Source: Thiotrichales bacterium
GTDB taxonomy: Bacteria; Pseudomonadota; Gammaproteobacteria; Francisellales; CACEW01
Assembly (NCBI GenBank): GCA_947478175.1
Contig: CANJUQ010000008.1
Span: 4,761-68,760 of the forward strand
Direction: 5' to 3'
Length of the DNA: 64,000 nt
The notes below the pieces were generated by a model. It was not told the DNA's origin. It made no database searches and was given only the letters and a program-made list of their open reading frames with translations. How positions within the stretch are numbered: the first letter of the stretch is position 1; each line of letters opens with the position of its first letter. Shown here in pieces: positions 1 to 64,000 of the stretch. Both the position numbers and the translations under genes were made by a program.

Positions 1-1302
1 ATGACCAGTTTCTCTCATGGTTTTGATTACCATATCTAGGCTCACTAGATGTGTTCCATCGCCCAATAAAGCTAACTTGGCTGAATTAACCGCCTGAATA
101 GCCCCCATGGTATTTCTCTCAATGCAGGGAATTTGAACTAATCCGCCTATGGGGTCACAGGTCAACCCCAAATGATGCTCCATGCCAATCTCTGCGGCGT
201 TTTCTATTTGAGCGACGGTTCCGCCCCACAACGCTGCCAAACCCGCTGCTGCCATCGAACAGGCCACGCCCACTTCTCCCTGACACCCGACTTCAGCTGC
301 TGAAATCGACGCACCCTCTTTAAATAAAATTCCAACCGCTGCCGCTGTCAGCATAAAAATTTTCACTCGTTCGGGGGTCATTCCACCTGGTTCAAATTCA
401 TCAAAATATTTCATAACAGCCGGAATAATCCCTGCTGCGCCATTCGTTGGCGCTGTCACGACACGCCCGCCCGCTGCATTTTCTTCATTGACAGCAATCG
501 CAAACAAATTAATCCAGTTCATTTCATCTTTTTTAGGTGCGCAAGCTAATTTTAAAAAAAGCTGATGTGCCCGACGTTTAACTTTAAGCCCTCCTGGCAA
601 AATCCCATCCGTCTGACTGCCTTTTTTAATACAGGCTTCCATCACTTGCCAAATTTTGATCAAACCTTGTTCTATTTCTAATTCACTCCGCCACGTTTTT
701 TCATTGGCAAGCATGACGTCAGAAATATTTAGTTTTTTCTCAGAACAAATAGCTAATAAATCCTGAGCTGACTTAAAAAAATAAGGGATTTTATTAGTTT
801 GATTTTCTAAATTTTTATCTTTTAAAAACTCTTGATCCGTATCCGTAATGACAAAGCCACCCCCAATCGAATAATAAGTCTTAGTCGCTAAAATTTTCCC
901 CGCTGAATCTATCAAAGAAAAAATCAAGCCATTCGAATGCCTGTCTAAAGTTTTATCAGAATGAAAAATCAAATGGTCCTGAGTATTAAAATTTAAAAAA
1001 AACTTTTCCAGTAATTTTATTTTCCCCTGGGAAATAATTTCCCCCATCAACCTGGGCACCTGATCTGGATCAATACTCTGGGGCTCATAGCCAGATAAAC
1101 CCATCAAAACTGCCATGTCTGTCCCATGACCCTTGCCAGTCAAAGCCAAAGATCCAAATAATTCAGCTTTGATAAAAACAGCCTGAGAAATCAGATTTTC
1201 AAATTCAATACAAAATCTTCTCGCAGCTCGCATCGGCCCTACGGTGTGAGAACTCGATGGTCCAATCCCAATTGAAAACAAATCAAACACACTGACATTC
1301 AT
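1..1302 (-). CDS. sdaA: L-serine dehydratase, single-chain Fe-S type (3' end beyond left edge)
   Basis: Not in the ORF track because it is open to position 1. My reverse translation from the ATG at 1302 gives [30 protein letters not shown], the conserved N-terminus of L-serine ammonia-lyases. The frame stays open for about 434 codons. Confidence 0.88.
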
Positions 1303-1354
1303 GTCTTAGCTCAGTTCAAATAATTAAAAGAGGGCCTGAGAATAACAGACAGGA

Positions 1355-1855
1355 CTATTGTTTTTGAGTACTATTTTTTTGATATAAAACATCCATCAAA
1401 TCTCGAGCTCCCCCCGACTGCTTTGCTTCTGTTAAAAGCCCAGCGGCCACTGAAAACTCACCGACTTTCTGCGCTGATTCAATCGCTAAATAATAAGTCT
1501 GCGGCGTGAAATAATGGCCCTGCGCGAGTTTTTTAAATTTTCTCCAAGCTATCTCATGCTGACCCAATAACTGCGCATCAATGGCAGAGCGGAATAATTG
1601 ATCTCGTTTTTTATTTTTGAAATTTAACCAAGAATCTTTCCAGCCAAACGGCAAATAGATAATCCAGAAAAATAATTTCCAGACAAAATAAATCACCAAA
1701 ATTAAAATAATAATTCCAAAGCCAACTAGCCATAAAGGCGCTGCCAGAGTCTTCTGGCCTAGTTCTAGAACCAACACCCCTGGAATATTCGCAATCCCAA
1801 GGCCCAACAAAACAGCGATTAATAAAACCCCTAATAAAATTAAAGCCCGTTTCAT
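1355..1855 (-). CDS. hemY: HemY N-terminal-domain membrane protein (short, 166 aa)
   Basis: Last gene of the hemC-hemD-hemX-hemY string. It has two N-terminal TM helices followed by a short helical region. It overlaps the hemX stop by 4 nt. Confidence 0.6.
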   Translation of the reverse strand: MKRALILLGVLLIAVLLGLGIANIPGVLVLELGQKTLAAPLWLVGFGIIILILVIYFVWKLFFWIIYLPFGWKDSWLNFKNKKRDQLFRSAIDAQLLGQHEIAWRKFKKLAQGHYFTPQTYYLAIESAQKVGEFSVAAGLLTEAKQSGGARDLMDVLYQKNSTQKQ

Positions 1856-2856
1856 GACTGAGCTCCTGCCAAAGAATCTAAGACTCGTTCAACACTCATC
1901 CTGGCCAATTTTTCCTGGGCTACAGGCGGATAATTCTGGACGATCTCTAATAAACTTAACCACGCATCTCTTTGAGAATTTTCTTGAAAACTGACCGTTA
2001 CTCGAGCACTGGCCAGATTTAAAGCATTGCTAAACATGACCCATTGGCCAGTCATCAAAGCTATTTCTGCTGTTTTAAGATTTAATAAAACATCAGCTAC
2101 CGTCGCTTGCCTCGCACTGTCTGTGATTAAATTTTCTCCAACAGTCTGGTCATTCCTAATAATCACTAAAGATTGCACCCTGGCCCAACTTTCTTCCCAT
2201 GCAGATTTCCAAGCACTTTCTCCTGCAATAGGGTTTGGGCTCGTAGAAGGGACTGTTTTAAAATCTTTGGGATCAACAGGCATGACAAAAGAAAGCTCCT
2301 GCACCGTACTTTCTAGTTTTCCTAAAGAACCCAAAGTTTGTTTATCTACACCTGATTTTGAGGGAGCTACGGATAGATTACTTAAGGCACGGTCTAATAA
2401 ATTTACTTCAGCGGTCCGATGGGCTAACACCAGCTCATCACGGGCTTCATAGATAAATCTAATGGCCGAATCTAAATGCCCGCCCAGTGCTAATTCAGCC
2501 AAAGCGCAATGTAAATTAACTTTGGCCATATCTAACGGATTAACTGCTGAATGGGCTAATGCTGAATTCAATTGCTCAATCTGAGCCTGCATGACGGCTA
2601 AGCGATCGCGTATATCTGAATTTTGATTTGAATCCTGACCATCTGCCACCGTCGATAAAGAGCCTGACATCGCTTCACTCGATTTTGGAAATAATCCTGA
2701 AAATAATTGAGGAAGCTCTTTTTGCTGATAAAAAATCCAAGCGGATCCCAGCACTCCCAATAGAGCCACCACCGAAAGAATCAAAGCCAACAAAGATAAT
2801 TTAACGGCAAACCATTCTTTACTGCCCAGCTTTCTTTTTGGATTTACATTTTCCAT
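1852..2856 (-). CDS. hemX: HemX-family membrane protein
   Basis: Lies between hemD and hemY. It has a single N-terminal TM helix (FAVKLSLLALILSVVALLGVLG) followed by a long helical periplasmic region, as in HemX. Confidence 0.6.
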   Translation of the reverse strand: MENVNPKRKLGSKEWFAVKLSLLALILSVVALLGVLGSAWIFYQQKELPQLFSGLFPKSSEAMSGSLSTVADGQDSNQNSDIRDRLAVMQAQIEQLNSALAHSAVNPLDMAKVNLHCALAELALGGHLDSAIRFIYEARDELVLAHRTAEVNLLDRALSNLSVAPSKSGVDKQTLGSLGKLESTVQELSFVMPVDPKDFKTVPSTSPNPIAGESAWKSAWEESWARVQSLVIIRNDQTVGENLITDSARQATVADVLLNLKTAEIALMTGQWVMFSNALNLASARVTVSFQENSQRDAWLSLLEIVQNYPPVAQEKLARMSVERVLDSLAGAQS

Positions 2857-2860
2857 TTTA

Positions 2861-3619
2861 TTATTTCCTCAAAAATTCATTTAATTTATCAACGATACAA
2901 ACGTTACTTAGACTTTTCAGCAGAAGAATTCGAGTTACGCCTTTAGATTTCAAAAATTTAGAAGTTCGTTCACTGCTTGATGTCACTGCCACCCTTTGAG
3001 ACCAAGCTTGCTCACCCCAGAGTTCAAATAAACATTGTGCCATTTCAAAACTCGTTAGCACCACTAGATCAACCGGTTTATCTAACCCTTCTGACAAGGC
3101 GGCCCATAATAGCTGGCGGTTAGAAAGCAAACATTCACGAGCATAGGTTTCTATATTTTTAACTTTAGCGCCTAAATTTTTGAGCCCTTCTTGAAGCAAA
3201 TTATTCCCCTCACCGCCCCTAATAATAAAAAAATTACTAGGTCGCTCTTTGAGAATTAATGGCTCCATTAATTTTAATAACTCTACAGAATTGGCTGAAT
3301 CCTCTGGATATCTAACAGGCGGACTGCCAGCGTCTAATAATATTTTCGCCGTCCCCTCTCCAATGGCATACAAATGCTCCGTCGGGAAAATTAAATTATC
3401 CAAACACAGCGCTAAATAGCTTTTGACCGATTGAGGCGAGATAAAAACCAAAAAATCTTCGGGTTTAATTTTTAATAAATCTTGCTTTACCTGATTTAAA
3501 TTTTGGGGCGGCACAAATTGCATGACAGACACCGCCTGCGCTTCAAAGCCTTCAGTACTTAAAAGATTAACCAGATTTTCAGCACGTTCTTGCGGGGTGA
3601 CGACTAGGATTTTTTTCAC
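2861..3619 (-). CDS. hemD: uroporphyrinogen-III synthase
   Basis: 252 aa, with a 4-nt overlap with the hemC stop. The two-lobed HemD-like sequence and the synteny both fit. Confidence 0.8.
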   Translation of the reverse strand: MKKILVVTPQERAENLVNLLSTEGFEAQAVSVMQFVPPQNLNQVKQDLLKIKPEDFLVFISPQSVKSYLALCLDNLIFPTEHLYAIGEGTAKILLDAGSPPVRYPEDSANSVELLKLMEPLILKERPSNFFIIRGGEGNNLLQEGLKNLGAKVKNIETYARECLLSNRQLLWAALSEGLDKPVDLVVLTSFEMAQCLFELWGEQAWSQRVAVTSSSERTSKFLKSKGVTRILLLKSLSNVCIVDKLNEFLRK

Positions 3620-4524
3620 AAAAACGCTCCAGCTCCCTGGGCTAATAACTTATCAGCCACTTCAATCCCTAGAGATTCAGGATCTTCGTTAGATCCTTCA
3701 GCTCTAAAAATCTTCAGCCCATCGGGATGCGCCACTGCGCCTCTCAAATAAAATTCTCGACCCTGAAACTCTGCCAAAGCCCCAATCGGCGAATAACAGG
3801 AACCATTTAAAACTCTACACAACGCTCTTTCAGCCATGACCAAGGCATAACTTAAATCATGATTCAAAGGCTGCAATAGATCTTTTAAAAACTGATTTCC
3901 CGACAAGATTTCTATGCCTATGGCTCCCTGCCCTGCAGCGCTGAGCATTTGCTCTGGCTGAAAGAAATGCTGAATTCTTGACTCCAACCCTAATCTTCTT
4001 AAACCACTCGCGGCCAAAATAATTCCATCAAACTTTCCAGCATCCACCTGAGTTAATCTAGTTTGTAAATTCCCCCGACAAGACAAAATTTTTAAATCTG
4101 GTCGTAAAAATTTTAACTGGGCTTGTCGACGTAAACTGGATGTTCCAATGGACGCTCCAATGGGCAAAGACTCAAACGTCGGATATTTCAGACTCACCCA
4201 AGCATCTAAGGGATTTTCTCTGGGCAAAACAGCGGCAATCTCAAAAGCATCCTCTAAAACAACCGGCACATCTTTCATTGAATGAACCGCTAAATCAGCC
4301 TGCCCTTCTAACAAAGCCAACTCTAAATTTTTAACAAATAACGCCTTACCGCCGACTTCTCGCAGCGGCCGATCTTGGATTTGATCCCCCTGAGTCGTCA
4401 TGGGGATTAAACTAATTTCTAGCTCAGGATAAAAATGCTTTAAATATTTTGCGACAGCCCGGGCTTGCCAAAGCGCCAAGGCACTTTCTCGAGTTGCAAT
4501 TTTGAGGGTATGCACAGCGCTCAT
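3616..4524 (-). CDS. hemC: hydroxymethylbilane synthase (porphobilinogen deaminase)
   Basis: The translation has LKIATRESALALWQA, GDQIQDRPL and GSCYSPIGA motifs. I place the start at the internal ATG at 4524, which forms an ATGA overlap with the upstream esterase stop. The track ORF extends to 4596. Confidence 0.93.
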   Translation of the reverse strand: MSAVHTLKIATRESALALWQARAVAKYLKHFYPELEISLIPMTTQGDQIQDRPLREVGGKALFVKNLELALLEGQADLAVHSMKDVPVVLEDAFEIAAVLPRENPLDAWVSLKYPTFESLPIGASIGTSSLRRQAQLKFLRPDLKILSCRGNLQTRLTQVDAGKFDGIILAASGLRRLGLESRIQHFFQPEQMLSAAGQGAIGIEILSGNQFLKDLLQPLNHDLSYALVMAERALCRVLNGSCYSPIGALAEFQGREFYLRGAVAHPDGLKIFRAEGSNEDPESLGIEVADKLLAQGAGAFL

Positions 4525-5171
4525 AATCCCAACCACCCACGAATATCCGCTAATTCCTGAGGACAGACAGAATGCGCCATGGGGTAATCTTTCCAATCAA
4601 CTAAGTAACCCCAGTTTTTTAACTTTTCACAAGAATTTTTACCTAAAAATATGGGCAGCAAATCATCTTGATCCCCATGGCAAAATAAGATTTTTGTTTT
4701 CAAACTGGCTTCTGATTTATTTTTTTCAAATTTTTCAGCAATGGGTAAATAAGTCGACAAAGCTATGATGCCCCCCAAAGTCTTCTCAAAAGTTAAACCC
4801 GCAAATAATGCAATGGCCCCGCCTTGGGAAAAGCCAATTAAATAAATATTTTCAGGCAAGATTCCTAATTTAATTTCTTGCCGAATTAAATCTTGAATGG
4901 ATTCAGAGGATTCGATTACACCTCTTTCATCCTGACGCTGATCCAAAGACAAATTAGAAATGTCATACCAGCCCCGCATCACCAGACCATTATTAATACT
5001 AATCGGTCGGCGCTTGGCATGGGGAAAAATAAATTTAGTGTTTAAAAACCTAAAACTCGGAACTACAGGCGCGAAATCATGACCATCGGCACCAAGGCCA
5101 TGCAGCCAGATAATGGTCGATTGATGGGTTTCTTTGGGGTTAATAATCACTGGGGGCGTCTGAAGATCCAT
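4521..5171 (-). CDS. phospholipase/carboxylesterase family alpha/beta hydrolase
   Basis: 216 aa with a GFSQGG nucleophile elbow and C-terminal D and H residues. Size and layout match the esterase II / acyl-thioesterase family. Confidence 0.85.
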   Translation of the reverse strand: MDLQTPPVIINPKETHQSTIIWLHGLGADGHDFAPVVPSFRFLNTKFIFPHAKRRPISINNGLVMRGWYDISNLSLDQRQDERGVIESSESIQDLIRQEIKLGILPENIYLIGFSQGGAIALFAGLTFEKTLGGIIALSTYLPIAEKFEKNKSEASLKTKILFCHGDQDDLLPIFLGKNSCEKLKNWGYLVDWKDYPMAHSVCPQELADIRGWLGL

Positions 5172-5280
5172 GGAATATCCGCTTAATTAAAGTTGAGTAA
5201 AACTAGAAGCGGCGGATTATCTAATGTTTAAACTTTAGAACCAACTCTTTTATTGAAACTAAATTTTTTGATTTTTTTGA

Positions 5281-5313
5281 TTGAATAATATGTCTATTAG
5301 ACATATTATTCAA
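5281..5313. promoter_or_regulatory. perfect 14-bp inverted repeat, probable higBA operator
   Basis: TTGAATAATATGTC-tatta-GACATATTATTCAA, 40 nt upstream of the higB ATG. Confidence 0.5.
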
Positions 5314-5352
5314 TCTGTCTTTGATACTAATACCCTCAGGGGTTTTAAATTC

Positions 5353-5661
5353 ATGCGAATAGTTTCCAAGAAAAGATTACGTGATTATTGGGTTAATAAT
5401 GCACAAGCAGAACTTCCTTTAATCGAGTGGTACTACAAAATGAAAGCTTCTACATCACGCAATTTAACAGAGCTACGCCAATGTTTTAATAGCACTGATG
5501 CTGTTCACGAATACACCGTGTTTAACATTGGTGGAAATAAGTTTCGTTTAATTACAGCCATTCATTACAAAACTGGCTGTTGTTTTATTCGGACAATTTG
5601 GACACACGCGGAATACAGCAAAAAATCTAATCAAGAAAAACTAAAAAGAGGTGAGCTATGA
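5353..5661 (+). CDS. higB: type II toxin HigB (RelE superfamily mRNA interferase)
   Basis: MRIVSKKRLRDYW...TVFNIGGNKFRLITAIHYKTGCCFIRTIWTHAEY parallels E. coli HigB (YVFNVGGNELRVV...CYIREVMTHKEY). The start is taken at the internal ATG. It has an ATGA overlap with the next gene. Confidence 0.85.
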   Translation: MRIVSKKRLRDYWVNNAQAELPLIEWYYKMKASTSRNLTELRQCFNSTDAVHEYTVFNIGGNKFRLITAIHYKTGCCFIRTIWTHAEYSKKSNQEKLKRGEL

Positions 5662-6104
5662 ATGCATTAGCAATTGATTATTCCAACAGCAAAAACAATC
5701 ACTCCATGCATCTTCCTATTACTGTGTTTAAAAAACCCACCAACTCCAAAGAGTATGCCAAGCTTCAAAAAGTCCTGGATTCACTTATTGACGAAGTCCG
5801 AGGGGATGAGAAACATCCTTTAGCATTGGTCATGCAAATTATTGGTGAAAACCTGGAGCAATATGATGACGAACATCACCCACCCATAGGATCGGGTATT
5901 AGCGATGTTGATTTGATTAAACATCTGATGACCTCCTCAGGACTACGCCAAAAAGATTTGACTGATATTTTTGGGAGCCAAGGTAATGTTTCTAAATTTC
6001 TTAATGGCCAACGCCCCCTCAGTAAGAAACAAATATTGGGGCTAAAAAATTTCTTTAAGATTAGCGCCGACTTTTTTGTGGATAGTTTCAGCTTAACTGC
6101 CTGA
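5658..6104 (+). CDS. higA: HigA-type HTH antitoxin
   Basis: Translationally coupled to higB. It has a C-terminal HTH-like segment (QKDLTDIFGSQGNVSKFLNGQRPLSKKQ). Confidence 0.75.
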   Translation: MNALAIDYSNSKNNHSMHLPITVFKKPTNSKEYAKLQKVLDSLIDEVRGDEKHPLALVMQIIGENLEQYDDEHHPPIGSGISDVDLIKHLMTSSGLRQKDLTDIFGSQGNVSKFLNGQRPLSKKQILGLKNFFKISADFFVDSFSLTA

Positions 6105-6400
6105 TTTTTTCGCTAGTTCTGCAAATTCTTCTACCAAATGGGTTTTACTGACTTGGCGTGCCCCACGGATAATCAATGGCTTTCGGTCACGAGAAACAGA
6201 CCATTTTTGAAGAAATTCCAGGAGCTTTCTTTTCATATTCAATCCAGATTTGGCCAAAACAGCCGTCTATTTCAACCATTAATTGGCTAAAAATAGGACA
6301 CTATGCACGCCGAATACAAAATTCGCCCACACCCTTCCATTCATGGATAATCCCGCCTTTTTTAATCGCTCTTTTAAATAAATTTTTGGAAAGATTCCCC

Positions 6401-9139
6401 ATGACTGACATAACTAATAAGCCCTTAATCTTGATCGACGGATCGTCTTATCTATTTCGCGCTTTCTATGCTCTGCCTAATTTAACCAACGCTACAGGCC
6501 AGCCCACGGGCGCTATTTTGGGCGTGATTAATATGCTCAAAAGTTTATTAACCCAATATGACCCCGAATACATCGCCGTTGTATTTGATACCAAGGGCCC
6601 TAATTTCAGACATCGGCTTTATCCAGACTACAAAGCCAATAGATCCGCAATGCCTGAAGATCTTGCAAGTCAGATAGAACCTATTTTTGAATTTATCGAT
6701 GCCCTAGGTTTGGTTTTAATTAAACAAATGGGTATTGAGGCTGATGATCTCATCGCGACTTTGGCTCATACCGATTTTGCTGAGCATCATGAAATCTTGA
6801 TAGCCACGGGCGATAAAGATTTAGCCCAGCTGGTTAATTCAAAAATATCTTTGATAGACACCATGAAAAACGTCCGACTAGATATCCCTGGCGTCAAAGA
6901 AAAATTCGGCGTCACACCCGAGCAAATCATTGATTACTTAGCCTTGATGGGCGACACCTCCGATAATATTCCTGGTATTCCCGGCGTAGGACCCAAGACA
7001 GCCATCAAATGGATTTCAGAATATTCATCTTTAGATTTGATTATTCAGAACGCGGACAAGATCTCCGGCAAAGTCGGTGAGAATCTCAGAGCTAATCTTT
7101 CCCAGCTAGAACTCGCAAGAAAACTAGTGACCGTCGATTCTCATGTACCTCTAGAATTTGCTGGGGAAAATTTTACCTGGGAAAAATTGCTTAAAAGACC
7201 TGAAGATCAAAATAAATTAGTGACCCTGTGTGAAAAATATGGGTTTAAAACCTGGTTAAAAAATTTAGGGCATGAACCCGGGCGAACACAAGGTTCGCCC
7301 CTACAGGACAATATTCCGGCAAATAATTCAGGCCTCTATGAAACCATTTTGACGCTGGACCAATGGAACCATTGGCAAGAAAAAATTAGCCAATCTACAG
7401 CTCTAGCGATTGATACGGAGACCACCGGACTAGATCCCTTAGAAGATCGCCTCGTCGGCGTATCTTTTTGTGTAGAACCTCACAAAGCTGCCTATTTACC
7501 CCTAGGTCATGATTTACTCGAAGCACCTGACCAACTTTCCATAGATCAAATTCTCCCAGGCTTAAAAAAAATATGCGAAAACCCAAAGCTAGAAAAAATT
7601 GGGCACCATTTAAAATTTGACTGGCAAGTGCTAGCCCAACACGGGATTATTTTTCAGGACCCTTTATTTGATAGCCTGTTAGCGTCCTATGTTTTAGAAG
7701 CTGGCCAAACAAGACATAACTTAGAAACTCTGGCCTTACGCCATCTCAACTTAAAAACAATTTCTTATGAAAGCATCACTGGCAAAGGCGTCAAACAGTT
7801 AACTTTCAATCAAGTCCCCCTAGATCAAGCGACCCAATATTCTGCTGAAGATGCCGATATTACTTTTCAGCTCTATCAAAAATTTAAAAAAACTTTGCAT
7901 GAAAATCCCACGCTCGAAAAATTATTTCGCGAAGAAGAACTTCCTATGCTCAAAGTTTTGGCCCGTATGGAATTACATGGGGTTTTATTAGATGTCCCAG
8001 CTTTACAAAAACAATCTCAAGCACTGGGAAAAACTATTTTAGAAATCGAAAACAATGTCCAAGCTCAACTGGGCATGCATTTTAATCTCAGCTCACCCAA
8101 ACAATTACAGACGGTCTTATTTGAAAAACTTCAGCTTAAACCCGTCAAAAAAACAGCAACAGGTCAGGCATCGACTGACGAAGAAGTTTTGCAAATCTTG
8201 GCTGAGCAACATGAGATTCCAAAATTATTATTAGAACATCGTCATCTTTCTAAACTCAAGACAACTTATACAGATAAGCTCCCACTCATGGTCAACCCCA
8301 AAACCAACCGGGTTCACACGCGATATCATCAAGCCTTCGTTGTCACAGGAAGATTGTCTTCGTCGGATCCCAACTTACAAAATATCCCTATTAAATCCCC
8401 ACAAGGCCGTCAAATTCGCCAAGCGTTTATTGCCCCACCGGGCTCTGTGATTTTGTCTGCAGATTATTCTCAAATAGAACTGCGCATCATGGCCCATTTG
8501 TCTCAAGACCTCAGACTGATTCAAGCCTTTAAAAATGGTGAAGATATTCATCAAGCCACCGCAGCTGAAGTCTTTGGCGTGGAAAATCCCTCTGATGTCA
8601 CTTCTGAACAAAGACGCCGCGCTAAAGCCGTTAATTTTGGATTGATCTATGGCATGAGTGCCTTTGGCTTAGCTAAGCAATTAGGCATCGAAAGATCTCT
8701 CGCTCAACATTACATTGAAACTTATTTTGCAAGATACCCAGGGGTAAAAAAATACATGGAAGAAACCCGAGAACAAGCAAAATCTTTGGGCTATGTCGAA
8801 ACGATTTGGGGCAGAAGATTAGCCTTGCCAGACATCCATTCTAAAAACGCTGTCATGCGACAAGGGGCTGAACGAGCCGCTATCAATGCCCCCATGCAAG
8901 GCTCAGCGGCTGATATTATTAAACGCGCCATGATTCAAATAGATCAAGTCATTGAGACCCAAAAACTTCCCATGGCCATGACATTACAAGTGCACGATGA
9001 ATTAGTTTTTGAGGTTCAAGAACAATCGATTCAACCCATGACCGCATTAATTCGCCACCTTATGACATCGTCCTCATTACTCTCCGTTCCACTCGAAATC
9101 AGTATCAATACGGGGGCCCATTGGGATGAAGCTCATTAA
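6401..9139 (+). CDS. polA: DNA polymerase I
   Basis: Contains a 5' nuclease domain (LILIDGSSYLFRAFYA), a 3'-5' exonuclease domain (DTETTGLD) and polymerase motifs (DYSQIELR, QVHDEL). Start chosen at ATG 6401. The track ORF begins at 6176. Confidence 0.95.
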   Translation: MTDITNKPLILIDGSSYLFRAFYALPNLTNATGQPTGAILGVINMLKSLLTQYDPEYIAVVFDTKGPNFRHRLYPDYKANRSAMPEDLASQIEPIFEFIDALGLVLIKQMGIEADDLIATLAHTDFAEHHEILIATGDKDLAQLVNSKISLIDTMKNVRLDIPGVKEKFGVTPEQIIDYLALMGDTSDNIPGIPGVGPKTAIKWISEYSSLDLIIQNADKISGKVGENLRANLSQLELARKLVTVDSHVPLEFAGENFTWEKLLKRPEDQNKLVTLCEKYGFKTWLKNLGHEPGRTQGSPLQDNIPANNSGLYETILTLDQWNHWQEKISQSTALAIDTETTGLDPLEDRLVGVSFCVEPHKAAYLPLGHDLLEAPDQLSIDQILPGLKKICENPKLEKIGHHLKFDWQVLAQHGIIFQDPLFDSLLASYVLEAGQTRHNLETLALRHLNLKTISYESITGKGVKQLTFNQVPLDQATQYSAEDADITFQLYQKFKKTLHENPTLEKLFREEELPMLKVLARMELHGVLLDVPALQKQSQALGKTILEIENNVQAQLGMHFNLSSPKQLQTVLFEKLQLKPVKKTATGQASTDEEVLQILAEQHEIPKLLLEHRHLSKLKTTYTDKLPLMVNPKTNRVHTRYHQAFVVTGRLSSSDPNLQNIPIKSPQGRQIRQAFIAPPGSVILSADYSQIELRIMAHLSQDLRLIQAFKNGEDIHQATAAEVFGVENPSDVTSEQRRRAKAVNFGLIYGMSAFGLAKQLGIERSLAQHYIETYFARYPGVKKYMEETREQAKSLGYVETIWGRRLALPDIHSKNAVMRQGAERAAINAPMQGSAADIIKRAMIQIDQVIETQKLPMAMTLQVHDELVFEVQEQSIQPMTALIRHLMTSSSLLSVPLEISINTGAHWDEAH
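7280..7307 (+). repeat. REP-like hairpin (family A) inside polA
   Basis: GGGCGAAC-acaag-GTTCGCCC-CTACAGG. Translated in frame as GRTQGSPLQ. Confidence 0.75.
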
Positions 9140-9423
9140 GCATCACATTAAAAACATCAGCTGGAATCCTATAAAACTGTTGATAACTCTGGTGAGAAAG
9201 TCTCGCTTAGTTTGCAATTTTTCGGCCTGTCAAGACCCCGCATTGTTCTTTCTGTTTTATTATTCACAAAATCAAAAATTGATTAAGCCTATTTTCTGTG
9301 TCTATAAAAAAATGGAAAAAATACATAACCAATTGATTATAAAAATAAATAATCTAAAAATAATTCTTTTATTAAGTTTAATTAACCCTAATGCTCCCGC
9401 TTGAAATTTTTTAACCAACAGAT

Positions 9424-9483
9424 TTATCCACAGAATTTAAATTTTTCTCTCTTTTAAAAAAATAAAAAATATTCTGTGGATAA
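9424..9483. promoter_or_regulatory. two perfect DnaA-box 9-mers in inverted orientation flanking an AT-rich spacer
   Basis: TTATCCACA at 9424-9432 and TGTGGATAA at 9475-9483. They form part of a 13-bp inverted repeat (TTATCCACAGAAT / ATTCTGTGGATAA), 48 nt upstream of priA. Confidence 0.45.
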
Positions 9484-9530
9484 CCCTGTGAAGAATCTGT
9501 TGCTCTTAGCCCATTCTGGAAACATAACAC

Positions 9531-11642
9531 ATGGAAAATCATCTAATTATTCAAGAAACCAAATCTAATCAAACCATCCCAATCATTCGGGTAGCCGTCC
9601 CGGGTCCCTTCTTAAATGGACTGGACTATGAAGTGGGTGAATTCCCTATTCCATTGCCTGGCACTCGAGTCCGAGTTCCCCTGCGAAACCGCAGTGTGAT
9701 TGGCGTTGTTCTGGGGACTATCTCGAAACAAACTCAAGACTTAAGCAAAAATTTAACCAAAAAATTTTCTTTAAAATCTATTCTTGAAATCATCGACGCT
9801 GAACCTATTTTCTCACCCAGCTGGCAAGATTTTTTACACTGGGCTTCTGACTACTATCACTATCCGATTGGCGACTGTTTATTCACGGCCATGCCTAAAA
9901 ATCTTTGTCAGGGAAAAAGTTTTTCTTTAAAAAAAACTCGCGCTTCAAAATTAAATTCCCCCCTCAATATTTCTTCTCAGCCTCCTCTCCGCCAAGAGAT
10001 ATTCATTCCAGCGCCGCCCCATGAATTAACTCATGAACAAAACACTGCTTTGATGGGTATTTCAGGCAAACTCAATCAATTCCAAGTTAGCCTAATTGAA
10101 GGCGTGACAGGCAGTGGAAAAACAGAAATTTACCTCCGACTGATTGAACAAATTTTAAAACAAAACAAACAAGCTTTAATTCTTGTCCCCGAAATTGGAT
10201 TAACCCCGCAGACAGTAGAAAGATTTACAAACCGTTTTTCAGCCCATCCTGACCTTCCAGGCATCATCATCGGTGTTTTACATTCCCAGCAAACCGAAAC
10301 TGAAAAATTAAATTTATGGGTCAAAGCGTCTTTGGGCGAGCCGTTAATTTTGATTGGTACCCGCTCGGCTTTATTTACGCCCTTTAAACAACTCGGCATG
10401 ATTATCATCGACGAAGAACACGACTTATCTTTTAAACAGCAAAGCCAATGGCGATATCACGCCAGAGATTTAGCGATCAAACGATCTCATCTAGAAAATA
10501 TCCCCTGTGTTCTGGGCACTGCGACGCCTTCTTTAGAAACTCGTTATCAAGCCCTACAAGGCAAATATCAGCACTATTTTTTATCCCAGCGCGCCGGCCA
10601 AAATAATCTTCCCAATTGTTTTCTAATTGATCTAAGAGCACAAAAAAATCGAGCGGGCCTAACGGACAATTTAATCAAAGCTATCCAAAAACATCTGGAT
10701 CAAAAACATCAGGTTTTAATTTTTATTAATCGCCGAGGTTATGCCCCAGCGCTCACCTGCCATGAATGCGGTCATATTGAACAATGCACTCGCTGCGATG
10801 CTGCGATGACCTTGCATCAAAAACCCATGCGGCTTTGCTGCCATCATTGCGGTCGAGTCACAGGTATTCCTAAGATTTGCCCCCAATGTGAACAGATAGA
10901 TTCTTTAGGTGATGTTGGAGTTGGCACTGAAAAAATTGAAACAGCTCTCATAAATTTATTCCCCAATAAAAAAATTATCCGTATCGATAAAAGCAATACC
11001 AGTCAGAAGGGCCAGCTAGATCAATTACTTTCCAGCGTCCATGAACAAGAAGCCGATATTTTGGTCGGCACCCAAATGATCGCCAAAGGGCATCACTTTG
11101 AGCATGTCTCCATGGTCGGGATTATTAATATCGATGATGGTTTGATGAGCGCAGACTTTCGGGGTATTGAACGCTGCGGCCAGTTAATTACTCAAGTCGC
11201 AGGCCGAGCAGGTCGAGCGGGGCTACAAGGCGAAGTGTTTATTCAAACTTATCAGCCCACGCATCCGTTATTAACGACTTTATTAAAACAAGGCTATGCC
11301 GCGTTTGCTGATCAGCTTTCTCAGGACAGACAAGCCGCCGCATGGCCACCCTACAGCTATCTGGCGTTATTACATGCTGAAGCTAAACAAGCCAAACCCT
11401 GTATTGAATTTTTAAATCATGTCAGTGAGCAGCTGTCTAATTTCCCAGAAATTATGGCCCTAGGACCCGTCCCTGCTTTGCTTCAGAAAAAATCAGGGTT
11501 CTATCGTTACCACTTACTATTGCAAACTCAATCTCGACAAATGCTTCATAACGCATTGGATCAAATTATTCCCAGGCTTTATGGGCTAAAACAGCACCAG
11601 GTGCGATTTTCACTGGATGTCGACCCATTGGAGTTGGGGTAA
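9531..11642 (+). CDS. priA: primosomal replication protein N' (PriA helicase)
   Basis: Has Walker A GVTGSGKTEIY, a DEEH box and the Cys-rich zinc region CHECGHIEQCTRCD...CHHCG...CPQC. Confidence 0.93.
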   Translation: MENHLIIQETKSNQTIPIIRVAVPGPFLNGLDYEVGEFPIPLPGTRVRVPLRNRSVIGVVLGTISKQTQDLSKNLTKKFSLKSILEIIDAEPIFSPSWQDFLHWASDYYHYPIGDCLFTAMPKNLCQGKSFSLKKTRASKLNSPLNISSQPPLRQEIFIPAPPHELTHEQNTALMGISGKLNQFQVSLIEGVTGSGKTEIYLRLIEQILKQNKQALILVPEIGLTPQTVERFTNRFSAHPDLPGIIIGVLHSQQTETEKLNLWVKASLGEPLILIGTRSALFTPFKQLGMIIIDEEHDLSFKQQSQWRYHARDLAIKRSHLENIPCVLGTATPSLETRYQALQGKYQHYFLSQRAGQNNLPNCFLIDLRAQKNRAGLTDNLIKAIQKHLDQKHQVLIFINRRGYAPALTCHECGHIEQCTRCDAAMTLHQKPMRLCCHHCGRVTGIPKICPQCEQIDSLGDVGVGTEKIETALINLFPNKKIIRIDKSNTSQKGQLDQLLSSVHEQEADILVGTQMIAKGHHFEHVSMVGIINIDDGLMSADFRGIERCGQLITQVAGRAGRAGLQGEVFIQTYQPTHPLLTTLLKQGYAAFADQLSQDRQAAAWPPYSYLALLHAEAKQAKPCIEFLNHVSEQLSNFPEIMALGPVPALLQKKSGFYRYHLLLQTQSRQMLHNALDQIIPRLYGLKQHQVRFSLDVDPLELG

Positions 11643-11670
11643 GGCCCTTTGTCTTTCATGACGATTCCTG

Positions 11671-11690
11671 GGGCGGCCCGTTGGCCGCCC
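11671..11690 (+). repeat. GC-rich hairpin related to family A (lacks the CTAC tail)
   Basis: GGGCGGCC-cgtt-GGCCGCCC followed by an A8 run. Lies in the convergent spacer between priA and vapC. Confidence 0.45.
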
Positions 11691-11712
11691 GAAAAAAAAC
11701 CAAAATAAAGAC

Positions 11713-12135
11713 CTAGAACACCCCCACCGTCTTCTGCGCTACTTGTTTTAATTTTTTATCATTCGTCGCTAATGGAATTTGGTGCCTCATCGCTAGCTCT
11801 AAATAAGCAGCGTCATAACTACTAATTTCATATTCCCGGGCTAGCTCATAAGTCTTTTCAGGAAAAAAATTAGTCAAAGAATCCAATTTCAAAGGCAACT
11901 TTCGCAGCGATTTAATAAATCTTTGACACTCATGGAAATCCATAATATTTCGACGCTCTAAAACTAATAAAACATTCGAAACTTCCAAGGGCCAAATATT
12001 GGGAACAAGCGCTGCTGTTTCTTGGAATTTTTTGAGAACCTGCTTCGCATATTTAGCCCCTGAGGGATTCGTCTCATCGTCATATGCCCAGAGCATGGCG
12101 ACCGAACAGTCCAGAACAAATTGTATTTCACTCAT
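11713..12135 (-). CDS. vapC: PIN-domain toxin VapC
   Basis: MSEIQFVLDCSVAMLW...ISSYDAAYLELA...LATNDKKL carries the PIN acidic residues. Start taken at ATG 12135, preceded by AGGAGAT. Confidence 0.85.
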   Translation of the reverse strand: MSEIQFVLDCSVAMLWAYDDETNPSGAKYAKQVLKKFQETAALVPNIWPLEVSNVLLVLERRNIMDFHECQRFIKSLRKLPLKLDSLTNFFPEKTYELAREYEISSYDAAYLELAMRHQIPLATNDKKLKQVAQKTVGVF

Positions 12136-12145
12136 GTCTGATCTC

Positions 12146-12376
12146 CTATTTCCTGCCCTCGTCAATGATTGCTTTGAGATCTATTTTTTTCGTCGTCTTT
12201 TTAACATTGGTTAATATAGTTTCAATCACTTGGCTCATCTCTTCGTCCTCTCCAATCGGCATTAACTTAGCGACAGGCTTGTCACGCAAAGTAATAACAA
12301 ATTCCTGCCCCTCGCATACCTGGTTTAAAATTTTTGAAAAATGCGTTTTAACTTCAAACGCTCCCACCTTATTCAT
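12146..12376 (-). CDS. Phd/YefM-type antitoxin
   Basis: MNKVGAFEVKTHFSKILNQVCEGQEFVITLRDKPVAKLMP is a typical prevent-host-death N-terminus. A GGAGG RBS lies before ATG 12376. Confidence 0.8.
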   Translation of the reverse strand: MNKVGAFEVKTHFSKILNQVCEGQEFVITLRDKPVAKLMPIGEDEEMSQVIETILTNVKKTTKKIDLKAIIDEGRK

Positions 12377-12556
12377 ATTTACCTCCTTCATACTTTAGGC
12401 TCGGCCAGGCTATCACAGACCAGTCTATCAATCTAGTCTGCTCATAAAATAATTTTAATGTACCCATAGCTAATCTTTAACTCTATTTGTTACATTGAGA
12501 CAATAAAAAAACTTATAAAAAAATTATAAAACCCCATCAAACCCTGGAGCTATCTT

Positions 12557-13165
12557 ATGAACGCTACTGAACTCAAACAATTGTTAACCCAGACAGCCGT
12601 AGGCATCGTCAAGCAATATTACATGACTGAAAAAAATTCTATGGATGCTGGGAAATACGGTGTTCTCTCTCGATATTTTCGAGGCATTGAGTCAAGCACA
12701 AGACGCCGATTTGGGTTTAGAAAAACGGACTATAACTGCTGGAATGTCACCTGGTCTGGAACCTCAAGAACCCAAGAAGAAAGCTCTTTAGCCAAAACCA
12801 TTCAAAACATTGAGCAGTTAATTTCCGAATGCCATCAGCAAGCTTCCGGACGTGAAAGTAAATTTGCCAAAACACTCAATAACGCCCTGCGACCCCTCAT
12901 AGGCTACCAAACAAAACAAACACTAGAAGTTTTAGAAGATCTAGAAACCAAAAAAACCCAAGCAGAAGCCCCTAGCGCTTTCTCACAAGCACAGCCCCTC
13001 AGCTATGCCCATCCAACCATGAAGTGCAGTTCTGTTGTTCCCAGAGAGCTTTCTCGAAAGACTTCTCATGTAATGTATGTCCCAGTCCCGATATCTAGCA
13101 CTTATCCAGATTCACAAGCCACCCAAGTACAAAGTAGTTCTTTCCATTTTATAGGCGACTGGTAA
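12557..13165 (+). CDS. hypothetical protein (202 aa, no recognisable domain)
   Basis: Long ORF with GGAG 8 nt upstream of the ATG. No motif recognised by eye. Confidence 0.5.
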   Translation: MNATELKQLLTQTAVGIVKQYYMTEKNSMDAGKYGVLSRYFRGIESSTRRRFGFRKTDYNCWNVTWSGTSRTQEESSLAKTIQNIEQLISECHQQASGRESKFAKTLNNALRPLIGYQTKQTLEVLEDLETKKTQAEAPSAFSQAQPLSYAHPTMKCSSVVPRELSRKTSHVMYVPVPISSTYPDSQATQVQSSSFHFIGDW

Positions 13166-13184
13166 AAATCAGGCTGGTAAAAAT

Positions 13185-13958
13185 TTAGACTTTTTCATAC
13201 TCAATCATGACCGGTGCATGGTCCGAAAATCTTTCAGTTTTATAGATACTCACTTGGCGGACTTTGTCTTTTAAATCTGGGGTAATAATTTGGTAATCAA
13301 TTCTCCAACCGACATTGTTTAACCAGGCCTGATAGCTTCTCGCCGTCCACCAGGTGTATTGATCTTTCTCTTGATTGGTCACTCTAAAAGCATCAACCCA
13401 GCCGTCTTGTGTGATTAATTTATCTAACCAAGCGCGCTCTTCTGGCAGGCACCCTGAATTTTTTTGGTTAGCTTTAAAATTTTTAATATCAATTTCTTTG
13501 TGAACAATATTCCAATCGCCACACAAAATATAAGACCGCCCTGAGTCTTTTTGATCTTTTAAAATTTGTCCATACAGATCTAGAAATTTAAACTTGGCAC
13601 CTTGTCTCTCTGGCCCACTGGACCCTGATGGCAAATACAAAGACCCAATAGATAAACTCCCAAAATCACACTGGATATATCGACCTTCTTTGTCAGATAA
13701 ATCAAAACCCAAACCCATTTTTATTTGATCAGGTTTTCTCTTGGTATAAATCGCAACCCCTGAATAGCCTTTTTTTTCAGCACTAAAAAAATATCGAAAA
13801 TAGCCTTTTGGATTAAAAAGTTCGTCACTTAATTGCGCTTCATGAGCCTTAGTCTCTTGTAAACATAAAACATCAGGATCTTCTTTTTGAATCCAATTAA
13901 ATAAGCCTTTCTTAGCCGCAGCTCGAATTCCATTCGCATTCAAAGAAATCACTTTCAT
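13185..13958 (-). CDS. xthA: exodeoxyribonuclease III
   Basis: MKVISLNANGIRAA...VLCLQETK...GDWNIVH...SDHAPV are ExoIII/AP-endonuclease motifs. Start at ATG 13958, with AGGA 8 nt upstream. Confidence 0.9.
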   Translation of the reverse strand: MKVISLNANGIRAAAKKGLFNWIQKEDPDVLCLQETKAHEAQLSDELFNPKGYFRYFFSAEKKGYSGVAIYTKRKPDQIKMGLGFDLSDKEGRYIQCDFGSLSIGSLYLPSGSSGPERQGAKFKFLDLYGQILKDQKDSGRSYILCGDWNIVHKEIDIKNFKANQKNSGCLPEERAWLDKLITQDGWVDAFRVTNQEKDQYTWWTARSYQAWLNNVGWRIDYQIITPDLKDKVRQVSIYKTERFSDHAPVMIEYEKV

Positions 13959-14099
13959 CCACATATTCCTAGTTTCATTTGCCAAAAACGCGCGAGAATA
14001 AAGTGAATTGCGGTCTATGGAAATCTTTTTACTCTTGCTATCCTTGCGCCGCTTTTTAATCCCCTCTCTTTTTATTTATTAACTATTTGGAGATTTTTC

Positions 14100-14564
14100 A
14101 TGAAAAAAATTCTTGCGACGGCTGTTCTCTTAGGTCTAAGCACAATGGCTTCTTTCAGCTTTGCAGATGATGCAACAGCTACAGCAACAACAGCGGCCCC
14201 AGCAGCGTCTAGCATGGCGACACAAGCCCCTGCACCTATCACTGCAGCACCTACAGAAGCAACCCCTTCAACAGCCACCAGCACAGAAGGCGCTTCAAAA
14301 GGTTCTGAGAAAACTTCTGGAAAAACTTCTGAGACCACTAAGCCCCATCATCATCACGCTAAAGCTTGCCCAGCGGGTGAGAAAAAACATGATGGCAAAT
14401 GTGAAAAAACAACCAAACATCATCACACCAAACCTGCAGAAACAACCAAACCGGCTTCTGATAAAAACTCTTCTGCAACCAGCGCGCCTACTACTGGAAC
14501 AGCTGCTAGTTCAACACCTGGATCAACAGGAATGGACTCTGGTTCTATGGCTACGTCTAACTAG
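14100..14564 (+). CDS. secreted low-complexity His/Thr/Ala-rich protein
   Basis: Has a signal peptide MKKILATAVLLGLSTMASFSFA and a GGAG RBS. It carries HHHH and HHH runs around a Cys pair (CPAGEKKHDGKC). Confidence 0.6.
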   Translation: MKKILATAVLLGLSTMASFSFADDATATATTAAPAASSMATQAPAPITAAPTEATPSTATSTEGASKGSEKTSGKTSETTKPHHHHAKACPAGEKKHDGKCEKTTKHHHTKPAETTKPASDKNSSATSAPTTGTAASSTPGSTGMDSGSMATSN

Positions 14565-14573
14565 TGAATGGGC

Positions 14574-15746
14574 CTACATAGCATCGACGGCATTACAAAG
14601 GAGGCTCACAGCCTCCTTTTTTGCAAGTGCCTTCGCCTTCTGACCCATGCTGTCTAATAGTTTTCTATCGTTAGATAAATCTTGAATCACTTGGGCTAAT
14701 TTCTCAGCGGTTAAATCTTTCTGAATTAAACAAATACCTGCACCTTGTTCTGATAACCATTCGGCATTCATACGCTGATGATCATCGACGACATTAGGAT
14801 GAGGAATAAAAATTGCTGGCAATCCAACCGCTGCGACTTCAGAGACGGTCAACGCTCCAGACCTGCAAATAATCAAATCTGCCCACTGATACTCCTGAAC
14901 AATTTCAGAAAAATAGGGGACCACTTGGATTTCATGTCCTGAATTATTTTTCATAAAATTTTTATAATTTTCTTGGGCTATTTCTAAAGTCTTAGGACCC
15001 GCTTGATGATGAATATTCATGGGATTTTTTATTTTCGAAAGGGCTTCGGGAATCAAAGTATTAAAAATCAAAGAGCCTTGACTGCCACCGGTGATTAAAA
15101 TTTTTAAAGGACCCTCACGCTTCCCCCCTCTCTGCCCCTCAACGCATACGCGTTTCGGGTCTGTCTCTCCCGCGAGGGGAGAGACGAAATCCATTCCATC
15201 TACAAATTTTGAACGAACAATTTCCAAAATATCCGCTCTAATCGGATTCCCAATCACTTCACTTTTAAAATGATTAATAGGAAACGCTGAAAATATTCTT
15301 GCCGCCATCTTGGCCAAATAAAAATTCGTCATGCCCAAGATCGCATTTTGCTCATGAATAAATAAAGGAACCCCCAATGATTTCGCCGCCAATCCCGCCG
15401 GCCCGCTGGCAAAGCCTCCAAAAGAAATAACTAGATCTGCTTTTTTATTTTTTAAAATTTTTCGAGCCTGTAATACGGCTCTCATTAATTTAAACGGTAA
15501 TTGGATCCAGCCCAGTAAGCTCTTGTTTCTGACCCCAGCAATTTTTAAAAAATCACTTTCTATTCCAATTCCAGCCTCAGGCACTAATTTTTTTTCTAAC
15601 CCCACTTCACTGCCAATCCAGCTAATTAAATAACCCCGCTGAATTAATTCTTTTGCGATGGCTAACCCTGGGTAAATATGTCCGCCCGTTCCTCCGGCCG
15701 TTATTACAATATTTTTAATATTTTTTAATTTTCTAATTTTGCTCAC
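14574..15746 (-). CDS. murG: UDP-N-acetylglucosamine--lipid I N-acetylglucosamine transferase
   Basis: Has GGTGGHIYPG and GGSQG motifs. At 390 aa it is longer than usual because of an in-frame repeat insertion. Confidence 0.93.
   Translation of the reverse strand: MSKIRKLKNIKNIVITAGGTGGHIYPGLAIAKELIQRGYLISWIGSEVGLEKKLVPEAGIGIESDFLKIAGVRNKSLLGWIQLPFKLMRAVLQARKILKNKKADLVISFGGFASGPAGLAAKSLGVPLFIHEQNAILGMTNFYLAKMAARIFSAFPINHFKSEVIGNPIRADILEIVRSKFVDGMDFVSPLAGETDPKRVCVEGQRGGKREGPLKILITGGSQGSLIFNTLIPEALSKIKNPMNIHHQAGPKTLEIAQENYKNFMKNNSGHEIQVVPYFSEIVQEYQWADLIICRSGALTVSEVAAVGLPAIFIPHPNVVDDHQRMNAEWLSEQGAGICLIQKDLTAEKLAQVIQDLSNDRKLLDSMGQKAKALAKKEAVSLLCNAVDAM
14600..14622 (+). terminator. rho-independent terminator for the 14100-14564 gene, embedded in the murG 3' coding end
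   Basis: GGAGGCT-cac-AGCCTCC followed by T6. Confidence 0.55.
15131..15197 (+). repeat. 67-bp GC-rich element (family B) inside murG
   Basis: TTCCCCCCTCTCTGCCCCTC...GTCTCTCCCGCGAGGGGAGAGACGA. It has the same length and the same termini as the copy at 38851-38917. Confidence 0.75.
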
Positions 15747-15747
15747 T

Positions 15748-16860
15748 CTAGATTCTCCAGCGATTCTGCAGATCTACTCTTAATAAAATCCCCAGAGCAA
15801 TCATGTCGATTAATAAACTAGACCCCCCATAGCTAATCAAAGGCAGTGTCAAACCCTTAGTTGGCAACAAACCTAGGTTTACCCCAAAGTTCACGACCAT
15901 CTGTAAACCCATCCAAAAAGTAATCCCGTAGGCTAAATAAGCGTCATATAATTTTTCAGCCAAATGCGCCGTTCTGGCAATCTGCAATCCTCGCCACATC
16001 AAAAGCGCATATAAACTCATGATCACCAGCGCACCGATCAATCCTAGCTCTTCACCCCCAATGGCTAAAATAAAATCCGTATGAGCCTCTGGGAGATAAA
16101 ACCATTTTTGAATACTCTCACCCAATCCCACCCCAAAGATTCCACCTCGTCCAAAAGCAATTAAAGACTGAGTCAGTTGATACCCCGTGTCGTATTGATT
16201 GACCCACGGGTGTAAAAATCCGGTGAGTCTAGCCAAGCGATACGGCGATAATAAAACCAATAAAGCCGATGCAATGGCCCCACAAGAAATCAATAAAACA
16301 AACCATCGAATCTGCATTCTGGCCATGAACATCATTCCGAAAGCTGTTAAGAAAACAACGACCGTTGCTCCAAAGTCTGGCTCTAGTAATAATAAAATTG
16401 CGAAAATCATCAGCAACCCCAAGGGCTTTAAAACACCTTCGATGGTTTCCTGAACAGATCTCGCGTGTTCGACCAAATAGCCAGACAAATACATCACGGC
16501 ACAAAGCTTCACTATCTCCGAAACTTGCAGCGCAATGGGCCCAAAATGAATCCATCGACGCGAACCATTGACTGTCGATCCAATGCCAGGCACTAAAACT
16601 AATATCAATAAAACCCCAGCGATGATTAACCACGCCCAGCGATACTCCGCATATTTTTGGGTTGGGATAAAAATAATCCCCCCCATCGCCATGCAGCCCA
16701 AAATTGCAAAACTCAGCTGCTTAATAAAATAAAAAAAACCCGCATGTCCCTGACTTAAAGCCAAGGGCATCGAAGCAGAAGCCACTAAAACAAGTCCAAT
16801 GGCTAATAGGGCAAAAATAGAAAATAACAATACGGCATCAAGAGATTGTTGGGATTTCAA
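15748..16860 (-). CDS. ftsW: peptidoglycan glycosyltransferase FtsW (SEDS family)
   Basis: 370 aa polytopic protein with SEDS motifs (RWI.FGP...QVSE, PEAHTDF, LPTKGLTLPLISYGGSS). Lies directly upstream of murG. Confidence 0.9.
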   Translation of the reverse strand: MKSQQSLDAVLLFSIFALLAIGLVLVASASMPLALSQGHAGFFYFIKQLSFAILGCMAMGGIIFIPTQKYAEYRWAWLIIAGVLLILVLVPGIGSTVNGSRRWIHFGPIALQVSEIVKLCAVMYLSGYLVEHARSVQETIEGVLKPLGLLMIFAILLLLEPDFGATVVVFLTAFGMMFMARMQIRWFVLLISCGAIASALLVLLSPYRLARLTGFLHPWVNQYDTGYQLTQSLIAFGRGGIFGVGLGESIQKWFYLPEAHTDFILAIGGEELGLIGALVIMSLYALLMWRGLQIARTAHLAEKLYDAYLAYGITFWMGLQMVVNFGVNLGLLPTKGLTLPLISYGGSSLLIDMIALGILLRVDLQNRWRI

Positions 16861-16896
16861 GGGGCAGATCTCCTTAATATAGGGCGCGACATTTTA

Positions 16897-16923
16897 GGGC
16901 AGCCCGCTGGCTGCCCCTACAGA
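16897..16923 (+). repeat. REP-like hairpin (family A) overlapping the hemF stop codon
   Basis: GGGCAGCC-cgct-GGCTGCCC-CTACAG. The hemF stop TAG is the complement of CTA at 16917-16919. Confidence 0.75.
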
Positions 16924-17840
16924 CGCCATTCTCTTGGCTTCAAAAATTTTTCGTATAACTCGGCTTCAGGACTGCCAATCTCTGGATGCCAGTTATATTT
17001 AAAACTCACCTCAGGCGGCAGGGACATCAAAATAGATTCTGTCCGTCCTCCCGATTGCAAGCCAAACAAAGTCCCCCGATCGTAAATCAAATTAAATTCG
17101 ACATAGCGACCTCGGCGATATCTCTGAAAATTAATTTCTCGATCGCCATAAGACCTATCTTTTCGACGAGCCACAATTTTTTCATAAGCCTGGATATATC
17201 CTGCCGTAATGCTCTGGAGCATTTCTAAACTTTTGTCTAATGGCAGCTGATTAAAATCATCAAAAAATAAACCGCCAATCCCACGGGGTTCTTTGCGATG
17301 TTTTAAATAAAAATACTCATCGCAGTCTTTTTTAAATTTTGGATATAACTCTTCTCCAAAAGATCTCACCGATTCATAAGCGATCTGGTGCCAGTCTCGA
17401 CAATCTTCTTCAAAGCCATAATACGGCGTTAAATCAAATCCACCGCCCACCCAGCCGACAGGTTTCTCGCCTGGTTTCTCTGCTTGGAAATATCGAATAT
17501 TAAAATGCGACGTTGGGACATACGGATTTTTAGGATGAATCACGACAGAAACTCCCATCGCCTGAAACGATCTTCCCACTAATTCAGGCCGATGTGCGGT
17601 TGCACTGGGTGGCAAAGCATTTCCAAAGACATGTGAAAAATTGACACCGGCTTGATCAAACACAGGGCCTTTTTTTAAAACACAAGTTCGACCACCACCG
17701 CCTTCAGATCGAGTCCATTCGTCTAGTTCAAATTTTTGTCCGTCTGCCTGATCTGCTTGATCTGCCTGACGCTCAACCATGGTGATAATATTTTTTTGGA
17801 CGGTTAATAAAATATTTTTAATAGCACTTAAATCTTGCAT
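16917..17840 (-). CDS. hemF: oxygen-dependent coproporphyrinogen-III oxidase
   Basis: [11 protein letters not shown]...GVNFSHV...[11 protein letters not shown]...[10 protein letters not shown] are HemF motifs. Start at ATG 17840, preceded by GGGAGA. Confidence 0.92.
17744..17770. repeat. 9-bp tandem repeat x3 in hemF (CTGCCTGAT CTGCTTGAT CTGCCTGAC)
   Basis: Read directly. Encodes QADQADQAD. Confidence 0.8.
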
Positions 17841-17864
17841 GCCTAATCTCCCTTTATCGATCAA

Positions 17865-17892
17865 GGGCGGACACGCGGGTCCGCCCCTACAA
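17865..17892 (+). repeat. REP-like hairpin (family A) in the ftsY-hemF spacer
   Basis: GGGCGGAC-acgcgg-GTCCGCCC-CTACAA. Confidence 0.8.
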
Positions 17893-17918
17893 CGTCATTC
17901 TTAGAAAATCCAATCCAA

Positions 17919-18998
17919 TTAAAACAACGCTTCCACAAAATCTTCTGCTTCAAAGACTCTTAGGTCATCTATTTTTTCACCCACACCGATATATCTCACC
18001 GGCAATTTCAAATTCTTAGCCAAGGCAAATAAAATCCCGCCTTTGGCAGTCCCATCTAATTTGGTCAAAACCACCCCTGAGATATTCACAGCTTTCTTAA
18101 ATTCAATAGCCTGAATCAACGCGTTTTGTCCCGTTGTCGCATCTAAAACTAACAAAGTTTCATGGGGGGCCGTAGGGTCAAATTTTTGCATTACTCGCAT
18201 AATTTTATTGAGCTCGTTCATCAGGTTAATTTTGTTATGCAATCGTCCTGCCGTATCTGCAATGACAACATCGATCCCTTTGGCTCTAGCTTTTGTCATA
18301 GCGTCAAAGATTACAGACGCACTGTCTGCCCCATGTTCTTGAGATTGCGAAACCACTTCGATTTGATTTCTCTCACCCCAGACTTGTAATTGCTCGACGG
18401 CAGCCGCTCTAAAAGTATCTCCTGCTGCGAGTAACACTTTCTTGCCGTCTAACTGAAATCTTTTGGCAAGTTTCCCAACAGTCGTTGTTTTTCCAGCGCC
18501 ATTAATACCGACCATTAAGATCACATAAGGTTTTTTATCAGGATTTATAACCAACGGAATTTCGACCGGTTTTAATAAGTTATTTAACTTATTTTTTAAT
18601 TCTTCTATCAGGGCCTCTGGATTTTTTAATATTTTTCTTTCTGACTGCTCCGTTAAGCTGTCAATTATTTCTGTCGTTGCCTCAACGCCGACATCGGCTG
18701 ATAACAAGATTGTTTCAATCTCTTCGAGTAATTCTTGGTCAATTTCTTTTTTACCCAAAATTACTCTTGAAAGAGAGGCTCCGACGGCTTGTCTTGTTTT
18801 AGTTAAGCCTTCTTTAAGTCGCGTAAACCAAGAACCTGTTTTTTCTGTTTGATCTGTTTGATCTGTTTGATCTGTTTGATCTGTTTGATCTTCAGGTTTC
18901 TCACCTTCTGGCATTTTGTCTTTACTTTTACCGACTAATCGTGAAAATAGCCCCACTTTGGCAATACCCCTGTCCCTGAATCCAAAAAAGCGGGGCAT
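17919..18998 (-). CDS. ftsY: signal recognition particle receptor FtsY
   Basis: SRP GTPase motifs GINGAGKTTT, DTAGR and TKLDG, plus an acidic N-terminal domain. Confidence 0.93.
   Translation of the reverse strand: MPRFFGFRDRGIAKVGLFSRLVGKSKDKMPEGEKPEDQTDQTDQTDQTDQTEKTGSWFTRLKEGLTKTRQAVGASLSRVILGKKEIDQELLEEIETILLSADVGVEATTEIIDSLTEQSERKILKNPEALIEELKNKLNNLLKPVEIPLVINPDKKPYVILMVGINGAGKTTTVGKLAKRFQLDGKKVLLAAGDTFRAAAVEQLQVWGERNQIEVVSQSQEHGADSASVIFDAMTKARAKGIDVVIADTAGRLHNKINLMNELNKIMRVMQKFDPTAPHETLLVLDATTGQNALIQAIEFKKAVNISGVVLTKLDGTAKGGILFALAKNLKLPVRYIGVGEKIDDLRVFEAEDFVEALF
18845..18889. repeat. 9-bp tandem repeat x5 in ftsY (CTGTTTGAT)
   Basis: Five perfect copies, read directly. Encodes the DQT repeat run in the acidic N-domain. 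Confidence 0.9.
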
Positions 18999-19019
18999 TT
19001 TATAAGGACCCCCTTCTGA

Positions 19020-19478
19020 ATGACAGCGTTAACAGACTCCACCGATCAAAATAGCCCTGAGATCCCAAGAGAAATTCCAGCAGAGATCTCTGTAGAAATC
19101 TCTCCTGCTAAAAAAGCCCTGCTGGATCAAATTAAATCCATGCGTGAAATGTTTGATAAAGCCCATGAAACTTCTCAAAAAGCCCAAGATAATTTTGATG
19201 CAGTCAAACAAGAGATGTATCACATTGAATTTTCTTCAGACGAAGAAGTCGTCAAAATCAAAGCGGCCGCGGATGTCGAGATTTATCAAATCCAGCAGGA
19301 TCTTGAAAGCTATAAAAGAGAGATAGAGACCCAAGTTCATCAGCTAAGAGATCAGATCTCTCGGGTTTATCACCATGCCCCAGCTATTGATCCAACTATT
19401 AACCCAATGACTAATGAGGCTGTTGCTTCATATAAGTCTGATGATCAATCTCAGGACGATCAAAATTTTAATGCCTGA
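19020..19478 (+). CDS. hypothetical acidic coiled-coil protein (152 aa)
   Basis: ATG-initiated ORF with heptad-like helical content. Its 3' end overlaps the convergent lyase gene by 19 nt. Confidence 0.5.
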   Translation: MTALTDSTDQNSPEIPREIPAEISVEISPAKKALLDQIKSMREMFDKAHETSQKAQDNFDAVKQEMYHIEFSSDEEVVKIKAAADVEIYQIQQDLESYKREIETQVHQLRDQISRVYHHAPAIDPTINPMTNEAVASYKSDDQSQDDQNFNA

Positions 19479-20623
19479 TCTAAATCCGCTTTGAGATCTT
19501 CAATATTTTCAATCCCAACAGAAATTCTCACAAAGCTGTCCAAGATTCCTAGCTGTGCCCGAATCTCTGGAGGCACAGACGCATGGGTCATAATCGCTGG
19601 ATGGTCCACCAGGCTTTCTACCCCACCCAAGCTTTCAGCTAGAACAAACACTCGACAATTTTCTAGAAATCTTACCGTCCCTGCCAAATCAGATTTCAAC
19701 ACAATTGAAATCATGCCACCGGGTAATTTCATTTGTTTTTGAGCCAAATCAAATTGTTCAAAAGATCTTAAACCCGGATAAATAACGCGTTCTATTTTGG
19801 GGTGTGTTTCTAAAAACTCAGCCAGCGCTTTCGCGTTTTGACTATGCCGTTCCATTCTGATTGGCAAAGTCTTCAAACCTCTCAAAGCTAAAAAACTATC
19901 AAATGGACTTAAAATTGACCCAATCGCATTTTGTAAAAATCCTAATTTTTCAGCCAACTCAGGATTTTTTGTGACAGCCACACCACCAATCATGTCTGAA
20001 TGGCCATTTAAATATTTGGTCACTGAGTGCATCACAATGCTAAAACCCAACTCTAAGGGCTGCTGAATACAGGGCGTCGCAAATGTATTATCTGCGACGG
20101 AGATTAAATTATGTTTCTTAGCAAACTTTGAGACATGATCTAAATCCGTCAGTTTCATCATGGGATTAGTAGGGGACTCAACCCAGATCATCTTTGTATT
20201 AGGTCTCAAAGCGGCTTCAAGAGCACCCGGCTGATTCATATCGACAAAACTAAAATTTAACCCCTGAGAACGCGCTCTGACTTTTTCAAATAATCGATAC
20301 GTCCCACCATACAAATCATCCACAGCAATCACATGATCCCCATGATTTAATAACTCTAAGATTGTCCCTATCGCAGCCAGTCCAGACGCAAATGCAAACC
20401 CATGGGTCCCACGTTCTAGAACAGCCATGCATCGTTCGAATGCCATCCGAGTTGGATTTTGTGATCGGGAATATTCATAGCCCTGATGCTTTCCAGGTGA
20501 AGATTGGACATACGTCGACGTTGCATAAATCGGCTGCATCACAGCACCCGTTGAGGGGTCTGGAGATTGACCGCCATGAATCGCGTCGGTTTCAAAATGG
20601 TAGGGGGATGGGGAAGACATCAA
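19460..20623 (-). CDS. cystathionine gamma-lyase/gamma-synthase family PLP enzyme
   Basis: Typical Cys/Met-metabolism PLP fold: YSRSQNPT, VDDLYGGT, and SVTKYLNGHSD with the Schiff-base Lys. Confidence 0.88.
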   Translation of the reverse strand: MMSSPSPYHFETDAIHGGQSPDPSTGAVMQPIYATSTYVQSSPGKHQGYEYSRSQNPTRMAFERCMAVLERGTHGFAFASGLAAIGTILELLNHGDHVIAVDDLYGGTYRLFEKVRARSQGLNFSFVDMNQPGALEAALRPNTKMIWVESPTNPMMKLTDLDHVSKFAKKHNLISVADNTFATPCIQQPLELGFSIVMHSVTKYLNGHSDMIGGVAVTKNPELAEKLGFLQNAIGSILSPFDSFLALRGLKTLPIRMERHSQNAKALAEFLETHPKIERVIYPGLRSFEQFDLAQKQMKLPGGMISIVLKSDLAGTVRFLENCRVFVLAESLGGVESLVDHPAIMTHASVPPEIRAQLGILDSFVRISVGIENIEDLKADLDQALKF

Positions 20624-20671
20624 AACAGTTCCTTTTTAAATTAAAAAATTTAATAAAATAAAATAAAAAAA

Positions 20672-21622
20672 TTAAATAAATTTATGTTCCTGCATCCACT
20701 TATCATCGACAAACTTGGACAGATAATTCCGAATCGAATCTGGCAATAACACCAAACATTTTTGGCCTGGTTTTAAATTTTTAGCGGCTTCTAATGCGGC
20801 ACACATCGCTGCGCCAGAACTACCCCCCACCAATAAACCTTCTTCGCGGATTAATCTTCGAGCCATTAATAAAGACGCTTTGTCTTCTGTTTTTATATAT
20901 CGATTAATTAACTTGTTATCTAAGACCTCTGGGAAAAAATCATAGCCAATCCCTTCGACTTGATAAGACGAAATAAAATCCCCACCGCCCAAAATAGACC
21001 CCATAGGATCGGCACCAATAATCTGAATATGGGGAATCACTTCTTTTAATCTTTTAGCGACACCCGTAATAGTCCCACCCGTCCCAGCACCCATGACGAC
21101 CATATGAAGATCCTGTCCAAAATCTTTCAAAATCTCTTCGGCTGTTCCGTGATAATGCGCGCCAGGATTAGACGGATTGCTGTACTGATCCAAAATATGA
21201 GAGTTAGGCATGGACTGGTTTAATCTTTTCGCCAAAGAAATATGGGAGTCATAAGCATCCCAAGCCGCTTCTGTCGGCGTTCTATAAATCTTGGCACCCA
21301 AGGCTTCTAGGACGACTTGTTTTTCACGACTCATTTTTTCAGGCATGGTAATAACAACGTTATAACCCTTCACGGCTCCCGCTAAAGCTAAGCCGATGCC
21401 TGTATTCCCAGAAGTGGGTTCAATCAAAGTATCACCCGGCTTGATTCGACCTGATTTCTCAGCATCTTCGATCATTTGATAAGCAATTCGATCTTTGATG
21501 GATCCGCCAGGATTAAAATATTCACACTTGGCATAGAGCTCACAGGCTAAGTCAGACCCAACCCGATTTAATTTGACCACTGGCGTATTGCCAATGGTTT
21601 GTAAAATATTTTCAAAGATCAT
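20672..21622 (-). CDS. cystathionine beta-synthase-type PLP enzyme, catalytic core only
   Basis: Has GGSIKDR and PTSGNTGIGLA motifs. The C-terminus LPDSIRNYLSKFVDDKWM resembles CBS (human [20 protein letters not shown]). At 316 aa it has no Bateman module. Confidence 0.8.
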   Translation of the reverse strand: MIFENILQTIGNTPVVKLNRVGSDLACELYAKCEYFNPGGSIKDRIAYQMIEDAEKSGRIKPGDTLIEPTSGNTGIGLALAGAVKGYNVVITMPEKMSREKQVVLEALGAKIYRTPTEAAWDAYDSHISLAKRLNQSMPNSHILDQYSNPSNPGAHYHGTAEEILKDFGQDLHMVVMGAGTGGTITGVAKRLKEVIPHIQIIGADPMGSILGGGDFISSYQVEGIGYDFFPEVLDNKLINRYIKTEDKASLLMARRLIREEGLLVGGSSGAAMCAALEAAKNLKPGQKCLVLLPDSIRNYLSKFVDDKWMQEHKFI

Positions 21623-21827
21623 CCGTAACTCCTAAGCCCAGCCAAAATAAAAAAGCACGGCACTATGGCAAAAAAAAGTACTTTTTTCATGCTTATTTTT
21701 TTCTTATTTTTTCTATTTTTTTACTGAATAGCCCATTTCGAAAATTCATAATTCTCGAATGGGCTCTATTTTCATTTAAGCGACATATATGCGCCAAAAT
21801 CAAAATATATGCGCCAAATTTTCTCTT

Positions 21828-23012
21828 TTAATCCCTTCTCAATTTGCTATTAAACGCAATCGGCGAGGGGTATTTCATAACGACGACATAAGACGACACA
21901 ATAAAAGTAATAATAGAAACCGCTTCGATGCTGATATACGCCTTTTGAGTAATCAAAGTACTCGAAAAAGCGAGAAACCCTACTAATAAAGAAAACTCTG
22001 ACGCCTGGCCTAATCTCATGCCAATTTCCCATGCTGTGCTTTTATTTTCGTCAATATTGCGATGTAAAAATCTATATACAACTGGCTTTAAAATAATCAT
22101 CAAACCCGCCAAAACTAACACGGGTAAAAGCACGCCCGGGAGTAATCTAAAATTAAATCCAGCCCCGACCGTAAAGAAAAAGACAATTAAGAAAAAATCT
22201 CTTAAGGGCTTTAAATTTTCAGCGATATATTGGGAAATTGGCGAAGAAGCCAAAGCAACCCCAGCAATAAACGCTCCAATTTCTTGAGATAAACCAAAGG
22301 TCCCAGCCACTTCAGAAAAAGCCAAACACCAGCCAATTGGGACTAAAAATACATATTCTTTAATACGATCAAATTTTCTAAATAATCGATGCAGTACAAA
22401 TTTCTCAGCGTAATAGGCCACGAGAATCAAGATAGGCACCGCAATTAAAGTTTTGACCACCATCCAGATATCAAAATTTCCTGTCCCTGGTTTCCATAGA
22501 TTTAAAACCAATAAAACCACAATCGCGATGACGTCTTGTAATAACAAAACAGAAACAACCACTCGACCAATATGCTGATGATGTAACACCGTCGTCGGTA
22601 AAAGTTTCAAACCAATAATGGTCGACGAAAACATCATGGAGACGCCAATGATGACTGAATCTTCCCAGTTAAAACCAAAGAGTTTAAAAACAGAAATTCC
22701 AACCGCTGCAAAGACCACCGAAGAAACAAGAGTGACTGCCATCGCCCCATGGAGCATTTTGATTAAACTTTTGGGCTGCAAATGCAGACCTAACAAAAAT
22801 AATAAAAACATAATCCCGACATTAGATATTTCTTGAATGGTCTGAGACGCTGGGATTAATTTCAGCCCATAGGGCCCAACTATTAAACCTAAAACAATAT
22901 AAGCCACCAACATGGACTGACGCGTAAACAAAGCCAGCGTCGCTAAAACAGACGCGCCGAAAAAAATCAAAAAGAAGGCAAAAGTGATGCTGTCATTCAT
23001 TGATAAAAACAT
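21828..23012 (-). CDS. cation:proton antiporter (CPA2/Kef-like membrane domain)
   Basis: 394 aa with about 12 TM helices and a Na+/H+ exchanger family sequence pattern. Confidence 0.8.
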   Translation of the reverse strand: MFLSMNDSITFAFFLIFFGASVLATLALFTRQSMLVAYIVLGLIVGPYGLKLIPASQTIQEISNVGIMFLLFLLGLHLQPKSLIKMLHGAMAVTLVSSVVFAAVGISVFKLFGFNWEDSVIIGVSMMFSSTIIGLKLLPTTVLHHQHIGRVVVSVLLLQDVIAIVVLLVLNLWKPGTGNFDIWMVVKTLIAVPILILVAYYAEKFVLHRLFRKFDRIKEYVFLVPIGWCLAFSEVAGTFGLSQEIGAFIAGVALASSPISQYIAENLKPLRDFFLIVFFFTVGAGFNFRLLPGVLLPVLVLAGLMIILKPVVYRFLHRNIDENKSTAWEIGMRLGQASEFSLLVGFLAFSSTLITQKAYISIEAVSIITFIVSSYVVVMKYPSPIAFNSKLRRD

Positions 23013-23074
23013 GGCCTTAAATAAGACGGGCGGGCATTATAGCCACCCCCCCGCTGCATTCACAGGAAATTTTT

Positions 23075-23491
23075 ATGCCTCAAAATTCAGAATCTATAGA
23101 ACTAAAAAAAGATTTAAAAAAATCACTACAGACAGAAGTTTCGCGCCTTGGTATTAATTCTATTGAGCGACATATTTTTCTTTGTGCGGATCAATCCAAT
23201 CCTAAGTGCTGTAGCAAATCAGAAGGATTACTTAGCTGGGATTATCTAAAACAAAGATTACAAGAGCTCAATCTCTCTGCGCCTGGATTAGGGATTCCAC
23301 CCAATTCTGGCTTTCCTGTTTTTAGAACCAAGGCCAATTGTTTGCGCGTCTGTCAGCAGGGTCCCATCGCCGTGGTTTACCCAGAAGGCGTCTGGTATCA
23401 CTCGTGTAGCCCAGAGGTTCTAGAAGAAATTATTCAAAAACATTTGATTAAAGGTGAGCCTGTTTTGGATTATGTTTTTTATCCAGAGTGA
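23075..23491 (+). CDS. thioredoxin-like [2Fe-2S] ferredoxin-family protein
   Basis: The Cys pattern HIFLCAD...PKCC...[20 protein letters not shown] is typical of COG3411-type ferredoxins. Confidence 0.65.
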
Positions 23492-23511
23492 TTTTTTGAT
23501 CAAAAAAATAA

Positions 23512-23538
23512 GGGCGAATACAAGATTCGCCCCTACAA
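23512..23538 (+). repeat. REP-like hairpin (family A)
   Basis: GGGCGAAT-acaag-ATTCGCCC-CTACAA, in the convergent spacer before minE. Confidence 0.75.
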
Positions 23539-23565
23539 AAAACAAAAAATTAATACCCTAAAATT

Positions 23566-23856
23566 CTAAGCCGGCTCTAGCACCCGCTCTGTTTTGTCAA
23601 ACGTTCTTTCGACTCTGTCTGGCAAAGTAACATTGAGCTCTAAAATTTGACGCTCGCCTTTTTGGGCAAATTCCACGACGACTTGTTCACGATTCACATG
23701 AACATACTTCGCAATCACTTCCATGATTTCTTGTTGGAGTCTTGGCAAATAATCAGGATCTTGACGACTGGCAGATAAAATCACTTGCAAGCGATCTTTC
23801 GCGACAGACGCTGATGTTTTTGGCGGGCTTTTGAAAATTTTTTGTAACCAGTTCAT
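23566..23856 (-). CDS. minE: cell division topological specificity factor MinE
   Basis: Sequence ...SASVAKDRLQVIL... lies downstream of minD, with a 4-nt overlap. Confidence 0.9.
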   Translation of the reverse strand: MNWLQKIFKSPPKTSASVAKDRLQVILSASRQDPDYLPRLQQEIMEVIAKYVHVNREQVVVEFAQKGERQILELNVTLPDRVERTFDKTERVLEPA

Positions 23857-24674
23857 ACCGCTCTCCTCTTACCAAATAATTTCTGTAACAAGCCTCTTTT
23901 TTCGACGGTCATAAATCGATGCGGTTTTGCCTCTCCTAAGAAACGATCCACGGCGTCTAAATAAGCCTGACCTGCGTCAGATTCTTTATCTAAACTAACC
24001 GGCACGCCTGAATTAGAAGCTTTCAGAACAGATTTAGATTCAGGAATAATGCCTAACAAGGGAATAGACAAAATCTCTTGAACATCATCCACGCTAAGCA
24101 TTTCGCCTTTTTCTACGCGTTCTGGCGAATATCTTGTCAATAATAAATATTCTTTGACGGGCTCTTTGCCTTCTTCAGCGCGTTTGGTCTTACTGGCCAA
24201 GACACCCAAAATGCGATCAGAATCTCGAACGCTCGAAACTTCTGGATTAGTAACCACAATCGCTTCATCCGCAAAATACATCGCTAATAAAGCACCGCGT
24301 TCAATCCCTGCGGGAGAATCACACAAAATAAAATCAAATGTTTTGGCTAATTCATTCAAGACAGTCTCGACGCCTTCTTTGGTCAACGCATCTTTATCTC
24401 GAGTTTGAGAGGCCGGTAGAATATAAAGATTATCCACACGCTTATCTTTAATTAGAGTCTGAGCAATATTAGCCTCACCATGGATGACATTAATTAAGTC
24501 ATAAACCACGCGTCGTTCGCAGCCCATGATTAAATCAAGATTTCTGAGACCCACATCAAAATCAATAATGACAGTCTTATGACCTTTAAGCGCCAACGCA
24601 GTACCGAGTGCAGCGCTGCTAGTCGTCTTACCGACCCCTCCTTTCCCAGAGGTGACTACGATAATCTTTGCCAT
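23853..24674 (-). CDS. minD: septum site-determining ATPase MinD
   Basis: Has the deviant Walker A SGKGGVGKTT. Full-length MinD-like sequence. Confidence 0.95.
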   Translation of the reverse strand: MAKIIVVTSGKGGVGKTTSSAALGTALALKGHKTVIIDFDVGLRNLDLIMGCERRVVYDLINVIHGEANIAQTLIKDKRVDNLYILPASQTRDKDALTKEGVETVLNELAKTFDFILCDSPAGIERGALLAMYFADEAIVVTNPEVSSVRDSDRILGVLASKTKRAEEGKEPVKEYLLLTRYSPERVEKGEMLSVDDVQEILSIPLLGIIPESKSVLKASNSGVPVSLDKESDAGQAYLDAVDRFLGEAKPHRFMTVEKRGLLQKLFGKRRAV

Positions 24675-24717
24675 GTTTTACTTTCCCTAGCGATTATTAA
24701 TAAAAAAACGGGCGGCA

Positions 24718-25488
24718 TTATAGAGAGCCGATACACAACTGCCCATCTTGGAGATAGAGCTGTTTATAAAAATCATCATCGTCCGGACGGACGTCTTCGA
24801 ACACTTTGTAATGCCCAGCAATCGCGACTAAATCCGCTTGCAACTTGTGACAAAAAACTCGGGCTTTTACATCGCCATTGATCCCAGCTAGAGCACGTCC
24901 ACGCAACGTTCCATACACATGAATATTGCCATCGGCCAATAATTCAGCCCCAGGACTCACCGAAGAAACCACAACCAAATCTCCGCCCTGGGCATACACT
25001 TGCTGACCCGAACGAATCGGCGAAGTAATTAATGTCGTCCCTGTCTTACGATTTGAATTAGGAATTTCTTTAGGGGTTTCATCAGGATTAGGACGAGTGG
25101 TTTCACAGGTCACAGTTTTTTTATTGGCCAAACTGGGCTGAGCTTTGTCCGCTTGATTATTAGGCTCAATCATCACGGCGAACCCGGCTATTTGGGCTTT
25201 TTGATGGGCTTCTGCTGAACCGCCTCTCACACCGACCGGAATTAATTTATGCGAACGCATGACTTGATTAAACACATCAAAATTCACCTGGCCTTGTAAA
25301 GCAGAAGGCAATTTTGAAAGATCAATGACGACGGGTGCATAGTGAAAAAACTTAGGCGCTAATCTGATTTTTTCTGAAAGCTCGCGATCTAATTTTTGCG
25401 GATCGCATTCTAATAATTGCAAAACACTGAGGGTGAACAAACTGCCTTTGAGTACAAATGCAGGCTCTATTTTGATAACTTGTTCCAC
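24718..25488 (-). CDS. minC: septum site-determining protein MinC
   Basis: Has the C-terminal beta-helix motif IRSGQQVYAQGGDLVV...GAELLADGNIHVYG. Lies upstream of minD. Confidence 0.88.
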   Translation of the reverse strand: MEQVIKIEPAFVLKGSLFTLSVLQLLECDPQKLDRELSEKIRLAPKFFHYAPVVIDLSKLPSALQGQVNFDVFNQVMRSHKLIPVGVRGGSAEAHQKAQIAGFAVMIEPNNQADKAQPSLANKKTVTCETTRPNPDETPKEIPNSNRKTGTTLITSPIRSGQQVYAQGGDLVVVSSVSPGAELLADGNIHVYGTLRGRALAGINGDVKARVFCHKLQADLVAIAGHYKVFEDVRPDDDDFYKQLYLQDGQLCIGSL

Positions 25489-25701
25489 GACAACTTTCTC
25501 CCAAAAGATTTTGCAAAAAATGTAAAGGCGCTTTCAAAAAACCCCTTTCAAAAAAGGAGCCGCTTTATAAAGGTCTTTCCCCGTATTTTCAAGCTGAGGG
25601 AATGATTAAACCTTAACCATGAACCCTAGCCATGAGATGACAAATCTTTTTCAATTCTCAATAATCCGCCGCCCTGCTCTCACCTAACATTAAAAATTCT
25701 T

Positions 25702-26439
25702 ATGGCTTCTTTTATTTTTAAGCTTTTTTTAGCCCTACGTGCTGTGATTTTTTATCTGGTCATGGCCATCACTATTTTGATTGGCGTGAGCCTAGTTTTT
25801 ATCACCTGGCCCCTGCCCTTTAGCCGGGGAAGATTTCAAGTGATCAAAATTTGGTCCCGATTCATGGCGCTCACGGGCAAATATATTTGTGGCTTAGCGT
25901 ATGAAATCCAAGGCCTAGAAAATTTATCTAATCCACCTTTTATTGTTTTTAGTAAACATCAATCCGCTTGGGAGACCATTTGTTTCTCAGGAATATTCCC
26001 ACCCAATTGTTTTATTACTAAAAAAGAACTGACTTATATTCCTATTTTTGGCTGGGCTTTTGGGCTGTCAAAACATATTCCCATTGATAGATCTCAAGGC
26101 CGAAAAGCCATTCAAAAAATTTCAGAACAGGGTCTAAAAAGACTTAAAGAAAACATCAGCATTATTTTATTTCCCGAAGGCACTCGCGTGCCGCCTTTTG
26201 AGAATCCAGAGTTTCATAAAGGCGGATCGCTCTTAGTTAAATCAACAGGAAGTCCGATTATTTGCGTCGCTCATAACGCAGGACATTTTTGGAAAAGAAA
26301 TTCTTTTTTAAAAACACCCGGCAAAATTATTGTAAAGATCAGCCCGCCCATGCAGACAACGGGTCTATCTATCAAAGAAATAAATCAAATGGCCTACGAC
26401 TGGATTTGTCAGGCGATGGCTGAAATAGAAAATAAATAA
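25702..26439 (+). CDS. plsC: 1-acyl-sn-glycerol-3-phosphate acyltransferase
   Basis: Has the HQSAWE (HX4D-type) and FPEGTR acyltransferase motifs and an N-terminal TM helix. Confidence 0.85.
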   Translation: MASFIFKLFLALRAVIFYLVMAITILIGVSLVFITWPLPFSRGRFQVIKIWSRFMALTGKYICGLAYEIQGLENLSNPPFIVFSKHQSAWETICFSGIFPPNCFITKKELTYIPIFGWAFGLSKHIPIDRSQGRKAIQKISEQGLKRLKENISIILFPEGTRVPPFENPEFHKGGSLLVKSTGSPIICVAHNAGHFWKRNSFLKTPGKIIVKISPPMQTTGLSIKEINQMAYDWICQAMAEIENK

Positions 26440-26464
26440 AATTTAAAAAATTAAAGAGAAAAAA

Positions 26465-27214
26465 ATGGCTGTTGAAAAATTTAATCTAATCCTCGATCAC
26501 ACAAAATCGTTAGGTCCCAAATTAATTCACTTAGCTTTTAAAAAAGAAGATGGGCAAGATTTTAATTTTATTCCGGGCCAATTTATTACTTTTTTACTTA
26601 CTAATTCAGAAGGCCAGCTTAAACGCCGAAGTTATTCGATCTCCAGTATTCCCAATCCAAATAATCAAACAGCTCTCATAGAAATCGCTGTCTCTTATGT
26701 AGATGGCGGCATCGCCTCTGAGATTTTATTTAATTTAAAACCTGACGAATCTTTACCCGCCATGGGGCCTGCCGGTCGACTGGTCATGCAAGAAGACAAT
26801 GCAAAAAGATATTTATTAATTGGAACCGGGACGGGCATTGCGCCTTATCGATCCATGTTGCCTGAAATATCTAAACGCATGTCTGCGAATCCAGATTTTG
26901 AAGTCGTTATGTTACTCGGCGTTCAATACAGAGCTGACTTGCTCTATCTCGAGGATTTTTTAAATTTTTCTAAAACACACCCCAGATTTATTTTGAGAGC
27001 CCAGCTCTCCAGAGAAGATTTAAATCAAGCCAAATCTTATGAACATAAAGGCTATGTCCAGACAGCTTTTGATCAGTTAAATCTCAATCCATCTTCTGAC
27101 ATTATTTTTCTATGCGGTAATCCCAACATGATTGATAACGCTTTTATGGAATTACAAACCCTGGGCTTTGAATCAGGGTCTATCAAACGCGAAAAATACA
27201 TCTCATCCAATTAA
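26465..27214 (+). CDS. fpr: ferredoxin--NADP(+) reductase
   Basis: Has the FAD motif RSYSISS and the NADP motif GTGIAP. 249 aa. Confidence 0.85.
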   Translation: MAVEKFNLILDHTKSLGPKLIHLAFKKEDGQDFNFIPGQFITFLLTNSEGQLKRRSYSISSIPNPNNQTALIEIAVSYVDGGIASEILFNLKPDESLPAMGPAGRLVMQEDNAKRYLLIGTGTGIAPYRSMLPEISKRMSANPDFEVVMLLGVQYRADLLYLEDFLNFSKTHPRFILRAQLSREDLNQAKSYEHKGYVQTAFDQLNLNPSSDIIFLCGNPNMIDNAFMELQTLGFESGSIKREKYISSN

Positions 27215-27389
27215 ACCAAGGTGTTCCTAGCGTTATAAAAACACCTGGGTATAATCGCGCCCCGCCAGGTGGGTTAAGCGGGAGTTCTTTCCCATGGAGA
27301 TATCCAAAAATATTTTCATGTTTATCTTGAAAAAAAAGAAACTCCGACTAATTTCCGCCGGGTTCGATTTAACACTAGGGAGTAAATAT

Positions 27390-28049
27390 ATGAGAACACT
27401 TACTGCGTTAGCCGTTGCTGCCGCGTTATCTTTTGGCGTCACTGCCGCTTATGCAAGCCAGAGCGAAGGTGGATTTTCCATCGGCGTGAAGGGTGGTTAT
27501 AACGATATGTCTGTACCAACAGCTAGCCAAACTTATACAGACATCTTCAACGGAGACACGGTCAATGTGTCTGAAAAGAAAGATAAATACATGGCTGATA
27601 TTCATGTCGCTTATCTTTGGCCCGTTGCTGATACTTTCCAATTAGGTGGCCAATTGGGTTATTCCTATTATGGAAAATATAAAACAACTGTAACAGAAGG
27701 CTCTGACTCGACAGAAGCTACTGCCAAATTCTTTGACCCTAATTTACAGTTAGTGGGCCAATGGAATATCCAACAATGGTTCCTCCAAGCACGCGCAGGG
27801 GTTGGTTATTTCAAACCTACAGTCTCTAATGGCTCTGATAACGATGTAACTTATGAGACGAAGAGCACCTGGGACCCTGTAGCAGGCATTTCTGGCGGTT
27901 ACTTCTTCACCGACAACTTCTCAGCTGAAGTTTTCTATGATCACGTCTTTGGCACAAATTATAATTCTGCTTCTAATTTGAACAGCGATACTAGCAACAA
28001 GCCACCGACCATGAACTCCGCTGGTATTGGTATCACTTACAGCTTCTAA
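27390..28049 (+). CDS. outer-membrane beta-barrel protein (small porin/OmpA-like barrel family)
   Basis: Has a signal peptide MRTLTALAVAAALSFGVTAAYA, alternating amphipathic strands and a terminal YSF. Start at ATG 27390, after GGGAG. Confidence 0.75.
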   Translation: MRTLTALAVAAALSFGVTAAYASQSEGGFSIGVKGGYNDMSVPTASQTYTDIFNGDTVNVSEKKDKYMADIHVAYLWPVADTFQLGGQLGYSYYGKYKTTVTEGSDSTEATAKFFDPNLQLVGQWNIQQWFLQARAGVGYFKPTVSNGSDNDVTYETKSTWDPVAGISGGYFFTDNFSAEVFYDHVFGTNYNSASNLNSDTSNKPPTMNSAGIGITYSF

Positions 28050-28090
28050 TTTTTATAAAATTAAAGCTCAAAGTTTTATCAAGACTTTAA

Positions 28091-28115
28091 AAAGCCACCT
28101 TCGGGTGGTTTTTTA
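28091..28115 (+). terminator. rho-independent terminator
   Basis: CCACC-ttcg-GGTGG followed by T6. Confidence 0.7.
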
Positions 28116-28258
28116 TTGGCTTATATTTTTATATTAAGCATTAAATATATTTTTAAATCTGCTGGAAATAAGTTGACCCAATAATCAATATTCTTAAAAT
28201 CGTCCCCGGTTTTCTAACAAACCAAAATTTAACTAATAAAAATTACCGAGGGATCACG

Positions 28259-28993
28259 ATGAAATTATCTAATCTTTTAGTTGCAGCCGCTGCACTCTCT
28301 TCTTTATCAGCTTTATCCACCGCTGCTTTCGCAGACGACGTTACTTCCACTAACAATAGCCAAATCTATGTTGGTGCTGAAGGTGGTTTAGCCGATGCTG
28401 GTTTTGACTTAGACAAGTTTTACAAAAGCTATATTCCAAGCGATTTAACTGGAACCGATTTGACCAGCGTTTCCTACAAACGCAAAAGCTACAACCTTTA
28501 TGGCAACTTGCATGTAGGCATGTTGTTCCCAGTCGCCGATGATATTTCTGTTGGCGGTCAATTGGGTTATGACAAATTTGGCAACCAACAAGTTAAATTG
28601 TCTGCCACCAATTATTCCAATGTTTCTGACAGCTCCAAAGAATCAGAAAAAATCTCTGACTTGAATGCTGAATTAGTCGTTCAAGGCGTTTACAACAAAT
28701 TCTTCGGTAACGTCCATGGCGGTATGGGTTATTTCATGATTGATAATTCTGGCGAAGTTAAAAACTTCTCCTCAGGCGTTGTTCCTGCTTCTGCAGCTAA
28801 CACCACTGGCGCACCTCAAAACAAAAACAGCTTGCGTCCAATCGCTGGCGTTGAATTTGGCTACAGCTTTACTGACCACGTTCAAGGGTATGTTGATTAC
28901 AACCATGTGTTTGGAACCAACACACACGGCGACTTCAGCAACAAAGTACCTAACATCAATACCTTGGGTGTTGGCGTTAACTACGTGTTCTAA
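28259..28993 (+). CDS. outer-membrane beta-barrel protein, paralog of 27390-28049
   Basis: Has a signal peptide ending AFA, the shared motifs GGQLGY and HVFGTN, and a terminal YVF. Confidence 0.75.
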   Translation: MKLSNLLVAAAALSSLSALSTAAFADDVTSTNNSQIYVGAEGGLADAGFDLDKFYKSYIPSDLTGTDLTSVSYKRKSYNLYGNLHVGMLFPVADDISVGGQLGYDKFGNQQVKLSATNYSNVSDSSKESEKISDLNAELVVQGVYNKFFGNVHGGMGYFMIDNSGEVKNFSSGVVPASAANTTGAPQNKNSLRPIAGVEFGYSFTDHVQGYVDYNHVFGTNTHGDFSNKVPNINTLGVGVNYVF

Positions 28994-29024
28994 GCTTAAA
29001 TTCTAAGTTTTAAGTTTTTTAAAA

Positions 29025-29052
29025 AGCCCCACCCTGATGGGGCTTTTTTTTT
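29025..29052 (+). terminator. rho-independent terminator
   Basis: AGCCCCA-ccctga-TGGGGCT followed by T8. Confidence 0.78.
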
Positions 29053-29113
29053 GAATTTACCCCAGACCTTCTGTAGCCTTCCCTTCTTTTCAAAACACAG
29101 CTATTGGCCATTT

Positions 29114-30262
29114 ATGCTCCCCCTCTCACTCTATATTCATTTCCCCTGGTGCGTCCAAAAATGTCCGTACTGTGACTTTAATTCCCATGCCATTAAAAAT
29201 TCTGGCGTCCCCGAAGAAATTTATATCGACCGATTGATCTTAGATTTTGAACAAGATTTACCACTTATCTTGGACAGAGATCGCCCTCTGATTTCTATTT
29301 TTATGGGTGGTGGTACGCCCAGCTTATTTTCCCCAAAGGCTTTATCAAGATTATTAAAACATATTGAATCCAGACTGAAATTTTCTAGCACCATAGAAAT
29401 CACGCTGGAAGCCAATCCAGGGACTATCGAGCGCGGAAAATTTCAAGAATATTTTGATATCGGAATCAACAGGATTTCTTTGGGCGTCCAAAGTTTTAAT
29501 AATAACCATCTTAAAAAATTAGGCCGTATCCATGGATCAATGGAAGCCTGCCGAGCCATCGAAGAAATTTACCAGGCTGGGTTTAATACTTTTAATTTAG
29601 ACCTCATGCATGGTTTACCTAATCAAACCCCCGAAGAAGCTTTTGAAGATTTAAAACAGGCATTAAGTTTTGATCCACCGCATCTTTCTTGGTATCAGCT
29701 AACTCTGGAACCTAATACTTTGTTTTATGCCAAACCGCCTGTTTTACCATCAGAAGAAATATTAGAAATCATTGAAACTAAGGGTCTAGATTTATTAAAA
29801 AATAAAAATTTAACTCGCTATGAAATCTCAGCTTATTCAAAACAAAATCATGAAAGCCAACACAATAAAAATTACTGGGAATTCGGCGATTATTTGGGCA
29901 TTGGCGCAGGGGCTCATGGAAAGCTTTCAGATCCTATTAAACAAATTATTGTAAGAACCACTAAGAAAAAACACCCAAAAGATTATTTAGAGTGCTCTCA
30001 AAATTTGCTTCAAGAATCTCGAGAAATTCCAGAATCTGAAAGACCGTTTGAGTTTTTATTAAACACTCTGAGATTAATAAACGGCGTTGAAAATAATTTA
30101 TTTTTACCCCGAACTTTTTTGCCCATTCAAACTATTTCAAACCCAATCAATCTATTACGAGAACAAGGGCTAATTCAGCCGGATAAACTAGCTACAACGC
30201 CCTTGGGACTTAGATATTTAAATAGTGTTCTGGAGAAGTTTTTGTCTTTAAGTAAGGACTAG
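29114..30262 (+). CDS. hemW: radical SAM heme chaperone HemW (HemN-like, YggW family)
   Basis: LSLYIHFPWCVQKCPYCDF carries the CX3CX2C radical SAM cluster motif. The HemN_C-like C-terminus is present. Start at ATG 29114. Confidence 0.88.
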   Translation: MLPLSLYIHFPWCVQKCPYCDFNSHAIKNSGVPEEIYIDRLILDFEQDLPLILDRDRPLISIFMGGGTPSLFSPKALSRLLKHIESRLKFSSTIEITLEANPGTIERGKFQEYFDIGINRISLGVQSFNNNHLKKLGRIHGSMEACRAIEEIYQAGFNTFNLDLMHGLPNQTPEEAFEDLKQALSFDPPHLSWYQLTLEPNTLFYAKPPVLPSEEILEIIETKGLDLLKNKNLTRYEISAYSKQNHESQHNKNYWEFGDYLGIGAGAHGKLSDPIKQIIVRTTKKKHPKDYLECSQNLLQESREIPESERPFEFLLNTLRLINGVENNLFLPRTFLPIQTISNPINLLREQGLIQPDKLATTPLGLRYLNSVLEKFLSLSKD

Positions 30263-30288
30263 AAAAAACTTGATACCTATACACGCAA

Positions 30289-30318
30289 ATGCTAGCATAT
30301 TTAATAATTTGCTAGCAT
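30289..30318. promoter_or_regulatory. two TGCTAGCA palindromes 20 bp apart, probable vapBC operator
   Basis: ATGCTAGCAT at 30289-30298 and TGCTAGCA at 30310-30317, just upstream of the antitoxin ATG at 30339. A TTGATA hexamer sits at 30270. Confidence 0.45.
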
Positions 30319-30338
30319 TTATTAAAACAGAAAACAAA

Positions 30339-30575
30339 ATGGCTAATCTCAGCATTAGAAAACTTAATGACAACATTTATCAAAAACTAAGATCTAGAGC
30401 CATCTCTCACAAAGTATCCATGGAAGAAGAAGCTCGGCAAATCTTATCTAAAGCCATTGATGACGATCTCAGTATTTTTGATGTTTTTTCAAAATATTTT
30501 GGTCAAAAAAACGGTGTTGACCTGATATTACCGCCTCAAAATACCCCCCATAGCCCCATTAATTTTTCTGAGTAA
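30339..30575 (+). CDS. vapB: ribbon-helix-helix antitoxin (FitA/VapB-like)
   Basis: MANLSIRKLNDNIYQKLRSRAISHKVSMEEEARQIL is a typical Arc/MetJ-type antitoxin N-terminus. It ends 7 nt before vapC. Confidence 0.72.
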   Translation: MANLSIRKLNDNIYQKLRSRAISHKVSMEEEARQILSKAIDDDLSIFDVFSKYFGQKNGVDLILPPQNTPHSPINFSE

Positions 30576-30582
30576 TTTTCTC

Positions 30583-31020
30583 ATGATCATCCTAGATACC
30601 AATGTCATCTCTGAACTAATGAAAGAAACTCCGAATCCTTTAGTCATCCAATGGATTAAGACCCAAGAAAAATCCAACATTGCGATCACAACTATCACCA
30701 TTGCCGAAATTACTTACGGTCTTCAAGCACTTCCCTCAGGGTTGCGCCAACGGACTCTTGAAAATGCTTTTCAAAAAACCATTGAGCTTTTGTTCTCAGA
30801 AAGAATGCTAGGTTTTGACCAGAAAGCGGCTGAAATTTATGGACACCTCATGGCTCATAGAAAAAAAATGGGGTCCCCCATGGGCATTTGCGACGGCCAA
30901 ATTGCAGCCATCGCTTTGGCGCATCAAACGGACCTTGCAACACGCAATGTCCGAGATTTTATTGAATGCCACTTAGAAATGATTAACCCGTTCTCAGACT
31001 GCTCAAAAAACTCTGAATAA
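30583..31020 (+). CDS. vapC: PIN-domain toxin VapC/FitB
   Basis: Has MIILDTNVISELMK...DGQIAAIA...LATRNVRDF with the PIN acidic residues. Confidence 0.88.
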   Translation: MIILDTNVISELMKETPNPLVIQWIKTQEKSNIAITTITIAEITYGLQALPSGLRQRTLENAFQKTIELLFSERMLGFDQKAAEIYGHLMAHRKKMGSPMGICDGQIAAIALAHQTDLATRNVRDFIECHLEMINPFSDCSKNSE

Positions 31021-32062
31021 TCTGATAATGATCATCATGCATTTGATCTTCGATTTGATTTAACTCAGACAATTTCCACCATTGGGCTAATAAAGCATCA
31101 TCATTGGCTTTGACCTCAGGGCATTCAGATAGTTCTAAATTAATTAATCCGGCATGGGTAATCACCCGGCCTACTTGGCAGCGCTCGGGGTGATCAAATA
31201 ATTTCATTTGGACTAATGATTGTTTTAATAAAAACGGCGAAATCTTAATTTGAGTTTCTTCTATTAATTCTCGAAACAAACCTTGCTCTGTTCTTTCTGT
31301 CACTTCTAGAAATCCACCCGGTGTCGCCCATAAATTTTTACCGGGCGGGTACTTTCTTTTGACTAACAAAATATGCTCTTGGCAAATCACCACAGCGTCT
31401 GTTGTCACAAAAATTGGCGGATAGGGGGTATGTGCCCAGGCTTTTTTGTAATTTAAAATTAAATCATATTCTTCTTGGAGTCTTAGATATTCAGGCCGTG
31501 TTTGAGCATTTTCTAAATAATTTTTTAAAAATAATTGTGTAGGTTTTGGCAGAGAATCTAAATCTGTCCGACCGTCTATAAAATAAATCTGACGAATGCC
31601 CGTACTGTTTAGATTTTTAAAATTAGAAATAAAAATCCGACCGTACTCTGGGAATAATTTTAAGTAATAAGTTGAGTGATCTTTCTCAAAACCCACGATG
31701 GCGACTGATTGGCCTGATTTTAAATTTTTATGAATAGAATTTTTGACATCCTGTATCCAAAGTAAATCGTCATAGAGATAATCTTTTAAGCCCTCGAAAA
31801 AAATACGACTAGATAAATTTGTCTGATGTTCTTGATCATAAGTTTTTAGATTATTTTTTAATAAATCTAATCTTTCTTCATAGATCCAAGGATTTCGAAT
31901 ATTGCGCGCACGATGGGCCGAGCCAATCAAAATTAATAATTTCTCACAAGATTTCAGCGCTTCAACAATGGAATACAAATGTCCCAGATGAAACGGCTGA
32001 AAGCGGCCAATAAAAACCCCCAGATCAAAATTATATTTTTTTGAATTCTTGAGATCGCTCAT
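30983..32062 (-). CDS. nadM: bifunctional NMN adenylyltransferase / Nudix hydrolase
   Basis: Has the N-terminal nucleotidyltransferase motif GRFQPFHLGH and the C-terminal Nudix box GGFLEVTERTEQGLFRELIEET. Start at ATG 32062. Confidence 0.85.
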   Translation of the reverse strand: MSDLKNSKKYNFDLGVFIGRFQPFHLGHLYSIVEALKSCEKLLILIGSAHRARNIRNPWIYEERLDLLKNNLKTYDQEHQTNLSSRIFFEGLKDYLYDDLLWIQDVKNSIHKNLKSGQSVAIVGFEKDHSTYYLKLFPEYGRIFISNFKNLNSTGIRQIYFIDGRTDLDSLPKPTQLFLKNYLENAQTRPEYLRLQEEYDLILNYKKAWAHTPYPPIFVTTDAVVICQEHILLVKRKYPPGKNLWATPGGFLEVTERTEQGLFRELIEETQIKISPFLLKQSLVQMKLFDHPERCQVGRVITHAGLINLELSECPEVKANDDALLAQWWKLSELNQIEDQMHDDHYQIIQSFLSSLRTG

Positions 32063-32159
32063 GGATAACACCCCCTGTTTTAGACCCATAAATAAAAGAT
32101 CGGCATGATATCAGACTCTAATCTAATCTTGACTTCCCGCTTACCAACTCTTAGCTTCC

Positions 32160-32345
32160 CACCTGCCGCCTGCGGGGTTCGATTGTTGAGATGATCTCGA
32201 GCTAATACTTTAAAACCTCGGGGTTCAGCCAAGTTTCAGGAGTGCATGCCAGCTTTAAGCCGGAAGCCCGAAGAAACTTTTAGAATCCCACCTAGTCCTC
32301 CCAGTTCGAGGATACGAAACATAGGCCTGGCGGGCGGCACTTCTT
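32160..32345 (+). ncRNA. ssrS: 6S RNA
   Basis: About 185-nt non-coding stretch immediately upstream of the 5-formyl-THF cyclo-ligase gene, which is the conserved ssrS-ygfA synteny. The 5' UGCCGCCUGC can pair with the 3' GCGGGCGGCA. The internal GAGUGCAUGC...GAAGCC and the 3' GGCGGCAC resemble E. coli 6S RNA. A possible promoter is TTGACT (32129) with TAGCTT (32152). The ends are approximate. Confidence 0.7.
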
Positions 32346-32370
32346 TTGTTTTTATCTTAAAGAGATTGTT

Positions 32371-32943
32371 TTGAACAAAAACCAGCTTCGTGAAATCTTA
32401 AAAACCAAACGCCAAGCGCTTTCTGATCAAGATTTAAAAAACTCAGCTCAAGCCATCATGAAAATTCTTTTAGAATCTGATTATTGGCAAAAAAAACAAA
32501 ATCAAATTCAAACTATCGCTGTTTATCAAGCTATTCAGGGCGAACTCTCTTTAGAACCCCTGATTAAAAAATTTTGGGAATTTAATAAAAAAATCTATTT
32601 ACCCGTGATTAGCCCTAACTCAAAAATTTTAAAATTCGCACGTTATTTACCTAATACAGCTTTTCAGAAAAATTCTTTTGGCATCCCTGAACCCCTTTCT
32701 CAAGAATTTTTAGCGCCAGAAAATTTAAATTTAGTTTTAACGCCACTATTGGCTTTTGACACTCAAGGCCATCGATTGGGGATGGGTGGCGGTTATTACG
32801 ATGCGACTTTTGCTCAAAAATCATCTCAGACGGATTTAATTGGCTGCGCTTATGAATTTCAGAAAATTAATCAGTTACCTTCAGAACCCTGGGATATCTT
32901 GCTTCAAGCCATTATCACCGAGCATTTTTTCATAGAGCCTTAA
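32371..32943 (+). CDS. ygfA: 5-formyltetrahydrofolate cyclo-ligase
   Basis: Has LGMGGGYYD and PWD motifs. TTG start. Lies downstream of the 6S RNA. Confidence 0.85.
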   Translation: MNKNQLREILKTKRQALSDQDLKNSAQAIMKILLESDYWQKKQNQIQTIAVYQAIQGELSLEPLIKKFWEFNKKIYLPVISPNSKILKFARYLPNTAFQKNSFGIPEPLSQEFLAPENLNLVLTPLLAFDTQGHRLGMGGGYYDATFAQKSSQTDLIGCAYEFQKINQLPSEPWDILLQAIITEHFFIEP

Positions 32944-32993
32944 TATTCATCAGCTAAGTTTATCAGCATGAATTTTTCTACTGGTATAACACT

Positions 32994-33779
32994 ATGTTTA
33001 ATACGCCCTATGATCTGTACCACTTTATTCACAGACTTAAAAGAGAAGCTGATGACCTAACTAGTCGTCCTGGCCTAGCAGGTGCCACTCTTTTTGAAAA
33101 TTATCAAAAAATATTGGAACTATTTCTATCTTTTGAAACACGTCACTCAGCCTTATTAAAATCCCCCTCTCTTTTTGAGGGAATCAACTTAGGCCGCACG
33201 GCTAAAGATCAAATTGATACAGCCTGGCATGTGTTTTTTGAAAATAAAACAGTCACTAAAGCTAGATTTTTTCGAAAAGATATTACCTATGAATTTAAAA
33301 CGATTGCTCACCCATTCGATCTATTTGCTGCCACACGGCTTTATCTGCTCTTGGAAGGCACTATGGGCTTTGGGACACCCCTTGAAAAAAATAACCTGCT
33401 TAAAGATATCCCAGATCTCCTATTGAATCGGCTAGTCAAATCAGTCCATCACAAACATGATCGCATTGAAAAAGCCCTTACAGAACATGCGTTTTGCAAA
33501 AGCCGCGCTGAAGTGCGTGAATATCTTGCGACGATCCAACAACTCAAAACAGCTTTCTCGAAGGGCGAAGCAGCACCAGCAGGACACGGTTCAATTTTTT
33601 TCGACATCATAGAAATAGATTCCTTCAGCTCACCCGTTGGCTTTTCGCCTGTTTCTTCCACCCCCATGTACACAGCAACAACAGCACTCACAGCCGTCGC
33701 TTCAGTAGATGCAGTGGCAACAGAAGACCCTCCGTTTGTCTGTGGTGGTTCCGGAGGTGGTAGTTCTGGCCTTGGTTAA
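32994..33779 (+). CDS. hypothetical protein (261 aa) with Ser/Thr/Ala/Gly-rich C-terminus
   Basis: Long ATG ORF with no recognisable motif. Convergent with the MATE-like gene. Confidence 0.5.
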   Translation: MFNTPYDLYHFIHRLKREADDLTSRPGLAGATLFENYQKILELFLSFETRHSALLKSPSLFEGINLGRTAKDQIDTAWHVFFENKTVTKARFFRKDITYEFKTIAHPFDLFAATRLYLLLEGTMGFGTPLEKNNLLKDIPDLLLNRLVKSVHHKHDRIEKALTEHAFCKSRAEVREYLATIQQLKTAFSKGEAAPAGHGSIFFDIIEIDSFSSPVGFSPVSSTPMYTATTALTAVASVDAVATEDPPFVCGGSGGGSSGLG

Positions 33780-33789
33780 TTCCAGCTAT

Positions 33790-35913
33790 TTACAATACTG
33801 ATGGGTACACACCTGAAGCTGATACTGGGCTAACTGGTGCTGGTACTGGTGTTGAACTTCTTCTGTCTGGAGGAATGCCTAAGCCTTCTTCGATGTTCGT
33901 TCCATCTTGAAGTTCGAAATACTCATCACCTGATGGCGTGCGGAATGTAGTGCTGCCAGAGAGCACTCCCGATGCTGCACGGTGTTGCTCTTGAGGTACA
34001 ACGCCTACACCGCCGTATTGGCCTCCGTTTCCGAAAGATTGGAGTCTATGCCGACGATTGAAACATGCGGCTATTCTCGTACAAGGCTTAGATTCTTGCG
34101 GAAGATCAGTGCTTTGATAATTAGCTCGGAACCAAAGTGCTAAACACAAACTTCCTGCAACGGCATTTCCAACAATACCCCCTATCGCGACGCCATAAGG
34201 ACTGTGCATTACCTTGACGCCCAGCTCATAAGAAAGAAGGAGTCCGACCAGCCCCATTCCAAACAGGCTGGCGAACATGGGATTAAGGGTTACTTTAGTT
34301 AACCCCTGATACGCACTCGCCGCCCCGTAACGAAGACCATCGAAGACCTGTCCTACAACCACTAAACTCATAATGGGCAGCAACCAATCATGAACAAAAG
34401 GACTGCTCAAGGCTTCAGCGCCTAAAAATAATTGAGCCACTGGGTTAGCAATAAAAGGCGTGATGCCACACCAAGCAACTGCCCAGATCAACGAAAGCAT
34501 CATGCTGATGTTCCCCAGACGATACGCAGCAGAAAAATCTTTAGCCCCTACCATAGTTCCTATTAATTGAACCCCGGCATTCCCAAAACTCTGCGTCACG
34601 GTAAAAACCAAATTACTCACTGTACTCACAGCACTTGCGACTGTGACAGCGTCTTTGTTAATCCAACTATAAAAACCGGTACCAAAAAAAGCAGAAGACC
34701 ATTCAACGCCTAAGCGTCCAATCAAAGGAAGGCCTGTGCATAAAAACTCTTTCATCATGGAACCTGGAGGGAGTTTGTAACTTAAATCTTCCCGCTCCTT
34801 GGAAATTAAAAATTGACGAAGCTCATCAACCTCTGAAGAGGACAACATCAGTGTTTTAAAATCAGCGATGGGGAGTACGTTATTCCCTTCTTGTACGTCA
34901 ACATGAATGCTACTCACTCCCATGTTCACTGGATTCACTGGGCTCTCTGAGTCCACTTCCTGCTCCATTATCTCGGAAAAAATGCTTTTTAGGCTCTTTG
35001 TTTTTAAATCCTGTTGTGATTCCCTCAGAAAGTCCTGCAAGGCCGAAAAATCCCTTGATTCAAATTTTGAAAATGGGAATTTTAAAAATTCACTCCTTAA
35101 TTTACGACTTTTAGCGTCTTCAAGTTTAAATCGAAAAAGACCTGAGAGTTTTATTTCCCCAACATTTAAGTCCTTCCCAGAGACTTTTAAAACGGGTGGG
35201 GTTTTCTTAAATGCAATAAGCAGACTAAAAGCAATCGCGTTAAACCAAATACGAACTGCCCCTGCAATCGCTAACCCTTCAAGGCCTAGCTCAGGGAGGC
35301 CCATTTTGCCCATGCTCAAACCATAACTAAAAAACCACACCAAAGGCACGCTGCTAAGATTAAGCGCCGTCACCCAACCCCTTTGGTTAAACAAATTCAA
35401 ATAAGGCCGAACTACTGCCCCATAAGCAAAAGCAGGCACACTGACAAGGTACCAACGCAAAAATTTTTGAGTCATTGAAGTAATGAGCTTATTTTCATGA
35501 AAAATATTTTCCAGGGCAAATCCTGAAAAATAAAAAGCTGCCACGGTGATGGCAGCAGAAACAAAGGCGTAATAAAGTCCTTGCCGCCCCATACGAAAAA
35601 CGGCCTCTCGGGCCGTTTTCTTATCTTTTTCTGCTTGGGCCGCATGGATGGCCCCTAGCTTCTCGCCCATCAGGCCGTATAAGGCATTCATCGGCGCTGA
35701 CAAAGCAGTCTGCGATAACTTATAAGTCATCACCCACTGATTGGCCGTTAACTCGTCCGGTCCCAAATGAGCCATATAGATCTGAGTTATTATGTCAGTC
35801 GCTGTTGACGCCAACATGCCCGCTACAATAGGCATTGCAGTCTTGATAACTCCACAGGTTTCCCCCCATCTGGAACTTTGTAAAACGGTTTGAGTAACGC
35901 TAGCCCCTGACAT
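33790..35913 (-). CDS. MATE/MOP-superfamily-like polytopic membrane protein with central insertion and C-terminal tail (paralog 1)
   Basis: 12-TM layout. The N-terminal pattern IKTAMPIVAGMLASTATDIITQIYMAHLGPDELTANQ resembles MATE transporters. AGGAGA lies before the ATG. Confidence 0.68.
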   Translation of the reverse strand: MSGASVTQTVLQSSRWGETCGVIKTAMPIVAGMLASTATDIITQIYMAHLGPDELTANQWVMTYKLSQTALSAPMNALYGLMGEKLGAIHAAQAEKDKKTAREAVFRMGRQGLYYAFVSAAITVAAFYFSGFALENIFHENKLITSMTQKFLRWYLVSVPAFAYGAVVRPYLNLFNQRGWVTALNLSSVPLVWFFSYGLSMGKMGLPELGLEGLAIAGAVRIWFNAIAFSLLIAFKKTPPVLKVSGKDLNVGEIKLSGLFRFKLEDAKSRKLRSEFLKFPFSKFESRDFSALQDFLRESQQDLKTKSLKSIFSEIMEQEVDSESPVNPVNMGVSSIHVDVQEGNNVLPIADFKTLMLSSSEVDELRQFLISKEREDLSYKLPPGSMMKEFLCTGLPLIGRLGVEWSSAFFGTGFYSWINKDAVTVASAVSTVSNLVFTVTQSFGNAGVQLIGTMVGAKDFSAAYRLGNISMMLSLIWAVAWCGITPFIANPVAQLFLGAEALSSPFVHDWLLPIMSLVVVGQVFDGLRYGAASAYQGLTKVTLNPMFASLFGMGLVGLLLSYELGVKVMHSPYGVAIGGIVGNAVAGSLCLALWFRANYQSTDLPQESKPCTRIAACFNRRHRLQSFGNGGQYGGVGVVPQEQHRAASGVLSGSTTFRTPSGDEYFELQDGTNIEEGLGIPPDRRSSTPVPAPVSPVSASGVYPSVL

Positions 35914-36043
35914 ACGACTTTTCTCCTGTTATTTTTTAACCCATTAGAAAATACCGCGCAAAGTACTATAAAAACATCAAAGAAAGAACGCTAAAAGATA
36001 ACAACTAAAAAATAATAAATTTAAATCAAGCGTGTTTTATGTT

Positions 36044-36378
36044 TTTATTTTTTCACATACGGGACATAGCCCGGTTGCCAAATTTTGGCATCAATCGCCG
36101 CAATGACTTCTTGTTCAAACATCGGTTTCGTTAAACCTGATCTCACTGCTTCCAAAGCCACATCTATCGCCACTTGGCATGAGACAGACCTAATTTGATC
36201 TAACGGCGGTAGTAAATTTTCTTCTGTGAATAATCCTGGTTGGCCTGAAACACCTAAATAAAACGGTCGGTTTTAAATTTTTAACCACATCGTAAAAATT
36301 AATGACCCCAGGCTGACGCAATGTCCAATTTTGATAAACCGCTTTTTTCTGAGCGAATGGAGCTTGAAAAGACAACAG
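36044..36378 (-). pseudogene. malic enzyme (maeA) 3' fragment with internal deletion and frameshift
   Basis: Nucleotide-level match to 38960-39147 plus 39469-39618 of the intact maeA. Track ORF 36190-36375 reads SFQAPFAQKKAVYQNW..INFYDV, matching maeA SFQAPFAQKKSAYQNW..INFYDV, and then loses frame. Confidence 0.85.
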
Positions 36379-36428
36379 AATATCTTGCAGTGCTCAGGAA
36401 AACCAGAACAACTGGCCTAACAACTAAC

Positions 36429-38198
36429 CTAACAGACACTGTGAACTGTTACAGGGCTAACTGGCACGGGTGTTGAACTGCTTCTGTTTGCAGGAGGAGT
36501 GCTCAAGCCTTCTTCGATGCTCGTTCCATCTTGAAGTTTGAAATAATCCTTACCTGATGGCGTGCGGAATGTAGTGCTGCCAGAGAGCACCCCCGATGCC
36601 TCACGATGTTCTTCTGAAGGTACAACGCCTTCGCCTACACCGCCGTATTGGCCTCCGTTTCCGAAAGGTTGGAGCCTATGCCGACGATTGAAACATGCGG
36701 CTATTTTCGTACAAGGCTTAGATTCTTGCGGAAGATCAGTGCTTTGATAATTAGCTCGGAACCAAATGCCCAAACATAAACTCCCCGCAATAAAATTCCC
36801 CAAGATGGCTCCCGTCGCAACACCCTCAGGACTCTTCATCGCCTTCACACCCAAGCCATAAGAAAGACTCAGCCCAACCAAGCCCATTCCAAATAAACTA
36901 GAAAGCATGGGCTGAATAGTCTTTTTTGTGAGGCCTTGATAAGCACTCGCGGCAGCGTAGCGAAGCCCATCAAAGACTTGTGCCACAACCGTCAAGCTCA
37001 TGATGGATGGCAACCAAGCGAGTACCAAAGGATTATTTACAGCGTCAGCCCCTAAAAATAACTTAGACACTGGATTAGCAATAAAAGGCGTGATAACACA
37101 CCAAAGCGTCGCCCAAATAAGCGGAAGAATAATACTGATATTCCCCAGACGATAAGCTGCTTCAAAATTTTTGGCCCCCACCATGGTTCCCAATATTTGA
37201 ACTCCAGCATTCCCTAAACTCTGTGTCACGGTAAAGATCAAGTTACTGAAAATGCTGACAGCACTCGCCACGGTCAGAGCCTCTGAGCTAATCAAATTAT
37301 AAAAAGCACTTCCAAAAAAAGCAGAGGACCACTCCACCCCCAACCGTACACTTAAAGGCAGCCCTGTTTGTAACAGCTCTTTCATCATGTCCCAGGAGCC
37401 TGCTAATTTAAATTTAAACAGCCCTGAAAGCTTTATTTCTCCGATGTTTAGCTCTTTCCCAGAAACAGTTAAAACCGCTGGTGTTGTTTTACATAAAATA
37501 AGCGCTGTAGAAGCAATCGCGTTAAACCAAATACGACTAATCGCTGCCAACGCAAGTCCTTCAATGCCTAGTTTAGGAAACCCAAACCCACCCAGCCCGA
37601 ACCCATAACCCAAGAGGACCATCAAAGGCACACTGGCATAATTAAAACTTGAGACCCAGCTTCTTTGGTTCAACACGCATAGATAAGGCCTGACCGCCGA
37701 ACCGTAACTAAAGGCCAAAACACTCGGGAGATACCAACGTAAAAATCTTTGAGCCATTCCAGTAATAATGGCGTTTTCATGAAATAGCCTTCCCAACACA
37801 AACCCTGAAAAGTAGAAAGCTGTTGCCACGATCGAGGCAGAAGCTAAGGCGTAATACAGGCCTTGTTGCCCCATAAGAAAAACGGCCTCGCGGGCCGTTT
37901 GTCTATCTTCTTCTGTGGTGGCTGCATGAATGGCCCCCAATTTATTACCTAACAAGCCATATAAGGCGTTCATAGGCGCTGATAGCGCCGTCTGGAATAG
38001 TTTGTAAGTCATGGCCCACTGATTGGCGGTTAATTCATCTTTACCCAATCGCGCCATAAAAATCTGAGTCGCCATGTCAGCCGCTGTGGATGCCAACATG
38101 CTTGCCATAATGGGTCCTGCCGTTTTTATCACCTCACAAACTTCTGTTTTCTGTGCCTTGATTTTCAAGATGGTTTGAGTAAAACAAGTCCCTGACAT
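36429..38198 (-). CDS. MATE/MOP-superfamily-like polytopic membrane protein with C-terminal tail (paralog 2)
   Basis: Collinear with 33790-35913. Start placed at ATG 38198 (MSGTCFTQ), aligned with the paralog 1 start and preceded by AGGAGA. Confidence 0.68.
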   Translation of the reverse strand: MSGTCFTQTILKIKAQKTEVCEVIKTAGPIMASMLASTAADMATQIFMARLGKDELTANQWAMTYKLFQTALSAPMNALYGLLGNKLGAIHAATTEEDRQTAREAVFLMGQQGLYYALASASIVATAFYFSGFVLGRLFHENAIITGMAQRFLRWYLPSVLAFSYGSAVRPYLCVLNQRSWVSSFNYASVPLMVLLGYGFGLGGFGFPKLGIEGLALAAISRIWFNAIASTALILCKTTPAVLTVSGKELNIGEIKLSGLFKFKLAGSWDMMKELLQTGLPLSVRLGVEWSSAFFGSAFYNLISSEALTVASAVSIFSNLIFTVTQSLGNAGVQILGTMVGAKNFEAAYRLGNISIILPLIWATLWCVITPFIANPVSKLFLGADAVNNPLVLAWLPSIMSLTVVAQVFDGLRYAAASAYQGLTKKTIQPMLSSLFGMGLVGLSLSYGLGVKAMKSPEGVATGAILGNFIAGSLCLGIWFRANYQSTDLPQESKPCTKIAACFNRRHRLQPFGNGGQYGGVGEGVVPSEEHREASGVLSGSTTFRTPSGKDYFKLQDGTSIEEGLSTPPANRSSSTPVPVSPVTVHSVC

Positions 38199-38311
38199 AT
38201 GACTTTTCTCCTGTGATTTCTTAGCCAATTAAAAAATACAGCGCAAAGTACTATAAAAATATTAAAGAAAGAACGCTAAAAAATAACAGCTAAAAAAATA
38301 ATAAATTTAAA

Positions 38312-38836
38312 TCAAGCAGGCTCTGTCAGGTCAAATCTCTTACGAATAAAATAAATCAGCCCAGACAAGACCAAAGCAATCGCGACCCCAACACATGATT
38401 CTAGAAATCGCGAAGAGGCATTCACCCAGGGACTGATATAAATACCTCCCACCTGACTCACCGCGAAAATAATGGCCACTGTGATACAGCTCAGACGATA
38501 GAGCGATAGTTTAAAGAACGCACAAATCATGACTGATAAAAGCATGCCAATAAAAAAAGATTCGTCGTGATAGCCCATGAAAGAAAAAACAATCCAAGAA
38601 ATCAAAACGCCTATCAGAGTCCCCAAAACACGGTTTTTTGCATTGTTTAACATTTCTCGATAATTAACATGTCCAATAATCACCGCTGAGATCATGGCCC
38701 AGAGCCCACCAATCAAAGGGCTTCCAGCATGTAAATAATGAGAAATCCAAGCGCCCAATAAAAAACCAATCAAAGCTGTGACACTGGCTTCAAGCGCTGT
38801 GAGCAATTTAAAACGACGAATGATTTTTTTGAGCAT
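38312..38836 (-). CDS. FUSC/aromatic-acid-exporter-like small membrane protein
   Basis: About 174 aa with 5-6 TM helices. Start at ATG 38836 (MLKKIIRR). The upstream part of the track ORF is just the translated family B repeat. Confidence 0.55.
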   Translation of the reverse strand: MLKKIIRRFKLLTALEASVTALIGFLLGAWISHYLHAGSPLIGGLWAMISAVIIGHVNYREMLNNAKNRVLGTLIGVLISWIVFSFMGYHDESFFIGMLLSVMICAFFKLSLYRLSCITVAIIFAVSQVGGIYISPWVNASSRFLESCVGVAIALVLSGLIYFIRKRFDLTEPA

Positions 38837-38850
38837 TTTATTTTTCCTAT

Positions 38851-38917
38851 TTCCCCCCTCTCTGTCCCTACAGGCTAGGGCCTTTCGGGCCTGTCTCTCC
38901 CGCAGGGGGAGAGACGA
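38851..38917 (+). repeat. 67-bp GC-rich element (family B), intergenic copy
   Basis: TTCCCCCCTCTCTGTCCCTA...GTCTCTCCCGCAGGGGGAGAGACGA. The termini are identical to the murG copy and the central ~13 nt differ. Confidence 0.75.
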
Positions 38918-38959
38918 TTCAAGCAATCAGCAGGGCCTAAAATTCGCCCCATTATTCTT

Positions 38960-40672
38960 TTATCTCTGTTTTTTCACATATGGGACATAATTGGGCCACC
39001 AAATTTTGGCATCAATCGCTGCAATGACTTCTTGTTCAGACATCGGTTTCGTTAAACCTGATCTCACTGCTTCCAAAGCAACATCGATAGCCACCTGGCG
39101 TGAGACAGACCGAATTTGATCTAACGGCGGTAGTAGATTTTCTTCTGAATTATTTTTAGCAGGCGATAAAGCTGCAAGCGCTTTCGCCGCGACCATAAAC
39201 ATGCTGTCCGTCACATGCTTGGCTTTGACCGCAATAATCCCCAAACCCATCCCCGGGAAAATATAAGAATTATTGGTCTGATCAATATGCCTAGATTTGC
39301 CATTAAACATCACATCAGGAAAGGGACTTCCCGTTCCCATAATCACACGACCGTCTGTCCACCGACACAAATCCTCAGGTTTTCCTTCACTGCGAGAAGT
39401 GGGATTAGAGAGTGGGAAAATAATGGGCCGTTGGGTCTTAGACGCCATGAGTTTCACGATTTCTTCTGTGAATAATCCTGGTTGGCCTGAGACGCCCAAC
39501 AAGACCGTTGATTTTAAATTTTTCATGACATCGTAAAAATTAATTGTCCCAGGTTTTTGTAAGACCCAATTTTGATAAGCCGATTTTTTTTGAGCAAATG
39601 GGGCCTGAAAAGACAAAAGACCTGACATTTCTTCAGTTAATAACCCATGAGCATCAATAATAAAAAATCGCGCACGAGCCTCAGATTCAGACAAACCTGC
39701 AGCCATCATGGCTTGGGCCATTAAATTACTAATACCGCAACCGGCCGAACCTCCACCGACAACGACAATCAATTGATCTTGAATCTTACTTCCAATGGAT
39801 TGAACCGCGGCCAAAAGCGTCCCTGTTGCCACAGCAGCTGTCCCCTGAATATCGTCATTGAATGTACAAAGTTGATCTCGGTATTTAGCCAAAATAGGGT
39901 TCGCATTTTGTTGAGCGAAATCTTCCCACTGCAATAAAACATGCGGGAATCTTTTTTTAATCGCTTTAACAAATAGGTCCACAAAATCTTCATATTCTTT
40001 GCCGCGGACACGCTCATGACGCCAACCCATATAAAGCGGATCTTTCAATAAATCCTGATTATTGGTCCCCGTATCAAGCAAAATAGGGAGTGTCTTAGCG
40101 GGATGAATTCCGGCACACGCGGTATAAAGCGCAAGTTTTCCAATGGGGATTCCCATTCCTCCCGCCCCTTGATCGCCCAAGCCTAGAATTCTTTCACCAT
40201 CTGAAACGACGATGGCTTCCACCGCATCAAAACGAATATGGCTAAGAATTTCATCCAGATTGTCTTTGCAAACAGGGGTCAAATATAAGCCCCGAGGACG
40301 GCGATAAATATGACTAAAATTTTGGCAGGCCTCACCAACAACTGGCGTATAGACAATCGGCAGCATCTCTTGAATATGGTCAACTAACAGGCTGTAAAAC
40401 AAAGTTTCGTTGGAGTCCTGTAATTCACGCAGATAAATATATTTTTCAATCGGCTTAGATTTGTTTTGGAAAGCTTGATAAGAGCGTTTCTTTTGAGTTT
40501 CTAAATCACTCACACCAAACGCTAACAGGCCATGTAAACCAAAAGCATGACGCTCATCCTCAGGAAAAGCTGAGCCTTTGTTTAAAATTGGATTGCGAAC
40601 CAGATCAAAATCAGATTGATTTACTTCGTAATAGACATGCCCTACAGCGTCTCTTTTTTCCTGATGATGCAT
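38960..40672 (-). CDS. maeA: NAD-dependent malic enzyme
   Basis: 570 aa with VYTPVVGEAC, GLGDQGAGGMGIPIGK, GGSAGCGI and FPLSNPT motifs. Confidence 0.93.
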   Translation of the reverse strand: MHHQEKRDAVGHVYYEVNQSDFDLVRNPILNKGSAFPEDERHAFGLHGLLAFGVSDLETQKKRSYQAFQNKSKPIEKYIYLRELQDSNETLFYSLLVDHIQEMLPIVYTPVVGEACQNFSHIYRRPRGLYLTPVCKDNLDEILSHIRFDAVEAIVVSDGERILGLGDQGAGGMGIPIGKLALYTACAGIHPAKTLPILLDTGTNNQDLLKDPLYMGWRHERVRGKEYEDFVDLFVKAIKKRFPHVLLQWEDFAQQNANPILAKYRDQLCTFNDDIQGTAAVATGTLLAAVQSIGSKIQDQLIVVVGGGSAGCGISNLMAQAMMAAGLSESEARARFFIIDAHGLLTEEMSGLLSFQAPFAQKKSAYQNWVLQKPGTINFYDVMKNLKSTVLLGVSGQPGLFTEEIVKLMASKTQRPIIFPLSNPTSRSEGKPEDLCRWTDGRVIMGTGSPFPDVMFNGKSRHIDQTNNSYIFPGMGLGIIAVKAKHVTDSMFMVAAKALAALSPAKNNSEENLLPPLDQIRSVSRQVAIDVALEAVRSGLTKPMSEQEVIAAIDAKIWWPNYVPYVKKQR

Positions 40673-40762
40673 AAAAAAATATCCTGTTTAATCTGGTTAA
40701 TAAAGAAGCTCCGGAGTAAATCAGGAAAAATTGATATCGCCAATAAAATCTAGTTTGATTCT

Positions 40763-42205
40763 TTATTCTGGAGATCGCGAAGGACGCGGATGGGGTTTCT
40801 GCTGATTAGATTGATTATTTGACCGGCCATTATATCGGCGAAACGGTCTAGACCCTGAATGAGAAGACCTTGGATTCTCACCCTGTCCTGCTTGTGAATT
40901 TTTAGAAACATTCACAAATCCATAAAGCAAAATACTGGAGACTAATAATCCCATGCCATACACAATCACAGTCTCACCCGTACTCATGAGGGCCCAAGCC
41001 GAATAAATCAAAGCCAGTACAGCAATACCAATATCAAAACGACGGCGCAGTAAATTTTGCTTTTGATCTTTGGCCAAGATCCACTGAGCTGCTGCGGTAT
41101 ATAAATAGGGCAAAAGGGATGCAAAGACGGCGAGTAAAATACAAACATTAAATTGATCAATCAGGCTATGGGACATTTGCATCAGCAATAAAACCGTAAT
41201 TAACAAAGCCGAAATAGTTAAACCCAAATAAGGCGATCCATGATGATTTCTTCTCGCAAATAATTTAGGAAATAATCCATCATCCGCGGCTGCCATCGCG
41301 ACTTGGCCTTGTAACATGACCCAGCCATTGAGCGCCCCAAAACAAGAGATCGCAGCCCCTGCTCCAATCAGATATAACCCCGTTTTCCCAAACATAATGT
41401 TGGCAGCATCTGCAAAAGGACTGGTTGATTTAGCTAAGACGGCCGCGGGAATCATCCCCATGATGACCAGTGAACTAAAGATATAAATAAACGCGCCAAT
41501 CAATACACCAATCAAAGTTGCCAAAGGAATATTCCGCCTAGGATTTTCGACACTACTTTGAGGCACTGTCGCCGCTTCTAAGCCAATAAACGCCCAAAGG
41601 GTCAAGCTTGCTCCATGAGAAATCGCGACCCAGCTGGTTTCACCCGAAACATTTGTATCTTGAATGAGATAACTGGGATGAAAATAAAACCAACCCAATA
41701 AAATAATAATAATCAGGGGAATTAATTTAATCGTCGTTGAAATCAGCTGGAGTGTCCCAGCTCTCGCGATGCCAATAATATTCACAAAAGTTAAAACCCA
41801 AACAAATGCAATGGCGGTCCAAGTGGTTGCTTCCATGCTGGCCAAACTAGGAAAAAATACCCTGAGATAGCCGACTAAAGCTAATGCAATCGCAGCATTC
41901 CCAATCCAGAGCGCCGCCCAATAATGATAAGCTGTCTGGAATCCAATAAATTCACCAAAACCGGCTTTGGCATAGGCATAAGGCCCGCCCGTCTTGGGCA
42001 CTAAGACACTCATACGAGCAAAAACTAAGGCTAAAACAATAGAACCTAAAGCTGTTAAAACCCAAGAATAAAGACTGATAGATCCAATCTGAGCTAAAGA
42101 CGCAGGCAGTAGAAAAATCCCTGAACCAATCATGTTGCCAGCGACCAGCGCGATCAGCATCCAAAGGCCCAATTTCGCTGGGCGGCGAGAAGAAGACGAA
42201 GACAT
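40763..42205 (-). CDS. APC-family amino acid permease with basic C-terminal tail
   Basis: Has GNMIGSGIFLLP near the N-terminus and 12 TM helices. Start at ATG 42205. Confidence 0.85.
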   Translation of the reverse strand: MSSSSSRRPAKLGLWMLIALVAGNMIGSGIFLLPASLAQIGSISLYSWVLTALGSIVLALVFARMSVLVPKTGGPYAYAKAGFGEFIGFQTAYHYWAALWIGNAAIALALVGYLRVFFPSLASMEATTWTAIAFVWVLTFVNIIGIARAGTLQLISTTIKLIPLIIIILLGWFYFHPSYLIQDTNVSGETSWVAISHGASLTLWAFIGLEAATVPQSSVENPRRNIPLATLIGVLIGAFIYIFSSLVIMGMIPAAVLAKSTSPFADAANIMFGKTGLYLIGAGAAISCFGALNGWVMLQGQVAMAAADDGLFPKLFARRNHHGSPYLGLTISALLITVLLLMQMSHSLIDQFNVCILLAVFASLLPYLYTAAAQWILAKDQKQNLLRRRFDIGIAVLALIYSAWALMSTGETVIVYGMGLLVSSILLYGFVNVSKNSQAGQGENPRSSHSGSRPFRRYNGRSNNQSNQQKPHPRPSRSPE

Positions 42206-42466
42206 AGGTGTCCTTGAAAAAGTTAAGTGGTGAAAAAAAGGGGCGCATTGTTTCATTTTTTTCGCAGGGTTACCATGCCGGATTTTTTAGCTAGGGTTGA
42301 AGCTTTTCTAATTCTTTAAAATAAATTTCAAAATCTTTCTCAACCTGACTTTTGTCTTCTTCCCTCTGGACTTGGCGATCAGCCTCTTTTTGAACTGTTG
42401 CAAAATTTGCAACAGTTGCCATTTTCAAACATTGATTTGCGAGTCGATGACTTTACCTGCTGAACG

Positions 42467-42890
42467 AATGGCACTGACTTAAGGTCGGCAAGGCTTATCT
42501 TGCTTGAATTCCCCTCTCCAATATTGGAGAGGGCAAGCCACTGAAAGTGGCGCGGGAGAGGGATTTAAAAAACATCCCACTATTGCAAGTTCAGATAAAT
42601 AGCTTCAAGAACAGCTGCTTTTTCTTTAAATACTTCATGATTACGTCATGATTTCAAAATCTAATGACGTGAAATCCCAAAGACTCTAAATGCTTTGTTC
42701 GATTTGAATCTCTTTTGGCATGTGATTCTTCCAGATGTTGACTGCCATCGAGTTCGATAATCAGATATTTTTAATGTGTTATTTATTTTTAAATCCCTCT
42801 CCCGCGCCACTTTCAGTGGCTTGCCCTCTCCAATATTGGAGAGGGGAATTCAAGCAAGATAAGCCTTACCGACCTTAAGTCAGTGCCATT
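42467..42890. mobile_element. foldback / MITE-like element with 105-bp terminal inverted repeats
   Basis: 42467-42571 is the reverse complement of 42786-42890 with a single mismatch. The arms carry nested hairpins (CCCTCTCC-aatatt-GGAGAGGG and GCCAC-tgaaa-GTGGC). Confidence 0.65.
42579..42770 (-). pseudogene. DUF559 (Vsr-like endonuclease) C-terminal remnant
   Basis: The reverse frame reads KYLIIELDGSQHLEESHAKRDSNRTKHLESLGFHVIRF then TGA then NHDVIMKYLKKK. A 1-nt shift restores AAVLEAIYLNLQ. The N-terminal half is missing. Confidence 0.6.
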
Positions 42891-42989
42891 TCACCCGCTG
42901 AACTTCTTATGAATTTGCTTGAATAGGTCTTAACAGGCATTATCCGCCGCCGAAAATAAGGGCACCTAGAACGGACTCAGATTCAAAAT

Positions 42990-45563
42990 ATGAACACAGA
43001 ACACCTCGAAGTCTTAGTCATAACGACTGACCACACCCCCATGATGAAGCAATATTTATCTATCAAAGCCAAGCACCCTGATTTGCTGTTGTTTTACCGC
43101 ATGGGTGACTTCTATGAAATGTTCTTTGAAGACGCCATCGAAGGTGCCAAATTATTAGATATCACGCTCACACAAAGAGGCCAATCAGCCGGCCAGCCCA
43201 TTCCGATGGCGGGAATCCCTGCGCATTCTGTCGAAAGTTATTTGGCCAAATTAATTATCCAAGGTAAATCCGTTGCTATTTGTGAACAAATCGGCGACCC
43301 CAGCACGAGCAAAGGCCCTGTCGCTCGCGAAGTCACTCGAATTGTCACGCCTGGCACAGTCACAGAAGAACATCTACTTCAAGAAAAACAAGATAACTGG
43401 CTCGTCGCTTTATCTAGAAATCCTAAAAAACTTTCTATCGCCGCTGTTAATTTATCAGGCGGTGAATTAGTCCTATATCCCATTAATTCACTCACCGAAC
43501 AGAATGCTTTATTGGCTCAATTAAAACCTGCTGAAATTTTAATGCCCGACTCAGAAGATTTAACTCAAGAACAAGAATCAGGGGTGACTCGGCGGTCTGA
43601 TTTAGATTTTGATAGTAAAGCGGGTCAGCGGCTTTTAGAAAAACAACTCGGCGTCTCGACTTTAATTTCTTTTGGAATGGACCCTGCCAAGCTCACTCAT
43701 GTATTAGGTTTGGGGGCTTTAGGCGCTTTATTAAATTATTTAAACGAAACCCAAAAAATAGCGTTACCCCATTTAAAACGCTTTAGGCTTCAACAGTCTG
43801 ATCAAATTTTAATGCTCGACGAATCCACGCGACGCAATCTAGAAATCGACCAAAATCTCCGCGGCGGTAAAACACACACGCTTTTATCTGTTCTAGATCG
43901 CTGCCAGACCCCGATGGGTTCTAGGTTACTGCGCCGATGGCTCAATGAGCCTTCAAGAGAAATCAAAATAATTTTGGCCAGGCAACAGGCCATCACAGAA
44001 CTCAAAGAAAAATTAATCTACCCAGAACTGACGCCGCTATTACACAGCATTGGCGATGCTGAAAGAATTTTAACTCGTGTGGCTTTACTCTCGGCCCGAC
44101 CTCAAGATTTATTAAAACTAAAATCTTCTCTTTTTGTTTTACCTAATCTTTTAAAAATTTTAAAAAATTTAAACTCTCAAAAAATTCAAATTCTTTCTGC
44201 TCAGATCCAATTATTTCCAGACTTACATCAGCTCTTAGATTTATCTATAGATCCCAATGCCCCGACGATTTTGCGGGATGGCGGTGTCATTAGACCTGGC
44301 TTTGATGCTGTCTTAGACGAACTCAAAAGCTTGGGAGAAAACGCCAGTCAATATTTACTAGATCTCGAAATTCGAGAAAAAGCTCGAACTAAAATTCCGA
44401 CACTCAAAGTGGGTTATAACCGGGTTCATGGGTTTTATATCGAAATTTCTAAAGGCCAGTCAGACAAAGCACCGTTAGATTATCAAAGACGCCAGACTCT
44501 CAAGAATGCTGAGAGATATATCACTCCAGAGTTAAAAACGTTGGAAGATAAAGTCTTATCTGCCCAAGAAAGAGCGCTCGCTCGAGAGAAGCAGCTCTAT
44601 GAAGAAATTTTGATCAAAATAAATCAATCTCTTGAATCTTTACAAAAAACTTTTGAAGCCATTTGTGAATTAGATATTTTGCAAAATTGGGCTGAACGCG
44701 CTGAAAAATTAAAGCTTACTTGCCCCCAGCTCACCCCAGAATCTGTCTTGAAAATTTCTAAAGGCCGTCATCTTGTGGTCGAGTCTGTTTTAAAAGAACC
44801 CTTTATTCCCAATGACACTGCGTTAGATTCAAACACCCGAATGTTACTCATCACTGGGCCAAACATGGGCGGAAAATCAACTTATATGCGACAAGTCGCT
44901 TTGATTACTTTATTGGCTTACACCGGCTGCTTTGTCCCAGCCCAATCTGCCCTAATTGGACCGATCGATCGAATCTTTACCCGCATTGGCGCGAGTGATG
45001 ACTTGGCTTCTAATCGATCGACTTTCATGGTCGAAATGAGCGAAACAGCCCAAATATTGCACCATGCGACAGATCGCTCTTTAGTTTTATTAGACGAAAT
45101 TGGCCGAGGAACTAGTACGTTCGATGGTTTATCTCTGGCGTTTGCGACAGCTGAATATTTAAGTTCTCAGGTCAAACCTTTGACTTTATTTGCGACTCAT
45201 TATTTTGAATTAACCACGTTAGATAAAAACCCAGGCATTCAAAATATCCATGTCAGTGCGAGAGAAATCCAAGGCCAGTTAGTTTTACTGCATGAAATTA
45301 AACCTGGCCCTGCCAGTCAGAGCTATGGTATTGCAGTCGCAAAACTAGCGGGTTTACCTAACTCAGTGATTCAGACGGCTAAGAAATATTTGAAAGACTT
45401 AGAGCAAAAAAGCTTGTCGCTTCACCATCCTCAGCAAAGTTTAAATTTTGATGAAGATATTTCAAAAGATACATTGTCAAAATGGTTAGAAAATTTAGAT
45501 CTAGAGGCTTTGACGCCTAAGCAAGCCTTGGATTTGCTGTATGCGCTCAAATCTAAAAAATAA
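42990..45563 (+). CDS. mutS: DNA mismatch repair protein MutS
   Basis: Has [20 protein letters not shown], Walker [10 protein letters not shown] and DEIGRGTST motifs. Confidence 0.95.
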
Positions 45564-45742
45564 AGCCAAAGATTATCAATGCACAAAAACATTCAAAACC
45601 ATAGATTCTGGATGATCAGATAATGCCTAAAGTTTATATTGCCAATATATACCGCTCCCAGGACTCTTTTTTCCTAAAATCCCTTGAGCCCAGCACCCCC
45701 CCTCTATAAAATCCGCCGACTTCAACAGGCCAAAAGTTCAGG

Positions 45743-47011
45743 ATGACACACCAAAAAACCGCTCGCCCTTATTTCCCATGGATCATTGTCTTAATTGGCG
45801 CGCTGTTTTTTCTCTATGAATTCATCCAAATGAACATGTTTAATTCATTGGCTTTAAGTTTTGAACAGACTTTTTCTCTCTCTGCTTTTCAAGTGGCCCT
45901 AGTCTCTGCTTTCTATTTTTTATCTGATTCTTTACTGCTTTACCCTGCTGGGGTCATGCTAGATAGATATTCTTCCAAGAAATTAATTTTACTAGGCATG
46001 GCGCTTTGTATTACCGGAACAGGCCTGATTGCTATGTCTAGCAATGCCTGGTTCTTAGTACTTTCTAGATTTTTATCCGGCACGGCCAGTGCTTTTTGCT
46101 TACTCAGTATTTTAAGACTGGCCGCTAGCTGGTTCCCCGCCAGAAAGATGGGCCAGGTGACTGGCATCGTCGTGACTCTAGGCATGTTAGGTGGAGCAGT
46201 GTCTCAGACGCCTTTAGTTTATTTAATTCAGTGGACCGGTTGGCGTGAGGCCTTATTTTTAGTCGCATTGGCAGGGATTTTTATTTTTATTTTAATGGGC
46301 TTAATGATTAAAGACGCCCCTGAAGAAATCTCTCATGCTGCCTTACAAACCAAGCCTTTAAGATGGTTTGAAGGGTTTCTAGAAATGCTGAGAAATCCCT
46401 TTAATTGGCTCGCAGGTTTATATATTTGCACCATGAACTTACCCATCATGATTTTGGCGGGTTTATTTGGAACTCAGTGGATGGTCCAAGCGCATGGTCT
46501 AAGCCATATCCAAGGCTCAAATGTCAGTATGATGATTTTTATCGGGACCATCATTGGCTCGACGGTATTTGGCTTTTGGTCGGATAGGCTGCGTTCTCGT
46601 AAAAAACCCATGCTAATCACTGCCATTATTTCGCTGATTACTTTTTCATGGATGCTGTATTTACCTCCTGAAGGCTATGGGGTGGATTTATTATCATTTT
46701 TGTCTTTAGGATTTTTTACAGGCGCCCAAATCATTGGCTACCCCGTCGTTCGCGAGACTAATCGAGCAGAAAATATCGGAACGGCTTTGGGGTTTGTATC
46801 TGTGATTATCATGGGATTCCCTGCAGTCTTACAGCCTTTAGTGGGCTATCTCATGAACTGGGACTGGGATGGCTTAATGTCTAATGGCGTCCGGCTTTAT
46901 TCCACGCATGACTATACTCTAGGCCTCAGCGTTTTAACGGTTGGTTTTATTATTAGTATTTTTTGTGCTTGGAAATTACCAGAGACCTATGGTGTAAAAT
47001 TAAATAAATAA
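45743..47011 (+). CDS. MFS transporter
   Basis: 422 aa with 12 TM helices and an MFS loop 2-3 motif (GVMLDRYSSKK). Confidence 0.82.
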   Translation: MTHQKTARPYFPWIIVLIGALFFLYEFIQMNMFNSLALSFEQTFSLSAFQVALVSAFYFLSDSLLLYPAGVMLDRYSSKKLILLGMALCITGTGLIAMSSNAWFLVLSRFLSGTASAFCLLSILRLAASWFPARKMGQVTGIVVTLGMLGGAVSQTPLVYLIQWTGWREALFLVALAGIFIFILMGLMIKDAPEEISHAALQTKPLRWFEGFLEMLRNPFNWLAGLYICTMNLPIMILAGLFGTQWMVQAHGLSHIQGSNVSMMIFIGTIIGSTVFGFWSDRLRSRKKPMLITAIISLITFSWMLYLPPEGYGVDLLSFLSLGFFTGAQIIGYPVVRETNRAENIGTALGFVSVIIMGFPAVLQPLVGYLMNWDWDGLMSNGVRLYSTHDYTLGLSVLTVGFIISIFCAWKLPETYGVKLNK

Positions 47012-47049
47012 AAAAATAAAATAAAAAAATTAAATAAGGACAAACCCTC

Positions 47050-47457
47050 ATGAATCAGCAAACCCTAGAAATCATGGCTAAACAAGCCATTGAAGCCCAA
47101 GAAAAAGCCTATGCGCCTTATTCAAAATTCAAAGTCGGGGTTTGTTTAGAAAGTTCAGACGGTCGATTATTCACAGGCTGTAATGTCGAGAATGTTGCCT
47201 ACCCTGTCTGTCAATGCGCCGAAGCGACGGCTGTTGGAAAAATGGTTTCTGAAGGATCATTAGAAATTAAAACTATTTTCTTAGTCGCCAGCACGCCAGA
47301 ACCCATCTGGCCTTGCGGTGGCTGTAGACAACAGTTGGCTGAATTCGCTCAGCCTAACACGCAAATTTATTCGGAAACTCGATCCGGCATTCGTGCGCAG
47401 TGTTCTTTTTCTGAACTACTCCCTAAGCTGTTCTCCAAGGCTATTTTAAATAAATAA
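47050..47457 (+). CDS. cdd: cytidine deaminase (homotetrameric type)
   Basis: Has the zinc ligand motifs CAE and PCGGCRQ. 135 aa. Confidence 0.88.
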   Translation: MNQQTLEIMAKQAIEAQEKAYAPYSKFKVGVCLESSDGRLFTGCNVENVAYPVCQCAEATAVGKMVSEGSLEIKTIFLVASTPEPIWPCGGCRQQLAEFAQPNTQIYSETRSGIRAQCSFSELLPKLFSKAILNK

Positions 47458-47466
47458 AACATCTGG

Positions 47467-48171
47467 ATGAGAATTTTAATTGCCATTCCGACCCTCAATG
47501 AAGTCAATACGATTGAGCCCCTGCTTTTAAGCTTACTGAATGACTCGTCCAAGCCTGACATTATTGTCATCGATGATCATTCTTTAGATGGCACCCCTCA
47601 AATCATTAAAAAAATCCAAACGCAATATCTCAATCGAGTTTGTCTTTTCGAACGTCCTAATAAACATGGCATTGCCAGTGCTTATCTTTTGGCCTTCCAA
47701 CAGGGTCTCAGAAATAATTATGACTGTTTTTTTCAAATAGACGCCGATCTTTCTCATGATCCTTCTGCCATTAGCCAATTTATAATTGCCATTAAACAAG
47801 GCGCAGGCTGTGTCTTGGGCAGCCGTTATATTCCTGATGGCAAAATAGAAAACTGGACTCTTTCACGAAAAATTCTCAGTGCTGCGGGAAATCTTTACGC
47901 CAGAATTTTCTTATGTTTGCCTTATAAAGACGTCACGTCAGGTTATAAATGCTTTAGTCGAAAAGCTTTGCTAGCCCTAGATTTTTCAAAAATTAATTGC
48001 TGTGGCTATGCCTTTCAAATCGAAATGACTTATAGGCTCCACCGCCAAAAAATAAAAATTCTAGAAATCCCCATTATTTTTTCAGATCGAACCCAAGGCA
48101 AATCTAAGATGTCTAAAAAAATTATCTTAGAGGCCATTCTGAAAGTGCCTTTGATGCGATGGGGTTTTTAA
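47467..48171 (+). CDS. GT2 polyprenol-phosphate mannosyltransferase-like glycosyltransferase
   Basis: Has the Dpm1-like pattern IPTLNE...VIDD.S.DGT...DADLSHDP...GSRY. Confidence 0.8.
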   Translation: MRILIAIPTLNEVNTIEPLLLSLLNDSSKPDIIVIDDHSLDGTPQIIKKIQTQYLNRVCLFERPNKHGIASAYLLAFQQGLRNNYDCFFQIDADLSHDPSAISQFIIAIKQGAGCVLGSRYIPDGKIENWTLSRKILSAAGNLYARIFLCLPYKDVTSGYKCFSRKALLALDFSKINCCGYAFQIEMTYRLHRQKIKILEIPIIFSDRTQGKSKMSKKIILEAILKVPLMRWGF

Positions 48172-48518
48172 GTAACCCCGACAAATAACACCCGATTAAC
48201 TTCATCGATATGATGTTTAAACGGCGGGTAAGTAATTAACTCGTAGGCGTTAATATCTACTTTGTAAGGCAAAGAACTTTCATTAAATAAAGTCCAAATT
48301 CGATCCATTATTTTTGTATCTAATGGATCATCAGCATTGCTATAAAGAACTAAATCAATATCTGAATTATCCCGATATTTCCCTGTTGCCCGAGAACCAA
48401 ACAAAGCTACACGATTAATCTGGTGAGCCCAGGGTTTTAAAATTTTTTTAATTATTTCTAAATGGCCATGGCTCAATCCATGATTAATTGGCTGATTAGC
48501 ATTAGTAAAATTAGACAT
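48168..48518 (-). CDS. mntA: MNT-domain nucleotidyltransferase (MntA-type antitoxin)
   Basis: Has the minimal NTase signature FGSRATGKYRDNSDIDLVL. Start at ATG 48518, overlapping the hepT stop by 8 nt. Confidence 0.8.
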   Translation of the reverse strand: MSNFTNANQPINHGLSHGHLEIIKKILKPWAHQINRVALFGSRATGKYRDNSDIDLVLYSNADDPLDTKIMDRIWTLFNESSLPYKVDINAYELITYPPFKHHIDEVNRVLFVGVT

Positions 48519-48924
48519 CTTGCGAACCTGCCAAAGTCTCATAAAGATTTTTTAAGCAAGCCAAATACTGTTGTTCAATATCTGTGATAACTGATTCAAA
48601 CTGTTTCAAATCATAGGTATGACTCATCTTGTTTCGATCATCTAGTGCTTGCATCCAAATGTCGCCCTGATGGATTAATCGACTGGCAATAGCTTCTTTA
48701 ATCACAGCTCTGGGTGTGATTTGCTCAAATACAACATTCTGGCTTTCTAAATAATCTTTCATGGTCTTCCAAGCCAGCTCAATGCTGTATTCAAAACGTT
48801 GAATCACTCCTTCTTTTTCTAGTGTACTGAGACCACGTTCTTTTTTTTGATCTATGGATTCTTGGAGTAAAAAGTAAGCCCGTTTGAAATTATCAAAACG
48901 ATATTGCCAGCGTTTCTTTTCCAT
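48511..48924 (-). CDS. hepT: HEPN-domain protein, HI0074 family (HepT-type toxin)
   Basis: RWQYRFDNFKRAY...IQRFEYSIELAWKTMKDYL...DRNKMSHTY contains the Rx4H HEPN motif. Confidence 0.8.
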   Translation of the reverse strand: MEKKRWQYRFDNFKRAYFLLQESIDQKKERGLSTLEKEGVIQRFEYSIELAWKTMKDYLESQNVVFEQITPRAVIKEAIASRLIHQGDIWMQALDDRNKMSHTYDLKQFESVITDIEQQYLACLKNLYETLAGSQDV

Positions 48925-49104
48925 GATTTTTACTCTTAACCCCTATTATTTTTGGCCGCGAATAATGCACGCTAAGCTCTATTCAGGCAAATAGAGCAAG
49001 ACCATAAATCCATACCCATTTAAGCTAACTCGTAATTGACATCCCCCCTCTCAAAATATCTACTTCCCGCCCGATTTTTGACTGACTTCCTGGCTTAGAT
49101 AAAC

Positions 49105-52038
49105 ATGACTATTGCTGACTATCTCTCTGCCCTTCGCCATTCTAATTTCTCTGGCGAAATTCGAACGGATTTCTCGACTCGACTGGCTTTATCGACTGAC
49201 AACAGTATTTATCAAAGAATTCCTGAAGCCGTTTTATTTCCCAAGACTCATCAAGATATTGTCGAAATTTTTAAACTGGCCGGAAAACCAGAATTTAAAA
49301 AAATCAGATTTTCTCCCCGAGCTGGCGGCACTGGGACTGACGGTCAATCTTTAACGTCAGATATTTTGATCGACTGTTCGAAATATTTGCGAGAAATCTT
49401 AGAAATCAATCTCGAAGCCGGTTATGCCCGAGTCCAAGCAGGCGTGGTCTTAGATCAATTAAATAATATCCTTAAACCCCATGGCGTATTTTTTGCCCCT
49501 CAAGTTTCACCGTCTAACAGAGCTTGCATTGGCGGGATGTTTAATACGGATGGATGCGGCCTAGGGTCTGCTAAATATGGCCGAACGAGTGAGCATGTTT
49601 TAGGGGTCACCGCCGTTTTGATTAATGGCGAAGTTTTAAATACTCAAGCCAGAACTTTGCCTTTATCTAATCACCAAAATCTCTCGCCCACAGAATTAAA
49701 TCTCAGTGAGAAAATTTTAACCTGGCTCTCTGAGCATCAAAATTTAATTCAAGAAAAAGCCCTCAAAATGCCCAGATTTCTCACGGGCTACAACTTATTG
49801 CACCCACTTCAAAATAATCAATTAGACCTCACAAGATTGCTTTCAGGTTCTGAAGGGACATTGGCCATGATCACAGAACTGACGGTCAAACTTACTCCCT
49901 TGCCTAAACATAAAGCTTTACTAGTTATTAAATATTTAGATTTTGATCGGGCTTTAAGACATGGCGCTTCACTGTTAATTCACCAACCCGAAGCGACAGA
50001 AACCATTGATGACAAGATTATTAATCTCGCCCGAAAAGACGAAGTTTTTCTGAAAGTAAAACCCATGTTTGAATATGACGGCCCGGATGAAACCACGCAG
50101 GCGATTAATTTAATTGAATTCACTCATGAGCATCCCCAGGCTTTGTTAGACAAAATTCAAGAAATTAAAACTCTTTTAGCTCAAGACACTCAAATCAATG
50201 GGATTTTTATAACTCAAGACCCCAAAGAAATTTCAGCTTGGTGGGAACTTCGTAAAAAAAGCGTGGGCCTTTTAGCTAATTTACCTGGCAAACGTCAGCC
50301 CGTTCCCTTTGTCGAAGATACGGCCGTCGATCCTTCTGTGTTGCCAGAATTTATTCGGGATTTTCGAGCTGTCTTAGATCAGGACAATTTGGTCTATGGC
50401 ATGTTTGGGCACATAGATACTGGCTGTATTCATGTCAGACCGGCGTTAGATATGACCGATCCTGACGATGCTAAAAAAGTTAAAATTATTTCAGACAAAA
50501 TTCAAAAACTCGTTAAACACTATGGCGGCTTACTTTGGGCTGAACACGGTGCTGGATTTCGTAGTCATTATATTCCTGAATACTTTGGGCCAGAGCTCAC
50601 TCAGCTCATGGTAAAAATCAAAACATTATTTGATCCAGAGAACCAACTCAACCCAGGCAAAATTATTTCGTCAGATCCCAGTATTCCTATTGTCAGACCC
50701 GGCGAAGAATTAAGAGCAACACGAGAATCTCAAGTACCCAGTGATGTAAGACATCAATTTGAGAAAGCCTTCAAGTGCAATGGCAATGCCATCTGTATGA
50801 ACGTCATGCCAGACATCGCGATTTGCCCGTCTTATAAAATCACACGAGATCGAGTGCATTCACCCAAAGGTCGGGCTGTTTTAATGCGAGAATATCTCCG
50901 ACAAGAATCATTAGGTGAAATAGATTTATCTTTTGCTGAAGAAGTTAAAAAATCCATGGATGGTTGTTTAGGCTGTAAATCTTGTGTTTCTGGCTGTCCT
51001 GTCAATGTCGATGTACCGAGTTTTAAAAGTGAATTTTATGCACGGTATTACCGATCTAAACTCAGGTCTTTACGAGATATTTTGACGGCGAATTTTGAGC
51101 GATTGACGCAGATCAAGGCATGGTTTGTAAACATTGGTGGTAGGTGCTTATCGAGGGCGGACACGCAGGTCCGCCCCTACAGGAAAAATCAAAAAATTAG
51201 GTTCGCTACAAGAATAACTGGCCTCGTCGATCTCCCGAAAATTTCTAAAAATCTTTCGCTTTTAAAACAAATCCCCAAAGCCAATTCTAAAAATATTTCC
51301 CAGGCCCAAAAACCTATTTTATTAATGGGCGATGTTCTGACCCGCTTTCATCATCCTGAATTATTACTCGACGCTGCCAAGTTAATAAAAAAACTAGGCT
51401 ACACGCCCCTACTATTACCATTTATTCAAAACGGAAAATCTTTTCACGCCCTGGGATATCTTAAAAAATTCGAATATTTAGCTAAAAAAAATCAGCAATT
51501 TTTAAAAAAATATTTTGATCAAAATATTCCCATCTTGGGCATCGAACCGGCTTTGACGCTCGCTTTTCGAGATGAATATAAAAATATTTTAGAAAAAAAT
51601 AATAATAAAATAGGGTTTTCAGTCCAATTGATTTCGGAATGGTTAGAAAAACTGGATCTTTCTGGTTTAAAGGGCGGACACGCAGGTCCGCCCCTACGAA
51701 TGCCCTCAAAGTCTTATGCTTTTATTTCCCACTGTTCTGAAAAATCCCTCGTGCCCTACTCTGCAAAACACTGGCAAAAAATATTCACACAAATGGGATT
51801 AGATTTGATTTTGCTCGAAGCAGGTTGCTGTGGCATGGCGGGTGTCTATGGCCATCAGATAGAACATCAAGAAAACTCTAAAAATCTCTATGAACTTTCC
51901 TGGGAAACTCATGTCAAAAATTATGGGGAAAACTTACTAGCCACGGGCCATTCCTGTCGATCTCAAATAAAAAGATTGGGGGGGGGAAATATCAAACACC
52001 CTCTATCTGTTTTGACGTCTTATTGGCTTAATGATTAA
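49105..52038 (+). CDS. FAD-linked oxidase fused to Fe-S/CCG-domain oxidoreductase (YdiJ-like)
   Basis: 977 aa with an N-terminal FAD-binding PCMH-type domain (GGTGTDGQS). The middle region has the 4Fe-4S motif CLGCKSCVSGCP and the C-terminus has Cys-rich CCG-type repeats. Confidence 0.82.
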   Translation: MTIADYLSALRHSNFSGEIRTDFSTRLALSTDNSIYQRIPEAVLFPKTHQDIVEIFKLAGKPEFKKIRFSPRAGGTGTDGQSLTSDILIDCSKYLREILEINLEAGYARVQAGVVLDQLNNILKPHGVFFAPQVSPSNRACIGGMFNTDGCGLGSAKYGRTSEHVLGVTAVLINGEVLNTQARTLPLSNHQNLSPTELNLSEKILTWLSEHQNLIQEKALKMPRFLTGYNLLHPLQNNQLDLTRLLSGSEGTLAMITELTVKLTPLPKHKALLVIKYLDFDRALRHGASLLIHQPEATETIDDKIINLARKDEVFLKVKPMFEYDGPDETTQAINLIEFTHEHPQALLDKIQEIKTLLAQDTQINGIFITQDPKEISAWWELRKKSVGLLANLPGKRQPVPFVEDTAVDPSVLPEFIRDFRAVLDQDNLVYGMFGHIDTGCIHVRPALDMTDPDDAKKVKIISDKIQKLVKHYGGLLWAEHGAGFRSHYIPEYFGPELTQLMVKIKTLFDPENQLNPGKIISSDPSIPIVRPGEELRATRESQVPSDVRHQFEKAFKCNGNAICMNVMPDIAICPSYKITRDRVHSPKGRAVLMREYLRQESLGEIDLSFAEEVKKSMDGCLGCKSCVSGCPVNVDVPSFKSEFYARYYRSKLRSLRDILTANFERLTQIKAWFVNIGGRCLSRADTQVRPYRKNQKIRFATRITGLVDLPKISKNLSLLKQIPKANSKNISQAQKPILLMGDVLTRFHHPELLLDAAKLIKKLGYTPLLLPFIQNGKSFHALGYLKKFEYLAKKNQQFLKKYFDQNIPILGIEPALTLAFRDEYKNILEKNNNKIGFSVQLISEWLEKLDLSGLKGGHAGPPLRMPSKSYAFISHCSEKSLVPYSAKHWQKIFTQMGLDLILLEAGCCGMAGVYGHQIEHQENSKNLYELSWETHVKNYGENLLATGHSCRSQIKRLGGGNIKHPLSVLTSYWLND
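51155..51183 (+). repeat. REP-like hairpin (family A) inside the YdiJ-like gene
   Basis: GGGCGGAC-acgcag-GTCCGCCC-CTACAGG. Translated as RADTQVRPYR. Confidence 0.8.
51672..51700 (+). repeat. REP-like hairpin (family A) inside the YdiJ-like gene
   Basis: The same 26-mer as at 51155. Translated in another frame as GGHAGPPLR. Confidence 0.8.
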
Positions 52039-52043
52039 TCAAT

Positions 52044-52979
52044 TTACAGCCCCATATCAGCTAAAAGCCAATTTAATAGCTGTTTGAATCTTTCACTGGG
52101 AACCCCTGTTCCCAGTATTTTATTTTCAAATTTTGTGACAGGCAGCAAACCAAAACTAGTCCCAATCATCATGACATCTTGAGCCTGTAATAAATCATCC
52201 ATCAAGATAGGCCTAACGGCTGTTTTCCAGCCTTGTTGTTTAGCTAGATTAAATAATCTTCCCATCGTCGTTCCCTGCAAAATAAAATCAGGCATCGGAC
52301 AAGTTAAGATTCCTGCTGAATCAATAATAATAAAATTCTCGGTCGCACTTTCTGTCAAATAATTTTGATCATCTAGACCCAAGACATAATCAAGACCCCG
52401 GTCTATGGCTTCTTTTCGCATCAAAACATTGGGTAAATAATTACAAGATTTCATGCGGGCTAGCCAAGAAGGTTTTCCAGGAATTTTACTAATTCCAATA
52501 TTCACTCCCTTCTCATATTTCTCAGCAGGCGTTGGATTAAATTTGGTCACGGCCAAATAAAACTGGGGCCCCGTGGGTTCATAAGGGTTGACAGAAAAAT
52601 TACCGGGACCGCGAGATAAATAGGCCCGAATCATGGTGTCTGGGTGATTCGCAATTTTTAAAGTTTCCAAAATAATTTCTTTCATACCTGCTTGGCTCAT
52701 AGGGGGTTCTAAAGAAATAGTTTTGGCTGAACGCCAGAATCTTTCTAAGTGCGCGTCGAATAAATACACCTGATGATTAATCGCTCTTAAAGTCTCAAAG
52801 ACCCCATCACCTCGTGTGACCAAATGGTCATCCATGGGAACAATCATCCAATGGGGATCCGTCGTGATGCCACCCAGCCAAGTGGAATAGCAGGCAAGAT
52901 AATCTTTAAAGAAGGGGTTTTGTTGGGATTTGATGTTTTGAATAATCTGGGATTCGTTTAATAAAACTGGGGGATGCAT
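52044..52979 (-). CDS. class IV (fold type IV) aminotransferase family protein
   Basis: 311 aa with a branched-chain/D-amino-acid aminotransferase-like sequence pattern (RGDGVFET...H..R...S). Confidence 0.75.
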   Translation of the reverse strand: MHPPVLLNESQIIQNIKSQQNPFFKDYLACYSTWLGGITTDPHWMIVPMDDHLVTRGDGVFETLRAINHQVYLFDAHLERFWRSAKTISLEPPMSQAGMKEIILETLKIANHPDTMIRAYLSRGPGNFSVNPYEPTGPQFYLAVTKFNPTPAEKYEKGVNIGISKIPGKPSWLARMKSCNYLPNVLMRKEAIDRGLDYVLGLDDQNYLTESATENFIIIDSAGILTCPMPDFILQGTTMGRLFNLAKQQGWKTAVRPILMDDLLQAQDVMMIGTSFGLLPVTKFENKILGTGVPSERFKQLLNWLLADMGL

Positions 52980-53264
52980 AAGGGGCCTTATTTTATTTTT
53001 GTGTTTTAGCAGACAGCTTAATCAAGCTATTGCGCCATCAAAAACAGGTTAACTCCAGAAATATATTACTATTATGGAATTCATTCCATTTTAGTTTTAA
53101 GTAACCAGTTAATAAACATGGGATTTATAGATTAAATTTATGTGATGCTGGAATTACGAGTGTCCTCGCTAATCAATCTAATAAACCCCCAATACAATCT
53201 CGCGTATGAATTTTCCAATCACTATAATGGCCGCCTTTTTCCCATCTAGAGTTTCTCAAAAATC

Positions 53265-54017
53265 ATGCGTGACTATGCCAAGAAATCTTTTAAACCTACG
53301 CCTACCCCGGCTTTTAATACCCCTGGCAATATTCCCAGTGATTTAAATAAAAACCCTTCTAAAAACAATACCTGGCAATATTGGGGAGTCGCTCTAGCAA
53401 TAGCCCTAGGCGGGTTATTCACAATCCAAATGATTTATAAACATTTTCATCATGAGCCCCTCACATCCGCTCAAAATAATCAAAACGCCCCGATCAAAAC
53501 CTTACCTACTGTTAATCCCAATACCCCGCCAAAACCTGTCTTTGATTTTTATAACATGCTGCCTAAGCAAACCCCCACACCCCCTCAAACTAATTCTGCT
53601 CAGACTAATTCTTCTCAGAGCAATCCTTCTAACAACCCCTCTAATAATCTCTCCAATAATCCAATAACTAATGAACCGGCCCCCATTCTTTCAGCTAGCC
53701 CAACTGGCATGACTCCTCAAAATAATGCCGCGGCTCCCATCTCGACTATTTCCAGTAATTCAGCCAGTGCGGATAAACCCAGCGCCTATTTAATCCAAGT
53801 CGGCGCCTATCGAAATAAAGATGCCGCCAGAAGCATGCAAGCCCGGTTATTACTTCTGGGGCTTCACCCCAGTATTTCTCCAATGGATTCTGGCTGGTAT
53901 CAAGTCACCCTGGGGCCATTTAGTTCTATTAATACGGCTAAGAATATTCGCCATAAATTACAAAGTTCCCGGATTAATAGCGCAGATATCAAGCCTGTTG
54001 TGACCAATCAGAAATAA
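53265..54017 (+). CDS. SPOR-domain cell-division protein (FtsN/DedD-like)
   Basis: Has a short cytoplasmic N-terminus, one TM helix and an Asn/Pro/Ser/Gln-rich linker. The C-terminal SPOR motif is YLIQVGAYRNKDAARSMQARL...GWYQVTLGPF. Confidence 0.78.
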   Translation: MRDYAKKSFKPTPTPAFNTPGNIPSDLNKNPSKNNTWQYWGVALAIALGGLFTIQMIYKHFHHEPLTSAQNNQNAPIKTLPTVNPNTPPKPVFDFYNMLPKQTPTPPQTNSAQTNSSQSNPSNNPSNNLSNNPITNEPAPILSASPTGMTPQNNAAAPISTISSNSASADKPSAYLIQVGAYRNKDAARSMQARLLLLGLHPSISPMDSGWYQVTLGPFSSINTAKNIRHKLQSSRINSADIKPVVTNQK

Positions 54018-54027
54018 CTTCGATTTT

Positions 54028-55866
54028 TCACCTCAAAAAAACACTCGCCGTGATCATCAAAATCACCCAATAAATCAGCGTCACCCATAACCCGACGCCG
54101 ATAAAATCTTTCAATCGATAACCCCCGCCCCCAGAAATCAAAGTACTGACTTGGTGCGTGGGTAACACAAACGCATTAGAGGTCCCTAACGCCGTCACAA
54201 TGGCGAACATTCTGGGATCTGCATGAATGCTATGCGCCAGAGACATCGCAATAGGCACTAGCGCCACCGTGGCTCCAACGTTAGTCATCAGTAAAGAACT
54301 AAATCCTGCAATCAAAACCAAAAGACTCAAAACTAAAAACCAATGATCCACTCCAAAAATAGCCAGAATCCAACCTGAAATATGACTCGCCAAGCCAGAC
54401 TCTTGAATAGACAACCCAAAGGGAATCAAACCCGCCATTAAAAAAACAGTTTTCCAGCTAATGCTTTTATAGGCCTCATCCATTTCGACAATTTTTAATA
54501 AAATCATTAAGACCGCCCCGAGCATCAAACAAGTCGAAATAGAAAGATTCGAAAATAAAATCGTTAATAAACTCACTAAACAACAGCCAACGGCCGGCAT
54601 CATCCGATGTCTTAAATAAACCTGACGTGGATATTCCGTGGTCACAATGGCAAATTCATGATGTTTTTCGAGTAGCTGTAAAGCGTCCCACTGGGCAAAA
54701 ATCCCCAAAGCATCACCTGATCTTAGGGTTATCTCTTTCATCTCTTCACCATGATAAAAACGCTGCCCTCTAAAAACAGCCAAGACCTGCAAACCATATT
54801 GCCGTCTCATGTGAAGTTCATTCATTTTTTGGCCAATCAGCGCGGATCCTGGCGGGATAATAATTTCACCAAATCCAGATCTCATGGGATTTAAAATATC
54901 TGCAAAAACTCTGAGCCCTTCTCGAACTCTCAGCCCATGCTCTTCTGCAAATTTTTGAATACTGACTTCATCGCCTACCACCGCAATTCTCGAACTGGGT
55001 GTCAGATGCAATCGTCTTAAAGGCGGCATCTGGATCTCTCCCCCCGTCGCAATTGCTAAGACACAAATATTTCGATCGCCAATTAAGTTTTCGATTTCTT
55101 TGACGGTCATGTCTTTGAGAGAGCTAGTAGGCGTGATTTTTAATTCATAAAATTTTCCGCCATATCCATAGGTCTGTCTAAAAGCTTCTGGGTCTACGCC
55201 GACGCCTGATTTTTCTTCTTTAGGATTGGGCAATTGGCGCAATCCACCCCACATAAAGAAACCAATCACACCGGCTAATAAACAAATCCCAATGGGCGTC
55301 ACCGTAAAAAATCCAATGGGTTTAAATACGCCCAATCCAGAATGGTTCATTAAATCTGTGACCATTAACATAGGCCCCGATCCCACCAGTGTTAAAGTCC
55401 CACCGACAATCGCGCAAAATCCTAATGGCAAATAAAGCTTGGCGCGGGGAATGCCAAAATATAAAGACAGCCTATGAATCACCGGCATCAATAAAGCAAA
55501 GCCCCCTAACGATCTAAAAAACCCAGACAATACTCCAGAAAAAATGGCGAGATAAAAAAAAGCCCGATGGGGATTCCCTTCGGACTTTCTAACAATAAAC
55601 GTCGAAATCGTACTGACCAACCCTGCTTTCTCTATCCCTTTTCCCAGAATCATCACGGCAATCAGCGCAATCACCGCATCAGACGAAAACCCTAAAAAAA
55701 TCTGATCACTGGGAATCAAATGAAAAACACCCAGTAAAACCAGGACAATCAGGGCAACAATATCTTGGCGTAATCTATCCCAGATAAATAACACAACCAT
55801 TAGAAAACCAAGGGCGACAACGCAATATTCATTCAAAGTCAGACTTGAATTTAAATTTAAACTCAT
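54028..55866 (-). CDS. SLC13/DASS-type anion transporter with two central TrkA-C domains
   Basis: Two polytopic halves flank a soluble region of about 200 aa with RCK_C-like repeats. ATG at 55866; the track ORF starts at an upstream TTG. Confidence 0.75.
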   Translation of the reverse strand: MSLNLNSSLTLNEYCVVALGFLMVVLFIWDRLRQDIVALIVLVLLGVFHLIPSDQIFLGFSSDAVIALIAVMILGKGIEKAGLVSTISTFIVRKSEGNPHRAFFYLAIFSGVLSGFFRSLGGFALLMPVIHRLSLYFGIPRAKLYLPLGFCAIVGGTLTLVGSGPMLMVTDLMNHSGLGVFKPIGFFTVTPIGICLLAGVIGFFMWGGLRQLPNPKEEKSGVGVDPEAFRQTYGYGGKFYELKITPTSSLKDMTVKEIENLIGDRNICVLAIATGGEIQMPPLRRLHLTPSSRIAVVGDEVSIQKFAEEHGLRVREGLRVFADILNPMRSGFGEIIIPPGSALIGQKMNELHMRRQYGLQVLAVFRGQRFYHGEEMKEITLRSGDALGIFAQWDALQLLEKHHEFAIVTTEYPRQVYLRHRMMPAVGCCLVSLLTILFSNLSISTCLMLGAVLMILLKIVEMDEAYKSISWKTVFLMAGLIPFGLSIQESGLASHISGWILAIFGVDHWFLVLSLLVLIAGFSSLLMTNVGATVALVPIAMSLAHSIHADPRMFAIVTALGTSNAFVLPTHQVSTLISGGGGYRLKDFIGVGLWVTLIYWVILMITASVFLR

Positions 55867-55990
55867 GGGGATTCTCAAAAATAAATAAAATAAAAATCAG
55901 CGGGAGAGTATACCCATCAAGAATCATTTTGCTGGACGCTTTAACATGCAATGCCCCGCTGTTTTTTTAATTAATCTTTATGGAGTACTC

Positions 55991-56518
55991 ATGAAAATCT
56001 GGAGTCACAATATTAAAAACAATGTTCTAGAAGACTCTTTTGGGCATCGCGGAACAGAATTTCTAAAAACAAAACCCTGCCGGTCTTTTCATGTAGCCTG
56101 GGAAGGTGCTCCTGATAAGACAAAATCTCTCGCTTTAATTTTTTTAGATTATGAGGCCATTCCTGTCTGCGGATTTCCCTGGATTCATTGGACCGTCGCG
56201 AATATTCACCCTGGCCAAAATGGCTCTGGTGCGCTTCATGAAAATATGAGCATGGAAAAAAAATTACTAGAAGGTGTCACCAGCTGGAACTCAGGCTTAC
56301 TCCCCAAAGAATGGTATTTAGATAAAGAAGACGCCAGTGGTTACGGTGGCTGCGCCCCTCCTGATAAAGCTCATCTCTACAGCATTGATTTATATGCCTT
56401 GGATACAGCGCTAGATCTTCAAAGAGGCTTTTTCATGAATGAATTAACCAGTCAAATGAAAGGCCATATTTTGGCTCATGCGACCATGGATTTTTGGTAC
56501 AAGGCGAAAGATCAATAA
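55991..56518 (+). CDS. YbhB/YbcL (PEBP, Raf-kinase-inhibitor-like) family protein
   Basis: Has PWIHW and GYGGCAPPDKAHLY motifs. Start at ATG 55991, after GGAG. Confidence 0.8.
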   Translation: MKIWSHNIKNNVLEDSFGHRGTEFLKTKPCRSFHVAWEGAPDKTKSLALIFLDYEAIPVCGFPWIHWTVANIHPGQNGSGALHENMSMEKKLLEGVTSWNSGLLPKEWYLDKEDASGYGGCAPPDKAHLYSIDLYALDTALDLQRGFFMNELTSQMKGHILAHATMDFWYKAKDQ

Positions 56519-56591
56519 AATTTCTCCAATTAAAAAAGCGCGCAGTGGATCAAGTTCCAAAACATGAAATTCCTGACTTTTTGACACAAGC

Positions 56592-56617
56592 GCCATAAAG
56601 TCAATTGACTTTATGGC
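56592..56617. promoter_or_regulatory. perfect 26-bp palindrome
   Basis: GCCATAAAGTCAA|TTGACTTTATGGC, 52 nt upstream of the ATPase gene. No T-run follows it. Confidence 0.4.
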
Positions 56618-56668
56618 ATAAACGCTAAAAAATCATATAAGATCTATAAAAAAATTAGGTGGGAAATC

Positions 56669-57988
56669 ATGTTTAGACAGGCTGAAGCTTACTTAACTCG
56701 TTGGTTAAAAAAGAAAAACAGATCGCCTTTATTAATTCGAGGCGCCCGACAAGTCGGAAAAAGCTATTTAATTAAAGCATTTGGTGAAAAAAACTTTAAA
56801 AACACAGTCACTATTAACTTCGAATTTATGCCAACCTGCATTGCAGATTTTAAATCTCTGGACCCTGTAGAAATCATTAATCGCTTGCAGATTCAAACAG
56901 GCCAAAAAATTACGCCGGGAGACACCCTTTTATTTCTAGATGAAATTCAAGATTGCAAAGAGGCTCTAGTAGCACTGCGTTATTTCAAAGAAAAAATGCC
57001 TAATCTCGCTCTCATCGCTGCGGGGTCTTTATTGGAATTCACATTGAATGACACTGAATTTCGAATGCCTGTTGGTCGTGTTGAATTTTTGTTTTTAAAT
57101 CCCATGAGCTTTGAAGAATTTTTACTCGCTAAAAATGAAGACTTTTTATTAGAGTGGATTCGAACTATTAAACCTGGGGATCCCATCCCAGACAGCATTC
57201 ATCAAAAAGCCTTATCTCTCGTTCGTGACTACACCTTCACAGGTGGCATGCCTGAGGCTGTCCAATATTTTATAGATAACCCCACGGATGTTTTGGGAGT
57301 CGCAGAAGTTCAAAGTAAATTAGTTCAGGGCTATGCCCTCGATTTTGGTAAATATAGTAAGACGCAAAATCAACATGCCTTACTTAAAACTATTTTTCCC
57401 AAACTGCCCTATCACCTAGGCCAGCAAATCACTTATTCCAAACTAGAAGAAAATGTAGGGATTCGAGAAATCAAAGCCGCTTTAGAGCTGCTCCGACTCG
57501 CGGGTCTTTGTCATTTTATTACCTGGACTAATGGAGAAGGCCTACCCTTAGCAGCTAATCAAAATCCAAAAAAAATCAAATTACTTTATTTAGATACCGG
57601 GCTGTATTTACGAGAACTCAGACTCAACAGCACACTATTTGCACAGGGCGATTTATCTCTGGTGAATAAAGGTGTTCTAGCTGAGCAATGGGTTGGACAG
57701 CAATTACTTGGTTTAAATTCCGTCTCTGAAAAACCTGCTTTATTTTTTTGGTCAAATGACACGCGAGGATCTCAATCTGAAATCGATTACCTCTGGCAAA
57801 AAGAGGACAAGATTATTCCTATTGAAGTCAAAGCAGGAAACAGCCGCCAAATGAAATCATTAAAAATTTATCTAGAAAAATTCCCAGCCCCTTACGGCAT
57901 TCGAATCTCTCATGCCCCCTTAGGTTGGGAGTCAGAAAAACTCTTATCTGTGCCTTATTATTTAATAGGCCAGCTCGCTCGGTTTTAA
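56669..57988 (+). CDS. AAA+ ATPase with C-terminal DUF4143/PD-(D/E)XK-like domain
   Basis: Has Walker A GARQVGKS and Walker B LFLDEIQ. The C-terminal EIDYLW...IPIEVKAG is nuclease-like. Confidence 0.8.
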   Translation: MFRQAEAYLTRWLKKKNRSPLLIRGARQVGKSYLIKAFGEKNFKNTVTINFEFMPTCIADFKSLDPVEIINRLQIQTGQKITPGDTLLFLDEIQDCKEALVALRYFKEKMPNLALIAAGSLLEFTLNDTEFRMPVGRVEFLFLNPMSFEEFLLAKNEDFLLEWIRTIKPGDPIPDSIHQKALSLVRDYTFTGGMPEAVQYFIDNPTDVLGVAEVQSKLVQGYALDFGKYSKTQNQHALLKTIFPKLPYHLGQQITYSKLEENVGIREIKAALELLRLAGLCHFITWTNGEGLPLAANQNPKKIKLLYLDTGLYLRELRLNSTLFAQGDLSLVNKGVLAEQWVGQQLLGLNSVSEKPALFFWSNDTRGSQSEIDYLWQKEDKIIPIEVKAGNSRQMKSLKIYLEKFPAPYGIRISHAPLGWESEKLLSVPYYLIGQLARF

Positions 57989-58031
57989 GAAAAACTAATT
58001 TTAGTAGGTGGGGTTCTAGGATCGCTTACCT

Positions 58032-58688
58032 TTATTTGTGCCTAATCCGCGACGACGCCTGTGGTGACAATGTTCCTAAACAAGTCGGTGGGTAGCCATC
58101 ATTACCGTTACTATTATTATCGTTAGGATTAAAATTGTAATACATGCGGGGAGATGCGTAGTACGAATTAGAAGCAATGGCCATGCTAGGACAAGTCGTA
58201 CCATTGACCAACGGACCCGATAACATATTCCCATTTGCCGCAGTACTGCCGCACGAAGCTGTCGAGTTCTCCCCATAAATATTGATTGCAATGATTGGAT
58301 AAGGTGCGTTTTCCAAATAGTTCATACAGGGCTGTAGATCAATCGTGACCGCAGGATTAGTAGGTGAAAGTATTGCCCCCGTAACGGGGTCAGAAACAAT
58401 AAGTGTTAATACCGTACTATTTCCAAGAATATTATACTTATCTAAATTGATGTTGCGACAGCCTTCGACACCCGCCGGACCAGGGTTAAAAATGGTCAAC
58501 GAGCCCCCATTTCCTATGAGCTCCACAGAAGGAGCCATCTGCCCAACGTCATACTTATTGAAGACCCCACAAAAAAAGAGCTCTCCGCCCAATACAGGAA
58601 GCCCAGAGGCATTAAGAGACAGTCCTAAAAAAGAGGCCATCACCCCTCCACGAAGTCCTGCAACCAAAAATTTTCTCTGAATGTTCAT
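58032..58688 (-). CDS. hypothetical secreted Cys-containing protein (218 aa)
   Basis: Has an N-terminal hydrophobic segment and an Asn/Gly-rich C-terminus. GGAG lies upstream of the ATG. No recognisable domain. Confidence 0.45.
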   Translation of the reverse strand: MNIQRKFLVAGLRGGVMASFLGLSLNASGLPVLGGELFFCGVFNKYDVGQMAPSVELIGNGGSLTIFNPGPAGVEGCRNINLDKYNILGNSTVLTLIVSDPVTGAILSPTNPAVTIDLQPCMNYLENAPYPIIAINIYGENSTASCGSTAANGNMLSGPLVNGTTCPSMAIASNSYYASPRMYYNFNPNDNNSNGNDGYPPTCLGTLSPQASSRIRHK

Positions 58689-58731
58689 TTCTCAATCTCC
58701 TTGTTTCAAACTTTAATTAACACCAATTAAT

Positions 58732-59766
58732 TTAACCCATTAAATTCCCACTCTGCACCACTAAAGTTCCTAGTGGAGCCTTCTTAGCCAATGCCGATTC
58801 CAACATAGCCAATCGGATATAAGACTGACGGTCAGATAAATCTAATTTTCCACACATCCAGACCAAAGATTCGACTGTTTTTTCCAGGGTCATCTGGGGC
58901 TGATAATCAGGAGCTAGTTCTCTAAATTTTGCAAAATTAACTCGATAAGAACGCTTGTCTGGCATCGCTTTGGGGTTTATTTCTATTTTGATTTTTGGAA
59001 TTAATTTCGCACAAATTTCAGCCAAATCTTTAATCTGATAGTTCCAGTGATCCGATCCAATATTAATCACCAAATAATCTTCTTGAGCTTGATAATTCAG
59101 CGCCCAGAGCAGGCTTCTTGAAATATCTTTGACATGAATCAGCGGTCGAATGGGAGACCCGTCACTCATGACCCGAATGATTTTTTCAGAAAGCGCTGTG
59201 GCCACAAAATCATTTAAAACTAAATCTAATCTTAATCTCGGCGAAGCCCCACAAGCGGTCGAAAATCTCAAGGCCATGATTTTAAAATCTGGACTGGCCA
59301 GGTTTTTTAATTCCGCTTCCACGGCAGATTTAGACCGTGCGTAAGCTGTCAATGGATTCAAACTATCTAATTCTGTTTTAGCTAAATCCCCCCCAGCGCC
59401 ATAAAGCGAACAACTAGACGCAAAAATAAATTTTGGGACTCCGTGAGCTCGAGCCATCTGAGCAAGTTTGACACTAGCTTGATAATTCACTGCCTCTGTC
59501 AGCTGATCGAATCTCACGCCCATCGCATCGTTAGATAAAGCCGCTAAGTGAATCACCGCATCCATGCCGTTTAATAATTCATCTGGAAAATTCTGGATAT
59601 CGCCTCGGTATTGCCGAACTAAAAAATTCTCAGGACGTGGGCCGGTCAAGCATTCTTCGAAATAACCTGCATCAAAACCATATAATTCATAGCCACCTCT
59701 TGAAGCCAAATAAGGCACCAAGACTGATCCGATATAACCCATGTTTCCTGTGACTAGTATTTTCAT
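58732..59766 (-). CDS. NAD-dependent epimerase/dehydratase (extended SDR)
   Basis: Has the Rossmann motif VTGNMGYIGS and the catalytic YxxxK (YARSK). Confidence 0.85.
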   Translation of the reverse strand: MKILVTGNMGYIGSVLVPYLASRGGYELYGFDAGYFEECLTGPRPENFLVRQYRGDIQNFPDELLNGMDAVIHLAALSNDAMGVRFDQLTEAVNYQASVKLAQMARAHGVPKFIFASSCSLYGAGGDLAKTELDSLNPLTAYARSKSAVEAELKNLASPDFKIMALRFSTACGASPRLRLDLVLNDFVATALSEKIIRVMSDGSPIRPLIHVKDISRSLLWALNYQAQEDYLVINIGSDHWNYQIKDLAEICAKLIPKIKIEINPKAMPDKRSYRVNFAKFRELAPDYQPQMTLEKTVESLVWMCGKLDLSDRQSYIRLAMLESALAKKAPLGTLVVQSGNLMG

Positions 59767-59883
59767 TTTTATTTAACTCACCCCACGAAGGCCGTGGAGA
59801 CTAGCATGCGATATAAAATATTCATTAAAAATAGCAAATACATATCGACTAAATTTCAAACAAATTAAAAATTAAATATCAGG

Positions 59884-60288
59884 TTAAGACAGCCGCTCAA
59901 GAATTATTTTGTTCCCCTCGGGAAAAACATAGCCCGATAAATCATTGCGAGAGACCATTCGAACCACTTGGCCTTCTTTAGACTCTGGGGTTCCCGTATA
60001 TAAATCTATTTTCCAGATATCTAATAAAACATAAATTTGATTGGGATATTCATGTTCAATCTGAAACCAAGGATGTGCTTCTTTTATTTCTACGCCGATT
60101 TCTTCCTGGAACTCCCGAACTAACGCTTCAAAAGCCGACTCCCCTTCATCTTTTTTACCGCCTGGGAATTCCCAATAGCCTTCCAGATGCTTGCCCTTTG
60201 GGCGCTGGCTAATACAAATCTGACCCTCAGAATTTTCTAAGATTCCGACTAAAACATGAATTCTTGAATCTATTTTTGAACCTGCCAT
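59884..60288 (-). CDS. mutT: Nudix hydrolase, MutT-type
   Basis: Has the Nudix box WEFPGGKKDEGESAFEALVREFQEEIG. Start at ATG 60288. Confidence 0.8.
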   Translation of the reverse strand: MAGSKIDSRIHVLVGILENSEGQICISQRPKGKHLEGYWEFPGGKKDEGESAFEALVREFQEEIGVEIKEAHPWFQIEHEYPNQIYVLLDIWKIDLYTGTPESKEGQVVRMVSRNDLSGYVFPEGNKIILERLS

Positions 60289-60305
60289 TTTTAAAAAAAT
60301 CCCTA

Positions 60306-60776
60306 TTAAAAAACAGGCTGATTCGCCATCAAATAAAAAACAAAAACCAACGCAATAAACGCGGGCCAACCAAATACAAACCAATAAAAATAAAGCTTAT
60401 GGTATAGACTCGGCAGCGGTGTCCCATCCTGTAATGCTTGCCTGGCCAGATCTCTTAATCGAATCTGAAAATAAACGACAGGCAACCAAAATAATCCCGC
60501 AATGACATAGCCCGCCAAAGATCCTAAAACCCAGAATGACAAAACGGGATAGCCTTTTAAATAAATTAATAAAAACCCCGTAATAGGCTGCAAAATTCCC
60601 GCCGTACCCGTGAAAATCCAATCAGCAATAACCACCTGGCCCGTCACCGCTGCGATGATTTTTATATCGCCCAAATAATTAGCCCTGAACATATAGAGCG
60701 CCGACCCCAGCCCCGTTCCAAATAAAACGGCCGCGCCCATCACGTGCAAAATTTTTAAATAAAAAAACAGTTCCAT
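60306..60776 (-). CDS. DUF2269-like 4-TM membrane protein
   Basis: 156 aa beginning LKILHVMGAAVLFGTG. The family assignment is from memory of the architecture. Confidence 0.55.
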   Translation of the reverse strand: MELFFYLKILHVMGAAVLFGTGLGSALYMFRANYLGDIKIIAAVTGQVVIADWIFTGTAGILQPITGFLLIYLKGYPVLSFWVLGSLAGYVIAGLFWLPVVYFQIRLRDLARQALQDGTPLPSLYHKLYFYWFVFGWPAFIALVFVFYLMANQPVF

Positions 60777-60795
60777 AAAACACTCACCTACTCAC

Positions 60796-62121
60796 CTAAC
60801 GATCGCTGGCCAAGGCCATTTGAACCAAAATCAAAACCAAAATAGGGAAATTTTTAATCACTCCGCCAAACGGATCCAACCAAAAATGGGGCAACCAGAG
60901 ACTGATAAAAAGGGTGTAACCCACTATCACCGCCATCTGAAGCCACCCAACCCAGAGTGTTTTCCAGCCCGTTAGAATCCAGAGTCCAATTAGAATATCT
61001 AGGCTTCCTGAAAAATATTGAATCCCTATCCAAATTATTTCAGAAAAAGGCAACATATTTTTAATATCTTGAGTCATGCTATCTGGCAGGACAAAACCCC
61101 ATAGTCCCGACACAATCCATAGCAAAGCCAAAACCCATTGAATCAACGGCTTAATCCAATAAAGCCTCGCATGCCAACGGTCTTGAACAAAACTGGGGTG
61201 GGACTCTAAAAACTCACTCAAGCCCTGAGGTCTAACACCTGTTTCTTGAATAATTTTTTCATAACTCCCAGGACTTCCTACGGCTAAGCCTGGAATCTGC
61301 ATGAGCTCATAACTGGTTTGATTTAAAGGCACAGAAGAAAAACCAGGAATCCAGCTTCCCAACAAACTCAAAACTTTAACCCAGCACAGGGGCATATGAA
61401 TCACCCGGCCTGATTTAAATCCCAGCCATTTTCTCGTTTTTTCTAATAATTCTTGAATCGTAACTATTTCTGGACCGACACCCTCTAATGCTCTGAGGCC
61501 CTGCTTTGGATTTTCTAAACATGTGCAGACTATTTGAGCCAAATCTTCTGCGGCAATGGGCTGAAACAACTGATCACCTTTTCCCACAACTGGCAAAATT
61601 TTTGGAAAAGCAGCTAATGCCCGAAATAACGACCCACCCCCATACGAACCTTTAGAAAAAATAAAAGACGGCCGAATAATCGTCGCACTTCGCAAAGGGT
61701 TAAGAGCGATCAGATTTTTTAAAGCTTTCTCTGCAGCCCGTTTAGTGTCGCTGTAAAGAATCCCCTGCGTTTTTTCACAGTCGGGTTCAGACCCTTTGGC
61801 TGAAATCTGAATAATCTGTTGAATATGAGAACTTTGAAAACAGGCCTGAAATAAAGCTTGCGGCGTCTCAAAATGAACGGCTTCTAATAATTTTTTAGAC
61901 CCGTGCAAAATACCCACGGCATTCACGGCCCCATCAATATCTTTCAATCTGGGTAACCAAATCTCAGACTGAGTGTCTTTTTCATAATCCACTTGAATAT
62001 CTACGCCAGGGCCCCGTCCGCCTAAAACAACTTCATGCCCTCGCCGTTGTAATTCTGAAACAATATGGGACCCTACAAAACCAGCCCCCCCAAGCACTAA
62101 GACTCTTAATTTTTTCATCAA
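60796..62121 (-). CDS. NAD(P)-binding SDR domain fused to a DoxX-like 4-TM domain
   Basis: The N-terminus has VLGGAGFVGSH and the C-terminal ~120 aa form four TM helices. Confidence 0.7.
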   Translation of the reverse strand: MMKKLRVLVLGGAGFVGSHIVSELQRRGHEVVLGGRGPGVDIQVDYEKDTQSEIWLPRLKDIDGAVNAVGILHGSKKLLEAVHFETPQALFQACFQSSHIQQIIQISAKGSEPDCEKTQGILYSDTKRAAEKALKNLIALNPLRSATIIRPSFIFSKGSYGGGSLFRALAAFPKILPVVGKGDQLFQPIAAEDLAQIVCTCLENPKQGLRALEGVGPEIVTIQELLEKTRKWLGFKSGRVIHMPLCWVKVLSLLGSWIPGFSSVPLNQTSYELMQIPGLAVGSPGSYEKIIQETGVRPQGLSEFLESHPSFVQDRWHARLYWIKPLIQWVLALLWIVSGLWGFVLPDSMTQDIKNMLPFSEIIWIGIQYFSGSLDILIGLWILTGWKTLWVGWLQMAVIVGYTLFISLWLPHFWLDPFGGVIKNFPILVLILVQMALASDR

Positions 62122-62154
62122 TTTTTCTCTATCTCTCTTGCTTATTAAAACTTA

Positions 62155-62562
62155 TTAAAACCAAGTTGATTGGGTCACAGCGTCATGCAAAATAATCACA
62201 AAAATCACCAAAACTAAGATCTGAAAAATCAAATATAAATTTTTCCGCTCAGGTTTTTTCCACCGTAACCAAGCACTGATAGACCAGAGAATTAAATTAA
62301 TGCTCAGAAAAATATAGGCATTCAAAACCCAATGCACATGAAGCGACAAATGCGTCCCGTGGACCATTCCTGTCCCAAAAATAAAAGTCAGCAACATAAA
62401 AGGCAGAATGATCCAACGATCGAGCTTTAAAGATTCTTTAATGGCATGAGGATACAAAGCCTGACTCGCTGACCGGACATAATAAACACTGGAAATACAC
62501 AGGCCGAATAAAGTCACGGCAAAGATAAGATGCAAAAATTTAATCCAGGGAAACATATCCAA
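62155..62562 (-). CDS. small 4-TM membrane protein (DUF2269-like architecture)
   Basis: 135 aa beginning IKFLHLIFAVTLFG, similar to 60306-60776. Confidence 0.5.
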   Translation of the reverse strand: MDMFPWIKFLHLIFAVTLFGLCISSVYYVRSASQALYPHAIKESLKLDRWIILPFMLLTFIFGTGMVHGTHLSLHVHWVLNAYIFLSINLILWSISAWLRWKKPERKNLYLIFQILVLVIFVIILHDAVTQSTWF

Positions 62563-62668
62563 ATCTCAAAACCTCTATTTAAACGGGCGGCCATGGTAGT
62601 GGGAATTTCGAGTAAAAAAAATACACCTGCTTGCGAGCACAAAAACACCATCTACCCTCCGCTCCGCT

Positions 62669-63220
62669 ATGGAACTAATCAATCAATTATTAATCGCACT
62701 CCCCAGACCTTCAGATCCGACTTTCAATCGTGCAGTGATTTATATCATTCACCATGATCGCTTCGGCACTGCAGGCTTGATCATCAATCATCCCACTCAT
62801 TCTCGTGTGAGCGATATCATGACGCACATGGAAATTGAGCATGACGGCATTGAGCAAGACGGCGTGGTTTTAGACGGGGGTCCGACAGATAGTCAACGAG
62901 GGTTTGTGTTGCACTCCCCAGTCAATTACTGGCAAACAACCGCTTCTATTAGCCAACATATCGCCCTAACGACTTCACAAGACATGATGGCCGCCATCGC
63001 TGGCAACGAACCTCCAGAAAACTATTTATTAACCTTGGGTCATTGTCGTTGGCATGGGGATAAACTCGAAAAAGAGATTAGAAATAACCATTGGCTGGTC
63101 GCTCCCTCTACGCGTGAACTTTTATTTCGCACGCCGTATTCAGAGCGGTACCAAAAAGCATTACGATTAGCAGGCGTTCATTCATCGATTTCCCTAACGG
63201 AGTTTGCTGGTCATGCCTGA
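62669..63220 (+). CDS. yqgE: YqgE/AlgH family protein (UPF0301)
   Basis: Has FNRAVIYIIHHD..GTAGLIINHP and GGPTDSQRGFVLH motifs. Lies upstream of ruvX. Confidence 0.85.
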   Translation: MELINQLLIALPRPSDPTFNRAVIYIIHHDRFGTAGLIINHPTHSRVSDIMTHMEIEHDGIEQDGVVLDGGPTDSQRGFVLHSPVNYWQTTASISQHIALTTSQDMMAAIAGNEPPENYLLTLGHCRWHGDKLEKEIRNNHWLVAPSTRELLFRTPYSERYQKALRLAGVHSSISLTEFAGHA

Positions 63221-63737
63221 CCCTAATAAAAATAATTTTGATAACCCAAAAAATTCTAATAATCCCCAAAATCTCCCAGAAAATATCTCAGAAATTTTTG
63301 CGGAGAATCCTGCAGAAATTTCCCCAGAAACCTATCAAACCGCTTTGGGTTTTGATTTTGGTTTAGCCAAAATTGGTGTGGCTTTTGGTCAGTCCATTAC
63401 TAAAACAGCCTCACCCGTCTGCGTTCTAAGAGCTAAAGACGGTCAACCTGACTGGAAAGAAGTCGAAAAATTATTAAAAACTTTCAGACCTCAAGTCATC
63501 ATTGTCGGCTTGCCTTTAAACATGGACGAAAGTGAAAACGGCATGTGCATCCAAGCCCGCAAATTCGCAGGCAGACTTCATGGGCGTTTTGGCAAAGTAG
63601 TTTTATTAGTCGACGAGCGATTGAGTTCGACGGGCGTTGCTTATGCCTTGGAAGACATGGGCCAAAATAGATATGGCCGAGCTCGCATCGATGATCTAGC
63701 GGCTTGTTTAATTCTCGAAACTTTTTTTAGATCCCTT
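63213..63737 (+). CDS. ruvX: Holliday junction resolvase-like RuvX/YqgF; no stop codon, reads through into idi
   Basis: Not in the ORF track because the frame stays open to the window end. My translation reads ALGFDFGLAKIGVAFGQ...IIVGLPLNMDESEN...DERLSS...DDLAACLILETFF. The ATG at 63213 overlaps the yqgE stop. Confidence 0.8.
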
Positions 63738-64000
63738 ATGACCGAAAAACCAAAACTTATAGACCCTATTGTCTTAGTGGACACAGAAGATCAACCCATT
63801 GGCATCGAAGAAAAGCTAAAAGTTCACGAACTCGGCTTATTACATCGGGCTTTTTCTGTTTTTGTTTATCGCAAAAATTTACAAAACCAAACCCCGAACA
63901 AGACCATCGAGCTCTTGTTACAAAAACGGGCCGCTGAGAAATATCACAGTGCTGGCTTGTGGACTAACACTTGCTGTTCACATCCAAGGCTCAATGAAGA
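63738..64000 (+). CDS. idi: isopentenyl-diphosphate delta-isomerase type 1 (partial, runs off right edge)
   Basis: MTEKPKLIDPIVLVDTEDQPIGIEEKLKVHELGLLHRAFSVFVY...LLQKRAAEKYHSAGLWTNTCCSHP matches the Idi N-terminal region. It is in the same frame as ruvX. Confidence 0.8.
   Translation, partial: MTEKPKLIDPIVLVDTEDQPIGIEEKLKVHELGLLHRAFSVFVYRKNLQNQTPNKTIELLLQKRAAEKYHSAGLWTNTCCSHPRLNE

Follow-up and report, generated by a model that had tools for sequence, protein, structure and literature searches.

The window analysed here, a stretch of 64 kb, carries two neighbouring genes for MATE-like transporters in the same orientation. Paralog A (P0006) occupies 33790..35913 (-), encodes 707 aa and is the downstream copy of a tandem duplication; paralog B (P0001), the upstream copy, lies at 36429..38198 (-) and encodes 589 aa. 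The ORF of B extends over 36429..38228 (-); alignment of its RBS and upstream sequence with those of A places the true start at ATG 38198. Both ORFs, together with the tails that follow their last helix, were located where the sequence-only reading had placed them. Pfam returned MatE (PF01554) as the sole match for either protein, confined to the core and in two stretches per protein, at 58.4 bits for A (E = 8.8e-16) and 60.9 bits for B (E = 1.6e-16), the gathering cutoff being 24.9 bits.

The AF2 model of the B core (pLDDT 80-94) has the 12-helix MATE/MOP fold. When the B model was compared with the PDB using Foldseek, NorM-VC ranked highest (E = 5.5e-14; target-normalised TM-score 0.85) and more MATEs followed, with human MATE1 and plant DTX14 at TM-scores of 0.80-0.85; sequence identity to the solved MATEs is 14-18%. 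The solved chains, 438-486 residues long, cover only the core of the B model, in agreement with the earlier statement that the tail is missing from canonical NorM and DinF proteins. With the NorM, DinF and eukaryotic-type members of the family, A and B share the two MatE repeats and the 12-helix fold; they differ by a C-terminal extension of ~110 residues and by lineage-specific inserts in cytoplasmic loops. One such insert, of ~108-120 aa in the TM6-TM7 loop (34765..35124 (-)), is specific to A, being missing from B and from the orthologs P0008 (the closest) and P0009 (the next). It has no Pfam match, and its GC is 0.40 compared with 0.46 in the core. P0008 has a lineage-specific insert of its own in the cytoplasmic TM2-3 loop. 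The AF2 prediction for copy A, made from a four-sequence alignment, reached a mean pLDDT of 48, and the loop insert is uninterpretable from this model. Four clusters of this divergent MATE subfamily are known among 5.8e9, and A itself is a singleton cluster in the public protein collection.

The upstream region of A, with its promoter and RBS (35914..36031 (-)), is a copy of the upstream region of B (38199-38317), to which it is 90.7% identical (JC 0.100). The B-A spacer also holds a dead malic-enzyme remnant (36048..36379 (-)) that marks where the duplicated unit ends on its upstream side. Its source is the intact malic enzyme gene at 38960..40672 (-) (NCBIfam NF010052, 801 bits), and it has suffered an internal deletion of ~312 nt and a frameshift. 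Piece 2 of the remnant matches 38969-39147 at 55/60 aa (90.5% nt, JC 0.10), and piece 1 matches 39460-39620 at 82% nt, with a JC of 0.21 that is twice that of piece 2. Outside the 12-helix core the unit is mostly ~90% identical, over the larger remnant piece, the promoter region and the full tail. Since most of the flanking non-coding DNA is as close to its source (~90%) as the tails are to each other, this demonstrates that A and B are the copies produced by tandem segmental duplication of a unit made up of the 3' part of the malic-enzyme gene, the promoter and RBS, and the MATE gene to its end; within this unit, the membrane core alone is old or diverged. Nothing in the composition points to foreign DNA, both cores having a GC3 (0.44 and 0.45) that is usual for membrane genes within the window.

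In the closest relative the MATE gene is single-copy at a syntenic locus, so the duplication is lineage-specific. No sister genome with the duplication was found in GTDB, JGI metagenomes or the 5.8e9 protein clusters. Among GTDB genomes a first scan for relatives returned none and a profile scan returned the P0009 genome only; the JGI metagenome scan yielded only a close relative of P0009, and the plasmid collection had no match. The orphan ORF at 32994..33779 does not resemble the ORF found downstream of P0008.

Comparison of the two paralogs shows that the tail is far more alike than the core, as the sequence-only reading had proposed. Identity is 68.3% (aa) and 71.2% (nt) for the core (A1-593), and 87.5% and 92.8% for the tail stretch A594-681 (W594..EEGL). 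The whole tail of A (residues 594-707, 33793..34134 (-)), a juxtamembrane segment followed by a Gly/Ser/Pro-rich region predicted to be disordered, aligns with that of B (residues 479-589, 36432..36764 (-)) over 324 nt at 91.7% identity (JC 0.088). Identity between the tails at the protein level is 81-88%, and reaches 95% (97.7% nt) over the first 43 residues. The Pro/Ser/Val-rich end, which had been set apart from the near-identical tail, is not really diverged, being 87% identical in nucleotides once three small indels are allowed. The onset of the similarity is abrupt: at codon 593, at the end of TM12, identity passes from ~66% to 60 identical nt at W594. This run from codon 593 is the longest shared by the two copies and was reached in 0/10000 permutations of the variable sites; with third codon positions alone, the observed run was again reached in 0/10000. 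The best-scoring high-identity tract in copy A (33881..34136 (-); counterpart in B at ~36505-36766) measures 256 nt; the copies differ in it by 16 mismatches and a single in-frame indel of 6 nt, and its score was reached in 0/2000 permutations.

Strong selection on the tail and gene conversion had both been offered as reasons for this similarity. Our results refute strong selection. The dS is 0.10 in the tail and 1.27 in the core, and fourfold-degenerate sites differ at 1/43 positions in the tail against 78/152 in the core (Fisher P = 2.4e-10). Furthermore, dN/dS is higher in the tail than in the core (0.65 versus 0.17), the neighbouring promoter region is as similar as the tail, as is the dead remnant of the malic-enzyme gene, and conservation of the tail is not seen in the orthologs. 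A recombination event, be it gene conversion or one of another kind, is supported. Most of the non-core unit is ~90% alike and the core is far more diverged (dS ~1.3), which demonstrates that the near-identity of the tails comes from recent shared DNA ancestry through recombination, and not from selection on the tail.

The claim that the tail is far better conserved than the core stands for the two paralogs and fails between species, where alignments indicate that the tail is the least conserved part of the protein. Compared with P0008, the tail is 37% identical and the core 51-53%; compared with P0009, the values are 21% and 43%. Even in a close pair of orthologs, P0009 and the ORF at locus L005, the tail is 92.7% identical, with indels, and the core 97.9%. 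The sole part of the tail constrained across species is the juxtamembrane segment WFRANYQSTDLPQESKPCTRIAACFNR (A594-620, 34054..34134 (-)), which is 56% identical to P0008 with a dN/dS of 0.15; the distal tail is 30% identical. In a tblastn search of the window and of every locus collected for the relatives, the tail was recovered in the two MATE genes, and otherwise only 25 of its juxtamembrane residues matched, at locus L003 (E = 6e-8). A tail of similar length is retained in 4/4 known members of the subfamily, and the extreme C-termini are not conserved among them.

The tail also matched no known domain, as had been suspected. Searched alone, it gave no match in Pfam or in the PDB (phmmer) at E <= 10, nor in a word-indexed search of 5.8e9 clusters, and phmmer against 1.84e9 representatives returned its own cluster and four giant repeat proteins, with no credible relative. 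These repeat proteins were rejected as chance matches, one of them (P0002) after a pairwise check. P0002 aligns to the tail at ~27 bits with 14/37 residues identical, a match that recurs in near-identical repeats whose scores are summed; its two-sequence E-value of 7e-4 is not significant against 2.4e11 library residues. A PKD/Ig-like repeat was likewise discarded, as the match covers ~37 residues (32-38% identical in the repeat units) and no full beta-sandwich domain. A literature search on MATE tails gave nothing specific. G, S, P, T, Q and N make up 48% of the tail residues, and the AF2 model gives residues 497-589 of B a pLDDT of ~30, which is weak evidence for disorder because the alignment behind it held 7 sequences. 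From these predictions, the tail is probably a disordered, lineage-specific cytoplasmic extension. It is an orphan sequence, and the process that made its two copies alike is an ordinary one.

The explanation that we favour, and hold to be probable though by a good way short of certain, is that the tandem duplication is old, that its non-core parts were homogenised by gene conversion while the core escaped, and that the tail is lineage-specific and distally disordered. After an ancient duplication, gene conversion would repeatedly homogenise the non-core parts (concerted evolution); conversions overwriting the functionally diverged core would be removed by selection, and the core, at ~70% identity, would no longer be able to start recombination. 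Such an escape would account for the boundaries at the core edges, at ~codon 10 and W594. With tandem paralogs under concerted evolution, for which tufA/tufB and the rRNA operons are the classical examples, A and B share a delimited tract in which paralogs exceed orthologs in likeness, collapsed synonymous divergence, a sharp boundary and adjacent copies in direct orientation. The well-known bacterial cases homogenise a conserved core, whereas in A and B the homogenised part is the periphery (promoter, first codons, tail and pseudogene remnant). Prokaryotic cases of gene conversion and concerted evolution between paralogs have been surveyed (PMC6053082). The present pair illustrates, on a small and clean scale, how the functional core and the periphery of a tandem duplication can differ in age, and this split implies either that selection acts against converting the diverged core of the transporter or that this core was replaced.

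Under concerted evolution the malic-enzyme remnant must have persisted for the equivalent of a dS of ~1.3, refreshed by conversion from the intact gene ~2.7 kb away, and an old duplication with a refreshed remnant is less parsimonious than a young one. Furthermore, the jump at W594 resembles one breakpoint, whereas repeated conversions with variable ends should leave a fuzzier edge, and the mosaic history predicts a heterogeneity of dS within the core that is only marginal (chi-square P = 0.046). In the one genome carrying the duplication, the non-coding flanks are as young as the tract, and so is the pseudogene remnant. It is possible, although we find it rather unlikely, that the whole unit was duplicated recently (~10% divergence ago) and that the segment from ~codon 10 to the end of TM12 was then replaced in one copy by a diverged homolog, supplied by DNA uptake from a related species or by ectopic conversion from another paralog; tail and flanks would then show the true, young age. 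That most non-core parts sit at one divergence level (JC ~0.09-0.10), the fast-decaying remnant included, agrees with such a replacement, as do the very sharp breakpoint at W594 and the deviant GC (0.40) of the A-specific loop insert. However, no donor or third paralog was found among 5.8e9 protein clusters, GC3 is normal in both cores, and the two remnant pieces differ in divergence (JC 0.21 and 0.10). The breakpoints also coincide with the limits of the functional core, of which selection is the more natural account, and since tails diverge faster than cores between species, the tail of a donor would have been a poor anchor for recombination at the breakpoint.

The remaining readings fare much worse. 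A folded or strongly constrained functional domain, kept near-identical by purifying selection, could explain why the four known members all retain a tail of similar length and why the 27 juxtamembrane residues evolve at a dN/dS of 0.15 against P0008. It is hardly credible given the homogenised synonymous sites, the tail dN/dS of 0.65, the non-coding flanks that are as alike as the tail, the pLDDT of ~30 and the lack of homologs in Pfam, the PDB and 1.84e9 representatives; for the distal tail, with an identity of 30% to P0008 and 21% to P0009, it is already contradicted. This is a caution for genome scans: a paralog segment far more alike than the rest invites the reading of a strongly selected new domain, and here synonymous sites, the neighbouring pseudogene remnant and the orthologs all point the opposite way. 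Constraint on the nucleotides themselves would mean that the tail-coding DNA specifies a structured RNA or antisense transcript, or overlaps another gene, and copy B does contain a 61-aa ORF on the opposite strand (36562..36747). Copy A has no equivalent opposite-strand ORF of at least 60 aa, folding energies on the two strands are like those of shuffled sequences (z = -0.53 and -0.64), Rfam has no match in the tail-coding DNA, and its dS against the ortholog is saturated (~2.0), so that we give this idea almost no credence. Least probable of all is an assembly artefact, that is, a shared tract that is chimeric or a collapsed repeat. The contig is of metagenome-assembled (MAG) type, and the two MATE proteins are singletons seen on a contig of 77.8 kb; but 16 positions and several in-frame indels set the two tracts apart, their longest identical run (60 nt) is below typical final assembler k-mers, and both copies keep intact reading frames.

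The sequence-only reading had also speculated on a secretion signal. Transporters delivered to host membranes would then carry in their tail a type IVB (Dot/Icm-like) translocation signal or short eukaryote-directed motifs. The tail is rich in Ser, Thr and Pro and has a hydrophobic residue in its last three positions (..SVL, ..SVC), a feature too weak to be diagnostic, and the closest relative encodes a VWA and ubiquitin-domain protein that hints at host association. Multi-pass transporter effectors such as LncP (6 TM segments) and MavN are known, and most transmembrane effectors have 1-2 TM segments (PMC12981334), a range against which 12 strongly hydrophobic helices would be extreme. The idea found no footing in our data: no dot/icm (T4BSS) genes occur among the ORFs scanned in the 64-kb window, the MutS of this gammaproteobacterial clade matches that of named taxa at only ~55% identity, and the C-terminal extremes differ among the four family members. 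Contrary to known Dot/Icm signals on transmembrane effectors, the tail has no E-block at the usual distance, its sole acidic patch (IEEG) lying ~27-32 residues from the C-terminus. No FxxxLxxxK motif was seen in the tails by inspection. We consider a translocation signal highly improbable. In a broader version, also very unlikely, the subfamily would be private to this uncultured clade, and its cytoplasmic-face decorations (the C-terminal tail, the TM6-7 insert of A and the TM2-3 insert of P0008) would serve as interaction modules; the tails would be alike because both paralogs dock one partner or, at the extreme, share a secretion or host-targeting signal to a host membrane; homogenisation would then be driven by selection for a shared tail and carried out by gene conversion.

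What the tail might do can be read purely from prediction and evolutionary rates. Its first ~27 residues are basic, contain two Cys, are weakly predicted to be helical and appear to be under purifying selection; packing of this stretch against the membrane surface, or against the transporter on its cytoplasmic side, is probable. A helix is possible around CTRIAACFNRRH. The distal ~70-85 residues, predicted to be disordered and rich in Gly, Ser and Pro, would be under little constraint, and any effect they have would depend on no more than their composition, their length or short motifs; the distal ~70 evolve near-neutrally. The tail might be a regulatory or partner-binding module, as had been suggested. 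As an orphan and probably disordered extension, it would matter only if a role in binding a partner or in targeting exists. With the disordered cytoplasmic tails of transporters and receptors it shares a low-complexity Gly/Ser/Pro composition, low predicted confidence, fast turnover with kept length and a conserved juxtamembrane stretch; the length it reaches in A and B is unusual on bacterial MATE proteins.

The two MATE-family paralogs, A and B, lie head-to-tail on the minus strand. A is an ORF of 707 aa (33790..35913), whereas B (ORF 36429..38228) in fact starts at ATG 38198, since its RBS (AGGAGAAAAGTC) and 118 nt of upstream sequence can be aligned with their counterparts in A. MatE was the sole Pfam family detected in either protein and is confined to the core, that is, the membrane part, which the AlphaFold model of B predicts as 12 confident helices (pLDDT 80-94). 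The top solved-structure match of this model was NorM-VC (TM-score 0.85, normalised to target), followed by human MATE1 and by plant and archaeal MATEs. Both proteins extend 111-114 residues beyond the last helix. This tail, which starts at W594 in A, occupies 33790-34134 in A and 36429-36764 in B, exactly as delimited in the sequence-only reading. In the established topology of NorM-type structures both MATE termini are cytoplasmic, and the tail is hence cytoplasmic as well. Copy A alone carries an insert of ~108-120 aa in its cytoplasmic TM6-7 loop (34765-35124, minus strand, GC 0.40), for which there was no Pfam match.

Global alignment of A and B yields 68.3% aa and 71.2% nt identity for the core, against 87.5% and 92.8% for the tail (W594 to EEGL681) and 95% and 97.7% for its initial 43 residues. 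A 60-nt identical run from codon 593 was matched by none of 10000 permutations of variable sites, and the best segment (33881-34136; 256 nt, 16 mismatches) by 0/2000; with permutation restricted to third codon positions, 0/10000 reached the observed value. The Pro/Ser/Val-rich end appears diverged only in the protein alignment. In the nucleotide alignment it is 87% identical with three small indels, and the whole tail is 91.7% identical (Jukes-Cantor distance, JC, 0.088). The tails are thus much more alike than the cores, as had been noticed by eye.

Strong selection or gene conversion had been proposed as the cause. By Nei-Gojobori counts, the core has a dS of 1.27 and a dN/dS of 0.17, against 0.10 and a higher 0.65 for the tail. 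Of the fourfold-degenerate sites, 78/152 in the core are different between the copies, but 1/43 in the tail (Fisher P = 2.4e-10). Purifying selection on the protein cannot erase synonymous differences, while recent shared DNA ancestry can. This refutes strong selection and, together with the permutation tests, supports gene conversion, or recombination more broadly. As for RNA-level constraint, none is apparent: the folding energy of the tract was no different from that of shuffles on either strand (z = -0.5 and -0.6), and Rfam found nothing there, the sole match in the window being an unrelated 6S RNA. Under either history weighed below, the likeness of the tails reflects recency rather than constraint.

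The 515 nt that separate B from A hold a dead malic-enzyme remnant (36048-36379, minus strand), internally deleted and frameshifted, and then a copy of B's upstream region. Compared with the intact malic-enzyme gene upstream of B (38960..40672), the larger piece of the remnant is identical at 55/60 aa and 90.5% nt, and the smaller at 82% nt. The listed ORF 36190..36375 is merely an in-frame piece of this remnant. The region upstream of A is 90.7% identical to that upstream of B. The remnant and the copied upstream region imply that the locus is a tandem segmental duplication (malic-enzyme 3′ part, promoter/RBS, MATE), whose upstream end the remnant marks. Most of the non-core unit, the larger remnant piece included and the smaller excepted, stands at ~90% identity (JC 0.09-0.10), on a par with the tail. 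The outlier is therefore the core, not the tail. The B unit alone contains a FUSC_2/ArAE-like membrane ORF of 204 aa (38312-38926, minus strand), between the malic-enzyme gene and B. The indel is clean, with ~640 nt missing at the equivalent site upstream of A, and reflects an insertion in one unit or else a deletion in the other.

A search of 5.8 billion protein clusters restricted the subfamily to A, B and two orthologs from other genomes, P0008 and P0009, beyond which the nearest matches were generic MATEs (~24% identity). P0008 comes from the closest relative (MutS from the same sample is 75% identical to the window's), at a syntenic locus adjoining the 5-formyl-THF cyclo-ligase and NadM-Nudix genes. 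Since P0008 is single-copy there, the A/B duplication is lineage-specific. Tail length is similar in all members, but tail sequence is the least conserved part: identity of A and B to P0008 is 51-53% in the core and 37% in the tail, and to P0009 43% and 21%. The claim that the tail is better conserved than the core hence holds between A and B and fails between species. Indeed, the tail part common to A/B and P0008 is only the first ~27 juxtamembrane residues (RANYxSxxxPxESKPCxxxxACF; 56% identity, dN/dS 0.15), identity dropping to 30% beyond them. P0009 (L004 5836-7797) and its close ortholog, the L005 ORF (L005 5836-7800), are 97.9% identical in the core at the aa level and 92.7% in the tail, where dS is 0.12 and several indels occur; the tail is hypervariable between close relatives. 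In the core of this pair dN is 0.009 and dS only 0.003, an odd excess of non-synonymous changes that could reflect assembly error or selection. P0008 lacks the TM6-7 insert and has one of ~90 aa in the TM2-3 loop (L003 ~2100-2400); it shares with that of A 39% identity across just 31 aa (E = 0.11). The MAG containing P0009 (GCA_945879065.1, CAMCUU01; L004/L009) is titled 'Francisella tularensis subsp. holarctica', a label that looks wrong; the contigs have a GC content of 40%, and the MutS encoded by this MAG shares 67% identity with that of the window.

The history we prefer, and hold to be reasonably probable, is an old duplication in which gene conversion would keep the non-core parts of A and B alike. 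The core would escape through selection against converting a functionally diverged region and, at ~70% identity, would no longer initiate recombination. Such an escape would account for the position of the boundaries, ~codon 10 and W594, at the limits of the membrane core. This history requires no unseen donor, and a multi-event course fits both a synonymous divergence that is marginally heterogeneous along the core (P = 0.046) and the older, smaller remnant piece (JC 0.21). A young duplication in which the core of one copy was swapped for that of a diverged homolog would agree with the survival of the pseudogene remnant and with the very sharp breakpoint. Yet neither a donor nor a third paralog was found among the 5.8 billion clusters, GC3 is normal and fast-evolving tails are poor anchors for recombination, so that we consider a swap rather unlikely. 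With conversion around an old core as the preferred history, the pair would be a further case of partial concerted evolution between tandem duplicates, a known class of event, and an unusual one in that its periphery is homogeneous and its core old.

Gly, Ser, Pro, Thr, Gln and Asn make up 48% of the tail. AlphaFold gives B residues 497-589 a pLDDT of ~30, with a weak helix at TKIAACFNRRH as sole feature; the alignment held 7 sequences, and this low value is supporting, not conclusive, for disorder. The tail alone matched nothing in Pfam or PDB up to E <= 10, and phmmer against 1.84 billion representatives returned its own cluster and four giant repeat proteins. The latter were rejected as chance: in P0002, the one compared pairwise, a match of 14/37 residues (~27 bits), far from significant at this database size, recurs across near-identical repeats, which makes up the score. 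No copy was hence detectable in any protein of another 50%-identity cluster, own genome included because its proteins are in the library, nor by tblastn elsewhere in the window or the fetched loci. This bears out the view that the tail is no known domain. We read this orphan, lineage-specific extension as a short juxtamembrane element under constraint that leads into a probably intrinsically disordered stretch whose sequence is little constrained.

The speculation that the tail is a secretion signal finds no support. The window has an ordinary chromosomal gene content (polA, priA, mutS, hemC and hemD for heme biosynthesis, ftsW, murG, minCD, malic enzyme), and the ORFs scanned in its 64 kb include no dot/icm genes. 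The A and B tails lack both an FxxxLxxxK motif and an E-block at the usual distance, and the extreme C-termini are unconserved across the family. We hence regard such a role as highly improbable. The best named relatives of the window's MutS are generic Gammaproteobacteria (~55% identical), with one match labelled Legionellales bacterium (56%), which does not establish that the organism belongs to the Legionellales. In the closest relative (sample SRR14234030), a protein of 1104 aa combines VWA_2 and ubiquitin domains (L006 1-2291), a eukaryote-like feature that hints at host association and is silent on the transporters.

The 6S RNA (RF00013, 82.5 bits; 32164-32340, plus strand) immediately precedes the 5-formyltetrahydrofolate cyclo-ligase gene (32371..32943), in the classical ssrS-ygfA arrangement. 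An orphan ORF of 261 aa (32994-33779, plus strand), convergent with A and ending 10 nt from its stop codon, has a Ser/Thr/Pro/Gly-rich C-terminus and no Pfam match, and is unlike the ORF downstream of P0008. Two tandem orphan paralogs (27294-28049 and 28259-28993, plus strand; 35% identical, E = 4e-27), neither with a Pfam match, may be outer-membrane beta-barrels, as their N-termini resemble signal peptides and their C-termini read YSF and YVF. Two possible PIN-type (VapC-like) toxin ORFs, one with a Pfam PIN match (11713-12165, minus strand) and the other judged from sequence only (30583-31020, plus strand), are surrounded by housekeeping genes; in relatives (L006, L009), mutS is flanked by toxin-antitoxin pairs.

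What the first reader, a model, noticed from the sequence alone, without database searches (positions are those of the whole stretch)
42467..42890. 424-bp foldback element with 105-bp near-perfect inverted arms around a decayed DUF559 endonuclease gene
42467-42571 and 42786-42890 are reverse complements with one mismatch in 105 bp (GGCAAGG versus GGTAAGG). Each arm contains nested hairpins. The 214-bp centre encodes, on the minus strand, a DUF559/Vsr-like C-terminal half (IIELDGSQH...LGFHVIRF). That remnant has a TGA where the family has Trp (RFW), an apparent 1-nt frameshift in an A-run, and no N-terminal half. A similar decamer CCYGCTGAAC lies just outside both arms (42456-42465 and 42894-42903, offset by 1 and 3 nt), which could be a target-site duplication. 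The arms are almost identical while the cargo is decayed. That combination suggests either a recently mobilised non-autonomous element or active arm homogenisation. The element sits in the 784-bp divergent region between an amino-acid permease and mutS, so it could also affect mutS expression.
Basis: partly seen in the sequence, partly recalled or inferred. Interest (0 to 1): 0.62.

Follow-up and report, generated by a model that had tools for sequence, protein, structure and literature searches.

The report
Dead nuclease gene between BoxC repeats
A dead copy of a small nuclease gene (DUF559) lies between two mirror-image copies of a structured DNA repeat of the long-known but unexplained BoxC type; about 170 relatives show that this nuclease family is nearly always bracketed by such repeats, so it may be the partner enzyme that nobody has found for them.

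Summary
Arms 42467-42571 and 42786-42890 are reverse complements with one mismatch, and independent assemblies reproduce both arm/flank junctions. The centre is a DUF559 (Vsr-like nuclease) pseudogene. It has lost about 230 nt at its 5' end, carries TGA at the conserved Trp, and has an 11-bp tandem duplication rather than a 1-nt slip.

Each arm has two modules. The outer shell ends in a 17-mer that matches, 16 of 17, the ends of a near-full-length sister cassette flanked by a perfect 13-bp target duplication. The inner module is a BoxC / PIT / "TM" intrastrand-triplex motif with an extra hairpin in its second loop.

In 160 DUF559 loci from many phyla the motif lies just upstream on the sense strand (114/152) and just downstream on the antisense strand (106/145). 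Background is 0.18 per kb. Ten of ten isolate replicons found with E. coli YcjD also have it nearby.

The element is therefore a decayed DUF559-BoxC cassette. I found no paper linking DUF559 to BoxC. The proposed mechanism, in which the nuclease acts on its flanking repeats like a REP/RAYT or homing system, is inference. Arm homogenisation and an effect on mutS are not supported.

The parts
42455..42465 (.). Left copy of the flanking direct repeat ACCTGCTGAAC. It is a candidate degenerate target-site duplication, 1 nt from the arm.
   Evidence: Sequence. It matches the right copy at 10 of 11 positions, P about 0.0009 for random flank pairs. The sister cassette L003 has a perfect 13-bp duplication abutting the same termini.
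42467..42510 (.). Left arm, outer shell. It begins with the terminal 17-mer AATGGCACTGACTTAAG.
   Evidence: The terminal 17-mer matches both ends of the L003/L004/L089 cassette at 16 of 17 positions, while the rest of the arm is not detectably similar. The arm-specific base C at 42489 is reproduced in Logan contigs L177 and L178.
42512..42562 (+). Left arm, BoxC/TM-type motif. It consists of pyrimidine block CCCTCTCC (42512-42519), loop AATATT, purine block GGAGAGGG (42526-42533), a loop-2 hairpin GCCACT-GAA-AGTGGC (42537-42551) and the mirror purine block GGGAGAGGG (42554-42562). The third block faces the gene. Relative to the minus-strand gene this is the downstream, antisense copy.
   Evidence: Motif detector, fold, and an 8 of 8 mirror match of the third block. 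The same layout with a hairpin in loop 2 occurs in L005/6/7/12/49/62.
42563..42571 (.). A/T run (ATTTAAAAA) at the inner end of the left arm.
   Evidence: Part of the 105-nt inverted repeat.
42580..42782 (-). DUF559 (Vsr-like PD-(D/E)xK nuclease) pseudogene, C-terminal half only. The stop TAG lies at 42582-42580, 8 nt from the left arm.
   Evidence: Pfam PF04480, E=5e-14. tblastn with P0001 aligns 42782-42639 and 42642-42583 in two frames. The closest relative P0001 is 69% identical.
42654..42656 (-). In-frame TGA replacing the conserved Trp of the RFWN motif.
   Evidence: Translation. P0001, P0002 and P0003 all have RFWN here.
42632..42653 (-). 11-bp tandem duplication (AATCATGACGT / AATCATGAAGT) that shifts the reading frame.
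   Evidence: Sequence. P0001 residues 68-72 align twice. After removal of one copy the C-terminus matches P0001.
42765..42785 (-). Deletion junction. An A/T-rich leader remnant joins directly to about codon 50-55 of the gene. About 215-240 nt, covering the leader and the N-terminal half, are missing relative to L003.
   Evidence: Comparison with the L003 cassette, which is 693 nt with a 443-nt centre against 214 nt here. No N-terminal homology was found anywhere in the window.
42786..42890 (.). Right arm, the reverse complement of the left arm. On the minus strand, 42845-42795 reads as the sense-strand BoxC motif immediately upstream of the gene. The outer shell is 42847-42890.
   Evidence: Logan contigs L001 and L002 match exactly from 42838 onward, including the arm-specific base at 42868.
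42893..42903 (.). Right copy of the flanking direct repeat, ACCCGCTGAAC, 2 nt from the arm.

Best explanation
The 424-bp foldback is a decayed copy of a compact cassette. Intact cassettes are about 690 bp. They hold a roughly 110-aa DUF559 (Vsr-like PD-(D/E)xK) nuclease gene with long inverted arms tight against both ends.

Each arm has two modules. The outer shell carries a conserved terminal 17-mer. The inner module is a BoxC / PIT / 'TM' motif: a pyrimidine block, its complementary purine block, and a mirror purine block, able to form a hairpin, an intrastrand triplex or a G-quadruplex. Here it also has a hairpin in loop 2. The third blocks point at the gene.

Shown:
- The architecture.
- The pseudogene lesions.
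- The sister cassette at another genomic site with a perfect 13-bp target duplication.
- The generality of the DUF559-BoxC bracket across phyla.
- BoxC copies of the clade's own subtype dispersed as solo elements, including in-frame insertions in genes.

Inferred:
- The cassette entered the permease-mutS spacer as a unit. It then lost its leader and N-terminal half by one internal deletion, and later gained the TGA and the 11-bp duplication. It is now inert.
- Mechanistically, the DUF559 nuclease recognises and nicks or cuts the structured BoxC DNA that flanks its own gene and that is scattered in the genome. Recombinational repair then copies the repeats, or the gene with its inner arms, into new or pre-existing palindromic sites. 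This resembles a REP/RAYT partnership or a free-standing homing nuclease living in the centre of its palindromic target.
- On this view the window element is an intermediate in the decay series: full cassette, then truncated cassette, then BoxC doublet.
For: Identity:
- Pfam DUF559 hit.
- The closest relative P0001 (69% identity) lies in L003 between inverted arms of about 125 nt (2709-2833 and 3277-3401). Those arms start with AATGGCACTTACTTAAG and abut perfect 13-bp direct repeats GAATCTTGTATTC.
- A third relative, L090, has arms of at least 89 nt at 99%.

Generality:
- 50 of 80 genome loci have a significant inverted repeat bracketing the gene.
- In 160 loci, a sense-strand motif lies within 450 nt upstream in 114 of 152, and an antisense motif within 400 nt downstream in 106 of 145. 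Both are present in 83 of 137. Background more than 500 nt away is 0.18 per kb.
- Positions are tight. The upstream motif ends a median 108 nt before the match start, which I estimate puts it just 5' of the start codon. The downstream motif starts a median 22 nt after the match end.
- All 10 isolate replicons found with E. coli YcjD as seed have the motif within about 250 nt, and four have bracketing inverted repeats of 23-110 nt.

Motif class:
- The third block covaries as the mirror of the second (mean 0.92; 95 of 117 at 0.85 or higher).
- The E. coli copy next to ycjD is TMECO no. 9 of Holder et al. 2015, there equated with BoxC.

Dispersal:
- In E. coli, no. 9 has the same sequence as the dispersed copies nos. 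16, 19 and 22. Four of the five E. coli doublets have the cassette's convergent geometry.
- The subtype forming the arms of L003, L090 and L091 occurs as solo copies in the window (15125-15190 and 38850-38915) and in relatives L085 and L086.
- A filled/empty pair exists in mutS, and there is an in-frame copy in murG.

Copying between sites: L039 and L050, from one genome, share a 583-bp core at 97% identity inside two different locus-specific palindromes of about 200 nt.

Insertion here: relatives with the same permease, mutS and MFS neighbours carry toxin-antitoxin pairs in the spacer instead.
Against: - No biochemical or genetic evidence that any DUF559 protein acts on BoxC DNA.
- A PD-(D/E)xK nuclease cannot rejoin strands by itself.
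- Only one copy of this exact element occurs in 64 kb, and no exact empty site is available. The closest MutS is 75% identical.
- The window's flanking repeat is imperfect (10/11 with a register shift).
- By blastn, 2048 of 5426 E. coli genomes have BoxC copies but no ycjD. Most BoxC copies are not next to a DUF559 gene.
- Orthologous DUF559 loci in Rhodanobacter, an alphaproteobacterial group and Cellvibrio look vertically inherited, with no concerted evolution of the arms. Movement is therefore rare.
- The 160 loci are the best matches to one seed protein, so the association is shown for this part of DUF559, not the whole Pfam family.
- The window arms carry a different BoxC variant from the window's solo copies.
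Confidence: 0.6

Rival explanations
1. It is a conventional non-autonomous transposon (MITE-like) mobilised in trans by an unidentified DDE-type transposase that recognises the terminal 17-mers. DUF559 and the BoxC motifs are passengers.
For: The termini are conserved between two cassettes whose arm interiors have diverged. L003 has a perfect 13-bp target duplication, and the window has a near-duplication. In Legionella pneumophila a repeated segment pairs a transposase with a DUF559 gene (PMC12308824).
Against: I saw no transposase gene in or beside the cassettes I inspected; a systematic transposase scan of the loci was not run. The one IS4-like gene seen, in Sinorhizobium L184, lies outside the bracket. 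The outer shell occurs only in this lineage. The DUF559-BoxC bracket, by contrast, is found across phyla with unrelated arm sequences. Arms of 105-200 nt packed with structure are unlike typical 10-40-bp IS terminal repeats (from my own knowledge, not tested). The terminal 17-mer gave only 8 single hits in viral contigs, with no extension of similarity.
Confidence: 0.2
2. The arms are not transposition ends. They are cis-acting structures belonging to the gene. One option is a 5'/3' fold-back that silences or insulates a potentially toxic nuclease. Another is the recombination arms of an invertible switch. On this view the window copy is simply a dead gene with its regulatory flanks.
For: The motifs lie tight against the start and stop codons at fixed distances. 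Orthologous loci are stably inherited. 'DUF559 domain-containing protein' is enriched (odds ratio 14.3) among predicted programmed-inversion targets (PMC9881135).
Against: The same motif class is dispersed far from any DUF559 gene: 23 copies in E. coli K-12 and solo copies in this window, some inside coding regions. PIT/BoxC elements showed no promoter or terminator activity in earlier tests, as cited in PMC4666352. Mirror covariation of the third block points to a DNA-level purine triplex; the introduction of that paper says such triplexes do not form in RNA. No recombinase gene adjoins the window element, which lies between a permease gene and mutS. This view explains neither the 13-bp duplication in L003 nor the shared core in two different palindromes.
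Confidence: 0.15
3. It is a one-off local inverted duplication, or a misassembly at a palindrome, with no biological family behind it.
For: Short-read contigs break inside both arms. The orientation of the centre is not independently verified.
Against: Independent assemblies of separate sequencing runs reproduce each flank/arm junction, two per junction, and reproduce the single arm-specific base on each side. Relatives from other samples have the same architecture with the same termini.
Confidence: 0.03

Closest known systems
BoxC / PIT (potential intrastrand triplex) / TM_ECO repeats, also described as a G-quadruplex-hairpin-duplex switch (Holder et al. 2015, PMC4666352; Kaplan et al. 2016, PMC5100583)
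   Same: The inner module of each arm has the defining three blocks: a pyrimidine block, its complement, and a mirror purine block. Blocks are G/C-rich and 8-9 nt long with a 6-nt first loop. Such motifs also occur as convergent inverted pairs. The E. coli copy beside ycjD is listed as TMECO no. 9.
   Different: The second loop is 20 nt and holds its own hairpin, where the TMECO consensus has 3 nt. The motif is embedded in a 105-nt arm with an extra outer shell. The published work reports no associated gene or mobility function and mentions neither ycjD nor any endonuclease. Here the motifs bracket a nuclease gene.
REP / RAYT systems (REP-associated tyrosine transposases flanked by inverted REPs; REPIN doublets). 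Comparison drawn from my own knowledge.
   Same: A single small nuclease-type gene is bracketed by inverted copies of a short structured repeat. The same repeat subtype is also dispersed in the genome as singlets and inverted doublets. The gene is often single-copy and vertically inherited within a genus.
   Different: RAYTs are HUH/Y1 enzymes that cut and rejoin single-stranded DNA. DUF559 has a Vsr-like PD-(D/E)xK fold with no known joining activity. The repeat is a three-block triplex/G4 motif rather than a simple REP hairpin. No functional link has been tested.
MITEs and foldback-type non-autonomous transposons
   Same: Long terminal inverted repeats, conserved termini, a target-site duplication (perfect in L003) and an internally deleted derivative of a longer element.
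   Different: The coding parent carries a nuclease of the restriction-endonuclease fold, not a transposase. No multi-copy family of this exact element was seen: one copy in 64 kb.
Free-standing homing endonuclease genes of the PD-(D/E)xK / Vsr-like kind. A group I intron homing endonuclease is listed in the VSR/DUF559/DUF2726 clade in PMC3424549.
   Same: A small nuclease gene sits in the middle of a symmetric sequence that could be its own interrupted target. An identical gene plus inner arms is found inside two different outer palindromes in one genome.
   Different: No intron or intein context. No cleavage specificity is known. No allelic filled/empty pair was found for the gene itself.
Rickettsia palindromic elements (RPEs). 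This comparison applies to the solo BoxC-like copies only and is drawn from my own knowledge.
   Same: Short structured repeats are inserted in frame into essential genes, adding a peptide in a linker. Examples are murG in the window and mutS in relative L085, both encoding ...DFVSPLAGETDPK....
   Different: Different sequence, different clade, and a three-block triplex architecture.

Membership tests
DUF559 (Pfam PF04480), Vsr-like PD-(D/E)xK nuclease | Significant match to the family HMM | tested here: met
   E=5e-14, 52.5 bits against a gathering cutoff of 20.6. Only profile positions 55-95 of 109 are covered.
DUF559 (Pfam PF04480), Vsr-like PD-(D/E)xK nuclease | Complete, uninterrupted coding sequence including the N-terminal half | tested here: not met
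   The N-terminal half is absent, there is an in-frame TGA, and an 11-bp duplication shifts the frame. It is a pseudogene of the family.
BoxC / PIT / TM intrastrand-triplex motif | A pyrimidine block followed after a 3-6-nt loop by its complementary purine block | tested here: met
   CCCTCTCC, AATATT, GGAGAGGG at 42512-42533, and the mirror copy on the minus strand.
BoxC / PIT / TM intrastrand-triplex motif | A third purine block that is the mirror repeat of the second | tested here: met
   GGGAGAGG(G) at 42554-42562 matches the mirror of GGAGAGGG at 8 of 8 positions. Across relatives the mean mirror match is 0.92.
BoxC / PIT / TM intrastrand-triplex motif | Short second loop (3 nt in the TMECO consensus; 1-6 nt in the ITxF search rules) | tested here: not met
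   The second loop is 20 nt and contains the hairpin GCCACT-GAA-AGTGGC. The same variant occurs beside DUF559 genes in L005/6/7/12/49/62. A covariance model built from short-loop copies does not detect the arms.
BoxC / PIT / TM intrastrand-triplex motif | Actual formation of a triplex or G-quadruplex | not testable with these tools
   Only hairpin folding could be computed. In vitro triplex and G4 formation is published for the E. coli motif (PMC4666352; PMC5100583).
MITE / non-autonomous TIR transposon | Terminal inverted repeats | tested here: met
   105-nt arms, 104 of 105 complementary.
MITE / non-autonomous TIR transposon | Target-site duplication abutting the ends | tested here: inconclusive
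   In the window the 11-mers match at 10 of 11 positions and are offset by 1 and 2 nt (P about 0.0009). The sister cassette L003 has a perfect 13-bp duplication.
MITE / non-autonomous TIR transposon | Multiple copies in the genome and a cognate autonomous element encoding a transposase | tested here: inconclusive
   There is one copy in 64 kb and the rest of the genome is not available. I saw no transposase gene in or beside the related cassettes I inspected; no systematic scan was run. The terminal 17-mer gave only chance hits in viral contigs.
REP / RAYT-type partnership | Gene bracketed by inverted copies of the repeat that is also dispersed in the same genome | tested here: inconclusive
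   The bracket is met. Dispersal of the same subtype is shown for E. coli (no. 9 equals nos. 16, 19 and 22) and at clade level for the L003 subtype. The window's own arm variant has no solo copy in 64 kb.
REP / RAYT-type partnership | The enzyme is an HUH/Y1 transposase-like protein | tested here: not met
   The gene is DUF559, a PD-(D/E)xK nuclease. This is an analogy, not membership.
Homing endonuclease gene | Filled and empty alleles of the same site, with the nuclease cleaving the empty allele | not testable with these tools
   No empty allele was found because the closest relative is too distant. Indirect evidence only: the same core lies in two different palindromes.
Programmed invertible segment | Inverted repeats plus an adjacent site-specific recombinase, with both orientations present in the population | tested here: not met
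   The element lies directly between a permease gene and mutS with no recombinase gene between them. Orientation heterogeneity could not be tested because no reads are available.

The most novel reading that the evidence does not exclude
DUF559 (YcjD-type) nucleases are the missing partner enzymes of BoxC / PIT / triplex-motif repeats. [quoted passage not shown] The gene sits in the centre of an inverted BoxC pair. The nuclease acts on the structured repeat DNA, and repair then spreads or maintains singlets, doublets and gene-bearing cassettes. This would be a second system analogous to REP/RAYT, built on a different nuclease fold. The window element would be a caught intermediate between a full cassette and a gene-less doublet.
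Probability: 0.35. Interest if true: 0.85.

Novelty: new variant of a known kind. Interest (0 to 1): 0.66.

Why it matters
BoxC / PIT / TM repeats are abundant from enterobacteria to cyanobacteria. They form triplex and G-quadruplex structures in vitro and are linked to local genome instability. Published work found no associated mobility gene and no function (PMC4666352). DUF559 is a very widespread nuclease family, including E. coli YcjD, also with no known role.

A tight, oriented, cross-phylum association between the two makes both open questions directly testable. Does YcjD bind or cut BoxC DNA? Do repeat subtypes track their local DUF559 gene?

It also explains why annotation pipelines and inversion screens keep flagging DUF559 genes, and why short-read assemblies break at these loci. 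The window copy itself is an inert relic with no demonstrated effect on its neighbours.

Tried and rejected
- Rfam. Nothing reached gathering score in the element or in 20 related loci apart from tRNAs. A weak RT-19 resemblance (15.7 bits against 78.3) is at chance level.
- Empty site. The closest MutS relatives are 75%, 68% and 67% identical. Their spacers hold toxin-antitoxin pairs or an unrelated gene and share no sequence with the element, so no exact empty site exists in the data.
- Independent contigs through the element. Exact-protein look-ups of three small ORFs in or beside the element found nothing. Contigs carrying the flanking genes stop inside the arms.
- Arm homogenisation. I compared within-locus with between-species arm identity in five sets of related loci and found no concerted evolution.
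- Covariance model. A model built from 48 short-loop motifs found only the two solo copies in the window, not the arms. The MAFFT alignment was too shifted for column-wise pair counting, so I used per-instance complement and mirror scoring instead.
- Terminal 17-mer scan of viral contigs: 8 single hits with no extension of similarity, judged chance matches.
- E. coli population. ycjD is present in 3378 of 5426 genomes and alternates with eefRABCD at one locus (PMC12817139). This is informative about variability, but it is not a clean filled/empty pair for a BoxC doublet.
- Source genome. Whether L003 comes from the same genome as the window could not be settled. Tetranucleotide correlation is 0.95 and GC is 40.4% against 41.1%, and cluster look-ups gave no accessions.
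- Literature. Searches for DUF559, ycjD, BoxC, intrastrand triplex and the motif sequence found no paper linking the nuclease to the repeat. The library excludes most subscription journals, so prior description cannot be ruled out.
Full report

Yes. The repeat finder reports arms 42467-42571 and 42786-42890 as 105 nt, 99% complementary and 214 nt apart. The single mismatch is at 42489. The central 22-nt palindrome of each arm occurs nowhere else in the 64-kb window, against 0 expected by chance. Each arm folds into several hairpins well beyond shuffled controls (z about -3.6).

The minus strand of the centre encodes ...YLIIELDGSQHLEESHAKRDSNRTKHLESLGFHVIRF*... This hits Pfam DUF559 at E=5e-14 over profile positions 55-95 of 109. 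The TGA at the family's Trp is real.

The minus strand carries an 11-bp tandem duplication, AATCATGACGT followed by AATCATGAAGT (42653-42632). Removing one copy gives RFWNHEVFKEKAAVLEAIYLNLQ*, which matches the closest relative at 18 of its last 20 residues.

The flanking repeats are 11-mers, ACCYGCTGAAC, at 42455-42465 and 42893-42903. A match this good arose in 0.09% of random flank pairs.

Independent Logan assemblies from other runs match the window exactly up to 42505 and from 42838 onward, including the arm-specific bases. Both junctions are therefore real. All of these contigs end inside the arms, as expected for an inverted repeat in a short-k-mer assembly graph. The orientation of the centre therefore rests on the window's assembly alone.

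**2. What is it? Sister elements.**

The closest protein, P0001, is 69% identical. It lies in a MAG contig (locus L003) as a nearly full-length DUF559 gene with one in-frame TAG. It sits between inverted arms of about 125 nt (2709-2833 and 3277-3401). The arms begin with AATGGCACTTACTTAAG, and perfect 13-bp direct repeats GAATCTTGTATTC abut them. The inferred target is the hairpin GGGCGAAT-CTTGT-ATTCGCCC, just downstream of the preceding gene's stop.

The window arms begin with AATGGCACTGACTTAAG, a 16 of 17 match. The rest of the arms is not detectably similar. Two cassettes at different genomic sites thus share termini and a closely related gene, and one has a clean target duplication. This is a family of elements that has moved.

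The L003 element is 693 nt. The window element is 424 nt because its arms are about 20 nt shorter each and about 230 nt of leader plus N-terminal coding sequence are missing. L090, whose protein is 61% identical to P0001, has arms of at least 89 nt at 99%.

**3. What are the arms? The BoxC motif.**

Scans of one genome per species and of metagenomes with P0001 gave 160 DUF559 loci. They come from Dehalococcoidia, Gastranaerophilales, Alpha- and Gammaproteobacteria, Patescibacteria, Planctomycetes, Ignavibacteria and others. In the 80 genome loci, 50 have a significant inverted repeat bracketing the gene.

Reading the flanks showed a common motif:
- a C-rich block,
- a short loop,
- the complementary G-rich block,
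- a short second loop or an inserted hairpin,
- and a second G-rich block.

A simple detector finds it on the sense strand within 450 nt upstream in 114 of 152 loci. It finds it on the antisense strand within 400 nt downstream in 106 of 145, and on both sides in 83 of 137. Elsewhere in the same loci the density is 0.18 per kb. The positions are tight. The upstream copy ends a median 108 nt before the match start, which I estimate puts it just 5' of the start codon. The downstream copy starts a median 22 nt after the match end.

The third block covaries with the second as its mirror image, with A to T allowed. Examples are GGGGGAAGG with GGATGGGGG, and GGGAGAGAG with GAGTGAGGG. The mean match is 0.92, and 95 of 117 instances score 0.85 or higher.

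The window arms fit this layout: CCCTCTCC, aatatt, GGAGAGGG, [caa GCCACT gaa AGTGGC gc], GGGAGAGG(G). They belong to the minority variant with a hairpin in the second loop. The third blocks face the gene on both sides.

A full-text search for the motif sequence identified it. It is the BoxC repeat of E. coli, re-described as PIT elements and as the intrastrand triplex motif TM_ECO (Holder et al. 2015, PMC4666352). It was also described as a G-quadruplex-hairpin-duplex switch (Kaplan et al. 2016, PMC5100583).

The only DUF559 gene I examined in E. coli K-12, ycjD, has a BoxC-like hairpin overlapping its stop codon. About 165 nt downstream lies TMECO no. 9 of Holder's Table 1.

Neither paper mentions ycjD or any endonuclease. 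Holder et al. state that they never found mobility functions near the motif. A screen for programmed inversions found DUF559 proteins enriched among targets (odds ratio 14.3) without explanation (PMC9881135). My searches found no paper making the link.

As an independent check I used E. coli YcjD as a tblastn seed against plasmid and secondary-replicon records of cultured isolates. All 10 loci inspected have the motif within about 250 nt. They were Azospirillum, Sphingomonas, Picosynechococcus, Neisseria, Deinococcus, Sinorhizobium, Klebsiella, Pseudanabaena, Methylobacterium and Photobacterium. Sinorhizobium (110 nt, 97%), Pseudanabaena (91 nt, 88%), Deinococcus (53 nt, 96%) and Sphingomonas (23 nt, 100%) have bracketing inverted repeats.

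**4. Are the repeats dispersed and mobile?**

In E. coli a BoxC query finds a median of 16 places per genome in all 5426 complete genomes. K-12 has 23 copies. No. 9, beside ycjD, is identical to nos. 16, 19 and 22. Four of the five inverted doublets are convergent with 16-27-nt spacers, which is the same geometry as the arms around DUF559.

In the window's clade, the subtype GTCTCTCCCC..GGGAGAGAC..[hairpin]..CAGAGAGGGG forms both arms of cassettes L003, L090 and L091. The same subtype occurs as solo copies in the window (15125-15190 and 38850-38915) and in relatives L085 and L086.

The copy at 15125-15190 lies in frame inside murG. It adds about 24 residues in the interdomain linker relative to E. 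coli MurG. L085 has the same subtype in frame near the C-terminus of MutS, encoding LDFVSPLAGETDPK.... The window's MutS lacks it, which makes a filled/empty pair.

L039 and L050 come from one genome. They share a 583-bp core (the gene plus the inner 134 nt of each arm) at 97% identity. That core sits inside two different locus-specific palindromes of about 200 nt, each filling the space between convergent genes.

**5. Context in the window.**

The organism is an uncultured gammaproteobacterium; its closest MutS match is 75% identical. A relative with the same permease, mutS and MFS neighbours has a YoeB/Phd pair in the spacer. Another has a ParE/Phd pair upstream of mutS. Neither spacer resembles the element. 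The spacer is therefore a landing site for small selfish modules, and the DUF559 element is not ancestral there. No exact empty site is available.

The only promoter-like hexamers lie between the element and mutS (42930-42957), and no terminator-like site was found. I see no evidence that the element affects mutS.

**6. How it most likely works.**

Shown: the architecture, the lesions, the family, the association and the dispersal.

Inferred:
- A full cassette inserted here, possibly with a target duplication of about 13 bp. It then lost its leader and N-terminal half in one deletion, gained the TGA and the 11-bp duplication, and is now inert.
- For the family, I propose that the DUF559 nuclease recognises the structured BoxC DNA flanking its gene and scattered in the genome. 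Nicking or cutting followed by recombinational repair then spreads or maintains the repeats and, occasionally, the gene with its inner arms.
- This works like a REP/RAYT pair, or like a homing nuclease living in the centre of a palindromic target. It is not a member of either class, because the enzyme has a Vsr-like PD-(D/E)xK fold.
- The decay series would run from full cassette (about 690 bp) to truncated cassette (424 bp, this window) to convergent BoxC doublet (about 90 bp, E. coli).

Against frequent mobility:
- Orthologous DUF559 loci within genera look vertically inherited, and their two arms do not evolve in concert.
- 2048 E. coli genomes keep BoxC without ycjD.

One arm difference against three cargo lesions is too few events to show a rate difference, and the lesions may predate the last move.

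**7. Rivals.**

- A conventional MITE with DUF559 as passenger fits the termini and the target duplication. It lacks any transposase, and it does not explain the cross-phylum bracket with unrelated arm sequences.
- A purely cis-regulatory or invertible-switch role fits the fixed distances to start and stop. It does not explain the dispersed and intragenic copies or the target duplication.
- Misassembly is excluded at the junctions.

**8. Verdict.**

The element itself is an inert relic and a new member of an undescribed cassette family. The wider pattern it exposes is a strong, oriented association between a nuclease family of unknown function and an orphan repeat family some 30 years old. To my knowledge, and within the literature I could search, that association is new and directly testable.

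Noticed in passing
window 15125-15190 (inside ORF 14574-15746, minus strand): A BoxC-like repeat of the clade's subtype lies in frame inside murG. It adds about 24 residues (…MDFVSPLAGETDPKRVCVEGQRGGKREG…) in the interdomain linker relative to E. coli MurG (PDB 1f0k). This resembles the behaviour of Rickettsia palindromic elements.
   Followed up: partly
L085 6367-6445 (mutS of a relative), compared with window mutS 42990-45563: The same repeat subtype lies in frame near the C-terminus of MutS in a relative, as a 22-residue insertion LDFVSPLAGETDPKMKLRVREGDQ. It is absent from the window's MutS. This is a filled/empty pair showing that the repeat moves, and the peptide frame is the same as in murG.
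   Followed up: partly
window 38850-38915: A second solo BoxC-like copy of the L003 subtype lies between a FUSC-like ORF and the stop codon of the malic enzyme gene. Relatives L086 and L087 have one at position 367.
   Followed up: partly
window 42291-42428 and 42393-42417: A small 45-aa ORF with no Pfam hit contains a perfect 12-bp inverted repeat, AACTGTTGCAAA-T-TTTGCAACAGTT, which looks like an operator. It lies in the same spacer where relatives carry Phd/YoeB or Phd/ParE pairs. It may be a remnant of a toxin-antitoxin module.
   Followed up: no
L088 (E. coli K-12 NC_000913.3, 1351200-1351830): Downstream of ycjD lies a duplicated fragment of the gene's own 3' end (…ETVLENIRQGLNR…), between a BoxC-like hairpin that overlaps the stop codon and TMECO no. 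9. A perfect 17-bp inverted repeat overlaps the ycjD start. ycjD is present in only 3378 of 5426 complete E. coli genomes, and it alternates with the eefRABCD operon at the sapF-fabI locus.
   Followed up: partly
L039 1735-2439 and L050 1719-2451 (one contig, CAWFAS010000004.1): Two DUF559 cassettes in one genome share a 97%-identical 583-bp core. Their inverted arms, however, continue outward for another 60-75 nt with sequence unique to each locus. Either the core was copied into pre-existing palindromes, or the palindromes grow outward. This is unexplained.
   Followed up: partly
L091 1798-1885: An 11-bp tandem repeat (TTCTACTGTGC, about 6-7 copies) lies just outside the downstream arm of a DUF559 cassette.
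   Followed up: no
L188 1073-1616 (Photobacterium sp. GJ3 pGJ3-1): An array of at least four roughly 150-bp units, each holding paired BoxC-like motifs, lies immediately downstream of a DUF559 gene.
   Followed up: no
L004 and L045 record titles: Lake MAGs carrying these cassettes are deposited under the names 'Francisella tularensis subsp. holarctica' and 'Rickettsia typhi'. Their composition and gene content suggest uncultured relatives, so these are probably taxonomic mislabels.
   Followed up: no

Follow-up and report, generated by a model that had tools for sequence, protein, structure and literature searches.

Two in-frame copies of a GTAG-tagged REP palindrome in variable loops of one ydiJ-like gene

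How can one gene carry the same 26-nucleotide palindrome twice, in two different reading frames, and stay intact? The gene in question encodes a ydiJ-like FAD / Fe-S oxidoreductase of 977 amino acids (49105..52038, + strand) and lies in a 64,000-nucleotide stretch of a Thiotrichales bacterium contig (hereafter called the window). The initial annotation had reported an identical 26-mer twice, 517 bp apart, in this ORF. Exact matching confirms both sets of coordinates: GGGCGGACACGCAGGTCCGCCCCTAC occurs on the + strand at 51155-51180 and again at 51672-51697, with starts 517 bp apart. Across 100 dinucleotide-preserving shuffles, the mean number of matches to this 26-mer was 0. The first copy is read as AGG GCG GAC ACG CAG GTC CGC CCC TAC, giving RADTQVRPY (residues 684-692) and then R. 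The second is read in another frame, as aAG GGC GGA CAC GCA GGT CCG CCC CTA Cga, giving (K)GGHAGPPLR (residues 856-865). The translations first proposed, RADTQVRPYR and GGHAGPPLR, are thus reproduced, and the ORF runs through both copies with no internal stop. An A precedes each 26-mer, so that the identity common to both is 27 nucleotides (9 codons); alignment of the flanks reveals no similarity outside these 27 nucleotides. Read in the forward orientation, the element is free of stop codons in all three frames; in reverse orientation it supplies a TAG in one frame.

The answer begins with the reverse complement of the 26-mer, which consists of the tetranucleotide GTAG, an 8-bp GC stem and a 6-nucleotide loop. 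Read on the − strand, copy 1 (51155..51180) is GTAG followed by GGGCGGAC, the loop CTGCGT and GTCCGCCC, and copy 2 (51672..51697, also −) is identical to it. GTAG-tagged repetitive extragenic palindromes (REPs) have a GC-rich stem of 6-13 bp, a short loop and an unpaired GTAG, and their subfamilies differ by complementary changes in the stem (PMC3733652). The ydiJ 26-mers are copies of such a canonical GTAG-tagged REP, and their length falls within the 20-40 nucleotides or so that characterize these palindromes. This identity went unrecognized in the initial annotation, and it explains the finding.

The two ydiJ copies belong to a dispersed multi-copy family, with six copies in the 64-kb window where none is expected by chance. 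All six are in a single orientation, and none forms a dimer. Each has an unpaired GTAG foot, a perfect 8-bp stem and a loop of 4-6 nucleotides; the stems are GC-rich and start at the foot with three G-C pairs. The GTAG tetranucleotide adjoins the stem in 6/6 hairpins (GCCCCTAC on the + strand, GTAGGGGC on the − strand). There are four stem variants among the six copies, all compensatory: GGAC/GTCC, GAAC/GTTC, GAAT/ATTC and AGCC/GGCT. Across the window, the predicted hairpin energies span -12.6 to -22.2 kcal/mol, with RNA values of -17.3 and -18.2 kcal/mol for ydiJ copies 1 and 2.

With only six copies to judge by, three are intergenic and three lie inside ORFs (two in ydiJ, one in polA). The first intergenic copy, GTAGGGGCAGCCAGCGGGCTGCCC (16897..16920, −), provides with its GTAG the TAG stop of a coproporphyrinogen oxidase ORF (16917..17864, −). 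The second (17865..17890, −) has the same stem as the ydiJ copies and one loop mismatch, and sits in the gap that separates the coproporphyrinogen oxidase ORF from an ftsY-like one. The third, GTAGGGGCGAATCTTGTATTCGCCC (23512..23536, −), separates convergent ferredoxin-like and minE ORFs. The remaining copy, GTAGGGGCGAACCTTGTGTTCGCCC (7280..7304, −), is in frame in polA, where it is read in the third frame as GRTQGSPLQ and occupies the hypervariable linker that joins the 5'-nuclease domain to the 3'-5' exonuclease domain. The PolA protein itself is at most 57% identical to its named matches, the best being from an unclassified 'Gammaproteobacteria bacterium' metagenome-assembled genome, followed by Thiohalophilus, Piscirickettsia and Crenothrix. 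That half of the window copies (3/6) are intragenic is unusual for a family called 'extragenic'.

Other classes of repeat were considered and rejected. The copies are not the inverted doublets of a REPIN or BIME: they are six same-orientation singletons with no inverted partner in their flanks, and even the nearest pair, at 16897 and 17865, is 945 bp apart. Aligning 40 nucleotides on either side of all six copies revealed no longer composite element. Nor are they MITEs, as similarity stops at the 26-27-nucleotide unit and the flanks carry no duplication.

What kind of protein tolerates two such insertions? The ydiJ-like ORF has the Pfam domains FAD_binding_4, FAD-oxidase_C and 4Fe-4S dicluster (PF01565, PF02913, PF13183), and its product is 42-46% identical over 99% of its length to proteins named D-2-hydroxyglutarate dehydrogenase YdiJ. 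More than 5,000 homologues were found. An alignment of 65 sequences has >120 invariant columns, and the window protein keeps the residue in every one. By homology the host is a predicted YdiJ-type FAD/Fe-S D-2-hydroxyglutarate dehydrogenase, including the C-terminal Cys-rich region.

Both insertions fall where the alignment of the protein family varies in length. At site 1, which is located between domains, the window YdiJ has a net gain of 10 residues relative to all 64 aligned homologues. At site 2 the alignment columns have occupancies of 0.12-0.53. The suggestion that both segments are lineage-specific insertions is borne out by this alignment, which places them in variable regions and not at conserved residues of homologues. 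The AlphaFold (AF2) model of the window protein (pLDDT 89.4, pTM 0.90) has only three segments with pLDDT <50, residues 75-78, 687-694 and 858-860, and the latter two overlap the REP-coded residues. Residues 687-694 are modelled as coil, and 858-860 lie within a coil spanning 856-869. As to whether the segments are surface loops, as the initial annotation asked, the model places both in low-confidence coil loops. With each ydiJ copy, about nine codons are added to a loop of variable length that the model predicts to be disordered, and the inserted unit could be 26, 27 or 30 nucleotides. The positions tolerated in ydiJ are, on this model, disordered loops.

Together the intragenic copies use all three frames. 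Two enzymes accommodate one 26-nucleotide element at three loop or linker positions, each in a frame of its own, and neither enzyme is broken. Because the three intragenic copies encode three different peptides in three frames, constraint acts on the DNA and not on the peptide. For annotation, RADTQVRPY, GGHAGPPLR, GRTQGSPLQ and VGADLCVRP (the last from a sister lineage described below) are best treated as translated REP DNA rather than protein motifs.

Most probably, the ydiJ copies are GTAG REPs that were inserted by a REP-type mechanism and have been kept as neutral passengers in permissive loops and linkers. We propose that the copies arrived by the single-strand mechanism put forward for REPs, in which a transposase of the REP-associated tyrosine (HUH/Y1) type, supplied in trans, would recognize the GTAG and hairpin on single-stranded DNA. 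Selection would then keep only those insertions that preserve the frame and land in permissive loops or linkers. The copies would be near-neutral passengers and not functional protein motifs, and their identity would reflect tight constraint on the family sequence as much as recent origin.

Evidence from other genomes is consistent with this proposal. More than 120 stretches from many phyla contain the same motif, metagenome-assembled genomes of Coxiellaceae among them. Two of these stretches (L052 and L019) have it in frame within genes matching the NCBIfam 'REP-associated tyrosine transposase' (E = 1.4e-14 and 3e-6, respectively); the two proteins have no Pfam match, and a PDB sequence search with them gave nothing meaningful. 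Double-foot variants of the form GTAG...CTAC are present in three more (L042, L077 and L078). For TnpA_REP, binding and cleavage of single-stranded REP depend on GTAG, and in vivo transposition has never been demonstrated for any REP (PMC8266576). REPs of the GTAG super-family typically flank a RAYT/TnpA_REP gene in the same genome. Searches by tblastn with E. coli RayT (from NC_000913.3) and the L052 protein found no RAYT gene in the 64-kb window, in the orthologous loci L122 and L124 or in the Coxiellaceae loci. Mobilization by a resident transposase is therefore an unproven proposal, and the ydiJ copies could be relics.

Related ydiJ genes have a history of their own at site 2. All of the closest orthologues (4-5) carry a GC-rich palindrome in this loop; these palindromes represent three or more unrelated families, and both orientations occur. 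In the sister lineage P0121/L122 the palindrome belongs to the same REP family in the opposite orientation (GTAGGGGCGGACCTGTGTGTCCGCCC, read as VGADLCVRP). L124, nearly identical to L122 in flanking gene sequence, has a different palindrome. These sequences point to independent insertion at one loop. In the protein alignment, the site-2 loop of distant YdiJ homologues only varies in length, and the site-1 insert has no counterpart in them. The collections searched contained no allele in which either ydiJ site was empty, and a metagenome scan for closer ydiJ relatives with empty sites or deletions returned only the known P0003 contig.

Might the site-2 loop and the polA linker be actively targeted landing pads, at which one palindrome attracts or is replaced by another? 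The nearly identical flanks with different site-2 elements in two lineages count toward this reading, which we nevertheless regard as rather doubtful. If it were true, hairpins would be directing the insertion or replacement of elements within coding DNA.

The passenger reading must also be weighed against a more recent exchange between the copies themselves, since two exact copies had been taken to suggest recent activity or gene conversion. Gene conversion or templated repair might have produced one copy with the other, or some third REP, as its source; alternatively, the two might stem from a very recent burst. The two ydiJ copies do agree at 27/27 nucleotides, and the other window copy with the same stem differs from them by one loop base. 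We drew an estimate of loop sharing from the 158 stem-matched copies, from other phyla, among the matches listed. The identical 26-mer accounts for 14 of these 158, which come from unrelated phyla, and the chance that two copies taken from the 158 listed share a loop is ~0.06. Given the tight constraint on the family and the presence of the same 26-mer in distant phyla, copy identity is weak evidence of recency. Moreover, flanks without homology leave conversion tracts unsupported, and the copies stand in different frames at unrelated loops, so that each site required its own insertion. A conversion or burst origin is improbable, and the suggestion in its original form is not supported.

The direct repeat had also been thought capable of mediating deletion of the segment between the copies. 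A direct repeat of 26-27 nucleotides could indeed, in principle, template slippage, but the deletion idea is supported only in part. As 517 is not a multiple of 3, the deletion product would run out of frame and end after residue 726, and a 517-bp deletion allele would be expected, from this sequence, to be null or truncated. No such variant was present in the metagenome scan or in the sole other assembly, a Logan assembly of run ERR3761215 (locus L001). The L001 gene has both copies and 0 nucleotide differences, and over 13.5 kb the locus matches the window at 100% identity. At first look, at 99.4% identity, it could have passed for a second strain. Base by base, however, identity is 100% up to 59235 and divergence is complete thereafter. 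L001 represents the same population and is no independent strain.

Could the hairpins instead be kept for a function in mRNA or DNA, such as pausing at domain boundaries, RNase protection or a gyrase, IHF or Pol I site? Roles in pausing and RNase protection, and with gyrase, IHF and Pol I, have been proposed for some E. coli REPs. At -17 to -18 kcal/mol the ydiJ RNA hairpins are predicted to be stable, both the polA copy and site 1 are found between domains, and the 4-5 closest orthologues all have a GC-rich palindrome in the site-2 loop. However, those palindromes belong to at least three unrelated families in both orientations, and distant homologues have a loop of variable length at site 2 and no match to the site-1 insert, as judged at the protein level only. 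Termination was rejected as a role, because no T-run follows either ydiJ hairpin (3' sequences CTACAGGAAAAATC and CTACGAATGCCCTC on the + strand, TCGATAAGC and TTTAAACC on the − strand) and they are therefore not intrinsic (Rho-independent) terminators. At the Rfam gathering threshold only 6S RNA was matched, and no family corresponds to the hairpins. We consider retention for such a function quite improbable.

Finally, it is extremely improbable that one or both copies are assembly artefacts, created when a repeat caused a misjoin or duplication during metagenome assembly: the window appears to come from a metagenome assembly and short GC-rich repeats can confuse assemblers, but Logan, a separate pipeline, gives the identical gene with both copies, the ORF is intact with protein colinear with homologues between and beyond the copies and a confident fold model, and the same element stands at site 2 in a sister lineage.

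How does this locus compare with known systems? The E. coli REP/BIME sequences and REPINs, as Bertels and Rainey are said to have described them in 2011, combine a GTAG foot with a hairpin, occur in high copy and were proposed to be mobilized by a RAYT on single-stranded DNA. The hairpin and GTAG foot are shared with the element described here, whereas E. coli REPs have bulged stems, form inverted doublets and are essentially extragenic; the window has no doublets. Rickettsia palindromic elements (RPEs) are selfish palindromic DNA residing in frame in Rickettsia genes, with the encoded peptide at surface-exposed or linker positions and protein function kept. Here the likeness is one of behaviour only, namely in-frame residence in loops. 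RPE-1 is ~100-150 bp long and unrelated in sequence, and an assignment to this type was rejected for a unit of only 26-27 nucleotides with a GTAG tag. The short RPE-4 and RPE-6 are members of the CGTC super-family (Di Nocera 2013, PMC3733652).

In the REPs of TnpA_Y1 subclass 2.4, GT[AG]G leads straight into a stem foot of three consecutive G-C pairs, and 'double-foot' GTAG...CTAC variants occur (PMC6006769). They too are found in frame within coding sequences, and even the transposase gene carries them (Quentin, Siguier, Chandler & Fichant 2018, BMC Genomics 19:475, PMC6006769). Our family resembles them in its foot of three G-C pairs, its double-foot variants and its copies inside transposase genes. 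In contrast, there is no tnpA_REP in the window, and the link is by element anatomy and other genomes only.

The closest precedent is that of Di Nocera, De Gregorio & Rocco 2013 (BMC Genomics 14:522), who read intragenic REPs as neutral inserts in flexible linkers and loops (PMC3733652). Their GTAG REPs are located between unidirectional or convergent ORFs, and also entirely within ORFs, including that of DNA polymerase I, with single elements twice in one ORF; GTAG also supplies TAG stops (PMC3733652). The anatomy, stem changes, siting, TAG stops, and intragenic and double insertion are all the same here. Intragenic GTAG REPs, double insertion, polA REPs and REP-supplied TAG stops are thus already published (Di Nocera 2013; Quentin 2018), and with the phenomenon, its reading and even double insertion per ORF in the literature, no new question is opened. 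There are differences: dimers predominate in most of the families of that study (PMC3733652), whereas the window has singletons in one orientation; half of the window copies are intragenic; and neither the host, an uncultured gammaproteobacterium, nor ydiJ is listed there. The ydiJ case is a new example, and a clean one, of selfish palindromic DNA inside essential or metabolic genes.

The 977-aa ydiJ-like ORF (49105..52038, + strand) is uninterrupted and holds two exact + strand copies of the 26-mer GGGCGGACACGCAGGTCCGCCCCTAC, at 51155-51180 (site 1) and 51672-51697 (site 2). The initial annotation, which reported two identical 26-mers read in two frames of one intact gene, was correct on this point, and we confirm its coordinates and translations. 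Site 1 is read AGG GCG GAC ACG CAG GTC CGC CCC TAC (RADTQVRPY, aa 684-692), and site 2 aAG GGC GGA CAC GCA GGT CCG CCC CTA Cga ((K)GGHAGPPLR, aa 856-865). Because an A precedes each copy, the shared identity is 27 nt; aligned flanks show no similarity beyond it, and the 26-mer did not arise when the window was shuffled with its dinucleotides preserved. The host protein has FAD_binding_4, FAD-oxidase_C and 4Fe-4S dicluster domains and is 42-46% identical over its full length to proteins named D-2-hydroxyglutarate dehydrogenase YdiJ by their sources.

Judged by the anatomy of its sequence, the element is a GTAG-tagged repetitive extragenic palindrome (REP) in the sense of Di Nocera et al. 2013 (PMC3733652) and of Corneloup et al. 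2021 (PMC8266576). On the - strand the ydiJ copies read GTAG-GGGCGGAC-CTGCGT-GTCCGCCC: an unpaired GTAG foot, a perfect 8-bp stem whose first three pairs are G-C, and a 6-nt loop. No Rfam family matches this hairpin. Scanning the 64-kb window for GC-rich hairpins and for GCCCCTAC revealed six dispersed elements of this type, starting at 7280, 16897, 17865, 23512, 51155 and 51672. Their predicted hairpin energies range from -12.6 to -22.2 kcal/mol, and their stems differ by compensatory changes only (GGAC/GTCC, GAAC/GTTC, GAAT/ATTC, AGCC/GGCT).

Three of the six copies are intergenic and three lie in frame within genes, two in ydiJ and one in polA. The copy at 17865-17890, one loop base different from the 26-mer, lies between coproporphyrinogen oxidase and ftsY-like ORFs, and the copy at 23512 between convergent ferredoxin-like and minE ORFs. 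The third, at 16897-16920, is counted as intergenic; the coproporphyrinogen III oxidase ORF (16917..17864, - strand) takes its TAG stop from the GTAG of this copy, a role of GTAG REPs that has been described explicitly (Di Nocera et al. 2013, PMC3733652). The polA copy (7280-7304, in ORF 6176..9139, + strand) is translated as GRTQGSPLQ. Together the three intragenic copies occupy all three reading frames, and the REP as oriented here has no stop codon in any frame (reversed, it has TAG in one). It is therefore the DNA that is conserved and not the encoded peptide.

In all six copies GTAG lies on the - strand. Since the + strand shows negative GC skew across the entire window, this is the G-rich strand in every case. 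Such a placement would fit elements that, like IS200/IS605, insert into the lagging-strand template, and we take it as only a hint. The shared orientation has a two-sided binomial p of about 0.03, from six copies only, and two other loci (L122, which holds a ydiJ orthologue, and L042) have copies in both orientations.

Where do the insertions fall in the protein? In alignments of 15 and 65 YdiJ sequences, no conserved residues align to either site. Site 1 falls after the Fe-S domain and before the C-terminal Cys-rich region, in a variable stretch where the window protein has a net gain of 10 residues relative to all 64 other aligned sequences; site 2 falls in columns with an occupancy of 0.12-0.53. 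An AlphaFold2 model derived from the larger of these alignments has high overall confidence (mean pLDDT 89.4, pTM 0.90). Its pLDDT drops below 50 only at residues 75-78, 687-694 and 858-860, the last two of which overlap REP-coded residues, and both sites are coil. The expectation that these segments are lineage-specific insertions is thus borne out by alignment, both sites being variable, and the structure prediction that the initial annotation had proposed as a check favours surface or disordered loops. Taken together, alignment and model identify the ydiJ copies as lineage-specific insertions in loops.

In DNA polymerase I, the polA copy occupies the hypervariable linker that joins the 5'-nuclease domain to the 3'-5' exonuclease domain. 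The same linker contains 'SPxxGE' peptides in two sister-lineage homologues (P0123, P0124) and 'GRDAINRVST' in one from Crenothrix (P0235), which look like other translated palindromes. As listed, the polA ORF has an N-terminal extension of ~80 aa that is missing from homologues, so its start codon is probably further downstream.

The closest ydiJ orthologues (P0002, P0003 and P0121) are only 62-66% identical to the window protein, and for this reason homologue collections and a metagenome scan yielded no empty-site allele of either site. The site-2 loop is occupied independently in the sister lineage: P0121, from locus L122, has GTAGGGGCGGACCTGTGTGTCCGCCC there, read VGADLCVRP, an oppositely oriented member of the window's REP family. 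P0003, from locus L124, falls into one 90%-identity cluster with P0121 and has nearly identical flanking gene sequence. Its loop region (L124 12480-12640) nevertheless holds a CCCTCTC...GAGAGGG palindrome, unlike the GTAG REP of L122 (12500-12680). Two further orthologue loci have a longer, nested version of the L124 palindrome (L127) and a ATTCCCGC/GCGGGAAT hairpin (L128). On sequence comparison, these differences amount to element turnover at one codon-level site. Counting the window, this loop holds a GC-rich palindrome in all five closest orthologues. At least three families are represented, and the loop is thus a recurrent landing place. Palindromes in coding loops across orthologues also imply that these genomes tolerate them repeatedly.

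In P0002, a second palindrome family, CTCTCCC...GGGAGAG, is translated in frame as 'SPLxGE' at three or four places. This family (CTCTCCC-N5-GGGAGAG) is found in the window at 15165-15183 and 38895-38913, with ~55 nt of similar flanks. One of these copies is translated in frame as VSPLAGE within murG, in the stretch separating its two glycosyltransferase-28 domains; the other is located at the 5' end of a FUSC-like ORF or upstream of it.

The window has other structured features. A 424-bp intergenic element (42467-42890), upstream of ORF 42990..45563, has 105-nt terminal inverted repeats that are 99% complementary, with hairpin CCCTCTCCAATATTGGAGAGGG in each arm, and looks like a MITE or foldback element. 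Near-identical hairpins AACGGCCTCTCGGGCCGTT and AACGGCCTCGCGGGCCGTT, with similar flanks, lie at 35599-35617 and 37881-37899 inside neighbouring long - strand ORFs (33790..35913 and 36429..38228), and may reflect a paralogous gene pair or another repeat family. A full-length 6S (SsrS) RNA gene is at 32164-32340, + strand (Rfam RF00013, 82.5 bits).

The element is widespread. Searching a collection of species-representative genomes for GGGCGGAC-N6-GTCCGCCCCTAC returned at least 120 stretches, with hosts among the matches listed in Acidobacteriota, Firmicutes, Bacteroidota, Chloroflexota, Cyanobacteria, Desulfobacterota, Candidate Phyla Radiation bacteria and one Coxiellaceae metagenome-assembled genome. 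In one Nitrospirota genome (L052 2415-3059, +) and one Clostridium genome (L019 6867-7286, -) the GTAGGGGCGGAC...GTCCGCCC motif is in frame (VGADLCVRP and VGADASVRP) inside a gene matching the NCBIfam 'REP-associated tyrosine transposase' (RAYT; E = 1.4e-14 and 3e-6, respectively), between the HUH and Tyr motifs. 'Double-foot' GTAG...CTAC variants, described by Quentin et al. 2018 (PMC6006769), are present in loci L042, L077 and L078. In other genomes, these two observations tie elements of this type to RAYT-like enzymes; neither the 64-kb window nor the orthologous loci have a RAYT gene. We propose that the copies probably inserted by the chemistry of REP-associated Y1 transposases, which would act in trans on single-stranded DNA and depend on GTAG and the hairpin, and that selection would then keep only those insertions that preserve the frame and fall at permissive positions. 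A role as a functional mRNA or DNA structure is less likely.

Identity of the two ydiJ copies had been taken to suggest recent activity or gene conversion. It is weak evidence for either, because the exact loop, and hence the identical 26-mer, occurs in 14 of 158 stem-matched copies among the matches listed, and two copies drawn from those 158 would share a loop with a chance of about 0.06. We consider conversion between the copies less likely than transposase-mediated insertion. It was also suggested that the direct repeat could mediate deletion. Indeed, 26-27 nt repeated at 517 bp could support slippage or short-homology deletion; no variant was seen in the L001 assembly (Logan, run ERR3761215), and the metagenome scan yielded no further relatives. 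As 517 is not divisible by three, such a deletion would shift the frame: the computed product reads ...RADTQVRPY-ECPQSL..., ends after residue 726 and loses the C-terminal Cys-rich region, in which many residues are invariant. Rather than cleanly excising a loop, the event would leave a truncated or null allele.

Assembly error is also less likely: L001 contains the same ydiJ gene and both copies with 0 nucleotide differences. It is 100% identical to the window over 45758-59235 and then diverges completely, so it represents the same population assembled twice, not an independent strain. From L001 position 13478 (window 59236) its last ~490 bases are unrelated; the break, inside ORF 58732..59766 (-), reflects either a region that varies between strains or a branch point of the assembly.

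How do these elements compare with known REPs? With three G-C pairs at the stem foot, the window element matches the 'canonical long REP' associated with TnpA_Y1 subclass 2.4, and the L052 and L019 arrangement matches exactly another feature of that subclass, a REP in frame within the transposase gene (Quentin et al. 2018, PMC6006769). Published work already covers GTAG REPs inside genes, the insertion of a single element twice into one ORF, REPs in the gene for DNA polymerase I and in further genes of replication and repair, and the view that flexible linkers or loops tolerate such inserts (Di Nocera et al. 2013, PMC3733652). What we add is modest: the host, an uncultured gammaproteobacterium with a PolA that shares no more than 57% identity with any named match; the host gene ydiJ; the structure-model match of inserts with disordered loops; and recurrent palindrome turnover at one ydiJ loop.
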